This document shows, in pieces, positions 1 to 64,000 of a DNA stretch of 64,000 nucleotides. Within the stretch, counting starts at the first letter, position 1. The number at the start of each line of letters is the position of its first letter. The translations under genes were made by a program, and so were the position numbers. This DNA is from Catajapyx aquilonaris (taxonomy: Eukaryota): positions 1 to 64,000 of the forward strand of contig JYFJ02001120.1 of assembly GCA_000934665.2 (NCBI GenBank). The letters are read 5' to 3'. A model generated the notes under the pieces. The model was not told the DNA's origin. It worked only from the letters and a program-made list of their open reading frames with translations, and made no database searches.

Positions 1-2896
1 GGGGGGAAGTGCATCTTATATGCTGTCAAATACAGTAATTCATCCTGAATGAATAGCATGTGATCAACGACTTGTTCTGAGTTTACCTCTCTATATCTGA
101 ATCACAGAGAGAATAAAATTCAATGTTAGCTTGTACTATGTGTAGTGCTTTCAGTATCAGTGTCTAGGTGCAGTGTAAGTACAGGTCCTGATATAAACCA
201 ATCTTGTCTCCCAATGCACTTTGCAAATTAATTGGGTAGGTTGCAAGCATTTTGATGTCAGAGCACCATATTTCTGCTTCGTGACAAATAACTAGGGATA
301 ACTGAGCACACATTTGTGCAACTGTAGGCTACTATCATCCTATCCCACCGCCCAGCACCACACCTCTTCCCCAAGCTGATAATAGAGGTTGGTAATGAAT
401 GTGGGTCACGCTGTGGATCACAGGGCTACATAATGTGATAACCACTGGCCTATACTTCACTGCTTACTATGGTTGTGAAGCCCCCTCGCAAAGTTTTTGT
501 TACACTCAAGTGATGTGAATTAGTGCAGGAACTAGAAGCATTTCATGTGGCATTGCATGACAAATGAAGTAATCGTGGTCTTGTGGTAATGGTCGCAAAT
601 TTTTTCCATGTCCATAGTGTAGTCATTAAGCGGGCAATTTTGATGCCATTGACAATATTGAACCAGTGCAATGGTCGTGTGGTGCAGTCTAATAATAGAC
701 CTAGTGTGAAACTGTGTACACAATTGGTACTATTTTAGTTACCAGTTGGTTGAAGCACCTGGTTGCATGAAATTTGAACCTTACTGACGAATAATGTGTA
801 TTGATCACATGAATGCACCTCATTAAGCCTATTTAGAGCCAAGGTGCACCAGAGAGTAAGACTGTCAATATTAACGCGTCAACATTCAAGGCCGTCACAG
901 TCTAGCTGAGAGTTCAGGCAGCTCGTAAATTGTGCAAATGTCAGCGCCCACACAATTTGATATTACAAGCCCTGCGGTTTGGCAGCCTCTTCCTGTAGCT
1001 ACCAAGAGAAAGGTGGTGACAAGCTCCCCCCGCGGAAACAACGTGCCCACTTCCGTCCTTTCCCAGAACCCAACTTTGGTCAACTTGCAAACACACACGA
1101 GGAAAAAACGCGACGAGGTCGAGCGCAATAAACTGACCTCATAATATGTGTTTCTTTTAATTGTGCAATTTTCATACCAGCGAGTTGGCAATTGACCCCA
1201 CGAATTGGCAAGGTCGGCAGCCCAGACCAGAATGGAAATAACTTGACCTTGCTGGCTTTGCACCATGTACTCTTTTGCACTATTAGTCCCGGCCCCTCAG
1301 CTTGTTTAATAAAAAAAAAAAAAAGTAGTACATTTAGGCCGAGAGTGAATGACTGCCTTTGAAGGATGCTTTTCTGGTGGGGGAGTGGCTGCCATTTTAT
1401 AAGTGGTAGTCAGTGGCACTTGAGAGGATCGGGCCACTGCCCCAGGTCGGCCTTTTATGGCTGCTGGGGGCTTTCTGAAGTGGCCACCGACGAAAAGCCC
1501 ATAGAGAGAGGGATGGATGGATAGATGGGAAGCTTCCGTCGGGAGGAAACCCCCAGAGTGCTTGAATGGATGCGATATGGTCTGGAAGGAGTGGGGCATT
1601 GACTGACGCCCCCACGAATATCCATTTCAAACCCTGGCTTATGACCAGAATCAGGTGCGTCGGGTATCGGCTGGATAGCGCCAAGAGGTGGCAACGGCCT
1701 GATTACCCCTGGAGCAACACATGTGGCAAGATCATACACTGAAGAGGAAAGAGTGGTGCAACTTTGGACCTCCCATGGTCCCAAGTGGGTCATTCCCAAT
1801 GTTGAAGCGCGGTAATTTATTTCAATTCAGCGGAAATGATGCTTCTATTCAGACAAATAATAGTAATGCTTTAGCTGCCCCCAAGAGTGACTGAGAAGCG
1901 CTGGTTAATAAAAGGGAGAAGAGTGGCACAATTTTCTCATTTAATAAATGGGTCGGAACACCCTGCTGTCACTGGCGACGTTTGTACCGTATACTTTGCT
2001 CACATGTCCTGTCAGACTGGTACGGATAAGGGATAAATCTGTGCATGATGACATCGATCATCGGTTAATCTACATAAAAGCCAGGACACAAAGTGAGAGC
2101 AGTGTTCCGCAGCAGTGAATGGGTTGCAAAAACATGCGCCCACCCCTTTCCCCGCGATTAATATTAAGACGTCGTTAAAGAGCAAATTGATGTAAGGAGC
2201 AAAAACAGTTGCCCAATTGATGTTGGGGGGCCTTCCTTACCAGAAGAAGAAACCTGACACCATCGGGGCCTGGGGAAGCGAAGGCGCCACCATGGAAGGC
2301 GAACGGTCTGGACCCGCATTTAAAAGGCCTGCGTTGTGTGCAGGGACATAGTGACGCATGGGGGTTAATGAGAGCACGTCAGGCTCATGTCATGTGCCCA
2401 TTCCTCCAGCACTGACCCTTCGGCCGCTGTCAATTGAGTCATTAGGACCTATATTATGGAGGCGGAGTCCTCCCTTTTTTCTTAAAGGGATCCGGGTTTA
2501 GGGGGTTGGGAGGCCACGACCTATGACCGGTGGTACCACTGGACACTGGCAATCACGTTGCCAATTAATCAGCTGATTGATCAAATTAGTTTGCCCAGTG
2601 GCATCAGGCATGCTGAGGGTGGTAGCCTGTTCCGAATCAACAACTCCGCCTACATAAAAACAGAGGGGGCATCTCACACACACACACTCATGCAAACACC
2701 CTCACCCTCTATCCCTAACCCCACCCTCATCTACAAGAGGCCGTAGCATCCCGACTGGCTCTCCACAACCGAATTAGTCCATCGGACGTTTATCTCAGCA
2801 CCGGGGAGGGACGATGCTCCGTCTGGTCACGATGCGACGTACATAAGGAGCAAATGTGGTGTATATTAACCGGAATTGTGAATCAAGCGGATGTCC

Positions 2897-2933
2897 TGAC
2901 GTGACGTCAGTGGTGGCCGCAGCGTTTTCAGTT
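2897..2933 (+). promoter_or_regulatory. Candidate promoter for the 3111 exon: CRE plus initiator
   Basis: TGACG half-site at 2897 abutting a perfect TGACGTCA at 2902-2909, then an arthropod-type Inr TCAGTT at 2928-2933, about 180 nt before the ATG. Confidence 0.4.
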
Positions 2934-3110
2934 TCTTGTCGAGTGTGATCGGGTGAAGACATGCACCGGGGCATCGTTACACGTACCGGTTGAGCAGGAC
3001 GTGTCGGTTTGATTGAAGGAAGTGGGTTGTGCGGCTTCCTTGTTTGCGAATCTGAACCCGTTGAAGCGATACGTGTTATATTTTTGTGTTTGTATAACCT
3101 GTGGGTGTCG

Positions 3111-6100
3111 ATGGAGGGTCTGTGGCGTCGATCAATCTCTGAATCGGAGCTGATGAGGATCAAGACCTGGAGCGAGGTGGAGCACGTAAGTGCACTCCTG
3201 AGGTCTCTCAGGCTGATTTGGGCCGCGTCCTGGACCAATGGGTGCTACAAGGACGGAGGACCCACGGAGGAAAAGGTGCTGCTGCAGGAGGTTCTCTGCA
3301 GGCTCAAGAGGCTGCTGGAGAACAGGAACAGGAGGAAAGAGGAATTGCATGGAGCGATTCAGGGGGTGAGCGGATGGTGGTCAAGGTGGACGACATACTA
3401 CGCGACATCTAGACCACAATTGCAACGAAAGTGTAGGCGGAAGTTGCAGCTGGAGCCAAGTGCTAACGGGGGTTATAATTGCATAGGGTTTGCTTAATGT
3501 GGGCAGTGTGCTCCAAATTTGTAGCGAAAGTGTGGCCTTTGCTGCGGTAACTTTTATAACCAATCGCAAAGAGGGTTTTAATAAGTTGCTCTAGCTGCCA
3601 GACCTTGCAATCTTGGAGTATAGACATGCAAATATATGCACTTGACATGTACCGCTGTAGAATTGAGCTGGCATCCATATTGGCGGAAGTAGTTGACACG
3701 CCCCTGTCATCTCATATTCAAATTCGGTTTGGAATAATACATATATCAATAATGAATGTATTTTTCGTCCCCACACTTGAATGTGAGTTGACTGGAAATA
3801 TGAGAGTCAGAAATCATTTTCCTGATGCGGATGTCAACTAAATTTTGAAACACGCGGTATATAACTCCTGTCATGTTGGTTCTAGTGGCAGCCTTCGCCC
3901 CAAACTTCGCATCCAATCATGGGTTAGATGCCCCGTAGTAGAATACATGGCCGGATGATGGTATCCACCTTGAAGCTCCACTCGAGCCCATTAACCTACG
4001 CCACTCCACAGGTGAAAGAAAGCATTGTTGCAACATGTGATCCGCCAAATGGTCGAGACATGCAACATCCCCTGCGCCTGCTGAGTGTCTCCAGTGACGT
4101 ACAAGAGTGGCTGGATGACCTCAGGAAGGTTCCCATGGACATTGATTGCGGCGACGAGGATTGTCACATGTACGTGGCCGGAGACGAAGAGGAGGACCTA
4201 TGGTACGAAGAACCTGAGTCGGATCAGGTCGAAGAGCAAGGAACGACCGAGGAGGAAGACGAAGCAGTATTTGAAGCTCTTCGAAGACTAGACGAAGCCA
4301 CGGATGAGTGGGGCGAGACCGGGTCGTAAGTGTAGGCCAGGTTTTTTTAAATAACAAAGTGCCTGCCCGTTGCAGCGTATTTATAGCCACGTTGCCGGAT
4401 AACCTTCGTCAACCCCGGTGTGTTTCTTGTATCAGGATGCATAATAATGTAACGCCCAGAATAAACTCCAGGAAGGCGTGTGCATGCATTTTCACTCACG
4501 CACAGGACGCGACGAAACATTTCCCACTCGAATGGTCCTAACGCGTGAAACCACCACCGCACTTGACCTCCCATTTACGAAAAGGTCGAGGTCACATTTT
4601 TAGGGTGCGAGTGGGCGGATCAGTCTGGCTCTTGTCTTCTTAGTAAAGAAAATTAATGCAAAACATCCAATTGTACAGAGGTTAGGAAGAAATTTTGTGG
4701 CCTATTTGTTGCACATACTCGTACAGCAGTACTATTAACAATACATAATCAGACAGGTAATGACCCTGTTTCCGGACCACAGGACGGATTAACCTTTTCA
4801 TGTGTCAACAAACATATCCAATAGGTGCTTATGCACGCTTGGTGACAGAAGTAGGTAGACCCACTTGATAACTGAATCCATGACCAAACGTAAGGCCGTC
4901 CAAATATTGGCCCATCAGAATTGGACCCACTTTCCACGCTGCTGAACCCCACACACCGAGGTTTTAGCCCCCATTCTTCTCACGCCTGTGTTGGTCCCCG
5001 GTACCGAAATGTACACAACAGTCCGTTCCGTCAGGCAGGTGTGTTGAATTTTTATTAGCTTGATATACATTTGTAGAACTTTCTCCCCGTCCTGTGTACA
5101 GTGTGTTATGGCCATGAGTTCGCAGCCGGGGTTGTAAACCCTGGACTTATTCTGGTGCGACAGTGTCCCACGTGGCTCACTTGCTATTAATACCCGGGCC
5201 TTCAGTCTGCGGAATCCGACACCGTTTCCGTACACTTCGGAACTGAATAATGGTCCTTTCCGTCACTGCCAACAGCCATGAGAAACCGAAAACACCGGCG
5301 CATCAAAAGGACCTGCTTTTACACCGTTGCTTTTTCCCCCGGGGGAGGCTGCCGAATTCAGCTTCTAAAATTAAATCTGGGCAACATTCCCTTTCGTGGT
5401 CCTCCAGTTCAAACTAGAGGGTTGGGCAGATCGGTTCATATTCAGCACCCTCACTTGCCATTTCCCTTCGTGCCTATTGTGGTACCGGACATCCCTTGGC
5501 CATGTGCCGCTCTAGATATCAGCCAACCGAGCTAAAGCCGTCTGACTAATCCGACTCCGGATATACCGCCAGTGTGTGGCTTGGTAACGCGACGGGCAGG
5601 CACGGGCCTACAATGCGCGGTGTTTGAACCCGCAGAGAGATGGACACCCTGGCCATACCGGACGTCATACCGGATGAGGAGGTGAGGCTGCGGCATCTGG
5701 ACCCGAAGGACGAGGCGTACCGGATGAACAGGCACTCTGCACCGCCTGTGTGTGCTGTATCGGATGAAAGACACGGTGTTGACACATGCGCGTGCGGGTT
5801 GGTGGAACCGGTACTTGCGGATGACCACCAGTTGAGGAGGATCCAGGGACAGGCGGATATCAACAAGATATTCTACGATGGAAGCGGATTGCCGCCGAAA
5901 CCGCCGATGCGGAAGAAGCGGAAGTCGCGGACCGCGGTGGAGGACAGTACCGAACCGGTGGACGCGGTGGTGACGCTTCGAAGGTCGGATGGTAACCGGG
6001 AGGGTCGGAAGGGGAGTGACGGAAGTGACATTGTCGCCTGGAAGCAGACGCTGCAGTGGGTGGCTTCCGAGGATGACCTGGATCCGGGTGTGGTGCTCAT

Positions 6101-6116
6101 TCCCAGGGTTACTGAG
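3111..6116 (+). CDS. Three putative 5' coding exons (about 350 aa, no recognised domain) splicing in frame into the RhoGAP WW exon
   Basis: ATG at 3111. Exons 3111-3365 (phase 0, gtgagc), 4012-4325 (ccacag acceptor, phase 2, gtaagt) and 5636-6116 (ccgcag acceptor, phase 0, gtac) join without stops to 6299. All are GC-rich open frames. The full model is 2622 nt, 873 aa. Confidence 0.6.
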
Positions 6117-6298
6117 GTACAACTGCCAGTTGTGGTAGAAAACAAAGTTTTTTCCCGCGACCTAATTACGCGGTGGATAATAATTTCACACTTGAGTGAG
6201 CGGCAGGGTGCTTGGGAGAGAGATGAATGGTTCAATTTTGGGGGCTCTCAATAGGCTCATTTGAACTGGTGCCAATGGGGTTTGCTTCTTCTTTTCAG

Positions 6299-9233
6299 TG
6301 GTTCACTTCTCAAGATGGTGAGGGGCGGTTGTATTTCTTCGAGGAGAACAGCAACGAGTCGTCCTGGACGCTGCCAGAAGTATGCATCACCCCAAGCGAT
6401 GTGAGTTGAACCGGTTTGTGGAAGGTGGCACATTTGTTGATTTCTGTATGATTGCAGAATGTGGCGGCCTCGCCTGGGACATCCAGATCAGAAGACTCCA
6501 CGATGTCAAAGTCACTCACCAATGACTCCCTCCAGGAGATGGACTCAGGAATCCTTCCAGCTCCAGAGCACGGAAGCAGCTCCACCAACTCCAGCAAGCA
6601 AAATACACCTCCCAGGAATCTGGTGCTTGGGAGTGGGTCCAGGTTCATGAAGACTCGCTCCATGGTGGTTCTGGATTCAAGGTGAGAACGTTTGGAGTGT
6701 GTGTATCTTTTTGCAGCCATTTGCAGATGACACTTCTGTTTGTTTCTTCTAGGGGTGAGCTTTCCATAGGGGACAAAGACATCCTCAAGTCTTCCAGCAT
6801 ACCCAGAAATCAGATGTACCTTGAGAAACTGGTGAGTGTTTTGCTTATTTTGTTGGCGTTTTTGAAGTGGGAGAATATGGTTGAGTTTTTCGTATGTCCG
6901 GAAATCAGGTGTTAGTTTGTAATCTGTCCTTTTGTTGTCATGCAGCGTCCAGCCAAGGAAGGGCAAATGAACCGCACTAAGATAACAGAGCATGGAAAGA
7001 AGCTTCGCAAGAATTGGTCATCTTCGTATGTGGTGCTGACTGAACAGCACCTTGTTTTGTTCAAGGATGCCAAAGCATATCAGGCTTCGGTAAGCACTCA
7101 TTGCTTCAACTGTAACCTTGGGATGTGTTTGACCAGTCCTTTCTTTACCACCAGCAAAATATGGGATCCCATGCCAAACCAGAGTTAGTGGTGGACCTGA
7201 ATGGTGCCATGGTGGAATGGACGCAGGACAAATCGAGTCGCAAGAATGTGTTCCAGGTGAATACCCTGACTGATCTGCAAATGCTGTTCCAAGTGGAGGA
7301 ATCAGACATGGCCCACGAATGGTTTCAAGCTATTGCAGCTGCCGTTGGGAAACTGGTAAGGAGTGAAAGCGTCCCACAAGGAAATGCAGAGTCCTGTGCA
7401 GTGCATTCAACTTGGGTGTTGTTTTGTTGTAATCATAAAGCAATGTTGAATTTCTATTAACCGTCACATGATTTGATGAATAACAAGGATGTGAGTAATT
7501 CAGGTGACATTTGCCTGACCTTTCCCTCTGAGAAAGTTGAATGCACTGGACTCACACATGCATGAAGAGTGTTTCTACACACGGAGCAGAGTATATGAAG
7601 TATGTACCACATGTTTCAGAATTTATCTATCATCCGTATTAGCATAAATAATTTGGCTAGCAAATTCATGCATTCTACAATTATTGTAGAATGCATGAAT
7701 TTGCTAGCCAAATTTTCTGGAATTCAATACATGCCATGTATTAATTTAATGGAATTTCCTGCAGCCAAATGGGCGATACAACCGCAGGAGGCCCGGAAGT
7801 GAATCTCCCCAACTGATGGAGCTGTCCACCCCAGAAGAAGGTCGCAAGTTCACTCGACTGGGTCGCTCCAAGTCCACAAAAGGTAAGTCCTCGTAATGAG
7901 AGTAAACAAGGGGTGCCACATAGTCACCTCTCTTTGACCCCACCCACCCCACTCGCACAGTGAAAGCATTGGGAAGTACAGAGGATTTGAGCATCACCTC
8001 GGACAACAAGACCAAGATCAGGGCCAGGCTGAAGAAGTTTTTCTACAAGCGCCCCACAGTTGAGTCACTGGTCAAGAAGGGGATCTACAAAGGTAGCATT
8101 AGCAAGGTGTTCTGTAGTTGGCGAGGGATAGCCAAAGGGGAGGTGTTGAGGAGATATGAAATGCGATGGAAGTAATACTGTGGATTCAAATTGCCTCATT
8201 TTCATGTTGAAAGTAAATCACCTTCCATTGGCTATCTCCTGCAGTATGTTAGGGGTTAGATGCTTTGTAGTGTAGGAGGGACGTAGATTGCACCTCGGCA
8301 GTTTGCGCAAGACACCTGTGTTCCAGAGAGCATGTGCACCCTTAGCCCCCCTACCAATCAGTGATGACTCAGAGTGAACATGTAGCCGGTGGTGTTTCAG
8401 GTTGTGTGACCATACAAAGAAAAACCTGAACCCTTTCTTTTCCAGATGAGCCGGTGTTTGGTTGCTACCTGCACAAGCTGTGTACTCTGGAGAAGACAAC
8501 AGTGCCGCATTTTGTCCAACAGTGCATAGCAGTGATAGAGCAGAAGAAGGAGAACATGAAGGCAGACGGACTGTATCGAGCATCTGGAAACCTCTCCCAG
8601 GTGCAGAAGATCCGCCTGCAGGTGGACCAGGGGAATATGTCTGGACTTGAAATGGAGGAGGATGTCCATGTTCTCACTGGATCGCTTAAGCTTTTCTTTC
8701 GGGAGCTCAGGGAGCCGCTCATACCATTCTCCCTCTTTGAAAAGGCGCTCAAAGCCAGTGGTAAGGCTAGCAGCCAGATATTTTCTTCACACAAATAGTA
8801 CAAGTACTTTCTTCAAGTGTTGTTGAAGCCAGGTAGTGGATTATTGCCAGATTAATTCTATTTTGTGTTACAGGCAACCAGAACCACAAAGATAAGGTGC
8901 ACAAGTTTCGCGAGATTGTATCAGCTTTGCCAAAGCCCAATCACGACACCCTTCGGTACCTCCTAGAGCATCTCTTGAGGTATGTTACATTCATCCACTT
9001 GTGACTTGACGAGTTGGCCAGCCATACATTCTGTGACCTATCATTGTTCACTTTAATGCAGAGTGGAGAAGTGCAAAGAGTGGAACCGCATGCACATCCC
9101 AAACCTGGCCATAGTGTTTGGTCCGACATTGATGTGGCCCGAGCATGAATCAGCCAACCTGGCCCTGGACATGATGCAGCAGAACCTGGTCATCGAATCC
9201 CTGCTGCAAGACTTTGATTCCATTTTCAGGTGA
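6299..9233 (+). CDS. ARHGAP12-like: Rho GTPase-activating protein, ARHGAP9/12/15/27 family (WW-PH-RhoGAP), core exons
   Basis: Phase-consistent GT-AG exons 6299-6379 (WW: WFTSQDGEGRLYFFEENSNESSWTLPE), 6458-6681, 6753-6831, 6946-7089 and 7155-7355 (PH: KEGQMNRTKITEHGKKLRKNW...DKSSRKNVFQ), 7765-7882, 7961-8092 (KTKIRARLKKFFYKRPTVESLVKKGIYK), 8446-8760, 8874-8979, 9062-9233 (RhoGAP: VFGC...DGLYRASGN with arginine finger, LKLFFRELREPLIP, NRMHIPNLAIVFGPTL). Stop TGA at 9231-9233. Confidence 0.93.
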
Positions 9234-10657
9234 TTTCCCAACCTCAAGCACACGTAATTCGCATCAGAGACTGTGATAACATTGAACCGAAAACCCACCC
9301 AAATCCATCAAAAAAACAGAGGAAAGATCGGTCCATCTTTTGAAAAGCTTCTAATATTTCCCTTACCCCTCCCCGAAGACAATACTGGTCCAAAAGCTGT
9401 TACCAATTATTCTTTGGTGCCAAATGAGTTGAACCAACATGCTCAATATGATAAAAAGCACCAAAATGAACACAAAAGAGAATCTAGCATGTGTTTAAAA
9501 AAGATAACGTAGTGTAAAACGTCTGTTCCTGTTTTATCAAACGCTAGTTCAGAGCCTAATTATATAATGTTGCCCCCTACGTACCATTGTTATGGAACAT
9601 GTCTACTCAGATACTGTATCGTTGTAAGGAGGTTGTTGAAACAATTATTTCGATGAGACTGTGATGCAGAGATTTGTCATTCTATGCACAAGCCTAGTGA
9701 AGAGTGAGCGTACTGGTTCTACGTAACCAGGCAGTTTACAAAAGACTAAAGATATATAATGTACGAACGATTCGAAAGACTTGAGAACGCCTGGGAAAAT
9801 AAAAAGAAGTTATCTACGACTGGCTACGAGAGGTCATACTATTGTCGGATGAAGTCCTATTTTCTTGCTAAAAATATATATCAGAGAAGCTCATCCTATT
9901 AGTAGACTCATCTCTCATGCCCGCACTTCCATATTACCTTTGCATATTTCACAAGACATAATTTTTAACTAGTCGTTTCCCCTGTTTTTCCGGAATGGTG
10001 TGTGTTGTAACGAGCGCCATTGCTGGCTATTTGTTATTCCTCCAGACATATACATTATTTTTTGGCCTAGTTGTGTATGCCTGTAGCTATGCTCCCAGTT
10101 TGTTGACTGCATTAATGCGTGACTGACAAAACAGACTTAGTACATGCCTTAATGTCGTTGCCTTTCAGAACAAAATGATAAAAACAAAGAAAAAAAAAGT
10201 ATATGGAATGTTTTACCTTTAAACCTGCAATAGGTTCTCCCCGTGTTATGTACAGTTATCTCATCCCTCAAATAAAAAGGACAATATGGTGTGTACAGTG
10301 GACAGCAAATTATACGTCCCAATTTATGAGCAAGAAAAGCACGGTTTAGTTCGCTCGGCTGTTGACATTCTTACTCATGAAGTTAGAAAACAAATGGTGC
10401 AATTTTTGCTCATAAATTGAGGCCTGCATTTTGCTACTGAACTATAGAGCACGAGACGGGAAGTGTTTTGAAAAAAAAAAAGAACAAGTCACATTCCAAC
10501 CCCGTTCTGTAATATACGATTATATAAATCTATATATATGTAACATACGGAAAATATAAATGATGGAGTACAAATTTCGCTGTGTTTTGTTCTTCCACTG
10601 GGTGAAGGAAAATTTTGAGGGAAGTGGGGGGGGGCTCCTGCTGCCATTGATTTTTCT

Positions 10658-13600
10658 CTAGGCAGAGGACGAGAGTTGCTGCTGTTGGCTGGATGACGGG
10701 GGCATGTCCATCTCCATGTCCATGGTGAAGTCCTCTGGTGGAGGCACATGCTCCACGGCGGCGGAAAAGGACATACGATCCATCCTGGGAGGCTTGTATT
10801 GCTCCACGCGTTCCAGCAGGGTTTGAGGGTAGTTGGGAGAGTAGTACCTGGGGTTCGGGAGTGAGGAAAGGAAAGGAAAGGAAGATTGGTTACAGGCTGA
10901 TCAAATTTTTTGGGCCGAGAACTTCGCAATTGAGCATCAAGTGTGTGTCAACTTATTTCGTCAGTAATGTGTACATAGATACTAACGTCATGATGAATTA
11001 AAGAAAATAGGAATGGTACTGACTTGACCACCTCCTCTGGAAAGCACATGTTCACAGCCTTGATCTGTTCCATCAGCTCTGTTCCAGGTTCGGCCTTAAT
11101 CTCCTGCACCTTCCGCAGGGCTCCTGACTCCACAAACGACCTTCTGGCTATCGGGTCATAGGGCAGCATCTGAAAAGACAAGGAAAATTCATTTTATATA
11201 AGAGAAAGAACCTTTTTTATTTTTTAAATTAATTAATTAATTGATATTTATTTTACCACGTGATAGGCCTACATAGGCCATGTTGGGGGGTGGTACACCA
11301 CCATCACTTTTCTCGTATACTAATTTTCTTTTCCTCCGGTGCAAGGGGACAGGATAGGGATAAAAAAGAATATGCCGTATATGAAACAGCCTGCAAAATG
11401 TATACAGTACGTAGTATTCACTGATGGACCTTGCCAAATTCTGCCTCCCAAATTAAATGCAAAACAAACGTAGCAACTAACGAAGCATAATTAGCTAGGC
11501 TGTTAACGTCACGCAAGTCATAAATCAAAACCTAAGGTCAATGCGACAGTGGCAAGCACGCAATTTGTAGGCCTATAATTTTTTTCCCCGTTTATAATCG
11601 GCCCGACTTATGTTTCTGAGAACTACAATTGGGGCCGTTCGTGGATCCTTCGCTTTTTAATTAGTCGCCAAAATTAGCTCCAGTGTGGGGGCCTTCGACA
11701 CCACCACCATGTATTTTTTTGTGGGTCAAGCAACGGCCGTCAACTGTCCAACATGCGTCACTGCCCGTCAAATAAAAGTGTCCTCATCCACTTAGCATCC
11801 AATAAACCCCAGTCGCGATGACACCTGCATTGTCCCTGCAAGCCCCGGACCGCAACAAAGCAAACACAATATTTGCATGACGTATCAATAGACCCACAGA
11901 ATGGAACACACTTGCGCAAAAGGTCGAGGAATGGGTGGGGAGAATGTTATTATGAATTATGATTATTATTTACTCCAGCAACCACAGTTTCAAGCGAAGC
12001 AACATAGCGGCCCCATGGTGTAATGGTTAGCACTCTGGACTTTGAATCCAGCGATCCCAGTTCAAATCTGGGTGGGACCATTTTTTTGTTTTTGTTTTGT
12101 GCACTGTTCAGTGCAACCCTCATTAAAAAATAAAACAAGTAAACCGGTCACATGTACAGAGAGGACATCATGGGCACAATACGCCCGGTTAAGGTAAGTT
12201 ATAAAAGTACTTCGGGCACGACGAAGCTGCCTGGTAATTGCCAGTTTACAGAACAAGGTAAGAGTGTTCCCAGCACGAAAGCTTAGTGCACATGTGATAA
12301 TAATGCGCTGCAATATCGCACAGCCACCAGGAAAAGTCAAACCACATTTGCATACGTAACAATGTGCCCGTTAGCTATGGTTCAACTTGTCTCATAAGCA
12401 TTGCGATATCAATATCTGCGTTAACTTCTGGCCCACCCTGTATAATCGTCTTTCCCTTTTTTTGTTTTTTGTTTTAAAAAGAGAAACGATCCTGAAAATC
12501 AGCCAATGATAATGACAATTTTTTTTTCTTTATGTTTGAAAAAAAAGCTGTGTCAGAAGTGGGATTCGAACCCACGCCTGGAGAACCAGACTGCGACCTG
12601 AACGCAGCGCCTTGGACCGCTCGGCCATCCTGACTTCATGCGAACTACCGCAATCCCTTTCGCTCTATGTACCCTTTCTAATTTGGTTCGGGGGCCCAAA
12701 AACTTGGCACCAGCACCGGATTCCACGCGCAAAACCGGCCTTGCTGTTACCTCAAGCCCCTACGCCAAACTCCTAATGACGTCACTTCAGAAGAGACGGG
12801 GTACAAAAAAAAATAACAGAGATGTACTGTACTGAAGGGTATGAAGGATTGAAGGGGCGTTGTAATTGATAGTTACAATCCCCACGGGCCACTGCAAACT
12901 GCATGCGTTACTTCCATGAACAAGTGGGCGCACAAGTTCGATAATTACAGCATTTTCCACTGATGGTTAATTAGTCCGCTTGCCACATTTGGTCAACATT
13001 TGGTCTAATTAACACGCAATTATTAATATTATTGAAGAATTTAATCGAAGTAATGCGATAATAAAAAGTAATGATGAATCAATAGAGCAATATCCTGTTG
13101 GGGGTAAGTAAAGAACATCCCAAGAATTCCATGAAATTCAGGGCTTGTATTTCGTAGAATCGTAGATGGTCTTTGCAAGGCTTGTGATTGGTTTCTGTCT
13201 TGGACCAGGTTTCCCGGTGTCATTTACCCTGCTGGACGTCTGCTGGTATAGAAACCGAGCAAGCAGAATCAGCACGTGCGACGGGTCTTAATGATCATCA
13301 ACCTACACCTCCCGTTATCAATATATTGTCGTGACGAAAGCACCAAAAAGACGCGTGAGTGGCGTGCATGATCGGCCTGATAAAATATTCCATTCTGGTG
13401 GCCCTGTGGGATCTACGCGGGGTCTCACCTGCGTCATAACCCCAAATGTATTATTAAGGGTCCGGACGTGTCATCGTTGCCTAACTCGAAATAAACAAGA
13501 TGTGTCAATATACTCGTGGCGTAGAAACTCCCCAAATATTTGACGTATGCTGCATAATGGCGCGTGGCATGGTTTGGAAAAGTGAGAAAATGTTGCTGAC

Positions 13601-14836
13601 GATGGTAATAGTTACTGACATCACAATGGCTTGCAACAAAATGTTCATCCCAGATCCAGACATATAGTGTGGTTATTGTGGTTGATTAGACGAAGGACCG
13701 TATAATAACCAACACAATGAATCCCTTGAAACCGTGGGTGTCGATCAGGAGCCATGCCTTCTCCCATCGGGCACAGTACCGAACTTCGCATGTCTGCCGA
13801 CCCTTATTATTAGTGAACAGACTCGTCGTCAGCAGCCAGAGAAATCCCACTCATTTTCCGCAATCGTCCCACGCAGGCTCTGCAGAGGATTTGCCTCTGG
13901 AGTGTTTGCTTCTGCTCAGATAATGAAATTTTGTACAAGTCCCACACAGTATATACAAGTATATTCCGTGCGTTCCCTCAGAATGGAAACTCTCTTGGCA
14001 GCAGACGGTTTCGAATTGATTGACTGATTGAATCAACAGCGGACGTATTAGGACGTGGGCACGTTCCTTCCACGTGCCCACCATTCATCCCACTTGGCAT
14101 TCGATCGCACTAGGGTGCCTCATATTTGAAGCAAAAAGTTGGAGAAAAATGAGAAAAAAAACTGATAGTTACGTAATCATTTTTCAAGCATACCGGTACC
14201 TCCTGGGTGGCAAAAAAAGAGAGGGTATAGTCATTTCCCGTCACAAGCCGGCGTATTCAACCCCCTGTGTAATGGGTTTCTTCCCGGATGAAGCAGTAGT
14301 CTCTGGCCTTAATTACAACTCCGGACACTTGATTTGCTCTATTGTGTACCGTACGTAATTTCTGAAGAAAAAAAAAAGTGTATAAGGGCGACGACCTTGT
14401 GGAGAAGTCGTATGGTGGACACGTGTTCGAACAACGTGAGTGGGCACACATCAAATTGGTGATCACTGATTAGTCAACAATGTTATGGCTCGTGTGACAC
14501 AAGGAGCGGAGAGAGAGAGAGAGAGAGAGAGAGAAATAATAATAATAAAATCGATGGAATAATGTGACTGACGTCAATGACGCTTCCAGGTTTAGCTTCG
14601 ATAATAACGTTTATTAAGTGACGTGGAGTTGGCACCGGCTTCACTATATCGTGTCTATGCCACATTTCGGTACGCCAACAGCCAGGGCGGTTTATTTTTA
14701 GGTCAATTGTGATTAATTGATTTAGGTCCATTATTAAAGGGAAAAAAGTACTGGCAGGGATGTGCCGATACGCACTTAATGACGTTGGTCGCAAAGACTG
14801 TTCAACAAAAACTTGCCCACATGTGCACGTCGCGAC

Positions 14837-14931
<95 letters not shown>

Positions 14932-17900
14932 CACGAAGGCTATGAAGCGTATACAAAATGATAGGGAAAGAGTGACTCAGCTATCATGTGTGTCACTCCA
15001 TATCGATGGAGATAATAAGTGCCACGTTCCCAGTAGCATCGAATTTTATCCCAGTTGCTATCGAGAAGTCAGGATGGCCGAGCGGTCCAAGGCGCTGCGT
15101 TCAGGTCGCAGTCCGGTTCTCCGGGCGTGGGTTCGAATCCCACTTCTGACAATACGTTTTTTTAAAAATCCTTCTATCTCCGGAAAATCGCACAAAAATT
15201 AGTCAGCGCAACTGATTAAATGAAGAGTATGCACTATCTTTATTGCCTTGTAAAATAATTCCAAACCATGCATAGTAACTGCATGGCAACAAACTGGCGA
15301 GAACGGTAATTTTAATGCCGGTATCCCAAAATAATCGACCTGAATACATTTAGTCGACTCCAGAGTGGTCAACCTTTCTGACACCTAGATGCCGCATATT
15401 GCATCATTAATATCAGCGAAAATGGCCAAGTACTCCTCCTGTCCAGATAACCTCCAAAATGAGGCTAAGGGGTCACCAGCGAAACCTTGCGTGATTTTTA
15501 TCGTGGGTGGTATGACCCCTTCAGAAAAACCCCTTTTATGGAACCATATCGCCCTCAAGTTTTTTATATTCCTCCTTAGCGAATCACGCGAAGTGGTGCT
15601 GGTGCACAAGGAGTTCCAAACACTGCCTCTTTGATGTCCACAACAAAAGCAGTTCTGAACCACCTTATATAAGCGTACAAATTGGCTATATATAGACACC
15701 CGCAACAAATCCTTCTTTTTTCTCGTATTTTTTTAGTCCTCTGTTACGAAACCTTCTAAGGCCTTCTTACACAGTGTAACACTGTAGACTCAGATTCAGC
15801 TCACCAGGAAGAACCGCACAAAAAAAACAAAAAAAAATGATGGGAGCAGCCAGCATATACAGATATGTCATGACGTTGATAAAACCTATAAATAGACACA
15901 AGGTAAATAGCTTGATAACACTTGAGTGGATGGGTGTGGGCACATACGTCAAAGCAACAAACATCCCTCATGGCTTCCAGTTCGTTTCTCTCCTGACCTT
16001 CACCCTCCTCTTCATTAGCGATGTCCCCTTTGATTCACGCCCAGAATAGAGACGCCCTAATGGAGTCTTCCGCTATATGCACACATCATGTTCCGTTCCA
16101 AGAAAATATGGCATAATCAACAATGTGCTTGTCAACAATGGGCACATTTGTACAGTTTCTCCTACTATAGACAACTTTGTCTGATAAACGACGTGCGTTC
16201 ATTCAAGCCAATAAAACCTGTTCACTAAACCTGCTCCCACGTCGATAAAGTTTATTTTGAAACCCAATACGCCTTTCATACCCAGTTTATTTTTTCTCTA
16301 GAAATTTTCCCCAAACAATCCCAGCGCATTAAATATAGACCGAAAATATGGAGAGAGATAAGATATAGTCCTCTCCATCGATCTCCAAAGCAGCCCACGG
16401 ACAATTTACCCCCCTCCCCCTATACACTTGAAAGGAAAATGAAGACGCCAGTTTGCGCACATACTCTAGGCAGGACAATGGGGCCAACCTGGCAGAAAAA
16501 GCGACGTGAGATGGTGTACCTGCACATCCCAAGCCCCTTTATAAAAATGCATCATAATATACTTTGCGTCAACGGACACTTATTGCGAGTCCCGGCAGCT
16601 CCCATTGTTCTATAGTTTTATTATTAGCAGTAAGCAGAAGAGACAGGCAGCGAAATAAAGTGACGTGTACGGCGGAAGTTCGGTGAGAGAAAACCATGAC
16701 GCAGGTTCGGCTGCACCATGTGAGTGTGACCAAGCCTTGATCGTTGGTTGAGAAAGGTCACGGAAAACTTTCCACTTTTTCCACATATGGACGACCGATC
16801 CGGTTTTTTTTTTCTTCGTTTGACTCACTGGTGCAATAAACGACCAAACACTGACGTTACACCATAATATTACTCTCAGATAACATCAGACAGGTGCCTT
16901 AAAATAAGTCGAATAACCCCCCAAAAATAGCCCAAACTGGGGCATAAAAAGGCCCGCTATTATGAACGATAACTATCTCAATTCAAACATTCAAACATGC
17001 AGTCCTAATATATTAAAGTGGCGTACTGCATACTGAGCTGATAAGATTGAGCGTGGGATGTGCTTCCTAATCAACCAGCACACGTCATCATACACCGTAC
17101 ACAACATGTGGCCCAAAATTCAAGCGTCATACAGTATACCTGCACACATGAATATGATTCACCCTTAGTACATACGCTGACATTCCAACACCATGCATGT
17201 GCGTCCACGTGACTTATTTTTTGGGTCGATCCCTGAGGCTAAATTATCCGTCTCGCCAATAGTCAACGTGGGTTGTCGGTACCGCGCAGCGCCATTCGCC
17301 GGCTGGCAAAGGCAAGGGCCTCTGACGTCAATGGCCCAAAGGCTCTCAGGGTTCCTGCCCACAAAATGCTCCCGTGGGGGCTCCCATCTGGTTAGATCGG
17401 TCCGACAACGTGTCCTGGACAGAAGTGCTTGTTTCGCTCTTGGGTCACCACGGACGAGCTGGTGGTCTTAGGTACCCGGGTGCAACTTAGGGACAGGAGG
17501 GAAGACACGTACCGGCTGACCGGAAAGGTTGGTATTGATATCAATTGAAATCGATGTGCATGTGTTTCACTGGTGACAACTTCTAGTCCACGCTGGGTCC
17601 TCCTGCGGCTACCGACTGGCACCCTGCCATGATGCCGGACACACTGATGGCGTCCAAATCAGAGCCAGCTACCACCTCAGCATCCACATCAGACCAACCG
17701 TCCGCATCCGGAACATCCCCGCAGTACCTGGAGGACACGTACGATCTGCTGTTCCAGCGGTACGTCAACGGCCTGAGTGAAGTGATCAAGGGCAAGGAGC
17801 AGCAGGCACCTGAAGGTTCCAACAACAACAGAGGGTACTGCAACAACAACCAGTACCACCACCACCACAACGGGTTCCGTCTGGAGGCGGACCAGGCGCT

Positions 17901-20900
17901 GAGGAAGAACAAGGTGCTCAAGATGGACACTTCTGGCGATCCGATGGAGCACGGCGCCCTGCTGGCCCAGCTGCAAGGGGTCACCTTAAAGGACGCGGTC
18001 AGCAACCCGATTATCACCTTCAGCCACGTGGAAGATTCGGCCACCGGACCCGAACCTGAAGATCTGCCCGAAGAAGTCCAGTCGCCCGAAGTGGAGTTCG
18101 CCGAGGTGGATCTGGCCGAGGGCAGCGGAAGAACTAGTCCGATGCTAGAGGTGCCAAAGATGGACCTCAGCATGGAGTGCAAGAGGCCGCCGTTATAGAC
18201 AGTGGCAAAGTGACATTTCTGGACTTTTGTGACCAATGTTAACCTCATGTTATAACCAGGCTCAGTGGCGTCATATGTACTACAATAATGTGTGCTTCGG
18301 AAAAAAAAAAAAAAAAATCTAATTCTTTCCTCCTTGCTTGACACTTTTATGAGGCGCGGTGAGGCTCTCGTGTATAATGAAACCGCCAGCACTGGTTTTT
18401 TGTAGATATATTACTTTGTACCTCGCAAGTGTTACCGCGAGGACGTCACTGTATTTACATATTCTTCTTATATACCATAAAATGGTATGACTATGTATCT
18501 CCCTCCCCCCCTGAACCGCCGCTTTTTTCGACTATTAAAAAACATTCCGGCAAAAATATCAAGGCGTTTTTTGTGTGGAATTGAGGGGAAAGGTCACGGT
18601 CATCCCAGCCAGCCTGCGCACCATCATTAATTCACAGCCCTCCGTTACAGTATAGTCTTTGACACTGTTCCACCCGACTTGCTACAGGAAGAAAAGTCAG
18701 GCCTTAAAGGTGAGAGCCTGCCTTTTGAACAGCCGACGGTGGGGGGTTCCAATTGTGTGTGACAAGAGCTGACTGCGTCATCCCTTCGCCCTGTCCTGCG
18801 TCACAAGTGTCACGACTGATTAATTCCATGCACTGCTCTTAACCAGCGTGGTTATGTGCATTGTCGCACGTCCTCGACCGATCCGGCCCCGATATAGATG
18901 AGAGTGGCCATGGATTTCTGTCATTGGTATTTGGGTCGTCCCCATTGGGGTCCAGCAAATGACGTCAACGGGTCATCCCCAATGGTCACAAAATTTTGGC
19001 AGCCCAGCCAGATAAAACATCAGCTGCATCGTGTTACCTGCCATCCTATGTAATATATTACAAGCTTGTCACCTTTTGACGCAAGCTTTCTTCCTGGACG
19101 AAATGTGCCAACACCTCAACCGGAACCCCCGAAAATAGAGTACAGGCATGCACGACATGAAGGGCGCGGCACCCTTAAATTTTTCGCCGTACACATGTCA
19201 TATGCAGGTGGTACTTTTGAGCACGGATTTATGTTCGAAGCAAATTTGGCTCGATCGCGTGTTAGGCTTTTTTTTCTTGCTGTGTGGCAGATACAAATCT
19301 GTAAAAAGAACCCACACCTTGTGACGTCAACGTAGTTTTAGGTTCATTGATGAGGGGCATCCCGCGGTGGGTGCGGTTACCCTGGAAACTTTTCATTACT
19401 CCCATCTTGGTTGGTCGATGCGATATACCAAAAATAGAGCGGCGTATAGAGCCAGGAAGTGGCATAATGTATTATCCATCCTATAAGAAGTTGTGATTGC
19501 TGCTTCCGACTTATTGGGTTCTTCAAAAATTGTTGCTGAGGTGATCAATCTACCGCCCACAGGCCCACTTGAACTTGAGATTTGGTCAGTGAACGGGTCA
19601 GTGAACCATAAGAAGTATAATGGCCTATAGACATCAGTCAATACCCTCCATAAGTTGAACTCAAATCCAATTTAAAAGCTGGTCATAGCAACCTTGTCTG
19701 AAGATCAGTCAACAAGACCATGCATTAAAGACCGGTGCAAGGGACCCACATTGTACATCCACCGCGACGGACCTGGTACGTCGCTGCGAAATCACGTCCC
19801 ATTATGCAAATTTATTATCGGGTACACGTACGTGGTTAGGTAACACCACGCAAATGCCCGGAAGAAAACAAAAAAAAATGCTGTTTGACCACCAGTCAGC
19901 TGTGACGTTTCTCAAGTGCACAGTATATATTTAGCCACCTTTTTTTCCTCCGTCTATAGTTTATAATAGGCGGAAGTGACGTCCAAAAGAAGGTAACCAT
20001 GGGATACGGGTTACCGTGTCACAGCTGATTTGGATATATTTTCCGCCTGTTTGTAGGTCGGAACCGGTCGGAATCTCCATGCAAATTAGATCTAGCGATA
20101 ATGTTGGCAGTGGTCATGGAACTGTCTACATGCGGTATGTACAGGACGTATACAATAGGCAAGTGCCCATTAAATTAAGCGACGGTACATAAAAATATGC
20201 TGAGCATTAAAATCGGCACCTTTGACGTTACTCGCGACCTTGCAACCTCCGACTGCAGAAGGGTGGCGTGACATATACAAGTGTCCTTTTCCACGGCCTC
20301 AGTTGTAAATACCTGCAGGTTTTTGGAGAGCTCTATTATTTTCTTCCCTGCACCACAAAGTGACGTCAAACACCGAGGTTTCGGATGGCTTGTCACGGCC
20401 TCAGATGATCCGTATAACCCGCCTTAAACCGCGTTCATTACGCCAAATTAATGCGCACTTCTACGATGTAATAGTGGATTTTCGGTGGTGTTATAGGCTA
20501 TGAACCAAGTGGTGCTTGGGGTTCTCGAATGAAGAATCGGTCTTATTAACCCATTAACAGGTCTACGCTCCACCAGCATCAAGTGGACAGAACAGTGACC
20601 TAGCATGACCTTTAAAAAAAATGACACGCTCGTCGCATTATATTGGGTCGTAAACTACAAACGAAGACATTTGGACAAACCAATCGGCTGCTACAAAAAA
20701 AAAAAAAAAAATGGTCCTTTTGATCTCGTTATTGCAGACTTAATGGGCTCCCTGCTTCCTCCGTTGTCATGTAAAACACCGGTACCTGCCGCTTTTGTGC
20801 AGGGTAATGCAATATCCCCCTGGCAAAAGGTGCTCCCTTAGTAACCTACGCACTAATTACAATTTCAAACCACTCATTCATTATAGTTGCACACACACAC

Positions 20901-23900
20901 ACACACACTCGACCCCCCCGACCGCGAAGGTCATTTCCGGAGTCTCATGTGACTCGTCGCGTCATCGGCTGCTGGGCAGGCGTGCTTGTTAGTCACGCTA
21001 CTTCGGATCCAAGTCACTTAGGGTAATAGGCTGTAATCACTTTTAGGCCTAATGTTCGAAGTGAATGGCTGCATTATTTTTCAGGCTGCCGTACGGCCAC
21101 GTTTCCATGGCGACTTTTGTGTGCGAGGTGTGGGTGTCAGCCGGTACACGTAGGCGCCAAGGGTATTACTTTGTATAAAATTCGCCTCCTGATACTGTTG
21201 TTTATTCAACCGAAAAGACAGGTAGTGATTATATAGGCCAGTGGGACGCCGATCCCAAATGAATACTGAGCAACCTTGACAGTCTGAACCACAATGGTTT
21301 GAGTTCGACTCGATCATCGATCAGCTGACTGTTTCCGGGATTTCACTCTTAATCCGATTGCGTGTACCCATGCAGTCCCAATCTCGGTCCACTCAGCCAA
21401 TCACATAATATTATTATGCTTTTTTTTTTTGCTTACATAACCCAGCCAGCCTGGACAAGTAGTACTGATAGAAAGTTCTACACACCTACACACCTTGAAA
21501 GGATCTGATATTTCTAGAAAGACCATGAATATTTGTAGGTCACATGTAGTAGCGAGGTACAATTTGTAAATAATATTTCGCCGACTTCCTGCAGCAGAGA
21601 GAGTTGTTTCTCTTCCCAATCACATCAACAGTGTCGACCCTCGCCTTCTATTTACGGAGGCGTTTTAAGTGAAAAGCGATATCTCCGGGAGTCGAAGGAA
21701 AAACAGCTCCCGTGCATGCGAGCGCTATTTCTATTCCCAAATAGAAATCCGCGACTGGTATCCCCCCCCCCCCCTCCCCCATTAAAAAAAAAGGCCCGCC
21801 CACCCAAATCGATAGCATAAAAGGTAGTAAACGACAGGCGCTTACAAGTTAGTAGAGTACTCTAAAGCCTCGTAATTACAACAAGCACCTGCTTATTTAA
21901 CCCACCCTCGCTCACCCTCTGCTTTGACTATAGACAAAAGGGGTACAGTCTCGGGTACTGTATAACCTAACCAGCAACTTCCGATTGCAAAGCCATTGAC
22001 GTCAAGGCAGTGTCAGCCGCATTGGCAAACTCGCGCCATCTGCTGGCAGCGACGTTAGTTGGAGATCCATCTCTCGGTGCCGTTGGAATGACTTGGATGT
22101 TTTTTGTTTTTTTTTGAAAAATGAAAAATGAAAAATGAAAAATGAGAAATGAAACTCACCTTGACGTATTGGCGCAGCACGTGTCGGAGTATGTTGGGAG
22201 GGGCGTCTCTCAGCAGGGGGTCTAGGGAAGGTAGGTGGACGCACATCTGGAGGACCAGCTTCAGGGCGCTCTTGGCCTGCTTCTTCAGGTCGTCGGAGCC
22301 ACGAGGTGACAGGTACAGCTGCAAGTGGCAATTAGATCATGAGGACTATGAATTTCCACATTACAAAGACATTTCAGTAGGCTACTTATTTCTTTCAACG
22401 CAATACCATTGCTTATTATAACAATTACTGAAAAGGTATTGGAAGTGTTAAGTTGACCATCGGGGATAGGACCCCCGATAGGGCCGCATTTGAAAGCGAT
22501 AGAAACGCGAGCAGTCAGGATGGCCGAGCGGTCTAAGGCGCTGCGTTCAGGTCGCAGTCAGGTTCTCCGGGCGTGGGTTCGAATCCCACTTCTGACAAAC
22601 GTGTTTTTAAAAAGTGTTTCAAAATACGTGTCATTGTTTTGTGATGCAGTCATCCCATTATTATTCTTTGGACGTAACATTCCTATTATTGTACAGTACT
22701 TTTATTAGGGAAATAACTAACAGAAGGGTGGAGTCTCCTATTCTTGACACTGACCCAAACGTGTACAATACTTCCACTGCTAGTAGTATTTTGCATTCTT
22801 TTATTCAGATACCCTCGCACATACTGCACTCTTATGCACTATGTGATTCACATTTTAGGAGGACCACACTGGAGAAAGTCAACAAATTATTGGCATTCCG
22901 ATCGTCCGTTCCTTTCCATTTGTCGTAACACCTACGCTGCTTACGGTTAATGCTAATGAATTGCTGGTGGGAGTATAATGAACCAAAAGCCGGTTATTTG
23001 TCTTCAAATTAATGGGTGCACTTGCACTTTATGCAGATAACCTAGGCCTATATCATATTAGGCCTTCAAATTAATGAACGAATGCAGATAACCTATTCTC
23101 CATTTTAAAACTTGCATCACCCTAATACAGTATATGGCCTGTAATCAGTAAGTCTTGGAAGACTTCCAATTATAATGTGCATTACATTTGCATAACTGCC
23201 CAAATGTAAGCCACAACCATTTAACTTCTTCTATCAGTGGTCCTATGGTGTAATGGTTAGTAGGTACTCTGGACTCCGAATCCAGCGATCCCACAGTACA
23301 AATCTGGGTGGCCCTTTTCTGATTTCTTTTTTCAAATCAGAAAAGAAAAATACTGTACGTATTTTAAATACTGTTCGAGTACGTTGCTGTCTTTACGAAA
23401 CAACCGGCTAACCGCCTGGAGACTATAACCAGTAATGCAGTAAACTCTCGATTATCCAGACTAAATGGGACCAGAAGGCGTGTATCACAAATTTTCCTGA
23501 TATTGCTAAAGCCACGAAAACTCAGGATTATGAAGTACCTGCAAGAGCGCCGGAAAGACTCCAGTGAGCGCCACCTCCCTGGCGTGCTCGGCCGAGTGCC
23601 TCCCGACCTGTCCGATGGCCCACGCGGTGGCTGACAGCACGTGGTCCTCCTTCTCCTCCTGCAGAGCTTGGGCCAGCTGCTTCCCTCCCTGGGAGGCCAG
23701 CAGGGCCATGGCCAACGGGTCAGAGTGGGCTCCGATGTAACCTAGGGCCAGGATCCCCGGCAACCTAACGGAGCTCTGATTCTGGGCGACAAAGTGCACC
23801 AGCATGCCCAGCCCACCTGCGTTGACCACCAGCTGGGCCAGCTCAGGGCTGTGCTTGACAATCTCCCTGACCAGAATGGCCGCGTTGCGACGGACGTACT

Positions 23901-26639
23901 CGTCAGGGAAGTCCAGCATGTGGAGGGTCTCGGGGAAGACGGAGGCCTCCACCACCAGCTCGGACAGGGGCAGGGAATGCTTGGCCAGGTTGTACAGGGC
24001 GGACAGTCCCTGCCGTTTCAGACGGGGCTCGCTGCTGGAGAGGGTGCGGGCCAGGTGGGGAATGGCCCCTGCGTCCACCACCGTCTGGGCCAACTCCAGA
24101 CCGTGCTTTGATATGTCCGCCAGGGCCGATGCTGCCACCTGTCGACATACCATTATCCAATTAATCAACACCGCATTAAATTTTTAAATGAACTAAATAC
24201 GGAAGCAGCATTGTAATAAACGGGGGACAGTGCATCAAGACAAATTCATCCTGAGTTGTATGCAGCCGCACCCTTGTATTACCGGTTGTGTATCATCTAG
24301 GCGGAAGGAACACCAAGCTGTCTGGTCCGCAATTTTGACATTACTCTGCTTATCAGTAGCGAACAAGGTCATAAAAATTGTACTGCTGATAATAATAGGT
24401 TGAACTATACCTGCTTGACGCAAGTCTCCGGCTCTTGCAGGCACAACACCAGCAAGGGCACAGCTCCGGCCTCGATCACCGCGTAGGCCAAGGAGAGGTC
24501 ATGCCTGGCCACGTACCCAAGGGACCACGACGCCCCTTCCTTGACCCCAGGGTCGAAGTCCTCCAGGCAGGCCACCATGGACTCGACCCCGCCAGCGTCC
24601 ACCACCGCCTTGGCCAGGGAAGGGCTGTGCTTGGCCACGTTCCTCAGGGCGAACAGAGCCGACTTCTTGTAGAACCGGTTCTGCGTCTCCATGGCGAAGA
24701 TCAGCCGGCTGAGGATGTCCTGCTGGACGATGGCCTCCGCGATGGACATGCAGTGCGAGGCCAGGCGACCCAGGGCCATGGCCGCCGTCTGCTGGATGGT
24801 CACGTTCACATCGGACAGGAGTGGACGCAGCAGGGCCAGGGCCTCGCACTTGTGCAGCGTGTCCACATTCTGGGCGCGAGCTGAGTACTCGGACACCGAG
24901 TGTACGAACTGTGTGCGGGCCTTCTGGTACTGCACGAACACTGCAGGCATCGTACAACATGCGCAAAATTAGAGGAGATGGACATCGTGTAATTGAAAAT
25001 GCAGGCACGCCCTCCCTTTACTGTATACCCTACTTTTTGTGCATTATTACTGTCATAACTCCGGGACTAAAATCATTACTCCGGCCAGGTACCGGAATGT
25101 CCTGTGCTGGTGCGACAAGGTTGCTGCATATTATTAATTTCGCGTTAATTAGAGCCCGCCTTGTTTATTAACAGGTGCATTCCAGACTCTACAATCCATC
25201 CCTTTGGTCCAGATGATGAGATATATTCAAACTTGTCTAAGGGGTTAGCCACATGATATTCACGAGTTTATTTCCCAAATTATGACAGACATTTCTAGCG
25301 AGATGTATTACATTCTCCGAGAAATAGCTATTCTGAACTTACTATTAGCCTATATCATATTTCGAAGATGAAAGTGAAACTCGAGTGGAATGCGCCTATG
25401 GAATTTGATGTTCTAAAATGCACTCAGAACAACATGTATGGCATTCCATTGGTCACATGCTCAGTAACATGTCCAAGTGTTTAGACCCCAGCGATTAGTG
25501 ATGTATTTGCGTAAGAGCATACATATATTTGGAGAAGGAATTGTGACCCATACAAGATTCAAAATGTTCAGTTTCAATTCTGGGTCATGCGTGGCTCGCG
25601 AGAAAATAATAGATATGTTTGACGAATTACCATTATAATTGGAGCCAAATTCTTGGACATGTGACTGATGAAATGCCACACATGTTTTTCTAAATGTATT
25701 TTCGGGAAAATCAAATTCCATAGGCGCATTCTACTCGCGTTTCTCTTTCATTTGATGTATGTTGATTGGGTTTCGACCACTTCCAATAACCGAAAAAAAA
25801 AAATCTAAAAATTGCCCAATTTTCAAAATTTCGCGATTTTTTCCCTCCCCACGGCAATTTGCAATTTGGCTGAAACTTGATATGGAGTGTTACGGCATAG
25901 GTGTGTACAGCTGTGATTATTTTCAGAAAAATTCGAGATGGTTTAGCAACATTTTGGCCCACTTTATTGGGAAAAAACTGCACCCTGTTGACTGCCCCGA
26001 GGTCAAAAACAAATCAAAGACAAAACGAATGCCCATTATGAGTTACTTGTGACCTAAGGAACACGAATTTATGACGATGAATTTCCATGGACAAATAAAT
26101 ATCTTGTTGATAAGTGTTATCTAAGTACACTAACCCGAATTACAGACCTATTGGGTTTCCGATCAGATTATTAATTTTAAGTCCTTTCAACACGCTTCTC
26201 TCATAAGATTAAGTAGCGGGCTGAACTAATCAATATGTTTTACTCCACATAATTACGGGAGAAACTCCGTCCAAAAACATGGATTCTGGATTATCCTCCG
26301 CAGATTTACTATGTAGTCATTACCAGGAAGAAATTGACTTTCGAGTAGCTAGCTATTGCTGAATGATAAAACACATTAGTATAAACAATGTAAGTCCGTA
26401 CTGATGACAACCTTCCTCTCTTAGCTTGTAATAATAATTAAATGATAGCATAATTATGGACATAGGTACTGCTGGCAACTGGAATGCACCAATCATCTCT
26501 CAGTAACAACCACTCTTCCGACTCAGGATCTTCCAATTTCAAAATCAGTACCCTTCCTAAATGCATTACCAATATTATTGTAAAATAATACAAGGCATGG
26601 CAAAGCGATCTCACCTTGTGTGATCTGACGCAGGCTCAT
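10658..26639 (-). CDS. SPAG6: Sperm-associated antigen 6 (PF16), armadillo-repeat axonemal central-pair protein, about 549 aa
   Basis: Exons 26639-26615 (MSLRQITQ), 24940-24411 (VFVQYQKARTQFV...QNRFYKK...EDFDPGVKE), 24138-23539 (AASALADISKH...EDHVLSATAWAIGQVGRH), 22318-22160 (DAPPNILRHV), 11169-11024 (ALRKVQEIKAEPG), 10847-10658 (YYSPNYPQTLLERVEQY..., stop TAG). All junctions are GT-AG and phase-consistent, total 1650 nt. Matches recalled vertebrate SPAG6 along its length. Confidence 0.95.
12009..12080 (+). tRNA. tRNA-Gln(TTG)
   Basis: 72-nt GGCCCCATGGTGTAATGGTTAGCACTCTGGACTTTGAATCCAGCGATCCCAGTTCAAATCTGGGTGGGACCA with intact A and B boxes and a T7 Pol III terminator at 12081-12087. Confidence 0.95.
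12551..12634 (-). tRNA. tRNA-Leu(CAG)
   Basis: 84-nt GTCAGGATGGCCGAGCGGTCCAAGGCGCTGCGTTCAGGTCGCAG...GTTCGAATCCCACTTCTGACA on -, with a long variable arm and an oligo-T terminator downstream (A-run 12539-12546 on +). Confidence 0.96.
14837..14926. repeat. (AAT)30 microsatellite
   Basis: Perfect AAT array read directly. A (GA)n tract also lies at about 14509-14534. Confidence 0.98.
15068..15151 (+). tRNA. tRNA-Leu(CAG)
   Basis: 84-nt canonical tRNA-Leu with anticodon CAG, followed by T7 at 15157-15163. Confidence 0.96.
17629..18198 (+). CDS. Nested antisense gene in SPAG6 intron; 189-aa low-complexity, acidic protein of unknown family
   Basis: 570-nt ORF with strong GC3 codon bias against AT-richer intron flanks, gccATG context and a candidate acceptor ttctag at 17581-17586. 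The frame is open from 17587, so an upstream coding exon is possible. Confidence 0.7.
   Translation: MMPDTLMASKSEPATTSASTSDQPSASGTSPQYLEDTYDLLFQRYVNGLSEVIKGKEQQAPEGSNNNRGYCNNNQYHHHHNGFRLEADQALRKNKVLKMDTSGDPMEHGALLAQLQGVTLKDAVSNPIITFSHVEDSATGPEPEDLPEEVQSPEVEFAEVDLAEGSGRTSPMLEVPKMDLSMECKRPPL
22514..22597 (+). tRNA. tRNA-Leu(CAG)
   Basis: 84-nt tRNA-Leu with anticodon CAG, one mismatch in the variable-arm stem, and T5 at 22604-22608. Lies in SPAG6 intron 22319-23538. Confidence 0.92.
23239..23314 (+). pseudogene. tRNA-Gln-derived pseudogene
   Basis: GGTCCTATGGTGTAATGGTTAG-TAGG-TACTCTGGACTCCGAATCCAGCGATCCCACAGTACAAATCTGGGTGG. Gln body with a 4-nt insertion after the D arm, anticodon read as CCG, a 2-nt T-stem insertion, B-box GTTC changed to GTAC and a damaged acceptor 3' strand. 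Confidence 0.85.
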
Positions 26640-26876
26640 CCTGAAACGATGCTAATCTCCCCTAGAGAGAAAAGTAAAATCCTGATCCCAAATATGGATT
26701 TTGAAAGGTAAAAAATGCCTGAGTGTGTGTGCCTTTCTCGCGTCAAAAGACTGCCAATTGGGCTGGAAAAAAAATCAGATGAGTGTAATAATTCACTGAC
26801 TGCAAATATCAAGGATCCTTACCAAATTGGAACAGGACAGGGAGGAGTTAGGTTCAGTAAACCAACAAGAGTCCAC

Positions 26877-26911
26877 GTCACTATGGATACCAATAAAGGT
26901 GACCAGGCAAC
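26877..26911. promoter_or_regulatory. Tandem RFX X-box motifs, SPAG6 promoter
   Basis: GTGACCAGGCAAC (26899-26911) fits GTNRCC-N0-3-RGYAAC. GTCACTATGGATAC (26877-26890) is a 14-bp X-box-like palindrome. They lie about 240-270 nt upstream of the SPAG6 ATG. A 5'UTR intron is plausible at 26822-26641 (gtaagg...tttcag on -). Confidence 0.65.
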
Positions 26912-27631
26912 TGCATTGACTATTTCACTTTATTTATGCTCATTACTTATCCAAAAAGCATGGCATCGATTCTTCTTTTTTTTGTTTTATGCGGCAAAAA
27001 ATTGCGTCTAAAGACTTGTACATGACATTCCCACACAAATACAATATGTACAACTGAAAAAATGTTTTGGGTGGGGAAGAACGTTTGGTGTTTTCATATA
27101 TACTGTATATGTATAACTTTTTTTTTTTTTTTCAGGACTGGCTGGATATTCTGCTGGCAAATTAATATTGTGTAATGAGGTTTATCTCTCTTTCTCTCTC
27201 TTCTTTTTTTAAAATCTTGGCATGCAATGGGTAGCCTTTTCCAGTCTTTACAGCTCACTGCAGGGGAGGAAACAACAAACCCCTTGTTGCGAATCAAGCA
27301 GAGATCCACACGTCTCGGCTCAACATTTTGGTCACTTCACACGTTTAAGAGTACGTCCAAAACTTCGAGTATTCAAAACATGAAAAACTACCTCTACCCA
27401 TAAAGCTCCCTACGTGGACAAGGGCGGAGGGATTTGTTTTTCCACTTAACAATTACAACGATCACAATCAAAAGGGGATGAGGGGGTATGGTATGTTATT
27501 TATGTGGTGCAATGAATATCTTACAAAAGAGGGGGTCGGGGTGGGAGGGGGTGGGGCAGCTAAAAAAAAAGGGATGCTCCAGGGACTGCTGAAACAGACT
27601 AGATTACAATGCAAAGCTCTCAATCAGTACA

Positions 27632-27946
27632 TAGGGGGCCTTCTCTCACTGCGACCTTACGTCATTGTTTTGTTTACCGACGTCTAGTCAACTGAAATCT
27701 GCCAAACGCATCCCGGAACTTCACACTTTTCAAGTTTCCATGGAAATGCCCTCACACAACATTAAGAGTAAACATTGTTCCTTTGACACTGTTTATTCAT
27801 ATTGTTGCGTGAGGGCATCTCCATGGAAAACTTAAAAAGTGGGAGGTTCCCCTGGAGCGCCTTTGAGGTTCCAAGGATGTGTTCGGCAGGTTTCCGTTGA
27901 CTAAACAAAATGATGAAGTAAGGTCGAAGTAAGGGCGGGCCGCCTA
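27632..27946. mobile_element. Foldback/MITE-like long imperfect inverted repeat
   Basis: Arms pair over about 150 nt, for example cgaccttac...ttttgttta / taaacaaaa...gtaaggtcg and tttccatggaaatgccctcac / gtgagggcatctccatggaaa. Loop near 27780. Confidence 0.8.
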
Positions 27947-28589
27947 CAGAAGTGAGCCTACCTCGCTGTGAATATGCAGCACCCTTTTCTTTTACCTTGT
28001 AAATCATATTGTCCAATCTACACAAATGTTCACCGTGTTCCAAGTCTTCTACACAAACAATTTACATGAAAGAGAAGGGGTTCAACTGGATGGAGGATGA
28101 ATTTCTTTTTATTATTATTTCATTTTACTGTATACACACTTTCTCCCATCACAGCCACACGCACACATGCACTCGCACGCAACTAGCCCTCCCTATGAAA
28201 AAAAAGCTCTATGGCATCGTTACAGTCTACTGTTTTTGTGACAGCAGATCTAGTATGAGGGAAATATGCTCAAAGTTCAGGGGCTGTAATTGTCAGCATG
28301 CAGGCCTACACAGTTAGGACTGGTTCAGAATTGAGAAATTGAGTCATTTTGGTGTGTTAAACGCTTCAATCTCACCATCCAACTGTGAAACCAGGGACGT
28401 AAAATAACAATCAGGGTCAGGGCAGGGAGACAAATCCTATTTGAAACAAAAAATAAAAACAGGGAAGCATCCATTGGGCGGGGGGGTAAAATCCTCCACT
28501 ATCACACTTGAGATCAGTACCTTTTTTCAGCTACTCTCTCCCCTGACCCTGTGCCCTCTCTTTTCTTTCCCCCACACCCCTTGCAACCT

Positions 28590-31500
28590 TTATTCAATTG
28601 CTTTGCTCATAAAGTCCAGGAACCTCTTGGCATACTGCTCTGGCTCGCAAGTGGAGATCCCGTCCACGTTGGCGCCGTACTTGACTGTCTTGGCTGCTTT
28701 GGCTGCCTGCTTCTTCATTCCGTAGTGGGTCAGAACATCAATCACAGCCAGGAAGTATATTTCCCTCCGGGGAGCGTCTGCTCCATGGAAAAACGAGGTA
28801 GATGCATTTTGCTCGTCTCTCACTTTAAAGAGACCAGCAGGCTTCACAGTACAAGGTTATATGCCACACAAGAAGACACTCTTTGGGTTCAGGGTGCAAC
28901 AGCTACATATTAGTAATTAATGTGCACAATGTCAGTCATGTAAATCAGAGGAATTCGAAACCAAATACTCAACCATCACTTCAGCCGCATAATTAATATT
29001 TAGGGAAATCACAGTTGCAAATTAGATGTGCATTTAAATTAATTTGTTCAATGGCATGCATTATTTTGCATGGTTAACACAAAAGTCATGAGCATATGAT
29101 TTCCATCCAGAAAGAAATTGCTGGGGATCATTGTAACCAGTCACATACACATTTCTTTCTTTGCAATTTCACAAACTCTGACCTGATTGAGGCATTTTTT
29201 AATTTTTAATTTTTAATTAATTAATTTATTTTTTAACCTGCATAGGAATATGAAAATCCCTGGTGGTAGAACTCTGCTCTAGCAGATCATCCATGATTAC
29301 ACGCACTATCCGTAAGTAGTTGTTAGTGACAACTCAAGATGCAAAGGCTGGTCAAAAGTCAAGCATGGAATGATATCAAACAATGCTGGCAAAAGAAAAT
29401 ACCAAAACTATGGCCGCCTCTGTACCCAAACTGCTGAAATGGCATTCTATAACTTGTGGATTTTCAAACTCCCACAAAGGTGGTAAACATATATCAATCA
29501 GGACACATATATTTCATGGAAAGGAAAAGAAAGAAAAGCGTGCGCACGTGATTTCTGGCTTATTTCTGTAGAACACTTCATTTTAGGACTTAAATGATAC
29601 ATTCGTCACTTCTAGCATATGGTGCTTCATTCTTCTACTTCTAAGTTCCACTTGTATTACCAGGAAGTGAGTTAAATTCTCACACTTACACTGTGATACT
29701 TCATAATAAATGCAGCAAATAAAGATGAAGTCTAAAATCTAGTCTAAGTCCAGGGGCAGTTGAAACTTGTCCCTGCTTGTACCTATCTGTAGTCTCACAA
29801 AAAGTGCCAGCACGTGTATGTGCAACTAAATCCCAATGGGTCATGTCTGAGAATTTCGAAAAGCACTGTTTGCCATATGGCAGCAAATACTGAATGTAGA
29901 GCACCATACAGTGCGTATAATTTCCCTTCAGTGTTCCCCTTTACACTAATTAATGACACAAGTACTGCAGATATAAAAGCCTGTGGTTTCTAGCTGATAT
30001 ACGAAGACGACTCTTTTCTAGAGCCAGAAGATCCCTTCTAATGAAAGACACTGCACACTCTATGAGAAAACAAGGAACTATCCACCATTGATTACGTTAC
30101 TAATTAATAAGCAGCTCATGAAAGATGACATCTAAGTGGCACCCACAAAATGAATCTCCTAAGCAACACATTGCACTTCATAAGCTTGCATGCAGAGTGA
30201 AATTTCTCAAGGGAATGAAATTCTGAGGAACGTGGCTAAGGCTTCAAAATTTTAATTAAATTGATTCCCTCTCTTAATGCTTCAGTAAGGCACAATGAGG
30301 CTCCAGTTTCCAGTTGGTGACAATATTTTCCATTACAAGCTAGAAATGTAGTCATGGATATTTGGTAACAAACTGGTAACAAATTAAGTATAAATGTATC
30401 AGGGTTTTTCTGCAAACATGATCCTAAATGTGTATAGTGTAATCACTACGTTCTGCAGAAATTTTCAATAAGAAAGGTGAGCGATTTGACGAGCGAAATC
30501 TTCGTCGAGGGTTAGTAACACAAGTAACCAATATTGTTTGAGGCGAAAATCAGTTGTTAATTTCAGCCTCGGCGAGACTTTGCTCCGCTTCGCACGTCAA
30601 ATCGCTCACATGTAAACGCACCTTAAATCAGTTTCCACAACACTGGACAGTAGTTAATCAGACAAACTAATGTCTCCAAACTCAAAGAGCCAATTGCACC
30701 ACCACAAATTAAGGGAAAATCTCAGATTATGTACCTTAAATATCTACATCTAATCAGAGATGTTTTAATTAGTTTTCTTTCAACTGGGCTTATCAGTATT
30801 GTAATCCTCATGCATATGCCTACATGAATTACACAGCTACTGCATACAGCCACTGATTACAAGACTTGCAAATGATGTGTCAATCATTCCTGGGAGCATG
30901 TTTTAAGATTAGGTTATGAGAAATCGTATGCTCTTATTTCAATTGCATCAATAAGAATTAACCTTACACTACACATCCACAATGGAATCAGAACTGCGAG
31001 GACTTGGTTTAGATTCTTATTCAAAGTGATGGGGATAATCTGTGAATGCATGCATTGAACTTTCAACAAAGCTGGTGCACATAGCAGTACATTCATATTA
31101 GTCTTCAAAAGTAAGGTCATAGGAGCTGACCTAAATAATGCTGTGAGATTGGTTGCATGTGGCCTGAAAACATAAGACAGCAACCCACCTGTCTCGCTTG
31201 GAATGGCATAGATGTCGATCTCAGGTATGATCCTCCCGTTGTAGTACTCAGGTGGTTCCCTACCCAAGGGTTGGGGTGAATCTGGAGGAGTGGGTCCTGC
31301 CCCCAAGGGAATGCCTGACCCACTGGAGTCATCACCTGCCTCCTCCTCGATTCCATTCTCCTCCTCTTGCTCCACCCTGTCCTTCTCCTCCTGCTCTGCC
31401 CTCTCACAATCGTGCACTCCAACCAGCAGGGAGTAGTCCATCAAGCGCAGCTTGGTCAGGAACTATTGGTTTTGGTTATTGTGAAAAGCAGATCAGTGAT

Positions 31501-34500
31501 GGATTCTGCAAGAGCAACCCTTTTCAACCAAAGGCACCACCCCAAGCCAGCCCCACTAAAAGCATGAAGGAAAGCAAAGCGTCAAAAAAATGGCCATCAA
31601 CTTGAGAATCCCTACTAATGTCTTAATAATTCCACAAACATGTAAATACAGTAATAATAATTACTGTCATTGCTGATTAAATATTGCTTTATAGTGAGAT
31701 TTAATTTGTCAACAATAGGCTACTGAAGATTTATCGCGGACAGGGTGGATCCATATCGTTTATATTATTCCCATACTTCATCCCAGTTCCCGTTTTGTCC
31801 ACTCACCCCAACATCTGCAGTCAGCGTCTCAGTAAGCTTAACCTTTGCCTCCTCCCCAATGAGGATGCGCATCCCATCCTTGACAAAGTCATTGTCCTTC
31901 AGGGTGGGCAGGTTCTTCTCCCTCTCTTTGTCAGAGGCCTCTCGGTCTACGGTAGAACCCTTCAAGTCGTATTTCTTGTGCACTGGGAGATGGCTGCTGA
32001 ACACATTGCGTGTCACCACCAGGTAAGACTCCACACCATCCACGGTCAAGCGGTACATGCCTATGTACTGTGGGAGCAGCGTCTTTCCATGCCTTTCCAC
32101 AACGTACTGTAGGAGGAAAAAAGCAGCATGAATAAGTAAGTTCCATGTATATTTCAGCACATTTGTGTCATAATCCTTAAAATCAATAATGATTGCTTGA
32201 GAATGTGGTACAGCAATTTGGTGCAGCCAAGCTAAATTCATTAGGTTATGTATGATTCGATCCTGTACCAGCAACATCATGCAGATTAGTGTGAATAATT
32301 TATTAAAATTTTAATACCCTTTTGTACAGTTATAATCAACTTTGCTATACACTTTGAATTTTGCAGAGTAATTAACATGCTTTTATTACTGATACAGCAA
32401 TAACTTTTCACAGTATTGCATCACTTGAATTACAGACATAACACATCTTGTATCATCCTCCCTTTAAATCTGTACAGTATTGTGGAGATCAAATGTGCTT
32501 CTCAGACAACTCCCACTCAGGGGAAAGTTCCCAGCAAAAGCTATAGCACACGTATTTTTAGTCTCGCTTGCTGTGGTTGTGGTCGACGTGATTCTCAACA
32601 ACTGCTCATCCTACGTCATCAGCAGCACTAAGCGATTATCCAATAAAATAACCATCTCATTGTTCTCTCGCTTAACTATCTGTAACAGAGGTATGTTACC
32701 TACTCACAACACTATCTATAGTTTCTGCAGCACAGTTTCTCCAATATCAACGAAGCTATAACTGACAATGATGTCGGAAACACAATGGCAGTTTTGTGCT
32801 TCAAAAAATACAAAAGGGCCTCACATCTTGGCAACTTAAGGAAGTCCTGAGAGAGCCATCTGTATTCATATCGCTCTGCCATTGCACTGCCCAGCTGGCA
32901 GAAAATTTGCAAGAAGTGGCAGTTGGAAGGGACTAGATGATGGATGTGCAAAAGTTATTGGCCCTGGGGAAACATGCATTCCTTTCCACCTCAGTGTTCC
33001 CTGTGAGGGTGGCATTTTTCATACATTATGTTCTGATAAGTGTGGCAATACAAGAGTACAATGCAGGAACCCACATCTCGAAAAAGGTATGTGATATTTT
33101 TATCGAAAGAGAAATGGCATATTGGCCATGCAACTTGAATTATGTGAATCAGCTTATAGTGCAGTGGCACTTGGAAAGGTGTAAAAGTGCACTGTAGCCA
33201 TAAAAGACCTAGACAACCTACACAATAAAACATAAGCGTCAGATTGCAATATGAACAATACAAGGGTAATCCACAGAACAACTGTAATGTTCCAGAAGTA
33301 ATGCAATTATTATGCTAGGACAAAGTCAAAGGTTACAATCAGAATTTGTCACAATAGTTCCATTACTTCACAGTAGAGTACTAAATCATTTTCGAACATT
33401 AAATGTCATGCGAGTGTTATATTGCACACTTGCTCCCAATAAGGCTGATTTGAGGTGCCACACTTACTTGTTAGTCATTGAGCTTATCAACCAGAATGTT
33501 TACATACACATTTTCAGTGTTACATCCTTGCCTTGTTAATTCAAATAAAGCTTACCGGATGGTACTGCTTCAGAAAAGCATGCATCTGCTCCACTTCTTC
33601 ACTGGTGAGCGTCTTGATAATGAACAGCTTGTCGTATGACTGGTAAAACTTGGCTCCACTCTTGCCCGGGTTGACAATTGGGAGTGGTTGTGACCTGTGA
33701 AACCAGTGTTTAATTAGAAAAGACAGCTCCAATTTCAAGGTGGGGCCGTGGCATGCAAACCTTGTGAGGGATTCCCTGTAGTCTTGGTCGTCCACACCAA
33801 ACCTTTCACGGAGGTTCCGGAATGCCAGCGGGCAGTACTCTTTCACTTTGAAGTGGCTTGGCATGTTTTCCCTGCGAAACAAAGCGTCATGGAAAATATC
33901 AGCCGGTGGAACAAAGAGATGGGTTAATCAATGAAAATGTGCAAACTAGTGCCCTTCAGTGTAACAAAATAGGAACAGCAACCAAGCACACCGTTTATTG
34001 GAAGTTTGCACTGCAGGTAATGTATACACATTATACCTTGCATGAATTCTACCCACTACCGGTACTGCTCAGTTTCTCTAAACTTTGAAACCTATCACTA
34101 ACAAGAGTTCATAGCATGGAATTTACCTGCTTATTAAGTAACAGGTAAATCCTGATTGCTGACATAACTATTTAGCTCTTAACAGTCAGTAGACCACATG
34201 AGTGACCTTGGAATCGTTTAACCAATACCAATCCAGAATCTCCATCTCTCGCATTTCATTGGCCCGACAGTGACCTTGACGCCTATTGGTTAAGAATCGG
34301 CTCTGACTCCCAAAAGCCAGTGACGTAACCGTAGAGACTCGGCATACCCGTAATATTTCCAGGGCTGCGGCGTAGGCCCGAGAGCATTGGCCATAACTTC
34401 ATCGATTTCGGCTGGTACCTCCTGTTGGCTACGGATCCTCACTAAAAGGCGCCACCGACAGCAACTCGGCATTACGACTTTCCCCCACTTCCAAAATGTT

Positions 34501-37500
34501 GAAAGCATAAACAACACTCTACATCGCCCAGGCATCCCAAACCACCCAATTGCACCCGGTATATTTAAACAATCGCGCCACACTACAGCCTGAACCCAAA
34601 CTGTGTAAACTACCCAAGTGCTTTATGTACCCCCAAGTCCTACCATAAGCTAATAAACACCTCCTATTATTAGCCTCCTCGCCCAATAACCGCCATGGAA
34701 AGGAGACAAGCCCCGGATTATCCCGACCAANCCCCCCCCCCCCCCCTCTCAAAATCCGGACAGTCCCATTCAAATTTCAAATTCAGCCTGACTGTAAGCA
34801 GAGATTTGCCTCCACATTATGCATGCTGAGCCTGAAAACTGCATCCACACTTGGAGCCCCCCAAGCTTCATCTCCGGCCAGGGAAAGCAAAACTCCCCTC
34901 CACTTCAAGTAACCACTGGTGTAGAATTTCCAAGCAATGCCTGCTGCGTCCAAAAACTCATCCATAATCCCTCAGCAACAGCATGCACAAAGAGAAAATG
35001 ATGTCCGCCTCAGCAGCGAATTTATCACCGCGTCGAAAAGGTCGACTCCAAGGCAGTGATCTTTTGGCAAAAAGGGTGTCGAATCCCCCAGGGTGCAACA
35101 CTATAATCCAGGTGGTAACTTATATTTTGCATTTATTGCAACAATAATAATAATTCCTCTAATTAACATTAGTTATCACAGCCATGTAATTACAACTAAT
35201 TGCAACATTGAGCAAGATTAAGTAATGATCCCTGCGTGCACATGGAACTGTAATTAAACCTTTTCATTCCTGTACGAGCTTAATAACTCAATTACCAAAC
35301 ATGGCGTATATTAGCGCTCTTGTCGGCCTGGGCTTTTTAAAAAAACAACCTGTCCACAGAGAGAAAAACCCTTGCAGTATTTGATGAGTTTTTTGAAACC
35401 AAAATAGGGGCGGGCTCATTTCAGAGGCAGATTTCGACGAAATTTTTTAAAAGTTCCAAATTAGAACGCAATAAAAGGCCTTCAGGCTTTCGCTATCATA
35501 CCAGTTCACTCTGAGAGGTCGATTTACTGTGTCAACCGAATTTCAGCGAAAAATATCAGATAACCCTATTTGCAACTAAGCCCACTCATTTCCACCCTAT
35601 CTTCAAGAGCTCCCAGTGCTTATTAAAATATCAAACACGGCCGCAAACCCCTCTCCTTATTTCTCGGTTTATTTACTAACGGATGAGCAGTGTAGTGCTA
35701 AAGGCAATTTTAACATTTAATTAGGACTTACTCACTATACCGTTAAACGAACAAGAAATGCAAACTTGGTGTGAGCCATTAAATGTCAAGAGCGCGAGAT
35801 GTGATGGGCTGACAGTATGAAATATTGCAAAGCCTGTCCTTCTGAAACGTTGATAAGCTTTTGTATTTATTTTCTGCTCGCGAAAATTTTCCATTAAATG
35901 TGACAAATTGCCCTGAAAATCATCCGCCACTATTAAAAGTGTCATCCTTACTGCACATATGACACTCTTGACCCACCACACCATGATCACAAATATATAT
36001 ATCACCTTTACATGGCCGATTAATTTTGCTTCCTTGTCTACTGTACGTATTATAATTGTTGCTTATCAATATGCGTCACTGTCAATCAATATATGCATAA
36101 GATAAGACCACTCTGAACACCTGTCATATTCCCCCTATCAATCACAATGTCACACATTATTAGACTAAACGCAAACAGACAATCTTCGGGCCATGTCCCC
36201 TTGCAAAACAGTAGCATGAACCTGACCCACAAAAACCAAAACGGCCCGTTTCTAATTCCCTGAAACAGTTTTTAAGTCTGAGGACCAATTAGCGTACATC
36301 ATGTAGACGGGTAGCCGTCACATGCATATTTCTTTGGAGGGTTTAAATAAGGATGATGGGAAAATGCCCTCACTTCATGAGGAGTTTGACCCCTGCGTTT
36401 CCAGCATTTAAACGGCGCCCCAAATAAAAAGCAGGCCCTGCGTGCTGATTTTTTTTTCCCCCTTCCTCAACGCGTCACTTCATTGCAAACCTTCAAGACA
36501 CCACCACCAATGACCCAAGTACCTGACTCAGAATCAATACAATTCTGTAACAAAAGTCCATTTACACTTCGGTTCGTGACTATATTGTGAAGCATGAGAA
36601 CAGAGCTAATCTCGGGCGACATTAGTCATGTGTCAACAATATTTCTCAATGACCAAGTCCAGTCGGGGCAGTCCATATACCCTGTGACTCTGGGAGGTAG
36701 TAGGTAACAACATGATTACAAGAACAGGACGTGGATAAGGAAATGATCATCTCATTGTCTGCAGGACATTATGCGTAACCAACAGGACATAAACAAATAC
36801 TAGAAAATATCGGTTTTCAGTCTACGTGGAGTGAAACTGACAGCATTGAAGGATGGGTCAGATTAACTGTGATTGCCTACAGTAAAAATTATGAATTACA
36901 GTACCATTGCATCTGACAAATGAGTGCGTAGAGCAATTACATATGACACAAATTGGCATACGTCAAAAATTTCTGCATGTACTCCCCACATTTTTGTGGA
37001 CATGTAATTTTTACCCCACTAACGTCAACAATAAACAATTCAGTGCACGATAATGGCGTTTCGCCACGCTAAGCCCATGCACTCTCCACTCCAATAAATT
37101 CATAATTCCACTTCATACCGACCAGGCAGCATGGTCACTCCCAGAGCAAACCCCCCTTTACCCCAGGGCTAACATCGCGGTGGGAAAAGGCAGCTAACGA
37201 CTATTCTAAAGCAACTCGCACCCTGTTGGAGGCCTAATTAATTACTCCCGTCGCAATTCACACGACCATGAAAGCTCCACAGCCTCTGAATAGGGCCTGG
37301 AGCATGTTTTAAAAAATATGCATTTGACAACTTACTTGTTGAAGGAATGGTTGTCCACCTTGATCTTGGAGAAAGCTCGGAAGTCGTCCGGCATCAGCAT
37401 CACAGGAATATTCACATGACTGAGTTCATTTATCTGGAAAAGAGGGAAAGGGGTCTTTTTAGCCAAATGAATCCGGTCCCAGAATATACACAGAGAAAGA

Positions 37501-40500
37501 AAACTAGAAATCTCTGGCATAAAATCCCTCCAAATGCTATTACATAAATAGTGTATTTCTTCCATAATGGCCTCACTGGATACGTCCTAATTAGGAGCTG
37601 CGGCTAATGCGGAGTCAGGTAAAAATGTTTTCCCCAGCAGCCATTATTTCTTATCCAGCTGTGACTAGCAGCTTTTTACACCACTTCGAGTCATTACTCT
37701 CAGCTTAAACAAGCCTCTCTCCCTTCCAGTTAAAATATTCACAATTAAACGGATAGCTTCAGAATAACATATCCCACACCAAATGGCTTTTAACTTGGTA
37801 ATGTACCGCTACCTAGAAAAGTCGCTAATAATACCTGCAAACGCTATCAAGCCCAATTATCCATTGCTATTTCTAAGTAACCACATCCGGAAGTTCTAAT
37901 GCAGCTTCAGAAATAGCACTTAGCAAGAGGCCGGAAAAACAATATTCAGACACGCCCTGCGCGTACAATGAGGCGTTAAAGCACAGAAACTCACCATATG
38001 CTGCTACTTAAAACAATCGCTGCCGAGCAAAAAGCTATTAATCCCCAGAAATTAATCGCCGATCACGTCAATTTTACAGCCTCTAACTCTTTGACCCCCC
38101 CTCTCAAACACCAATAATGGCTATTTCCAGCCAAGACAAACCACCGCCCTTCAACTGCAGCCTATTTACTCGTAATTCAATTCGAACCAGATCCAATAAC
38201 AGCCGAGCACTTTCACGCATCGCAAAACCTGGGAGACAATGCACAATAGCACGTTTTCACACACCCCCATGCAAAACACTTGGCCCAATCAAATTTCGCA
38301 ATGAGACATTCACAAAATAGCCAGATCCACTCCATACTGTAACAAACCATTACGTATTCATCACTATAGCATTTCCCGACTCGGAAAAAGAGCAAACAAT
38401 GTAAAATTCATAGGGGCGGCGTCGACAAGCACTTTTTTTTTTCTCCTTCCTTGGCGCGGTGTCGTGCCGATAAGAAAGAGTTCCGCTCATTCCGGAAGAC
38501 AGATAAGCAGAAAGGCACGACAGTCCAGGTACCATTCGGCTCGGATGTTTCTCCATAGCCAGCAATATATACTATTTTTCAATAGCCCGGCGGCGCCAAT
38601 ATGCTGCCGGGCAATTCCGTGACGGATCGACCACAAATGATCCCAAATAACACCCTATATTTCCATAATGCGCACAAAAAATTGGCACGTAACCTTGAGA
38701 GTGGTATGTATATATAGCAAAACTGCACTGGATAGACAGTAGGTCAAGTTCAGTGGTGCGGACAAAAATCACACGCTGAAATAAATAAACGGAAGAGGTC
38801 GGAGGTTATAAACTTTCGACCTTCACATATTAATGGCCATGAAATTTTCCCGCGTCATTATAGGGCATATTGTGCATTACTTGAGTAAATATTCACCGAC
38901 ATATCCACCAGGTACGTTATTTGGCGTCATAATTTCGTCATTATGCACGACCTCCTGGCCTTTCATATTACATCACAATTTTATTTTTAACATACAAAAA
39001 GTTATGTTCTGTCATAGAATCGTCATATCTTCCGTACAAAAAGGGCTGAACTTGGAGAGAAAAAAAACTTGCACAAGCTACGACTCGGCATATTTCAAGG
39101 CAAATGTAATATGAGGAAAGACGCGCGCTTACATGAAAACAGCGAAAAAGGCAATTTGAATCCCCCGTTTCTTGTTCACCTCTTGAATTGCGAAAAACTG
39201 GCTCCACCATCGATTGCATTCACCACTTTAATCATTCCACAAAAAAACGACGCAATTTACATCACAACAACGCCAGCTTCGATACGAGCCCATTTCAATC
39301 ATTGAAAAAAATACTAACCAAAACGGCGCAGTTTTTGACACCACTCAAGCATCACTTATGGCCTTGCTATCTACGCAACATGTCCCTTGATACAATTACA
39401 TAATTCGCTCATCTTTTGCCCCTACTACGAAGCACAGCTTCACTATATGGCGTGCACATGTTAGTTCTAATGGGCATACCCCCCACCCTACCTTATACAC
39501 ACCACACCACACACGGCATGTACAAATGACGCAACCAAAACATACGAGGCAAGTCGCCTGCCCTTAAACCCAGACCTTGAAACACATACACAGGCACGGC
39601 CGTGATAATGTGCAGGGACACCACGTTTTTGTGTCTTGACTGCAAAACCTCAGCGGATATAGCTAAAAGAGCAGGGGTTAGATGTGCAAAATCCCATTTA
39701 CATCGCATTAGCCTCGAGAAACCCACTCTGGTGTAGTTCATTACGGCAGCTGATGATGCGGTCTGCACTTCCACCCCCGACACTGGCGGATTTTTATGCA
39801 AAAAAAAAAAAAACATCAGTTTGCACTGGATAGCGGCCAATTCCGGTCGATTCGGAATCGTCATTTCCAGCCCGATTTTTGGACCGGTTACGATTCATTA
39901 AATACCGGAATCGATCTGGACCCTGCCGTAAATTGTCCGGAAAGTGCCAGGAAAATATGGATCTTAAAACCAGCCCCGGTATTAGTCAGCCCGTAAAGCA
40001 AGTTAAACGTGCCGCATCCACTTTCAGCAAACAACAACACCAAGGTCTGAGGCCAGTGCAATAAACCTCCTCCCAATTCCTTTCACTGCTCATGTGAAGC
40101 CACGGACCCGGCGCATTCGGGAGTGAATAGCAAGGCTCGACCTGCATACAAGCAGGAGATCAAGAGGCGTCGATGTGCCTTACATAATTCAAAGCAAGAC
40201 GTGTCTGTGCATCAAGGTGAAGCTATACAAGACTGCACCGAACTGCCCATGTCCAGGAAAACCATTTGTGGCATTGCTACAAGTACGTGCGATATTTCGA
40301 TTTTGGACATATCGTGCACGAATGCAGATTGCTTTCGCACCAAATAAGCCCCTACACTATATGGTCAAAATATAGGGTAATTTCATGGGCGTCATCCTAC
40401 TCGACCCGTTGATCAATAGGACTATGGTATAGCTAATTAGACTGGAGGGGAGGCACGCATGAATACGTGCGTTGGTTACGACTACAGTCACGAGGGGAAG

Positions 40501-43500
40501 TGGAAACATCCTATCAGGCCTATTGTTTCCTATCTTCTGACATTGGCATTACGAGTTGATCAAAAGCGGAATTTGTGCCCCAATAAATCGGCTTTGTCTC
40601 GCACACTTCACAAAGTCGATGCCGTCGCCTCAGCTAATTGGAAGACGCTGAGGTGATACCGTCAATAACCGGATGTTGCCATGCTGCTTACATACCTTTA
40701 ATCTAGATTTCAACCCTGTCGAAACGGACACGGCCTGTGAGCCCCAACGCATGCGTGCCGCCCAGACAGGTCCATTCACTCCCACCATACTATGCATGAT
40801 ATTGACCAAAAATTTAATTCACTCCTTCACCTGCCACCTGAATGAAGCCCCTCCCCGTAATTACAACCTGCCACGACCTCCAACTCATTTCCCCAAACTC
40901 CAGTAACCTCCACGAGAATGGTGGAGGGGGGGAAAAAATGAATCTCTCCCTATATGATCGATCCATTGGCACACAATCTGCGCTATAATACCCCCGTTTC
41001 GGCCAGCTAACTGCAAAATTGTACCACTGCGGAATGGGCCATTTAGTGCTGGGAGCCTATCGTTTCCCGAAGACTATGACCTTTAGGAAAATAGGCCCGG
41101 GAGCGGACCCGCGGCCACAGGCTTTGATTCCAGGCAGGTGCCGCTGCATGAAAGCCGCATTGCGCATTCATGAGGGAAACAACCCTGCATGCAACTTCTA
41201 GCCGTGCAAATGTACCTGATGCACATTCATCACGCAGCCGATACCCGGGGGAAAAAAAATTAACTATGAAATTCCTGAAAGGCAGCCTTGAGTGGGGAGG
41301 CCTACTATTAGGTAACTTGTGTGACAAACTGGCAAGTTAGGGAATATCTCCAATTATGTACAGGTATTCGCAATATCAATTTATGGAACCAGGAAAAATA
41401 CCAGGTCTGACTATACATACCTGGATGGTAACAATTTTTTTAGCAGACAGCAAAAGGAAATTAGCCAATTACTAGTCGAATGCTGGCTGATGTCATTTGG
41501 AACGCAAACTTCATAGGCTAATGCAAATAATATAATATTGCTCCCTTGACAAATGTTGTTTTCACGGTTTGAAAGGAGGTGAAAGGGTCGCAGTTATTTG
41601 CAATTCTGCATGTTTTTTTTCTGGTGGCTCGACTGGCCAATTTCACCACATAAAACGGACCGGTGTTCGTTGAGAGATAAAAGCATAAATTATACGATTA
41701 ACGTAAATCAATTACCCTTGTCAGCATGGCATTTTGTGGCCGAATTAATTAGGCCCAAAAAAGTCACCGCATTAATCGATCAACTCAGCACATTTGCTAA
41801 TTATTTCTAATACCGGATACTGCATAGCACCACGCTTCGTACATGTTAACCTGCTCTTTATCACTTGGCAAGAACCCCAGACTGCTGATTTCTCCATTGG
41901 TGCCAACTTCTTCCTTACAACTGCCCTCATGCTGTTGTTCATTGGCTCATGGCTCTTGTGCTCATTGGCTCACAGCCGGCCTGGCCGGCCTTTGGGTCAA
42001 TGATGGCACAGTATGACGTCAGTTCCTACGTGCAAAGGTGCCCGGCGAATAGAAACATTTCACTGGTATAAGTAGTGTAACAAATTATTCGTTTATTACA
42101 AAATCGATGACAGAAAAAGGCCCTTAAAGTCGGAACATCAAAGAGTATCAACTTCGTCGACACGTGCACCTACATCGGAAATACTGTAAAGCGTACTCTG
42201 GCTAAAAAACTGACTTTAAAACTGGGTCCTCTATATAGTACTACGTACTGGAATTGCAAACCGTTCCCCACAAGCATTGCTAGGATTGGCAATAAATAAT
42301 ATTAATATCAAATGATCCGAAAAGCCGATAGTACAGTACACTATTTACATAACGACAGTAGACAAAACAACGAAGGCAACATGTTTTTCCTTTTCTCAGA
42401 GAGTACAGGGTCGTTGCCATAGCTTCTTTTGTTTGCGGAGGATTGAGACCGACATCCCCTAGCCGCACAAAAGGGACCTAAATTATTGTCAAAAATGTGG
42501 CTTGGGAGGTCTAGGTCCTCCTTTACAAAACTGAAAATAGGCAGCTTGGAGCATGCTTGAAAACCCCCTTTAGAGAGAACATGCTGCAGAGCCCAGAGTC
42601 ATTTCCATTCCATATTATTACTATAGATCCAACAGCCTCCAGTCGAAAACAGCATAATCATACATTATGCAAACCCTAATTTTAAACGGATTTCGATCCA
42701 CCTCTTTAGTAATGTAACAGTTCGTCCAGCGTAAATCTGCAACGGCTTATCCTACCTCTGCAGAGCCACCCGCAATCCTTTCAGCCTAACAGTGCTGCCT
42801 ATCTTTCAGGATAAAATCGACCAAGAATTTGAACTATACTGTCACCGTACAGTACCATACTATCTGTTGGTCTACAAATCCCAAAAAATCGACTCATATT
42901 CCCATAAAAACACGACCCCATAAGTTACAAACCCATGTCGACACGCATTTCCACCACCGTTCCGCTTCTTCGTCGCCCATTCATCAAACCCCGTCTCCAA
43001 ACAAGAACGCCCCCNCCCCCCCCCTTAAAAAAAAATCCGTCCCATTACACAACAAGTGGTCGCACAAGCCATACCAATCGGACCCCCCCTGTTTCCTCCA
43101 ATAAACATCCTAGTCCACTCAGTGACGCAGACCAGAAGCTGACCCCGTGGCCTTGCCAGACACTTTTGCGGATTTCAACTTAGCCTGTAAACAACCCTCG
43201 GCACATGTGGCCAGCCTTTTTTTAACGCCACGCACGTCGTTCCTCGGTGCAAGCGTCCTTAGCGACCCCTTACAAGTGAACTGCGTTGTACCACATTCGT
43301 TTCCTGATTTATTAAGCGGATCGTCATCGTGGTCCCTACTAAACCGTGGGAGTATATATACGGAGTGAAAATTGCCAACATATACCCTTCTTGAATTTTA
43401 CATAGAAAAATACCAACCGGAATTCCGGTCTAGTACGAACCACCGTATGTTTCTACTCTTATTCAATAACCCCGATCGTCGAGTCAGAAAACAGACTTTT

Positions 43501-46500
43501 ACACCCAGAGAATTTTCCAGCGTCAAGTGATGCATTGGTCCAGTGTAGCGTCTGCCAGCTCTCCTTTTCAGAAGACGTATCGGCCATTAGCGTTTCCTCT
43601 CACACCCGAGGCAGCTTGAAGTGAACAATGCATCTCTCAGAGGTGCACCTGACTTCTTTTTCCGCTCTCGTTTTCGCACGGAAGCCAAACAGGCTGGAAA
43701 AATTTCGTGCGGACTGTGCTAAGAAAACTCCAGTGAAAATTAAACGCCGGCCTATTGTTTAGCATCACGCCCAAGTGCCCACTAGACTGATGTACTGAAC
43801 ATGCCAATGCATTAGAGGGCTTTAAAAAAAAAAGAGGTATATGAATTCAAGTGGACGGGGGCTTACGTATACGTCACGCTGCAGCCGATTTGCATTGTTG
43901 ATCACCGCCCAGACACATTGGGAATGACAGCTCAATTCGACAAATGGTTTCGGCAGGGGAGCCATAAAAAAAAATAGCCGCAGTGGCACGTGCTACAAAA
44001 AAGTATCGGATTGCGGAAAACACCCAGCAGACCTGGCAGTTTCCGAAATAAAATAAATGGACGTCTTGTCCGGTGTGAACATAGTCTTTAAAACGGCAGA
44101 CAGTATTGGAACCGAAGGCCAGACCTTCGAACAATGTGATCAGACTGATTGGATGAAAGCTCTCGGCACTAGACCTCTGCAAAAAAAAAAATGCTCGTCA
44201 AGTACCCATAAAACAATGATCGCCGAGACGGTGAAGGATGGCAGCAGATAGTTATTCCCTCCAAATTACAAACCATGAATCTTATGATATCAAGATTCGC
44301 CTGGCTACACGATATAACGAGACCCCTGCAATATCGACCAAATGTGACGTCAGTGGCTACACGTGGCTGGCTAATTGCTTATTCTGAAACTCGGAGCAAC
44401 AATAATATTAACAGGTCTTCCGTTGCATCGATTACGCCATACAAGGTGCCCCAATACGTCACGATATTGTCATGGAAGCGACAGTAATGGTTCACTTTAT
44501 GCCACGGAATATCAAATCAGAACAACTGATTTTCCCGGCTCCAAAACGTCCGCCAAATTAACTTTCAGTGCTCTTCTTCCCCGGCAGTTTCATTCAATTT
44601 TTACCCCCTCCGCCTCATAAAAAAAAACTTTTGCCAAACTTCTTAAGTCGCAACTCTGCAGGAAATTGAAGAGGGACGTCCAAGGATCCAAGGATCCCAA
44701 TAAAATGAAGTTTGTCTGGCGAAAAACGACGTGGCTCTGTATACAGAATTATATGTCGTCGCAAAGAAACTTCCACGCCCTTGATTTGATCTGACATTTC
44801 AAGAATTGAGCCCTAAGTGTTGAGCGGAAGAATGCCCTGCATTTTTAAATACCCTACCATTGGTTATTGTCATGCACTATATACAAACGTGCTCCGAATG
44901 CTTATGCTCTACCCACAATGGAAACGACCTTTTGCAAGTTCACACAACCTACGTGCTAATCCATTACTGCGCTGGTCACATGTTTGCAACCGTTTAGGTT
45001 AATAACACAAACACGGCTCTAAATCGATACAAACAAACTGCGTCAAGTCCTCCCTAAAACCTAAAACCTGCCAACTTCCCTAGAAACCGGATTAAATTTG
45101 GCATCGGTCACAGGTGCAAAAATTTGTAGCTGCACTGCAGTCTACTGCGGGTATTCTGCAGGGCCATTTATCAGGCTAACTCACCCTGCAGTAACACCGG
45201 GCTTTCTAGATGTTCAGAATCGGCTCGGTTCGCAAAAATATTAGCACATAAAGCGTGGGTTTAGCATACTGCGAGCCTTATGGCAATATGTGGGCTGTAT
45301 GCGTATATTCAGAGCTTGAGACAGCGGCTGAGAAAAGGAACGAGTTAATATCCGGTAATTTATATAGTTGTGTCCCGGATTAAGTAAGTTGGACAGAGTC
45401 CAAAATTCCGCAAGTCGCATTCCTTTTCGGTGGAAGCAAACTTTGTTCTAGATGGGTCATACTGCAGGCTTAATTTCAACTAACTTTCTGTAACTAGCGT
45501 TATCTGCACAGTTTTTTTTAAAAAAAAGTCCTTGATATAGAGGGGAGTTCTGCAAACTCGATTATCTTCTCCAAAAAAAAATTGAGTAACGACTTGATAA
45601 AAAAAGAGCGCTTTTTGCAGTTCAATTTGCACATCTTACCCACTCGATTAAGGGACCCCGGTCACGATTTCAGAACGTGCAAACTGTGCAAAAAGCGCTT
45701 ATTTCATTACCATTCATACATAATGCTCGGCTAATTCGACCCTGTTGCATGAACTCAAATTAAATTCAGGCATTTACATGACAGAACCATATAAATTGTT
45801 TTATATTAATTTTATTTGATTGAACCGACTCTAACTCAATACTCGTTCGTGTATTTAGGGCCTGTTGCATGAACGCAAATTATGCTGGCAGTGGCAGTAT
45901 ATGTACTCGAATATTTTCTAATTTGAGTTGACACAACCAGACCTCACAATTGCTACAACTAGAGCACAGTATTGACATTACGATAGCAGCAGTGACTGTC
46001 AATAATGCAAACTACAGCAGGGTGACCCAAAAGTCTGGACACATATAGCTATGTCGCCATATTTTTGGGTCACCCTGCATGAAAGTGACAACGAATCAAT
46101 GCAAACATGCACACATTTTTATTTTTATTTTATTTTCATGTTTTATATTTATGCCTATAATCTTGCATGTGCAAAATGACTGGTTATGAGGCCAATTTTA
46201 TCGTTCGCGTTTTCGTTATTTTCCGCTCCATTAATCACGCCGCCACGCCAGGCGCCACAATCACTGCTTTTTAAAAAACAAGTGTCCAAAGGCCAATCCA
46301 GAAGAGGCTGTTATGACCCAGTCTAGATTTTCCAGCAGCCTCACCAACACTGCCCCGCCAACCAACCCTATATACCCCTCTCACCCAAATCGATAAAGGC
46401 AATAGCACGCCTCAAAGGCCTGGGAGGATGTGCTATGGCGAGACCTCCGCCAGAACAAAGGTTCAATGACTGATAAAAGGCTCCCAAATACTGCGGTTCT

Positions 46501-49500
46501 CCTCAAAAAGCTAGTTCTCCCTGCGACTTTGATCGCTGTTTGACTCCCGTGTTTGTGTGGGTGAGGGCGGGAGAGTGCTTGGATGCGAGACAACCGGTTG
46601 TCTCCCTAATACTGCTGGAAATTTGTGCCTCCAACCGCATCGATCAAGTGCTGGAGTCGTCGGAGTTTCAACCCCTACCACCCCCTCCAGTTTCCTATCG
46701 CTTTTCCCACCGAAATTTATTTTTTGAAAAAGAAAAAAAAAAAAAAAAAATCTGGGAGAGTTGGGCAGGATCAGAAGTTTCATTCCCGATTATTACCAGG
46801 TAATGAAGTATGCCGGAGAGGAGTCTGGAACTGGAGATTACACAGCCTGCAGCATTGTTCCCATTTGCAGCCGGCGAATATGGTTGCTGGGATCGCGAAT
46901 TCTGGCAGTTTCCGCCATCAGCAGTGGAATACGTGATTTTGTCTTCCTAAGTAGCTTCCCTGTATAACTGACGCACTCTGCATATTAGCATGATCATGAA
47001 TGAGCCGATGACAGTCATAGGCAGAATTTGGTCCTTATTAGCCTTAGAGTAGAATATCTGATTGATTTTTTAAAACAATAATAAAATCGGAAGAAATTTG
47101 TCCCACACAGAAACTTTCCTGCATTACGGCAATTTGTATTGATGCCACCTTAAGAAAGCCATGGAGCATCCGCAAATTTGAACAATAAATCAGCCGAATA
47201 AATGGCGTGATGAAAACAGCCGGCACTCGCACGCATCGATGCAATTTTTTTCCACGACTCATGCGAGCATAACATTACATATATACTGCAGTCTATCATG
47301 CAAAGCAAGATTTAGCACCACCGGCTGCTATCGACTTTTTTTTCGCATGAAAACCACATCCAGTCGGGGGTCCCGAACTGCCTGAAAAAAACTGCATTAA
47401 AAAAACACCTTTCCCCAAGGACACTAAACCTACTTCGGATCTGGGTATATATATAAAAAAAGAGGCCAAGTGTTATGCAAATTCCAGATCTGAATTATCA
47501 TTCAAAACACTATATTGTCAGTTCGCAAAAAGGGACTGGGCTCTGGAATAAATCTAGCTTTTGTAATGGTCGGAGTGAATCTATGCCCAAATCGCCTCTA
47601 GACGCATTCAATAACACCCGAGCGGAAATTACTACGGACCCAGCTTCCAAAAGCTAGGTCACATCTATATACGGTTTTGGTTCCGCCAAAATCTGAATTG
47701 CCTTGCTAACTAGCAAGTCCAAAATAAAGGGCCTGAATCGAGCAGTTGGCCAATTTGCACCAGCCAACTGTGCAGATACATGCGCAAATGAACAGGCACG
47801 TCCGTTGTTTATTTTCGAACACAACTTCCCGGATTATACCCGTTGGATACACTCACGCATGGCGAACCTTTAGTTAGCAAGTTTGTGTATAACGAGATAC
47901 AGGACTTGTCGGATCACTCCCCGGGTGATGAATCACATGTTCATGCTAATGTAATGACTAGTCCGGTGACACGTATGTGACAGGAAACCCTGACGTGTGT
48001 GACAGATCCTGTCAATAGTAATTTCAGATCGGGGCTCAGGAAAAGCTGTGACACTTAGGACACGCGACAAACTTGTATAAGGAAAATTTGTGTAAACATT
48101 CTACAATCTACAGTATATAGCCTACCTTCGGGATAGAAGTGAAATTCACTAACAAGTTAGTCCTAGAACAAACCAGTTCCGAGATAATCAAATGCACATA
48201 TCTGACCTTGCACTAACATACGAATGAGGAGAAAATCCTGGCTTGCTGGCTCATTATGAATCTTTATGCCTAAATGGACTCACCAGACGATGCAGCCTTT
48301 AAAAAACTAATTAGCTTAAACTCAAAACCGCCAAAATTATGTAGATTTCTCCTGCCTACGAAATGGTCAAATAATTAACATACTTGGCGCAAGAATGCTG
48401 TATACGTTGCGATAAATGAGCACGTCAAAACAATGCCAGACACCTCTTACGTAATCAGAGCCGACAGCATCAGTTAACGTCAATGTCAATTAGGGAATTA
48501 GCATTTCAACAATGTATGCGCATTGTCACACCTGATCTTGGACGCGTACCTGATTATCTTACAAACCGTCAAAATCGACTCACTCGCTCCGTCGAAAACG
48601 TCACCTATAAATACACTGCATGACGCCTAGCAGGTGCTAGAGCTTCATTTAATGAGAAATGTCAACACCAATCTGCACTTGCCACCATCAGCTGATACCC
48701 TCTATATCAGCTGGCTCAGCCCAGCTATACCCCATTTTCGCAAGACATGCAATTACGTATATATACGGTTCCTTCTTTTTTGGTTCAATCTGCTTCGTTT
48801 CACTGCAGTTGGCCCCTAAAAACAGACTCAAGGTTCCGGGAATCCGTCCAACGTATCTTCCGTCACGAGCTATTCTCATGGGTCCCCTTGTTGTAAGAAG
48901 CCTTTTGTAATCTATCTCTGGACACAACTTTGCCGAGTAACCACACAGACCCGATTGGAAACTGATTGCCCAGAGTGGTAGAAAACTCGTCGCAAATCCA
49001 GTTTCCCCGAATCGGTACGAATACGATGACAGGAGGTCGTTACAGTATGATCGAGATAAAGAACCCCTAGGGAGGGGACTGCTGGCCACACTCCATGGAT
49101 TTGGTATCCCCCAAGATTGATGACCAGCGTTCTTACTAAATGAGGAACATTTGTCAGTACGACCCATGACCTTGGGCATGTCCTGTTCAGTGTGCAGGTA
49201 CCGCACATCTTTGGGAACATCAATCAAGATGACCTGTCAACATGCATTGATTAGATCTGGAGCTTATCAGCTCCCACTGCTGTCACACATGATCAGCTTT
49301 GTCCCCAGAAGCCAATTCCATAAATCGTGGTCAATCGTCCAGCTGGCCTTAAATCGTTCCCTTGTCGGCACGCAACCACGCCAAAATCGTTCCTTTATAC
49401 AAACAAGCTGCTCACACAATATCGCGTCTTCATAACACGTTCCGATCGACCGCTCCATATTGGACCTGATAGCATTATCAATATTACACCCATCGATCCG

Positions 49501-52500
49501 AAATGGGGATTGCCAGGAGCCAAATCCCCAACTATCAGACGTGGGCGAATCAGCCACATCGATTACATGTCCTTTCAAAAAAAAAAAAACTTTTTTTTAA
49601 AAGTGGCAGGGTACCGCCATAAAAACTTTCACCCAAAACTTTTTGAACTGAGATAATTAGTTAATTAATTTCTGAAAATCCGGATTGAGAGAGCCCCGGA
49701 TTTTCTCCATCCATCCGTATAGGAGTCAATGCGATTAATCCACCTTCTGCAAGTGACGACAACGAAGTGTTAAAAACGTTGTATCCCATAACGAGCCCCT
49801 GCAGCAGACTCAATTTGCACTTGGAAGCTCGCAAATTTTCCCATCCCAAAATTAAGCAACTAGATGAGCCGCATGCTAAACCATAACTAATTTCGGTTAT
49901 CAATCATTTGCATTTTTAGCCGAGTTTTTAGCAATTAGCTATTCAATATTCCTGACCCCACCCCCCATAAAAACTAGACTGATTACAGGGCATTTGTTGT
50001 AAAATGAGTCCTTCAGTTATTATGGTCCTAGCCCGAAGCAGATTCACTGCATTATGTGACAATGACACACGTGGTCTATTCAATGACCCTGCTGCAAACA
50101 AGCTTCGGATAATCGGATAAAGCTTCCTCGAGCAGATATCAAGGTCACATTTATTGCAATTAAAATGATCAACCATCTAAAAATAGCATTGTTATGGGAA
50201 AGTGAATCATCTGGTGTCCTTTTATTAGCACTTCATTATTGATTCATTTCTGATATTAGCTAGCAGTAAGTCAGCTGTCAATTACATGGCCTTTTCTTCA
50301 TATATTCTTCTAATGAAAATGAACCATGTTGCTTAGCCATCCGGAAGGTGTCAGTGGCTTTCATTCAAATTTCTTATCCATGCTGCCACACTTAGCTGAG
50401 AGATATGTGCAAAAAATAGCACACCTCAGAGAGCCTTGAAAAGCCACATTTCCCTCCGTTTGGCAAAATAACTGCAATGAGAATCTGCAGCAGGCCTGAT
50501 TTCCACAAACCACAACTTGTCCTTGTGAGGCATCGCATAAACATGAGCAGAAGATCCAGGTTAACATGCTCCACAATTATTCCCTGATGTCTATCACTTG
50601 ATATCCAGGGCACATTAGAGAGAACCTGATAAAATATTCCTTTGCATCAACTGCAGTGACCTGCAAGGGATTCGCTCAGTTCTCAAGTCTATTGCGGTTT
50701 CCGCTGTTACCAAACAGAAGTAACCAGATAAGTACTTGCAAGGTCAATCGAAAGAGCCTCAGGCATTTCAGCTATGGCAAGTGAGCAAAAACTGCTGTTT
50801 CACCCCAAAACAGTACTTCCCCGCTCTGCATAATATATCCACAGTTTATGCTCGATGTTATGACAGACCAACACTTTCTCCATTGGACAATAACAGTTTA
50901 CCTAATGCAAGGTAATGACAAGGGCTTCCTGTTTGGAATGAATGAACCACCAGCCCATCGAAACAGAATATGAATGTGCTGGCACACTTACTGCGTGTGA
51001 CAATGTACACTGTGAAAAGCTGAATTCCTGTGTGGAATATGTCAGCCACGCTACTGTGGCTTGGAAAAAGTGACAGCTTTTAAGCTCTGGGACAGCTCTG
51101 ATTGCAGCTACTCATTTAGGGCCTAACGCACATGTATCTAGACAGACCACCCAGAGAGTGAGGTCTTTACTGATCTTGGAAAATTGACAAATAGTGGGGA
51201 ACAATATTATAAATGTGTTCCTCATGGAGTACGGCAGGGACCTGGCTTGATAATGGTGCCATCAAAGCTTACATCCAAAAAAGTCTCATTATAATGATGG
51301 CGTAGTACACTCTGCTAATGAGGTGAGCATCCAAGCATGCAACTTACACCGCCTATAGTGAACATAACATCCCGAGAGACATCACTACGCCTCTAGAAGT
51401 TTAGCAATTGCCTTAACTTGTACTTGAAAAGTCTTGGCTAATTTTCGATAATGAAAGTCTGCAACATGTGTAGGTGCTGCTGTCATACAGAAATGTGATA
51501 ATTTAACTTATCAATTTAATACTTAATTTAAATTATTGCATTGCTACAGAATTGGATGTAGGTCATCACATCCAATCATGGACACACTTTTCATATGAAA
51601 AGATACCTGCACATACACTGCTGGACATAGCAGCAATCCCTAAAAATTTTCCTACTTGAGCAGAGCAAACAAAGGTAGCCCCTCACACAGGAAAATCTTT
51701 AGGAACTTCTATTATGTCCAGCCGTGTACAAGTTTGTAATTGTACTTATGTACCTGGCTCAATTGTAAAATTAACTTCCTTTCACATGATCACATCAGCG
51801 GGCTTATGTAATAATGCCATAACAGTAGCAGAGGAGAGAGAGTTTTACTGTTTAAAAATGTATATCCTGTTGTCAACATAAATCCTTCAAATCCACATAG
51901 AGTCACATCCTCAGGAGCCCAGGATTGAACCCCTATGAGCCCCTATGGGCCGATGTTTACCGTGGCTAGTCAAAGCATCTGATCAGAACTTCAATCATTT
52001 GATAATGCTGCATAAAAGAACGCTCATGCTGATTATGAAGATTTGTGATGTGTTTTCCGCTCACAGGGTAATGTTTGTTATGCTTTACCATGCACATAGT
52101 GGTGCACCGTCGAAGTCAAAGAAGAAAGTTATGGAATAATTAATAAATGCTCACTCCAGTAACTAGTTTAAACGCGAAAACAACAATGTGAACTGCCTGC
52201 CGGGGCAAACAATCCATATCATCTCATGCTCCCTCAATGTGTCATTATGAGCTTGGGCAGTTTGACACCCTTCTTTGCCTGCTTAAGATTCATTATACAA
52301 AGTAACTTGTAATTTAATTATACACTGAAACCTGCTTGTAACCGAGTCACTCTGTTGCAAAATTTTCGACATCTGTTGTGCGCGCTATAAGATTGTAAAA
52401 TCAAGGTGCACTGAATATGGACTCGGGTAGTGATTCAAAAGTTTTGTGCTCTGGTGTACACTATTTTCTTTGGGTCACATATTAGTGACACTCATCACGG

Positions 52501-53421
52501 GGTGACATCATTATCTAACTGGTCTGTATGATTCAAACACACATGTTGAAGCCCTCATAATTGGGTATGCGACTGCGTAAATATCGTATGCAATACAGTA
52601 GAATTCCTATTATCCCGCTTCATCCATGAATATATTTTTGTCATCAAATACTGTAACATACACTACCAATTTGTTTCATATTGCCTTCATTAAATTTTTA
52701 ATACAGTAGAGTGCGAGTGTACGTATGCAAAAGATAAATACTTCACTATTTCTGAGAAAACCATAATATTGTACATTAATTCAAGTTATCTTCTCTTTTT
52801 ATTGTTGGGTTTCATTAAGGTTTTCTTTGCTCCTCGGATTATCCGACCTTTTTTGTGTTCCGGCCATGCCCCGGTCCCGTGGGTGACGGATAATCGGGGT
52901 TCTACTGTGTATGAGTTTGTCGCATATTCTTGTTCACCACTTTATACAAAAATGTCACAATGAGTGTGCATGCGAGGTCTTCTACACAGCACAGGCAACT
53001 GGACCTGGTCCATTAGTCACTTTCTAGGTACAGCATCCCTGACAAATGGACCATCTGATTACATGTCAATGGTTGAACTTGGCTGGAACCAAGCTGCCGA
53101 TTAAATTGACCGATGTTGACAGACTGCATCTCCAGATGCCGGGTCATTGTCCAAAGAGTGGACCAGGTCCAGTTTGCCCTGTACCATGTACATGACACCA
53201 CGGAGCAACCGGAACGTTTGACAGTTCCGTTGAGGCTAACCCTGCGTCCCCCGGACCAACACTGAAGAGGAGTCCAGTGAACTTACTGTGTGGTTGACAC
53301 CCCACATGAAGACGGAGAGCAGTGGCTCATTCGCCCTGAAGAGCTTCACCTTCTGGTGCTTGACCCGGATGTGCTTCTTCTTCATCTTGATCTGAATCGC
53401 ACTCATCGCGACTCTCTTCAT
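28590..53421 (-). CDS. PIP4K2: Phosphatidylinositol 5-phosphate 4-kinase type II, about 414 aa
   Basis: Exons 53421-53287 ([25 protein letters not shown]), 37433-37336, 33871-33761 ([12 protein letters not shown]), 33694-33556 ([19 protein letters not shown]), 32106-31807 ([14 protein letters not shown]), 31462-31189 (MDYSLLVG), 28777-28590 (IDVLTHY, type II activation loop [22 protein letters not shown]). GT-AG, phase-consistent, total 1245 nt. First intron is about 15.9 kb. Confidence 0.96.
30477..30623. mobile_element. MITE remnant (Harbinger-like end)
   Basis: 15-bp inverted repeat GTGAGCGATTTGACG (30477-30491) / CGTCAAATCGCTCAC (30595-30609), followed by tgtaaacgcacct-taa. Confidence 0.45.
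46018..46077. mobile_element. 60-bp Tc1-like mini-element
   Basis: CAGGGTGACCCAAAA ... TTTTGGGTCACCCTG perfect 15-bp inverted ends. Confidence 0.5.
52596..52907. mobile_element. Tc1/mariner (pogo/Tigger-type) MITE
   Basis: TA|CAGTAGAATTCCTATTATCC ... GGATAATCGGGGTTCTACTG|TG imperfect TIRs. A similar single end occurs near 23438 (cagtaaactctcgattatcc). Confidence 0.6.
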
Positions 53422-53876
53422 GTACCACCGAACCCAGAACCAGCAGATCTCAGTCCCTCCTCAGCGCACTAGGCCTAACCAGAGACAGGCAGACGGGACG
53501 GGGCGAGACTGACTGTTCGAACACCGTGGTCCACCTGTGCTACTTGAGCCGCCACATCGCCCGCTCTCCCTTCCGCTCGGACTGCTGTTGAGCTTCCAAC
53601 GGGTGGGTGGTAGGCCCTGTTCGACCCGGCGCAAAGCAGCGGGGCGGACACCAGGGGAATCGAACACACGGGGGTCGAGCTGTGCTCCGCTGTGAGCTGG
53701 GCTGGCTGGGTGACCCTTCTGGAGCTGGAGATACACTGACAGTTTTCAGTTGGGGCGGAGGGGGCCAGGGGGAAGCACACACGCTCGCCCACTCACTTGC
53801 CGCATCCAGAGACATCTATCGGGGGGGTGGGAGATGGACCATATCACCAATCAGACTCTTTTAGCCATGGCTTTTA

Positions 53877-55133
53877 TAGTCCAGTCAAATAGTAGAGAAT
53901 GGATACAAAAATTAGGGTAGAGCTAATTTTTTAATATGTTGTAAGGGTTGGTACCCTGACTAATTTCCACAGGTTTGCCAACAAACTGCTAGGCTGCATA
54001 CCATGCGTACATATCACCAAGTTCAGCTGTTCAGGCATGGCTAGGATGAACGACGTGCCATTGAAGTGGGGCTGATGGGTACGTACTCCGCAGGGCCTCT
54101 TCCCCAATAAAGCCAAGTACCAGCTCCACATTCGATCCTTCAGACCATATCTTGCGCTTGCAAGAAAGGCTGTTCAAAAGCATGTGGGTGTCGAAAAGCA
54201 GGACTGAACTGCACTACCATTTGCAAACATTGCGATGGGCAGTCCTGCGAAAATACACCGCCACTATAGTCCTGGCCTTTGACGCGGAGGAGGAGGACGC
54301 TCTTGAACCCATCGACATGCTGGGTGAAAACATAGACGAAGACGGTGATATTCAATTGGTGGACATTCTAAACACTGGTACAACAGTCGACAACGCCGTT
54401 GAAATTCCCGAAATCAACCGCCCGGGCCTTCTAATAAGCGCCAAAGATTGTAAATTTCCTTGAAATGCTGAAATTTATGTGCAGATTTTTATAAATTTAA
54501 TTGTGTTTTACCGGGTAAATAAATATCTTAAGTTGCATATAACTTACTGATTTTGAATGTTGTTATTGCCCCTCACTCCTATGATCAATATTCGATTGTT
54601 ACATTTTTTTCGAAAACAACGATATTTTTCGAAACTTCGTATCTCGTGATCTATTTGACGTAGCGAAACCATTTAGTGGTCAGATTGTAGCAAATTTATT
54701 CTAGTATGTATGTTATTATGTAGGTTTGTATCGTAGGACTCGTCATTTATAAGCTACCGGGTAAAAACTGGCTGGAAGTTCCCACATTTCTCCTTTTTGA
54801 AAATTTCGCGCAAATTGGAATGGCTATTACTCCGAAACTATCGGAGGTAAAAAAATCCGTCTGAGCCCAAAGAGTGGCAAATTTAGTCTACTTTAAAAAC
54901 GATATCTATAACTTTCTTTGTCGGACGCTTAGTTTGGCAGATATTTGGCAAAAACCAAAAAAAGTCCGAAAATTTCGGGGTTTTTCCAAGATGGCGGCGC
55001 CGGCGGCAAAAAATTTTGTTGGCAAACCTGTGGAAATTAGTCAGGGTACCAACCCTTACAACATATTAAAAAATTAGCTCTACCCTAATTTTTGTATCCA
55101 TTCAGTAATTTTCATGACAATTTGACTGGACTA
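53877..55133 (+). mobile_element. Non-autonomous (internally deleted) Academ-like DNA transposon
   Basis: Near-perfect TIRs of about 110 bp (53877-53985 versus about 55016-55133) with TAG...CTA termini and a 3-bp TTA duplication on both sides. Internal frameshifted coding remnant LHTMRTYHQVQL...PAPHSILQTISCACKKGCSKACGCRKAGLNCTTICKHCDGQSC (Cys-rich part 54120-54269). Confidence 0.8.
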
Positions 55134-55182
55134 TTAGCGCACTTTAAGAAATACATTACATTTTTTACATTGTATCCTATTA

Positions 55183-55779
55183 CTGTTGACTACAGATATA
55201 ACAAGACTTCAAGGGACCGTGGAAAGAGTCTGTATATAGCCAACTCGCCTCTTCTGTTATTAGCTCTTGCATGACTGCTCTTGGTAACAGATGCACAGTT
55301 TTATGCTTTCCATAATAATTGACGTATGCTTACAATGCACACTACTGCATGAATTACTATCCACAAAAATGCAAAGATCGCCCGGAAATTACCCAAGACC
55401 AAAAAAAACCGCATTTTTTCTGCCGACTTCTTGTTGAAAATACGATATATGCGCGTATACGTACGTATGTGTACGTATAGCCTATACCAGAAAAAAACCC
55501 GATTTTGTGTTGCTTATTAAATCAGTGACAGATGGGAAAATCACCCTCGTTCCAATATTCTCTGCCTTCCTATGCGCGCGGGAAAGGAAGTTGAATAATA
55601 TCAAAGACAGCAAACGGTATATTTTCCGCCGAGTGGCCAAAACCATGCTGTTATAGCCGAGGTGTGCTGAAAATGAGACTGTTTGAGTGAAAACTATGAC
55701 GGGACCGCCTCCTTTCGAGTCTGTTATAATAACCGAAAGTCTGTTATAGCCGACGAGGCTGTTACAGCGGAGTCAACCG
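55183..55779. mobile_element. Degenerate TA-flanked MITE
   Basis: TA|ctgttgactacagatataac ... gttacagcggagtcaaccg|TA, with repeated gttatagc sub-terminal motifs. Confidence 0.45.
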
Positions 55780-57278
55780 TATTGCCAACTGCCCAGGTAT
55801 ATTACAAAAGACAAGTATAGTATGTTTGTTTGTCTGCGTTTGGTATCCATGGCAATAACGCCCATTTTGTACCCATTTCATACTCACTGGGTAATAAGGG
55901 TTGTTGGGTTTGTTCAGTTGTTTGTCCAGGTTTGGTCACCAATCAGACCGTGCCGTGGTTACGGTAACGGATATTGAATTTGGCGCCCTTTCCCTAACAG
56001 TTGCAAAAGCGTGCATTTACCACAGATGTATAGTGATGTACGTAAAACAGCCTAAAACTGTCTCATAATAATTTCTGCACTAATAATTGATTATTTATAA
56101 ATAAATAGACTGCCATGATGATGATAGGCGTTGCCAATAGTGGCTGGGATCCTATCGACGTCGGCCATTGTGGTGTGAATCACTCGCTTGCCGACCTGAC
56201 GCCGGTTGTTGTGTTCTTCGAAGGGAGCTGAATCCGAGGCCGGTATGTCGAAGATGACCACCCCTGGAGTGAGGGAGAGGCTGGCGTCGGTCTTCAGCGT
56301 GCTGGGATGCACCTTTCACTGGGGGTTCGTCCCCACCATCATCTATCTGGGTAGGAGGAGATGGGATGCATGGATCATATAGGCCATGTGGCATCTTCCA
56401 TTCGCAGGCAGCGTCATGCTCATGCTTCGTATCCTTATTTTGGCAGGGTTCCGGGCCGGGAGTGAGCCAGGCCAGCCACCACTCACCATCCTCAGGTAAT
56501 TCAGGACTCATGAGGGAAGGAAGCCAGGCCTGGCGGAGCCATGCTGACTACGGAACAATACACCTCTACTTACGGTTAAACGATAAGGTTACATCAGGGT
56601 GGAAGTAAACCAAAGGGCAGTTTCACTGATTAATATAGTAAACATGCATTACCATTTGCAATGGGTGCTTCTGCAGCAGCCAGAGCAAAAAACTGCTACA
56701 AGTGTTGTGTACACTAATAATGTAAACCCAATTTCCAGCAGCCAACTACTGTACATGCTTTCTGTAATGGAAAGCATAGTCCCAAGTGGAAGTTATATGC
56801 ACTCACCTCTTGGAGTGCTAGTGTGCGCTCATAACAGGTTTTTGCCCCATATGCTTTCGCTTACTTCTATCTTGGTTATACATCGTATGTGCTGAAGTAT
56901 GCCCAATTATTGTTAACACTAACTGCAATATCTTACAAAATTGGTCTTCAAACTTTTGTTATCATGGAGCAATTCTTTGTGTACAAGGCATCACTGGACT
57001 CATTGAATGAAACCTTCCACCACTGATTTCAATTGGATCAATTCAAGTGTTGCCCCATACTTGGTGGTTACTTCTTGTTTATACTTTTTACACATCCAAG
57101 TGAGAATAACAGATCCAGAGCAAATCCGCAGTTGTGGATATTTGAATACTGTACGATTTGCCGGACTCATGGAAGAGCCATCATTGCATTGCCCCAAAGA
57201 CATATATACAAAACCTGTTGCACAAGTTCCTTAAAACGACAATTGCATTCTTAGTTTTTACAGTATCACCAAGTTATG

Positions 57279-57973
57279 ACAATGGGGAACTAGTTTTCAT
57301 TTTGGAAACTACATAATAAATTCGCTCATATTTTTTTGGATTTTTTTGGCATATTCCGTTTTAAGATATCAGTTTCAGTTCCGGAGATATTGGCGTTTTT
57401 TCATAGGGAAATGGTGACGTCACTGTTTCCCTCGAAAATGCTGACGTCACGCTAAGTGAAATGAACGCAAAAATGATGTTGCAGAACGCGCCCCGTCATT
57501 GTCGTAAAATGCTTCGCTGTTGTTAGCAACCATCCATCAACAGTCCTATTCCATGAGCAACATAGCGGCCGGGGCGCGTATTTATTCCAGGCCGCTCAAA
57601 CCACTTCTGGGCTGACAGTGGTGCCAACTGGTAGGAATTATCTGTCACCCGAATTCGGCACATAAAGGCCCCCTTTCTCCACCTCGATGGCCTACAGCTG
57701 CCTTGCGAATGCTTTCCGTCGCGTCCGTGGTAAATTCTAAATCAACTTCCTCATCTCTCACAGTAAACCAGGCATTTCAGTGTACCCTTCGATTGGCACC
57801 ACTCTGCTGCCCCGTTTTTCCTGCCAATTTTGAAGGCACTTTTAAATGTGCCGTAATTTATCCAGTTATGTCATTTTGATGCAACAGAGTGATGGAATGT
57901 ATGTTTACAGGCATGGGCTAGCTAGTTATGAACAAAAGTCCCAAATCCCAGACCAAGGCTAGTTCCCCATTGT
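57279..57973. mobile_element. TIR-bounded non-autonomous element
   Basis: Perfect 15-bp inverted repeat ACAATGGGGAACTAG (57279-57293) / CTAGTTCCCCATTGT (57959-57973). No clear TSD. Confidence 0.5.
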
Positions 57974-60900
57974 ACCAAATGTAACCATGTCTGCTATTGA
58001 GCAACTTTACGCAGGGGTAAAGTGATGCATTCCTGAGCACAATATATTTTGCAATCTCACATAATTGGTGACTTCCAACCACTGTGTAATGATCTTAGTG
58101 TGCACTCACTGTAATTGTCATCTTGGTCCAACTTGAGGGATAAACCACGGCTGTGGCAACTTTTTAGTGCAGTACCAAATCTCATGCTGTATTTTCTTTT
58201 TGTTTTCAGCCTTCTCTGGCAGTAACCATTGGTAGCTGTGCCTTTTTGGGAGTCTGTGACATCGGCTTGGAGATTCCAACTTATAAGAATGGAAGCCAGG
58301 AGGACCAACCTAGTGTTTGGGCACCATTACAGAAGAGTACTATCAGTTTGTTCTATCGTTACGGGGGTGAACAGTATGTTGTAAATAAACTTTGCACGTG
58401 ACAAATCAGACTCATCATTTGTAAATTATTGCATTTTAGTTTGTGCTGAAGTGTAATGAAAGTGAAGGTCATTAAAGATATCTAGGGGTAGGAAAATGTA
58501 CTGTTCATGAATAGGTTATGTTTTATTATTGTAATTATTGCAGTTCTTAAAGGCTATGTCCTTTTTTGGGACTTAACGTGGATATTACAAATAACCCATC
58601 TCCGAACCTTTGTAAAGAGTGAGTTAAAGGGAAGTGTTTAGGCTGAGATAGGAAAAAATTTGGACCTTTGTCTCTCCTGCATCCTGTTGCCATAATCTTG
58701 CAGCTGAAATATGTGTCTGCCAGCAAGCACCTTTGCGCAGGTTCTTTTGTTGGAGGTGGGCCAATAACACTTCACATGCTGAGAAGACCCACCTTCAGAG
58801 AGTTAATGATGACACAAATTGGCCCCTGTGCCATAAGTCAGCTCAAAATTTAAAAGGCATCCTTTCCTGCACACCCAAAACAATTCAATTTTCCTGGTGA
58901 TGCGAGCATGTGACTATCCATCAGCCAATCGGGGAGTGCATGACTGCTAGTGTAGGCTTCATTGTGCAGCTGTTTGGACTTCGGACTCATGTCAAATCTG
59001 AAGTTTAATTCAGCCAAACAAACCAATGAAATGTTGGTTTTTGTTGCCTGAAAGGATATTTAGGTCAGTTATCAATATTTAAAGTGTAGAAAAGTGACAC
59101 ATTATCCCACTAATGGGATCACAACCGAAGGAAACCTCAAATCGGTGCCGAGATAACCAGCCAGATTGCATGATGCCTTCATTCTCACACGTCACACCTG
59201 AGCAACAATGCAATATTTTCGAATGTCACATTTTGCTAATATTTTTCGAAAGCATGTTGTAAGAGGAGAATTTTGTCCTGATTTTCAAAGCAGTTGTACC
59301 AATTACTGCTCTTAATCACTTTGGCAAACTGGAGCTAATTTTAATAGTGGAAAAATATGGTACCCATTCTGAATAATAATTTTGCAAATAAGTTTACATT
59401 ATCATAGCATTATGCTAATATTGCAATAAGCCTGGAAATGGGAAATAAATTCATATCCTTTATTTGCCAAGCACCGAGTTAGACGAGAGAGAGAGGGAAG
59501 TGGTGAAATCGTCATGTTCCAAATATCGCAGTTTTGAGATATGGGTATCTTTGCCGGTGTACTGCAGCTGGTGAAACAATAGGTCCTTGACAGAAAGGAG
59601 GACACAACTCGGACAACAACTTGGCAGGCACGTCACATTGATTCCTTGCGCTCCACTTGATCCTTGCTTGCTCCCAGCAGGATGACGGAAGTGTTCAAGA
59701 GATGAAAAGGTAACCCACTGCATACATTTTATTGTTGTTTGAGTAACACTTCAGTAGAAACAGGTGGAAAAGGGTTCATAGAGTACATCACGTTGACCTC
59801 AACCTTCAGACTATGTAGGAAGAAAACGATGCTGACAAAATATTCTGAGTGTGCTGTTGTACTTCATCTGCTACATGCTTGTTTGCATATAATTGACATA
59901 CTCTACTGATAAGCAAGAAGCTGAGCATTGAGATGCAACTTTCCAGAAGTTTTTCCACATCTGGGACACATGCTAGATTACGACATTACGTCACACATCT
60001 GCTTGTTTGATACACCTATACTGCAGGCTACTCGTGCAAGGCTTTACGTGATAGTGCTGCAGTTCAAGGTCCAAAAAGTTTTACTATATAGGAACTACCA
60101 AAACGTTGATGGCAAATTCCGGGTGCAGCTGACCCTGAACCCTGAAACATGTCTCTCAGTACCGTGCTATTGGGTAAAACCGGGCGTTAACGACCCATTG
60201 TTATGATAATTCCGGCCATTAAATCGAGTTCAAAGAAGAGCACCATTATTTGCAAATGAAACAGGACCGGATGTGTGGAAAGTCCAGACTATAAGCAAAC
60301 AGCAAGCACATCTGGGTGGCATTTTGCATCTTGCTGTATCTGTTGTCACATTCTTCTCGTAATCCGTAGCTATTCGAGCCTGGCACAAAAATGTGACGAC
60401 GAGCGTGTCGACTCGCTAACAGGACGGACGTCATTGTAATTGATAGGAATGATAGAGAGGAAACGATTTACCACACTTCTGCATATGCGAACATGCCGTT
60501 TCCATACATGCTGTCCCAAGGTTAGCCCTATTTTCTGCATCATATGGCACGCTGTACCGGCTAGGATTGGTCAACTATGAGTCAGCTCAACTATGGTACG
60601 TATCAAGAGGTTTTACGATCGTTGATAATGCACGTGTACTTGATGTAGTGTATGAGCAACGCGGTTTGCGCTGACTGCTCCGCATTTTCGGGGAAACAAA
60701 TCAGCTTTGCCATGACCATCTGAATGAGGATGTGACTCACTCGTGGCTACTATAATCTGGAATTGGGGAGGTGGAGGGGTCGAAAATGAAGTAAGCTAAT
60801 ACGTGACGTGTCCGTCCAACAACCAAGAGCCATGTGACAATCGGACCGAGATTTCGGAGCATTCGGGTTGACATGTAAGTCCACTCTCCACTGGTTCTTC

Positions 60901-61099
60901 TCCTTGGTTCTTCTGTTGGACTTGTGAGGTGCTCCACTATTGAATTGCGAAAATATTATCGTATTTAAGGGCCTATTTTGTTGCCCAATTCGTGGACTCA
61001 AAATTGTAGCGGGAGATAGGCTACATACATAATAATTTTGTTTACTGGGCGTCTGGGCCATTTATTGAGGTAAGCTCGGGCTTTATAATGTTGCAGACA

Positions 61100-61162
61100 A
61101 ATAATAATAATAATATAATAATAATAATAATAATAATAATATAATAATAATAATAATAATAA
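61100..61162. repeat. Interrupted (AAT)n microsatellite
   Basis: AAT array with two single-base interruptions. Confidence 0.95.
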
Positions 61163-62497
61163 GCATATACCTTCAATTGGGAGCGGTGAGATTGTGCCAG
61201 CGCATTTTTGGACATTTTTGCGAGCATTTTTGCTCCCTACTGGCAGCAATAACTGGGCAGCAAGCGAATTTAGGCATGTTTCACTATACGACATTGAAGG
61301 ATGCTAACAGGTTGGAAATCATGAGTAAAATTCGCTGTAGGGGCGAACTGTTGTCCCCCCCCCNCCCCCCCCCCCCCCCAAAAAAAAAAATGCGCTGGGA
61401 CAATCTCACCCTACCTGGCACAATATCTCACCACAATTGACGGTAATTTATCGTAATATCAAGTAACATACGCAACGATTCGTCAACACTGTATATTGAC
61501 ACCTGTATAACCTTACGAAAGTTACTGAGGCATGAACAATGGGGAAGCAACCCTTTTTAAATAGCACAATAAATATGCACCTGATAGCCTACTAATTGTT
61601 ATGTAATTTTCCATACCGGTACAGAAACTATACTTTTCTTATTAGATTAGCTTACAATACATCAGATTACACAAGCCCTGTGGGAAAGAAAGAAAAAAAA
61701 GTTGTCGGAATCATAATGACATTGGCACTTTGGCAGTCCAATAGGTAGCCTACTACAGTCAGAAGACATTTTTTTTTTCTTCTTTTTCTGCAACCGTTTC
61801 CCCATGTGACAGCTAGGGACTTGGTCAGGGACATATGTGCATTGTTTTGTCATATATATGGCCATAATAAATTTCCGAGCCTTTTCCCTGGCTGATCCAC
61901 GCCATGTGGCATCGTGGCAAACATACAGCTAATACCCGTCGCAATGTTAGTACCCTTCAACTTCAATGACGCGTATTTGCAGAAAATCGTGACGCAGAAA
62001 AAGCCGCGCAGATTTTCCTGGCTATAGTATCGACCATAGCATATGGTTATTCCCTCTGAGGTTGCACAGAGAGGACAACCTTTTATGCCCAGGTTATTAC
62101 TCCTGGTCAGCTGACACTGCAAGACCTGTCGTCACATGTCTAATCCGGTGTCCACCTGCGATGTGGCCGCATTACTGGACCAAGAGGAAGGTGAGATATA
62201 TATGTGCCAGTGTGGCAGGGTCAGTTTGCTCTGCGGCTGACCCTAATAAGAGTCCACGTGGGGTATGCGCAAGAAATGTATCTTGTAAGATTAGATACCA
62301 GGTACTTGACACAACGGTTGGACTTGAGCATTAGAAAAACAGTGCAGATGATTAGATCCTGTCGTGCACAAGTGCATATATTACTGATTGGCTGCATGTG
62401 CGGAGGACACTTTCTCGTGTCATTGGGGGCCTGTTTGCTACCGCACGTTTTCAAGGAGAAGGGGAAAGCGGAGTGTTTGTCCAAATAAGACAGCAAA

Positions 62498-62784
62498 ATG
62501 GCCAGTGTGGCGACTATCTGTGAGGCGCCGGCACTTTTTTTAGTCCTTGTTTGTGTTTATTACCGTTGTTTCCTCTGATTGCAGTCAATCCTGCGGAGGA
62601 CACGCCAGAAGGGCAGGTAGACATGCCTGAGAAGAACTACCAGACCCTATCGCCGGACCCCCCGCCATACGAGGAGGTGGCCAGGACCAGTGAAAATTTG
62701 GGAGAGAGCTCGCAACTCAGGCCGGCTAATGGGACTCAGACATATTTTGCAGATGAGCAAATTAAGATACCTGAAACAGGAGAC
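62498..62784 (+). CDS. First two coding exons of a probable NRAMP/SLC11 (Malvolio/DMT1-like) metal transporter; gene continues beyond the window
   Basis: aaaATG at 62498, exon 62498-62519, 65-nt intron, exon 62585-62784 ending in gtaagt. The end of exon 2, QTYFADEQIKIPETGD, resembles the TYFxEKIxIP motif that precedes FSFRKLWAFTGPG in SLC11 proteins. No transmembrane exons are in the window. Confidence 0.55.
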
Positions 62785-63265
62785 GTAAGTTGACTTAAAA
62801 GGTGTGAGCAGTTTTGTGAGTTAAGACAAGGCGTATCAGGTTTAGGCCTAAGGGTCTAGGATCAAAATGTAAAATTTAAAAATTTCATTCAAACAGCCAC
62901 AGTGTAATAGGTACCCTTATTCACTCCATTTTCATAGTAAAAGTGACTAGTATTATCATTATCATCATGAACCTTCGTTTAAATAAGGACTTTCAGAGAG
63001 GAAAGTGACCATTCAATTTTGAATTAGTAATCACTTATGATAACCATTATCAGTAGGACCTTACTACACCAATATATTGGCACCAGTACAATCACTTGGT
63101 AAATCTCTAAATAAGTCATGATGTAAATACTGTTACTTATATAGATGAAGCGTTACTGAAGATAATAATATAATAAGCGTAATTAATATATTTTTTAAAA
63201 TATTCTATTACCCCATGATGACCCGATTAGGGTTCATAGGGGAGGTAATTAATATTTAAATATAC

Positions 63266-63980
63266 AAGCCCAGTCGAAAAATAAGTTTCACGGTGCTACA
63301 GTTTCGATGGCATGCGACGGACAGGGTACAGACGAGCATGGGCATGTATGTCCATCCTTCCCCCACTTTATAAGATGGAAAGGCAGCTTGTGTGCAGGAT
63401 CGGCAGCTATCGGACAAGACCGAGTGGAGAGCTGAGCGTGCCTGCCCATATTCCAGCAGGAACAGTCATGCCAGGCAGAGAGTGTTGGTCACATGACTAA
63501 GGCAGAAGTTAGGACACTTGAGGACACTCAGTAATATATTGCTGTGATCGGTAGTCAGAGTCTCTGGTTGTCCTTCACACTTGCAAGCTTATTCCGAGAT
63601 TGTTGGCACCATATCACAGCACCATTTGCTCAGACATGACAATCATCTCCGGACCATACCCTCCACTAGCCTGCGGTGAGTGTCATATGTCAAATGTTGA
63701 CCACTGATAGAGAACATCTGCCCTCACTTCTGCCTCTGTCCATGTGACCAACACACTCTGTCTGGCATGACTTTTCCTGGTGGTATATGGGCAGGCATGC
63801 TTGGCTCGCCATTGAGTCTCGTCCAACGGCTGCTGTGCCTGCGCATAAGTTGCAAGAAGGCTTCTATCCATCCTATAACGTATGGGAAAGATCGATGTAT
63901 TTGCTCATGCTTGTTTTTACCATGCCCATCGCATGCCATCGAAACTGTAGCTCCGCGAAACTTATTTTCCGACTGGCCTC
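63266..63980. mobile_element. Long-TIR non-autonomous DNA transposon, possibly Sola3-like
   Basis: 63266-~63517 is the imperfect reverse complement of ~63720-63980 (ccagtcgaaaaataagtttc...ctacagtttcgatggcatgcga). The right end is CTC followed by TTAA; the left terminus is degenerate. Confidence 0.7.
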
Positions 63981-64000
63981 TTAAATGGTGGTGTTAGGTT

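What the first reader, a model, noticed from the sequence alone, without database searches (positions are those of the whole stretch)
12777..22004. Seven perfect CRE palindromes packed around the nested gene: possible CREB-calcineurin feedback circuit
Seen: TGACGTCA at 12777, 14569, 17323, 18960, 19322, 20361 and 21997, all within one intron of about 11 kb, plus many TGACG half-sites and a TATA-like tttataaaaa near 16538. Under uniform base composition about 0.2 copies are expected in 11 kb, and I spotted only five elsewhere in the window (2902, 42014, 44344, 57416, 57443). Known: CRE clusters mark cAMP/Ca2+-inducible genes, and calcineurin activates the CREB coactivator CRTC. Inference: the nested gene is a stimulus-induced gene whose product could feed back on calcineurin.
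Basis: partly seen in the sequence, partly recalled or inferred. Interest (0 to 1): 0.72.

Follow-up and report, generated by a model that had tools for sequence, protein, structure and literature searches.

The report
CRE cluster around uncharacterised nested gene
Seven perfect CREB-type DNA sites crowd one intron around a small spliced gene that termites and cockroaches also carry; they likely make that gene signal-inducible, though three probably belong to nearby tRNA genes and the proposed feedback on calcineurin is untested.

Summary
All seven TGACGTCA sites are at the stated places, in a 10,990-nt intron of a SPAG6 gene. The sites are not repeat-derived. Three lie upstream of tRNA-Leu(CAG) genes, which often carry a CRE in this genome (3 of 5 others). 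Four remain in 3 kb around a spliced nested gene. The genome's CREB (6 sites), Hr38-like (3) and jun (3) genes have similar clusters; RCAN does not. The nested 189-aa protein is no orphan: 33 relatives were found, the named ones in termites and cockroaches, and all keep loose PxIxIT and LxVP matches. The stricter LxVP pattern fails in 32 of 34. Termite-type orthologs lie beside a decayed SPAG6 exon and keep one or two CREs, not seven. Best reading: a CREB/ATF target gene (0.55). Calcineurin feedback is possible (about 0.17); binding and induction are untested. A word search of the scan found no such cluster on other DNA.

The parts
12777..12784 (.). CRE palindrome 1; 143 nt upstream of the minus-strand tRNA-Leu(CAG), likely a tRNA-gene element
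14569..14576 (.). CRE palindrome 2; 492 nt upstream of tRNA-Leu(CAG) at 15068, half-sites beside it; may serve the tRNA gene, the nested gene or both
17323..17330 (.). CRE palindrome 3; starts 62 nt before the first base of the transcript contig, the candidate proximal promoter site
18960..18967 (.). CRE palindrome 4; downstream of the nested gene, not near a tRNA gene
19322..19329 (.). CRE palindrome 5; downstream of the nested gene, not near a tRNA gene
20361..20368 (.). CRE palindrome 6; downstream of the nested gene, not near a tRNA gene
21997..22004 (.). CRE palindrome 7; 510 nt upstream of tRNA-Leu(CAG) at 22514, with a SPAG6 exon in between
11170..22159 (-). Host intron (GT..AG, 10,990 nt) of a SPAG6/PF16-like gene; CpG observed/expected about 0.9
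17385..17527 (+). Nested gene, first exon as far as the contig shows it (true start unknown); no open frame in phase with the ORF
17528..17586 (+). 59-nt GT..AG intron of the nested gene, skipped in one contig of run X1
17629..18198 (+). Nested coding sequence, 189 aa, predicted mostly disordered with one helix (31-58); PIITFS at residues 127-132, LEVP at 175-178, C-terminal RPPL
12550..12634 (-). tRNA-Leu(CAG) inside the intron
15068..15151 (+). tRNA-Leu(CAG) inside the intron
22514..22597 (+). tRNA-Leu(CAG) in the next SPAG6 intron
15532..15541 (.). CArG-like box; one in the intron, which is ordinary (46 of 100 control stretches have one or more)
15886..15895 (.). MEF2-like CTATAAATAG, one of six MEF2-like matches in the intron; 9 of 100 control stretches have six or more
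16538..16547 (+).
19972..19982 (+). GGAAGTGACGT, an overlapping ETS and CRE half-site (name recalled); 0 in the 100 control stretches
22160..22330 (-). SPAG6 exon before the large intron (5' edge approximate); a decayed copy lies beside the termite-type orthologs

Best explanation
The intron holds a real cluster of seven CRE palindromes around a spliced nested gene, and it likely works as a CREB/ATF-bound control region that switches that gene on after cAMP or calcium signals. Two things overlap in it. The four inner sites (17323, 18960, 19322, 20361) and many half-sites would form a promoter-proximal site and downstream enhancers of the nested gene. The three outer sites each lie upstream of a tRNA-Leu(CAG) gene and probably serve those genes, 12777 most clearly, though they may be shared. 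The product is predicted to be a mostly disordered docking protein with four conserved short blocks. Calcineurin is its most likely named partner, as a substrate or scaffold at least as plausibly as an inhibitor. Shown: sites, excess, splicing, family, motif conservation. Inferred: CREB binding, induction, partner.
For: 7 full sites, 28 TGACGT hexamers and 42 half-sites in 12500-22499, against maxima of 5, 18 and 30 in 100 control stretches. Four sites within 3,046 nt were seen in 0 of 100 controls. Only the tRNA part of 12680-22150 has copies elsewhere in the genome. One contig covers two exons with a GT..AG intron removed and starts 62 nt after site 17323. Genes chosen beforehand as expected CREB targets show clusters: CREB 6 in 1.6 kb, Hr38-like 3 and jun 3 per 10 kb. 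Insect and crustacean egr-B promoters keep two CREs (PMC6140108, passages). Termite-type orthologs keep TGACGT 111 nt before the ATG in 5 of 5 loci, as a full palindrome in 3 of 5. Two loci have a second full site with half-sites 4 kb upstream (2 of 500 shuffles reach 2 full sites). They have no tRNA gene and only a decayed SPAG6 exon nearby. pKID-bearing CREB and CRTC are present.
Against: No induction, binding or chromatin data. The control windows were on long contigs at fixed offsets, and the target window was drawn around the sites. With the tRNA-proximal DNA removed, 2 of 100 controls match or beat the 4 full sites of the 6.8-kb core, and the best control ties it for hexamers (18) and half-sites (26). 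The expected-target comparison is only suggestive: 3 of 11 stretches with 3 or more sites against 7 of 100, one-sided p 0.06; RCAN and a second jun-like gene are at background. The five termite-type loci are three distinct sequences about 90% alike, so keeping six bases says little, and they have 0-2 full sites, not seven. The transcript start is unknown, and run X1 is not on record as RNA.
Confidence: 0.55

Rival explanations
1. One reading: CREB/CRTC induces the nested gene, and its product binds both docking surfaces of calcineurin and so damps CRTC activation. This extends the best explanation and is counted inside it.
For: The loose patterns P[^PG][ILVF][^PG][ILVF][^PG] and Lx[VLI]P (10.1101/632547, passages) are both met in 34 of 34 family members. 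They form two of only four conserved blocks in proteins 24-29% alike overall. The region is predicted disordered. Calcineurin A of this genome keeps NIRQF and FTWSLPF (their role as docking surfaces is partly recalled). Calcineurin activates CRTC, and CRTC-SIK1 feedback is known (PMC8886117, passages).
Against: Loose matches are common: 21,791 and 13,014 in human proteins, nearly all non-binders. The expanded pattern needs a polar residue at -2 (PMC5156906, passages); here it is proline, and only 2 of 34 members fit. Docking motifs also mark substrates. The genome has an ordinary RCAN, and its locus is not CRE-rich.
Confidence: 0.17
2. A constitutive ATF/CREB-rich open region: three sites belong to tRNA genes, the other four are the upper tail of a clumped background, and the nested gene is not notably inducible.
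For: 9 of 56 tRNA genes have a full CRE within 600 nt upstream, against 0 of 50 downstream; for tRNA-Leu(CAG) it is 3 of 5. CREs raise Pol III transcription of 7SL and 4.5SH genes (PMC7279448, passages). The palindrome is 4.3 times over-represented genome-wide, and 4 of 100 controls have 4-5 sites.
Against: Two of the three sites are about 500 nt from the tRNA gene, while most tRNA-linked sites lie at 49-150 nt. Allowing for the tRNAs still leaves p 0.004-0.012. Termite-type loci have CREs without tRNA genes. Seven of 14 flanks are A, against 13.5% genome-wide (noticed after the fact, p about 0.005 corrected).
Confidence: 0.3
3. The sites serve the host SPAG6 gene (a testis CRE programme) or an undetected transcript in 18.9-22 kb rather than the nested gene.
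For: Four of seven sites lie 3' of the nested gene, on the side nearer the SPAG6 start. CCAAT boxes and an ETS/CRE overlap lie at 19.9-21.6 kb.
Against: In termite-type loci the SPAG6 exon carries stop codons while CREs remain 5' of the nested gene. No ORF of 100 aa or more lies in 18.5-22 kb.
Confidence: 0.1
4. The sites are chance, or pieces of an interspersed repeat.
For: Some control clusters have near-identical flanks, for example L086 and L062. The genome search skips very common words.
Against: The flanks of the seven differ. No part of 12680-22150 other than the tRNA matched elsewhere. TGACGTCA is the top non-simple 8-mer of the intron.
Confidence: 0.05

Closest known systems
ICER, from the intronic P2 promoter of CREM (PMC3941242, passages)
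   Same: A cluster of CREs inside an intron drives an immediate-early product that feeds back on CREB signalling.
   Different: ICER has four sites in one promoter and is itself a bZIP repressor from the same gene. Here the sites spread over 9 kb on both sides of an unrelated, opposite-strand gene with no bZIP.
Insect and crustacean immediate-early genes egr-B/stripe and Hr38 (PMC6140108, PMC12572301, passages)
   Same: CREs near the promoter, with CArG- and MEF2-like sites nearby; this genome's Hr38-like and jun genes show similar clusters.
   Different: Those are transcription factors with measured induction. This gene has no known domain and no induction data.
RCAN/calcipressin feedback inhibitors of calcineurin (mechanism recalled; NFAT sites of the DSCR1 isoform 4 promoter mentioned in PMC6140108)
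   Same: Would be a signal-induced protein with PxIxIT- and LxVP-type motifs and Ser-Pro sites.
   Different: No Calcipressin match, no RRM, no FLISPP motif. The genome has a separate true RCAN. The inducer here would be CREB, not NFAT.
SIK1 feedback on CRTC1 (PMC8886117, passage)
   Same: CRTC-induced gene that would shut CRTC down again.
   Different: SIK1 is a kinase acting on CRTC directly; the proposal here is blocking the phosphatase.
CRE/ATF sites upstream of Pol III type-2 genes, 7SL, EBER, 4.5SH (PMC7279448, passages)
   Same: TGACGTCA upstream of genes with internal A/B boxes; fits the three outer sites.
   Different: Those sites sit near -50; here they are at -143, -492 and -510.

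Membership tests
CRE-cluster (CREB target / immediate-early) gene | Full CRE sites above genome background around the gene | tested here: met
   7 against 0.72 expected; maximum 5 in 100 controls
CRE-cluster (CREB target / immediate-early) gene | CRE within a few hundred bases of the transcription start | tested here: inconclusive
   Site 17323 starts 62 nt before a contig's first base; contigs cannot show a start
CRE-cluster (CREB target / immediate-early) gene | TATA box downstream of the proximal CRE | tested here: inconclusive
   No TATA between 17323 and the contig start; the one at 16538 lies 785 nt upstream of that CRE
CRE-cluster (CREB target / immediate-early) gene | Sites conserved in orthologs | tested here: inconclusive
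   Termite-type loci have 0-2 full sites and TGACGT at -111 in 5 of 5; no DNA alignment to the window
CRE-cluster (CREB target / immediate-early) gene | CREB/CRTC occupancy and rapid induction | not testable with these tools
   Only one contig-level run was found
Calcineurin-docking protein | Loose PxIxIT pattern in a disordered region | tested here: met
   PIITFS; 34 of 34 members match; pLDDT under 50 there
Calcineurin-docking protein | Core Lx[VLI]P | tested here: met
   LEVP or LGVP in 34 of 34
Calcineurin-docking protein | Expanded LxVP with polar -2 and listed -1 residue | tested here: not met
   P-M-L-E-V-P here; 2 of 34 members fit
Calcineurin-docking protein | PSSM score and measured binding | not testable with these tools
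   The matrix is in a preprint supplement that could not be seen; no whole calcineurin chain was available for a complex prediction
RCAN/calcipressin | Calcipressin domain with RRM and FLISPP motif | tested here: not met
   No Pfam family for the window protein or five relatives; the true RCAN is on C567
Pol III gene upstream CRE | CRE upstream of a tRNA gene, as elsewhere in the genome | tested here: met
   3 of 3 tRNA-Leu(CAG) here; 3 of 5 elsewhere; 9 of 56 for all tRNA genes, 0 of 50 downstream
Repeat-derived motif cluster | Shared flanks or copies elsewhere | tested here: not met

The most novel reading that the evidence does not exclude
An undescribed insect-lineage family of CREB-induced, disordered calcineurin regulators unrelated to RCAN, kept beside the same SPAG6 exon even where SPAG6 has decayed, that closes a CREB-calcineurin-CRTC negative loop by filling both docking pockets.
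Probability: 0.17. Interest if true: 0.75.

Novelty: new member of a known kind. Interest (0 to 1): 0.45.

Why it matters
CRE clusters at inducible genes are well known, so the cluster alone is not new. Its value is as a pointer. It marks an unnamed, conserved gene as a candidate activity-induced gene, with a site density at or above that of the genome's own CREB, Hr38-like and jun loci. Few such genes are known in insects and their relatives, and they are used as neural activity markers. If the product also docks on calcineurin, it would be a second feedback regulator family beside RCAN, induced through CREB. Both claims can be tested cheaply in a cockroach or termite.

Tried and rejected
Uniform or low-order Markov backgrounds (p about 1e-9) overstate the case and were replaced by genome counts. 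Pfam found nothing for the nested protein or five relatives. The Atlas gave no usable hit for the window protein; for P0019 it gave only leads under 0.9, among them a MACIR/UNC119_bdg cluster at 0.78, not followed. The model was low-confidence (mean pLDDT 49), so no fold search was run. Run search: no RNA holder listed, one run of unknown kind; it gave no cover outside the nested gene's exons, which is no evidence about other transcripts. No DNA similarity between the window intron and the termite-type loci. No remnant of the SPAG6 exons on the other side was found in up to 9.5 kb upstream of the termite-type genes, so nesting there is shown on one side only. No binding prediction with calcineurin was made, as its gene is split into short exons here. 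Identity with Drosophila CG14186 or honeybee GB47136 was a recalled guess; no paper gave a sequence link, so it is open. MEF2-like and CArG-like sites are within the control range. A PP1 RVxF reading was dropped because no basic residue lies close enough (pattern recalled). An Atg8-binding FxxV reading of F[NS]HV (33 of 34) and a MAPK docking reading of the LEVP block remain untested.
Full report
Observation. The seven palindromes are at the stated coordinates, and five more lie elsewhere in the window. They lie in a minus-strand GT..AG intron at 11170-22159. The host is SPAG6/PF16: it has Arm repeats, its named best hits are SPAG6 proteins, and a fish SPAG6 aligns with exons on both sides of the intron. 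A PH plus RhoGAP gene and a PIP5K-domain gene flank it. ARAGORN finds three tRNA genes in the intron and a fourth just outside; three of the four are tRNA-Leu(CAG).

Is it more than chance? Local shuffles give 0.15 expected sites, and none of 300 reached 7, but that null is too kind. The genome holds 18,828 sites in 285.6 Mb, 0.72 per intron length and 4.3 times the uniform rate. I fetched 100 stretches of 10 kb from long contigs at fixed offsets; their mean, 0.66, equals the genome rate. Counts were 0 in 61, 1 in 25, 2 in 7, 3 in 3, 4 in 2, 5 in 2 and 6 or more in 0 of 100. The target had 7 full sites, 28 TGACGT hexamers and 42 half-sites, against control maxima of 5, 18 and 30. A negative-binomial fit gives 0.002 for 7 or more, and 0.005 for the 35 CpG-rich controls. 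By that fit a genome of this size would hold some tens to a few hundred such stretches (inference). In the listed part of contigs C1-C4 no 11-kb window had more than 3. The target window was drawn around the sites, which flatters it.

Repeats. The flanks differ, and a genome search with 12680-22150 matched only the tRNA-Leu part, in all 22 matches. That search skips very common words.

tRNA genes. Of 61 distinct tRNA genes fetched, 56 had a full 600 nt upstream. Nine of 56 have a CRE there, against 0 of 50 downstream and 0.04 expected per gene. For tRNA-Leu(CAG) it is 3 of 5, against 6 of 51 for the others. Sites 12777, 14569 and 21997 lie 143, 492 and 510 nt upstream of the three tRNA-Leu(CAG) genes. 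CREs near -50 raise Pol III transcription in mammals (PMC7279448, passages). Allowing for this, the chance of 7 is 0.004-0.012. The core, 15152-21913, has 4 sites against 0.45 expected. Two of 100 controls reach 4 or more in that length, and 0 of 100 have 4 within 3,046 nt; the best control ties the core for hexamers and half-sites. Seven of the 14 flanking bases are A, against 13.5% genome-wide. I noticed this after the fact and cannot explain it.

The nested gene. One contig of run X1 lays on 17385-17527 and 17587-18292 and skips a 59-nt GT..AG intron on the plus strand. The run is not on record as RNA and contigs show no start or level, but the joint is that of a spliced transcript. Site 17323 starts 62 nt before the contig. 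The TATA-like string at 16538 is 847 nt before it, and 8 TATA-like matches occur in the intron. The ORF 17629-18198 is single-copy, has no Pfam family and is predicted disordered apart from one helix (low confidence). A 61% identical relative led by profile to two more, and then to 32 proteins; the named ones are uncharacterised proteins of Cryptotermes, Blattella and Diploptera. Four blocks are kept: YxxxTYxxLFxRxVxxLxxVI, P[IVL]I[TI]F[NS]HV, [ST]PxL[EG]VP and ExxRPP (19 sequences).

Conservation of the sites. Five metagenome loci carry termite-type orthologs; they are three distinct sequences about 90% alike. On the opposite strand, about 1.2-1.3 kb after the stop, four of the five show a stop-ridden match to the same SPAG6 exon that follows the gene here (E 3e-7 in L106, 0.003 in L102, 0.35 in L103 and L104; L105 ends before it). 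A fish SPAG6 also hits L106 there. So the position is old, though shown on one side only. Most termite families have aflagellate sperm (PMC6955734, passage), which may explain the decay (inference). These loci keep TGACGT 111 nt before the ATG in 5 of 5, as a full palindrome in 3 of 5. L103 and L104 have a second full site with three half-sites at -4074, and a half-site triplet lies near -1250. For the 5 kb upstream in L103, 2 of 500 shuffles reach 2 full sites and 9 of 500 reach 16 half-sites; over the longer 8.6 kb the half-site excess vanishes (83 of 300). There is no tRNA gene in them. CRE richness upstream is thus modestly shared, the seven-site layout is not, and no termite genome background was available.

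Calibration in the same genome. I chose five expected targets before counting and fetched 12 stretches. The names Hr38-like and jun are recalled from the translations; CREB rests on pKID plus bZIP on one contig. CREB has 6 full sites in 1.6 kb, 6-8 kb upstream of its pKID exon. Hr38-like has 3 and 1 in two stretches, and jun has 3 and 0. RCAN has 1, 1 and 1, and a second jun-like gene has 1. That is 3 of 11 full stretches with 3 or more, against 7 of 100 (one-sided p 0.06): suggestive only. Insect and crustacean egr-B promoters keep two CREs (PMC6140108, passages), and CrebB binds at Hr38 and sr starts in Drosophila (PMC12572301, passages).

Calcineurin. CRTC and calcineurin A with NIRQF and FTWSLPF are in the genome, and calcineurin activates CRTC (PMC8886117, passages). 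All 34 family members tested match both loose patterns of 10.1101/632547 (passages). That paper counts 21,791 and 13,014 such matches in human proteins, nearly all non-binders; its scoring matrices are in supplements I could not see and bear on this claim. The expanded LxVP pattern of PMC5156906 (passages) is met in 2 of 34, not in this protein; 10.1101/632547 notes that a structure-based pattern misses 16 of 25 validated LxVP peptides. Conservation shows that the two blocks bind something. Calcineurin is the best named candidate, perhaps 40% (my estimate), and inhibition rather than substrate or scaffold use is a further step.

Mechanism and odds. Most likely (0.55) CREB/ATF dimers bind the inner sites and, with CRTC or CBP, raise the nested transcript after cAMP or calcium, while the outer sites mainly serve tRNA-Leu genes. 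The full feedback loop is about 0.17 and lies within that. A constitutive ATF-rich region is 0.30, service of SPAG6 or another transcript 0.10, chance or repeat 0.05.

Literature and novelty. A search on the four termite and cockroach locus tags plus GB47136 returned one paper, on GB47136 only. A search on Spag6, intron, nested gene and insect listed 10 of 113 papers, none naming Spag6. PMC6514070 (passages) and the listing gave no link to a known insect activity gene. ICER is the nearest analogue of the cluster (PMC3941242, passages). The library lacks most subscription papers. Sequence and word look-ups of the scan found nothing else. Verdict: a real but not extreme CRE cluster, a new member of a known kind, pointing at an unstudied conserved gene; interest 0.45.

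Noticed in passing
L244 (G000:C283:66813-68394): Six perfect CREs in 1.6 kb, 6-8 kb upstream of the pKID exon of the CREB gene; a tighter cluster than the one under study, suggesting autoregulation or an ICER-like promoter.
   Followed up: partly
L107-L136, L157-L161, L165-L182: tRNA genes of this genome carry upstream CREs (9 of 56 upstream, 0 of 50 downstream), most often tRNA-Leu(CAG) (3 of 5, plus 3 of 3 in the window).
   Followed up: partly
L106:4186-4308, L102:4168-4317, L103/L104:12098-12220, minus strand: Decayed SPAG6 exon with stop codons beside the termite-type ortholog; fits loss of the sperm flagellum in most termite families.
   Followed up: partly
P0018, P0020-P0049 (long forms): Termite and cockroach members have an N-terminal extension of about 135 aa with an [RQ]RA[ST] motif in 19 of 24 long forms (PKA-like site, recalled); the window protein and P0001 lack it.
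   Followed up: no
L235 (G000:C3600:6428-6446): Two CRE palindromes 11 nt apart upstream of the Hr38-like gene, both followed by A like six of the seven sites here.
   Followed up: no
window 23236-23332: Degenerate tRNA-Gln-like copy with small insertions, not called by ARAGORN (families D6 and D19).
   Followed up: no
window 25368-25413 and 25706-25751: 46-nt inverted repeat, 91% complementary, 292 nt apart; looks like a small non-autonomous transposon upstream of SPAG6.
   Followed up: no
window 14838-14927: (AAT)n microsatellite of about 30 units between CRE 14569 and the tRNA-Leu gene.
   Followed up: no
window 5628-9230, 10600-24950, 30900-33930: Gene order ARHGAP-like (+), SPAG6 (-), PIP4K2-like (-); SPAG6 and PIP4K2A are also neighbours in human (recalled).
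   Followed up: no
L137-L144, L147: Several divergent PP1-like phosphatase genes, two with the whole catalytic domain in one frame and three clustered on C426.
   Followed up: no
window 57415 and 57442: Two CRE palindromes 27 nt apart, outside the finding.
   Followed up: no

Follow-up and report, generated by a model that had tools for sequence, protein, structure and literature searches.

The calcineurin substrates NFAT and CRTC carry docking motifs together with serine-rich regulatory regions, and a layout with a PxIxIT-type motif, an LxVP-type motif and S-P phosphosites is common to RCAN (calcipressin, known in Drosophila as Sarah) and A238L, a viral inhibitor. A238L is described with a PKIIIT motif, and calcimembrin (C16orf74) is presented as a small, disordered, lipid-anchored protein with one composite, overlapping LxVPxIxIT motif and with demonstrated calcineurin binding.

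We analyzed a stretch of 64,000 nucleotides from Catajapyx aquilonaris (GCA_000934665.2 JYFJ02001120.1:1-64000; hereafter the window), following up an original prediction that a small open reading frame (ORF) within an intron encodes a calcineurin regulator. Like calcimembrin, the product of this ORF is small and (as predicted here) disordered and has calcineurin-type short motifs beside a putatively phosphorylated residue. It differs in having two separate motifs, 23-49 residues apart with the PxIxIT-type motif first, and in lacking an N-terminal glycine for myristoylation after the start, whereas calcimembrin is lipid-anchored; moreover, the two share no sequence similarity, and we infer for the window protein the calcineurin binding that has been demonstrated for calcimembrin. 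With RCAN and A238L the likeness lies in the proposed principle, a disordered PxIxIT/LxVP/S-P stretch that would engage both docking surfaces, but the window protein has no homology to either. Its translation lacks an SP repeat of the FLISPP type found in RCAN, its motif order differs from that of RCAN, and the Pfam Calcipressin domain was found neither in the window protein at E ≤ 10 nor in 22 family members at E ≤ 1. NFAT and CRTC resemble it in their docking motifs and serine-rich regulatory regions, although the window protein is far smaller and is a member of neither family, and no Rel-homology or TORC domain was detected by Pfam in it or in the 22 members. These results agree with the original prediction, in which the protein was not recognized as RCAN, NFAT or CRTC; no Pfam match to those or other families was obtained.

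Sequence searches place the ORF product in an unnamed family that has no Pfam model and for which literature searches returned no paper. More than 50 members were retrieved; one search gave 29 matches at E ≤ 0.01 among 4976 candidates, and a wider one gave 49 matches at E ≤ 1 among 8000 scored, so the original description of the gene as an orphan no longer holds. The matches at E ≤ 1 include proteins from Cryptotermes secundus (LOC111868215, 'uncharacterized protein'), Zootermopsis nevadensis (L798_12497, 'hypothetical protein'), Thrips palmi and Frankliniella occidentalis ('DDB_G0271670-like'), and the mayflies Neocloeon (LOC132203463) and Cloeon (LOC135945879), with a weak match in the cricket Gryllus (E 0.25). 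All named members are insect proteins annotated as uncharacterized (from termites, thrips, mayflies and a cricket), to which the window protein is only 24-32% identical. It shares with the LOC111868215-like proteins a helix, the islands P-x-I-x-F-x-H-V and S-P-L-L-E-V-P and the R-P-P-[LIM] end, all in the same order, as well as a single-exon coding region and, in termite-like contigs, a SPAG6 neighbor on the opposite strand. At 189 residues, however, it is a short form: the termite, thrips and cricket proteins have about 150-250 further residues at the N-terminus, in an extension that carries the motifs L-x-G-x-x-I-x-LQQR and P-L-x-M-x-T-M-x-L-P. No exon for this extension was found anywhere in the window by regular-expression and HMM searches, and five other members are likewise short forms without it (P0002, P0031, P0032, P0047 and P0050). 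Among wider searches, Pfam returned no family for the window protein at E ≤ 10 and only scattered noise for the 22 members (lowest E 0.0054, no family in more than 3 of them); the best PDB profile match had E 0.15, the ESM Atlas gave no usable match, and none of the papers listed by a full-text literature search on the motif strings was relevant.

Several features of the ORF itself indicate that it is very probably a real, conserved protein-coding gene, among them its homologues, its HMM match and its third-position GC content. The ORF listing and translation reproduced the predicted coordinates, strand and length. GC at codon positions 1, 2 and 3 is 0.59, 0.41 and 0.76, in keeping with the predicted codon bias; SPAG6 exons reach 0.78-0.86 at the third position, and the window as a whole has a GC content of about 0.45. 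An in-frame stop codon lies 42 nt 5' of the ORF, at 17584-17586. The ORF is colinear over its full length with its closest homologue, P0002 (203 aa, E 6e-65), and its start, MMPDT, aligns both with the start of that protein and with the NCBI-annotated start of the thrips member P0034. A family HMM built without the window's own protein was run against 3235 six-frame segments of the window and matched only the frame 17587-18195 (E 3.4e-31; next best E 5.1), in two stretches that correspond to the helix island and to the C-terminal islands.

Table 1. Features of the SPAG6 intron and of the nested gene, in window coordinates
Feature	Position	Strand	Residues	Remarks
Host gene SPAG6	11026..22336	-		Exon 4 (11169-11026), ~10.9-kb intron, exon 3 (~22336-22055); exon ends approximate
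Single-exon CDS (P0001)	17629..18198	+	189 aa + stop	ATG ORF, family homology
Island 1, amphipathic helix	17725..17787	+	33-53	Pattern YL-x-D-x-YD-x-LF-x-R-H-V-x-x-L-x-x-VI
Short second helix	17944..17976	+	106-116	Just 5' of island 2; pLDDT ~63-71
Island 2, PIITFSHV, PxIxIT-like strand motif	18007..18030	+	127-134	Pattern P-x-[IV]-x-[FLYV]-polar, mostly then HV
PEVEFA, second loose PxIxIT-regex match	18085..18102	+	153-158
Island 3, SGRTSPMLEVP, serine/SP sites then LxVP-type motif	18124..18156	+	166-176	Pattern S-R-S-P-S-P-L-L-E-[VIM]-P
C-terminal end, RPPL	18184..18195	+		Pattern R-P-P-[LIM] at or near C-terminus
AATAAT then genomic A17 run (18301-18317)	18284..18317	+		A17 103 nt 3' of stop; likely 3' end region or remnant of retrocopy tail

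The protein is predicted to be mostly disordered. Its AlphaFold2 model (mean pLDDT 57.6) contains helices at residues 38-58 and 106-116 only, so that 'largely disordered' describes it better than the 'largely low-complexity' of the original prediction. The pLDDT of the first helix rises to 88, and L34 and L49 of the overlapping island 1 are nearly invariant in the alignments; the hydrophobic pattern of the second helix is weakly conserved. The two motifs first pointed out, PIITFS (aa 127-132, nt 18007-18024) and MLEVPK (aa 172-177, nt 18142-18159), are where the original prediction placed them, and the stretch between them is acidic as claimed, with 9 E and 3 D in the 37 residues between HV and SP and with SP sites at residues 152 and 170. 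These motifs proved to be conserved islands, as all 5 residues that are invariant over 22 diverse members fall within them: P127 in island 2, where I129 is nearly invariant, and S170, P171, L173 and P176 in island 3, where S166, S168 and E174 are nearly so. As family patterns they can be written P-x-[IV]-x-[FLYV]-polar and S-P-x-L-x-[VIM]-P. R186, P187 and P188 near the C-terminus are also nearly invariant in the same 22 sequences. The second loose match, PEVEFA, is present only in the window protein and in P0002, and is therefore probably not functional. Among 33 termite-cluster proteins, mean column identity is 0.91-0.95 in four islands (23 of 48 columns invariant) and 0.73 outside them (32 of 388). 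Preservation by selection is limited to a single amphipathic helix near the N-terminus and to three short islands towards the C-terminus.

To compare the islands with calcineurin docking motifs we used loose published regular expressions, P[^PG][FILV][^PG][FILV][^PG] for PxIxIT and L.[ILV]P for LxVP; published position-specific scoring matrices for both motifs also exist (10.1101/632547, Table S2), for which the authors apply a threshold of p ≤ 1e-4. PIITFS fits the first expression and LEVP (aa 173-176) the second, and both sites are coil or disorder in the AlphaFold2 model. With the family clustered at 50% identity and the motif strings read by eye, island 2 fits PxIxIT in 11 of 13 clusters and island 3 fits LxVP in 12 of 13, the string being LEMP in thrips and LGVP in the closest homologue. 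Island 2 is conserved at positions 1, 3 and 5 and varies at positions 2 (V/I/M/R/T) and 4 (T/I/V), as would be expected if it were a PxIxIT strand; a published account of PxIxIT motifs singles out the same three positions. At position 5 most members have F, others have L, and 2 of 13 clusters have Y, which the expression does not allow. Since I or V is usual at this position in calcineurin ligands, the F of PIITFS is allowed by the expression but atypical. When the protein was shuffled 20000 times, 0.04% of the shuffles had a PxIxIT match with a hydrophobic-LxVP match 10-60 residues after it, by a test that used stricter expressions and was designed after the motifs had been seen; single-motif matches occurred in 17% and 19% of shuffles.

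Together, these observations suggest calcineurin docking as the best single mechanism, one that we advance tentatively, on motif fit and conservation, as falling somewhat short of probable. In such a mechanism island 2 (P-x-I-x-F-S) would bind the catalytic subunit of calcineurin (PP2B) as a PxIxIT-type strand, the LxVP-type motif (M/L-L-E-V-P), which follows after 23-49 residues, would extend to the interface of the A and B subunits, and the conserved S-x-S-P-S-P serines directly before it would be the sites that calcineurin dephosphorylates. The protein could accordingly serve calcineurin as a substrate, or regulate it by competition in a role analogous to that of RCAN, A238L or calcimembrin, with the N-terminal helix perhaps serving an output or targeting function. 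The combined statement, that a real antisense-nested gene of this family has C-terminal islands acting as calcineurin docking motifs, is likewise possible rather than probable.

The gene and its family may be real and the islands may dock partners other than calcineurin, which could not be named from the sequence; island 2 might pair by beta-strand addition with some other domain, island 3 might act as a proline-directed phospho-switch, and the helix might do most of the binding. Several conserved features exceed the calcineurin consensus and fit this reading, namely the F or Y at position 5, the HV after island 2, which most members share and a PxIxIT motif does not account for, and the conserved E174 and R-P-P-[LIM] end, which calcineurin docking does not explain. 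No known family or structure matches the protein, and most matches to the motif expressions do not bind calcineurin; according to the paper from which they derive, nearly all matches are non-binders. Against other partners, two independent islands match both motifs by which a single enzyme docks, their order and spacing are workable, serine sites lie between them, and no alternative partner accounts for both. We consider docking to other partners possible, if on balance unlikely.

An alternative would take the protein for a short-lived regulator under turnover control rather than a phosphatase partner, with island 3 as a phosphodegron, island 2 as an Atg8-interacting core, or both. The phosphodegron consensus, as in Cdc4/FBXW7 substrates, is S-P-x-x-E, and the Atg8-type core is F-x-x-V. 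Island 3 has S170, P171 and E174 invariant or nearly so, with the E four residues after the S, and F/Y-x-H-V with an F-to-Y exchange is found in most clusters. However, the E is replaced by G in the closest homologue, L173 and P176 are invariant yet lie outside the degron, and P127 and I129, invariant or nearly so, likewise lie outside the Atg8 core, whose aromatic residue is absent from mayfly and cricket members. Both consensus patterns are also very degenerate, and we regard turnover control as improbable. Three further motif readings were tried and rejected by their consensus sequences: PP1 RVxF (a basic residue is not conserved where the motif requires one), PP2A-B56 LxxIxE (no conserved E) and 14-3-3 mode-1 (P at +1, no P at +2).

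We also examined the genomic context of the gene. SPAG6, a sperm-tail gene, was identified by a match to PDB 9ijj, 'Sperm-associated antigen 6' (E 4e-88), and the positions of its exons 3 and 4 place the ORF, on the opposite strand, inside intron 3-4 of about 10.9 kb, very close to the predicted 11 kb. In termite-like contigs the gene is intact as one uninterrupted ORF, and a decayed relic of SPAG6 exon 3 adjoins it on the opposite strand; order and orientation match those in the window. The site beside SPAG6 has thus been retained, which indicates that the neighborhood of the two genes is old, and the decayed exon beside an intact gene suggests that the gene outlived its host. Termite sperm lack a flagellum or central pair. 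Pairwise dN/dS values of 0.43-0.55 (three comparisons among termite-like loci) point to moderate purifying selection on the gene there. A literature search combining SPAG6, nested gene and intron found no paper.

These termite-like loci also bear on whether the window copy could be a processed retrocopy inserted into the SPAG6 intron, its nesting being accidental in this genome. The ORF is intronless, its stop is followed by an A17 run with AATAAT 17 nt before it, and the plus strand has only 6 A-runs of at least 12 in 64 kb. Yet the termite-like orthologues are also single uninterrupted ORFs beside the SPAG6 exon-3 relic in the same arrangement, and no flanking target-site duplication was found around the candidate retrocopy, so that insertion by retroposition appears quite improbable. 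A retrocopy origin would leave the function of the protein unchanged. Finally, the ORF might be the last coding exon of an upstream PH-RhoGAP gene, which has its PH and RhoGAP exons at 6916-8798, likewise on the plus strand, and for which a candidate acceptor AG (17585-17586) lies directly upstream at the in-frame stop, or a chance frame, as the opposite strand is open too; but these readings are largely refuted and only barely credible, as the homologues, whether annotated at NCBI or found elsewhere, stand alone as proteins of 152-620 aa without PH or RhoGAP domains, the ORF start is common to P0002 and P0034, the last exons of SPAG6 intervene between the RhoGAP exons and the ORF, the existence of homologues excludes a chance ORF, and the antisense frame, open in the window, has 17-25 stops in three termite-like orthologues.

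Returning to calcineurin docking, the fullest account of these sequences would be a hitherto unrecognized, arthropod-wide calcineurin regulator or substrate, a functional analogue of RCAN without kinship to it, whose antisense nesting in one SPAG6 intron predates the split of the window's lineage from termites and which stayed intact after SPAG6 decayed in the latter; taken as a whole this is rather unlikely. Should the motifs bind calcineurin, the protein would be a small, so far unstudied partner dedicated to this enzyme in insects and their relatives, with clear sites for mutation and with orthologues in species amenable to RNAi (such as crickets, thrips and termites). Whatever the function of its product, the locus cleanly illustrates how a nested gene can stay in place over deep time, and its apparent persistence beyond its host is informative about the evolution of nested gene pairs.

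On sequence evidence, the 189-aa open reading frame (ORF) is a genuine gene, and its protein belongs to an arthropod family that is still unnamed. A word-indexed search recovered a full-length homolog of 203 aa at 100% coverage (P0002), and a HMMER search of 1.84 billion representatives returned three proteins at E<=0.001: P0002 (6e-65), P0003 (449 aa; 5e-8) and P0004 (334 aa; 2e-5). Of 4976 candidates, at least 29 matched a profile of the ORF protein and these three homologs at E<=0.01, and a profile from seven C-terminal stretches matched at least 49 at E<=1, at least 47 of them at E<=0.01, among 8000 scored candidates; these counts are lower bounds, since word-indexed searches can miss distant members. 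Because homologs were found by word-indexed, HMMER and profile searches alike, the gene is not the orphan that the original prediction had described. Names attached to family members are always 'hypothetical' or 'uncharacterized', and all named members are insects (Zootermopsis nevadensis, Cryptotermes secundus, Thrips palmi, Frankliniella occidentalis, Neocloeon triangulifer and Cloeon dipterum; a Gryllus bimaculatus match was weak, E 0.25). Neither Pfam nor solved structures yielded a match to the family, and a full-text literature search found no publication on it. An HMM of 31 other family proteins, run against the window's 3235 six-frame segments, matched only frame 17587-18195 (E 3.4e-31), the next best segment having E 5.1.

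The ORF is preceded by an in-frame stop 42 nt upstream and shows the codon bias first ascribed to it (GC3 0.76 versus 0.78-0.86 in SPAG6 exons, with regional GC ~0.45). A fully open antisense ORF spans the whole gene; however, the antisense frames of three termite-like orthologs contain 17-25 stops each, and this frame is therefore not conserved, which identifies the plus strand as coding. Codon bias probably accounts for the antisense ORF. SPAG6, a central-pair protein also known as PF16, was recognized from a 225-aa exon that matched PDB 9ijj 'Sperm-associated antigen 6' (E 4e-88) and, in agreement, Chlamydomonas PF16 (E 4e-81). The positions of SPAG6 exons 3 and 4 place the ORF, as predicted, antisense within an intron of ~10.9 kb (originally put at 11 kb). 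SPAG6 introns also contain four tRNA genes, one tRNA-Gln(TTG) and three tRNA-Leu(CAG) copies of equal Rfam score; three of the four lie in the ORF-bearing intron, which is therefore home to several nested genes. The long trinucleotide microsatellite would translate as poly-Asn or poly-Ile in open frames. The RhoGAP gene may have additional exons in two open frames that precede the PH-RhoGAP exons on their strand and lack Pfam matches.

Features of the window surrounding the nested ORF
Feature	Position	Strand	Remark
Open frame	3928-4329	+	133 aa
Open frame	5628-6254	+	208 aa
PH-RhoGAP gene	upstream of ORF	+	
SPAG6 exon 5	from 10846	-	motif search in minus-strand frames
SPAG6 exon 4	11169-11026	-	motif search in minus-strand frames
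tRNA gene	12009-12080	+	
tRNA gene	12550-12634	-	
AAT/ATT microsatellite	14483-15202		
tRNA gene	15068-15151	+	
Antisense ORF	17583-18248	-	221 aa (275 aa stop to stop)
ORF	17629..18198	+	ATG start
Near-repeat, first copy	17898-17928		VLKMDTS
Near-repeat, second copy	18122-18165		VPKMDLS
AATAAT, then A17 run	18284-18317		103 nt after ORF stop
SPAG6 exon 3	~22336-22055	-	approximate ends
tRNA gene	22514-22597	+	
SPAG6 exon	24183-23506	-	
PIP5K-family kinase	beyond SPAG6	-	
AAT/ATT-like runs	near 61000-61300		

Metagenome contigs were scanned, and of 75 pattern matches five were confirmed as relatives (loci L001-L005). From their similarity to named termite proteins, we infer that these loci are termite-like host DNA. 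In all five the family gene is a single uninterrupted ORF of 1323-1329 nt, and three pairwise comparisons gave dN/dS of 0.55, 0.43 and 0.49 (dS ~0.10-0.12), pointing to the moderate purifying selection that is usual for disordered proteins. Some ~1.2 kb downstream, on the opposite strand, lie relics of SPAG6 exon 3: L005 4186-4308 (-) matches the window exon with 18 of 41 residues identical (E 2e-6) and one in-frame stop, and the corresponding stretch of L001, 4168-4317 (-), with 15 of 50 (E 0.018) and three stops. L002 has no tblastn match there, yet the homologous DNA at ~12430-12760 (-) reads as the same peptide with four stops. The window exon 3 lies 3.9 kb downstream of the ORF on the other strand, and because order and orientation are equal, the SPAG6 neighborhood is conserved, as expected if the nested position has been kept. 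A much weaker exon-4-like stretch (L002 8454-8492 (-), with matching places in L001, L003 and L005; ~7 of 13 identical, E ~2) lies 1.5 kb upstream, again on the strand opposite the family gene, and contains stops in two loci; this is where nesting predicts it, yet it is not significant alone. SPAG6 thus appears to have decayed to a pseudogene in these termite-like insects, with the nested gene intact, which fits reports of aflagellate sperm in some termites (PMC7140630) and of Mastotermes axonemes without central tubules (PMC2110012).

The AATAAT and A17 run past the ORF stop may simply be a poly(A) region; the run could also cause internal priming in RNA-seq libraries. It could instead be a retrocopy tail, but no target-site duplication was found flanking the ORF, and the termite synteny speaks for long residence of the gene. 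The ORF was rejected as a last exon of the RhoGAP gene: homologs are free-standing, without PH and RhoGAP domains, its start is common to P0002 and the annotated start of thrips P0034, and the last two SPAG6 exons stand between it and the RhoGAP exons.

An AlphaFold2 model of the ORF protein (22-sequence alignment; mean pLDDT 57.6, pTM 0.21) contains two helices only, at aa 38-58 (block pLDDT up to 88) and aa 106-116. Mean column identity over 22 diverse members is 19%, and all five invariant residues (P127, S170, P171, L173, P176) fall in the two motifs originally singled out, PIITFS (aa 127-132) and MLEVPK (aa 172-177), which lie where predicted; L34, L49, I129, S166, S168, E174, R186, P187 and P188 are nearly invariant. 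This pattern indicates four conserved parts joined by fast-evolving linkers of widely differing length: a helix island (YL-x-D-x-YD-x-LF-x-RHV-x-x-L-x-x-VI), island 2 (P-x-[IV]-x-[FLYV]-polar, followed by H-V in most members), island 3 (S-R-S-P-S-P-L-L-E-[VIM]-P) and the C-terminal R-P-P-[LIM]. Across 33 termite-cluster proteins, mean column identity is 0.91-0.95 within the islands (23 of 48 columns invariant) and 0.73 outside them (32 of 388). The stretch between the motifs is acidic, as first noted (its 37 residues include 9 E and 3 D), and SP sites lie at aa 152 and 170. An internal near-repeat, visible in DNA and protein, was seen only in the ORF protein and P0002, its second copy directly 3' of the LxVP motif.

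We tentatively suggest, from motif content, that the protein may dock calcineurin, islands 2 and 3 corresponding to its two docking sites with phosphosites between. Calcineurin is the best single hypothesis because two conserved motifs fit both docking sites of one enzyme. Specifically, clustering at 50% identity placed 53 proteins in 13 groups, whose island strings were scored by reading against the loose consensus P[^PG][FILV][^PG][FILV][^PG] and L.[ILV]P of 10.1101/632547. Island 2 fits in 11 clusters, both misses having Y at position 5, and island 3 in 12 (thrips has LEMP). Island 2 keeps positions 1, 3 and 5 and varies at 2 and 4, as expected of a PxIxIT strand, the islands are 23-49 residues apart, and a nearly invariant S-x-S-P-S-P run directly precedes LxVP. 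The frequency of single matches weighs against calcineurin docking: with a stricter PxIxIT expression, shuffling the ORF protein yields them in 17% and 19% of cases, and 78 further open frames in the window show 0.34 and 0.28 per 189 aa. Almost all of the 21,791 and 13,014 human regex matches in 10.1101/632547 are expected there to be non-binders. Position 5 carries an atypical F or Y, which also counts against calcineurin docking, as do the conserved H-V, E174 and R-P-P-[LIM], which it leaves unexplained. That the islands dock a different partner is somewhat unlikely, and degron or Atg8-type readings are quite improbable.

As a calcineurin partner, the protein would act in the manner of RCAN, A238L and calcimembrin, which are disordered partners too, without homology to them. 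Although this function rests on motif inference, the protein is a well-defined, testable candidate in an attractive evolutionary setting.
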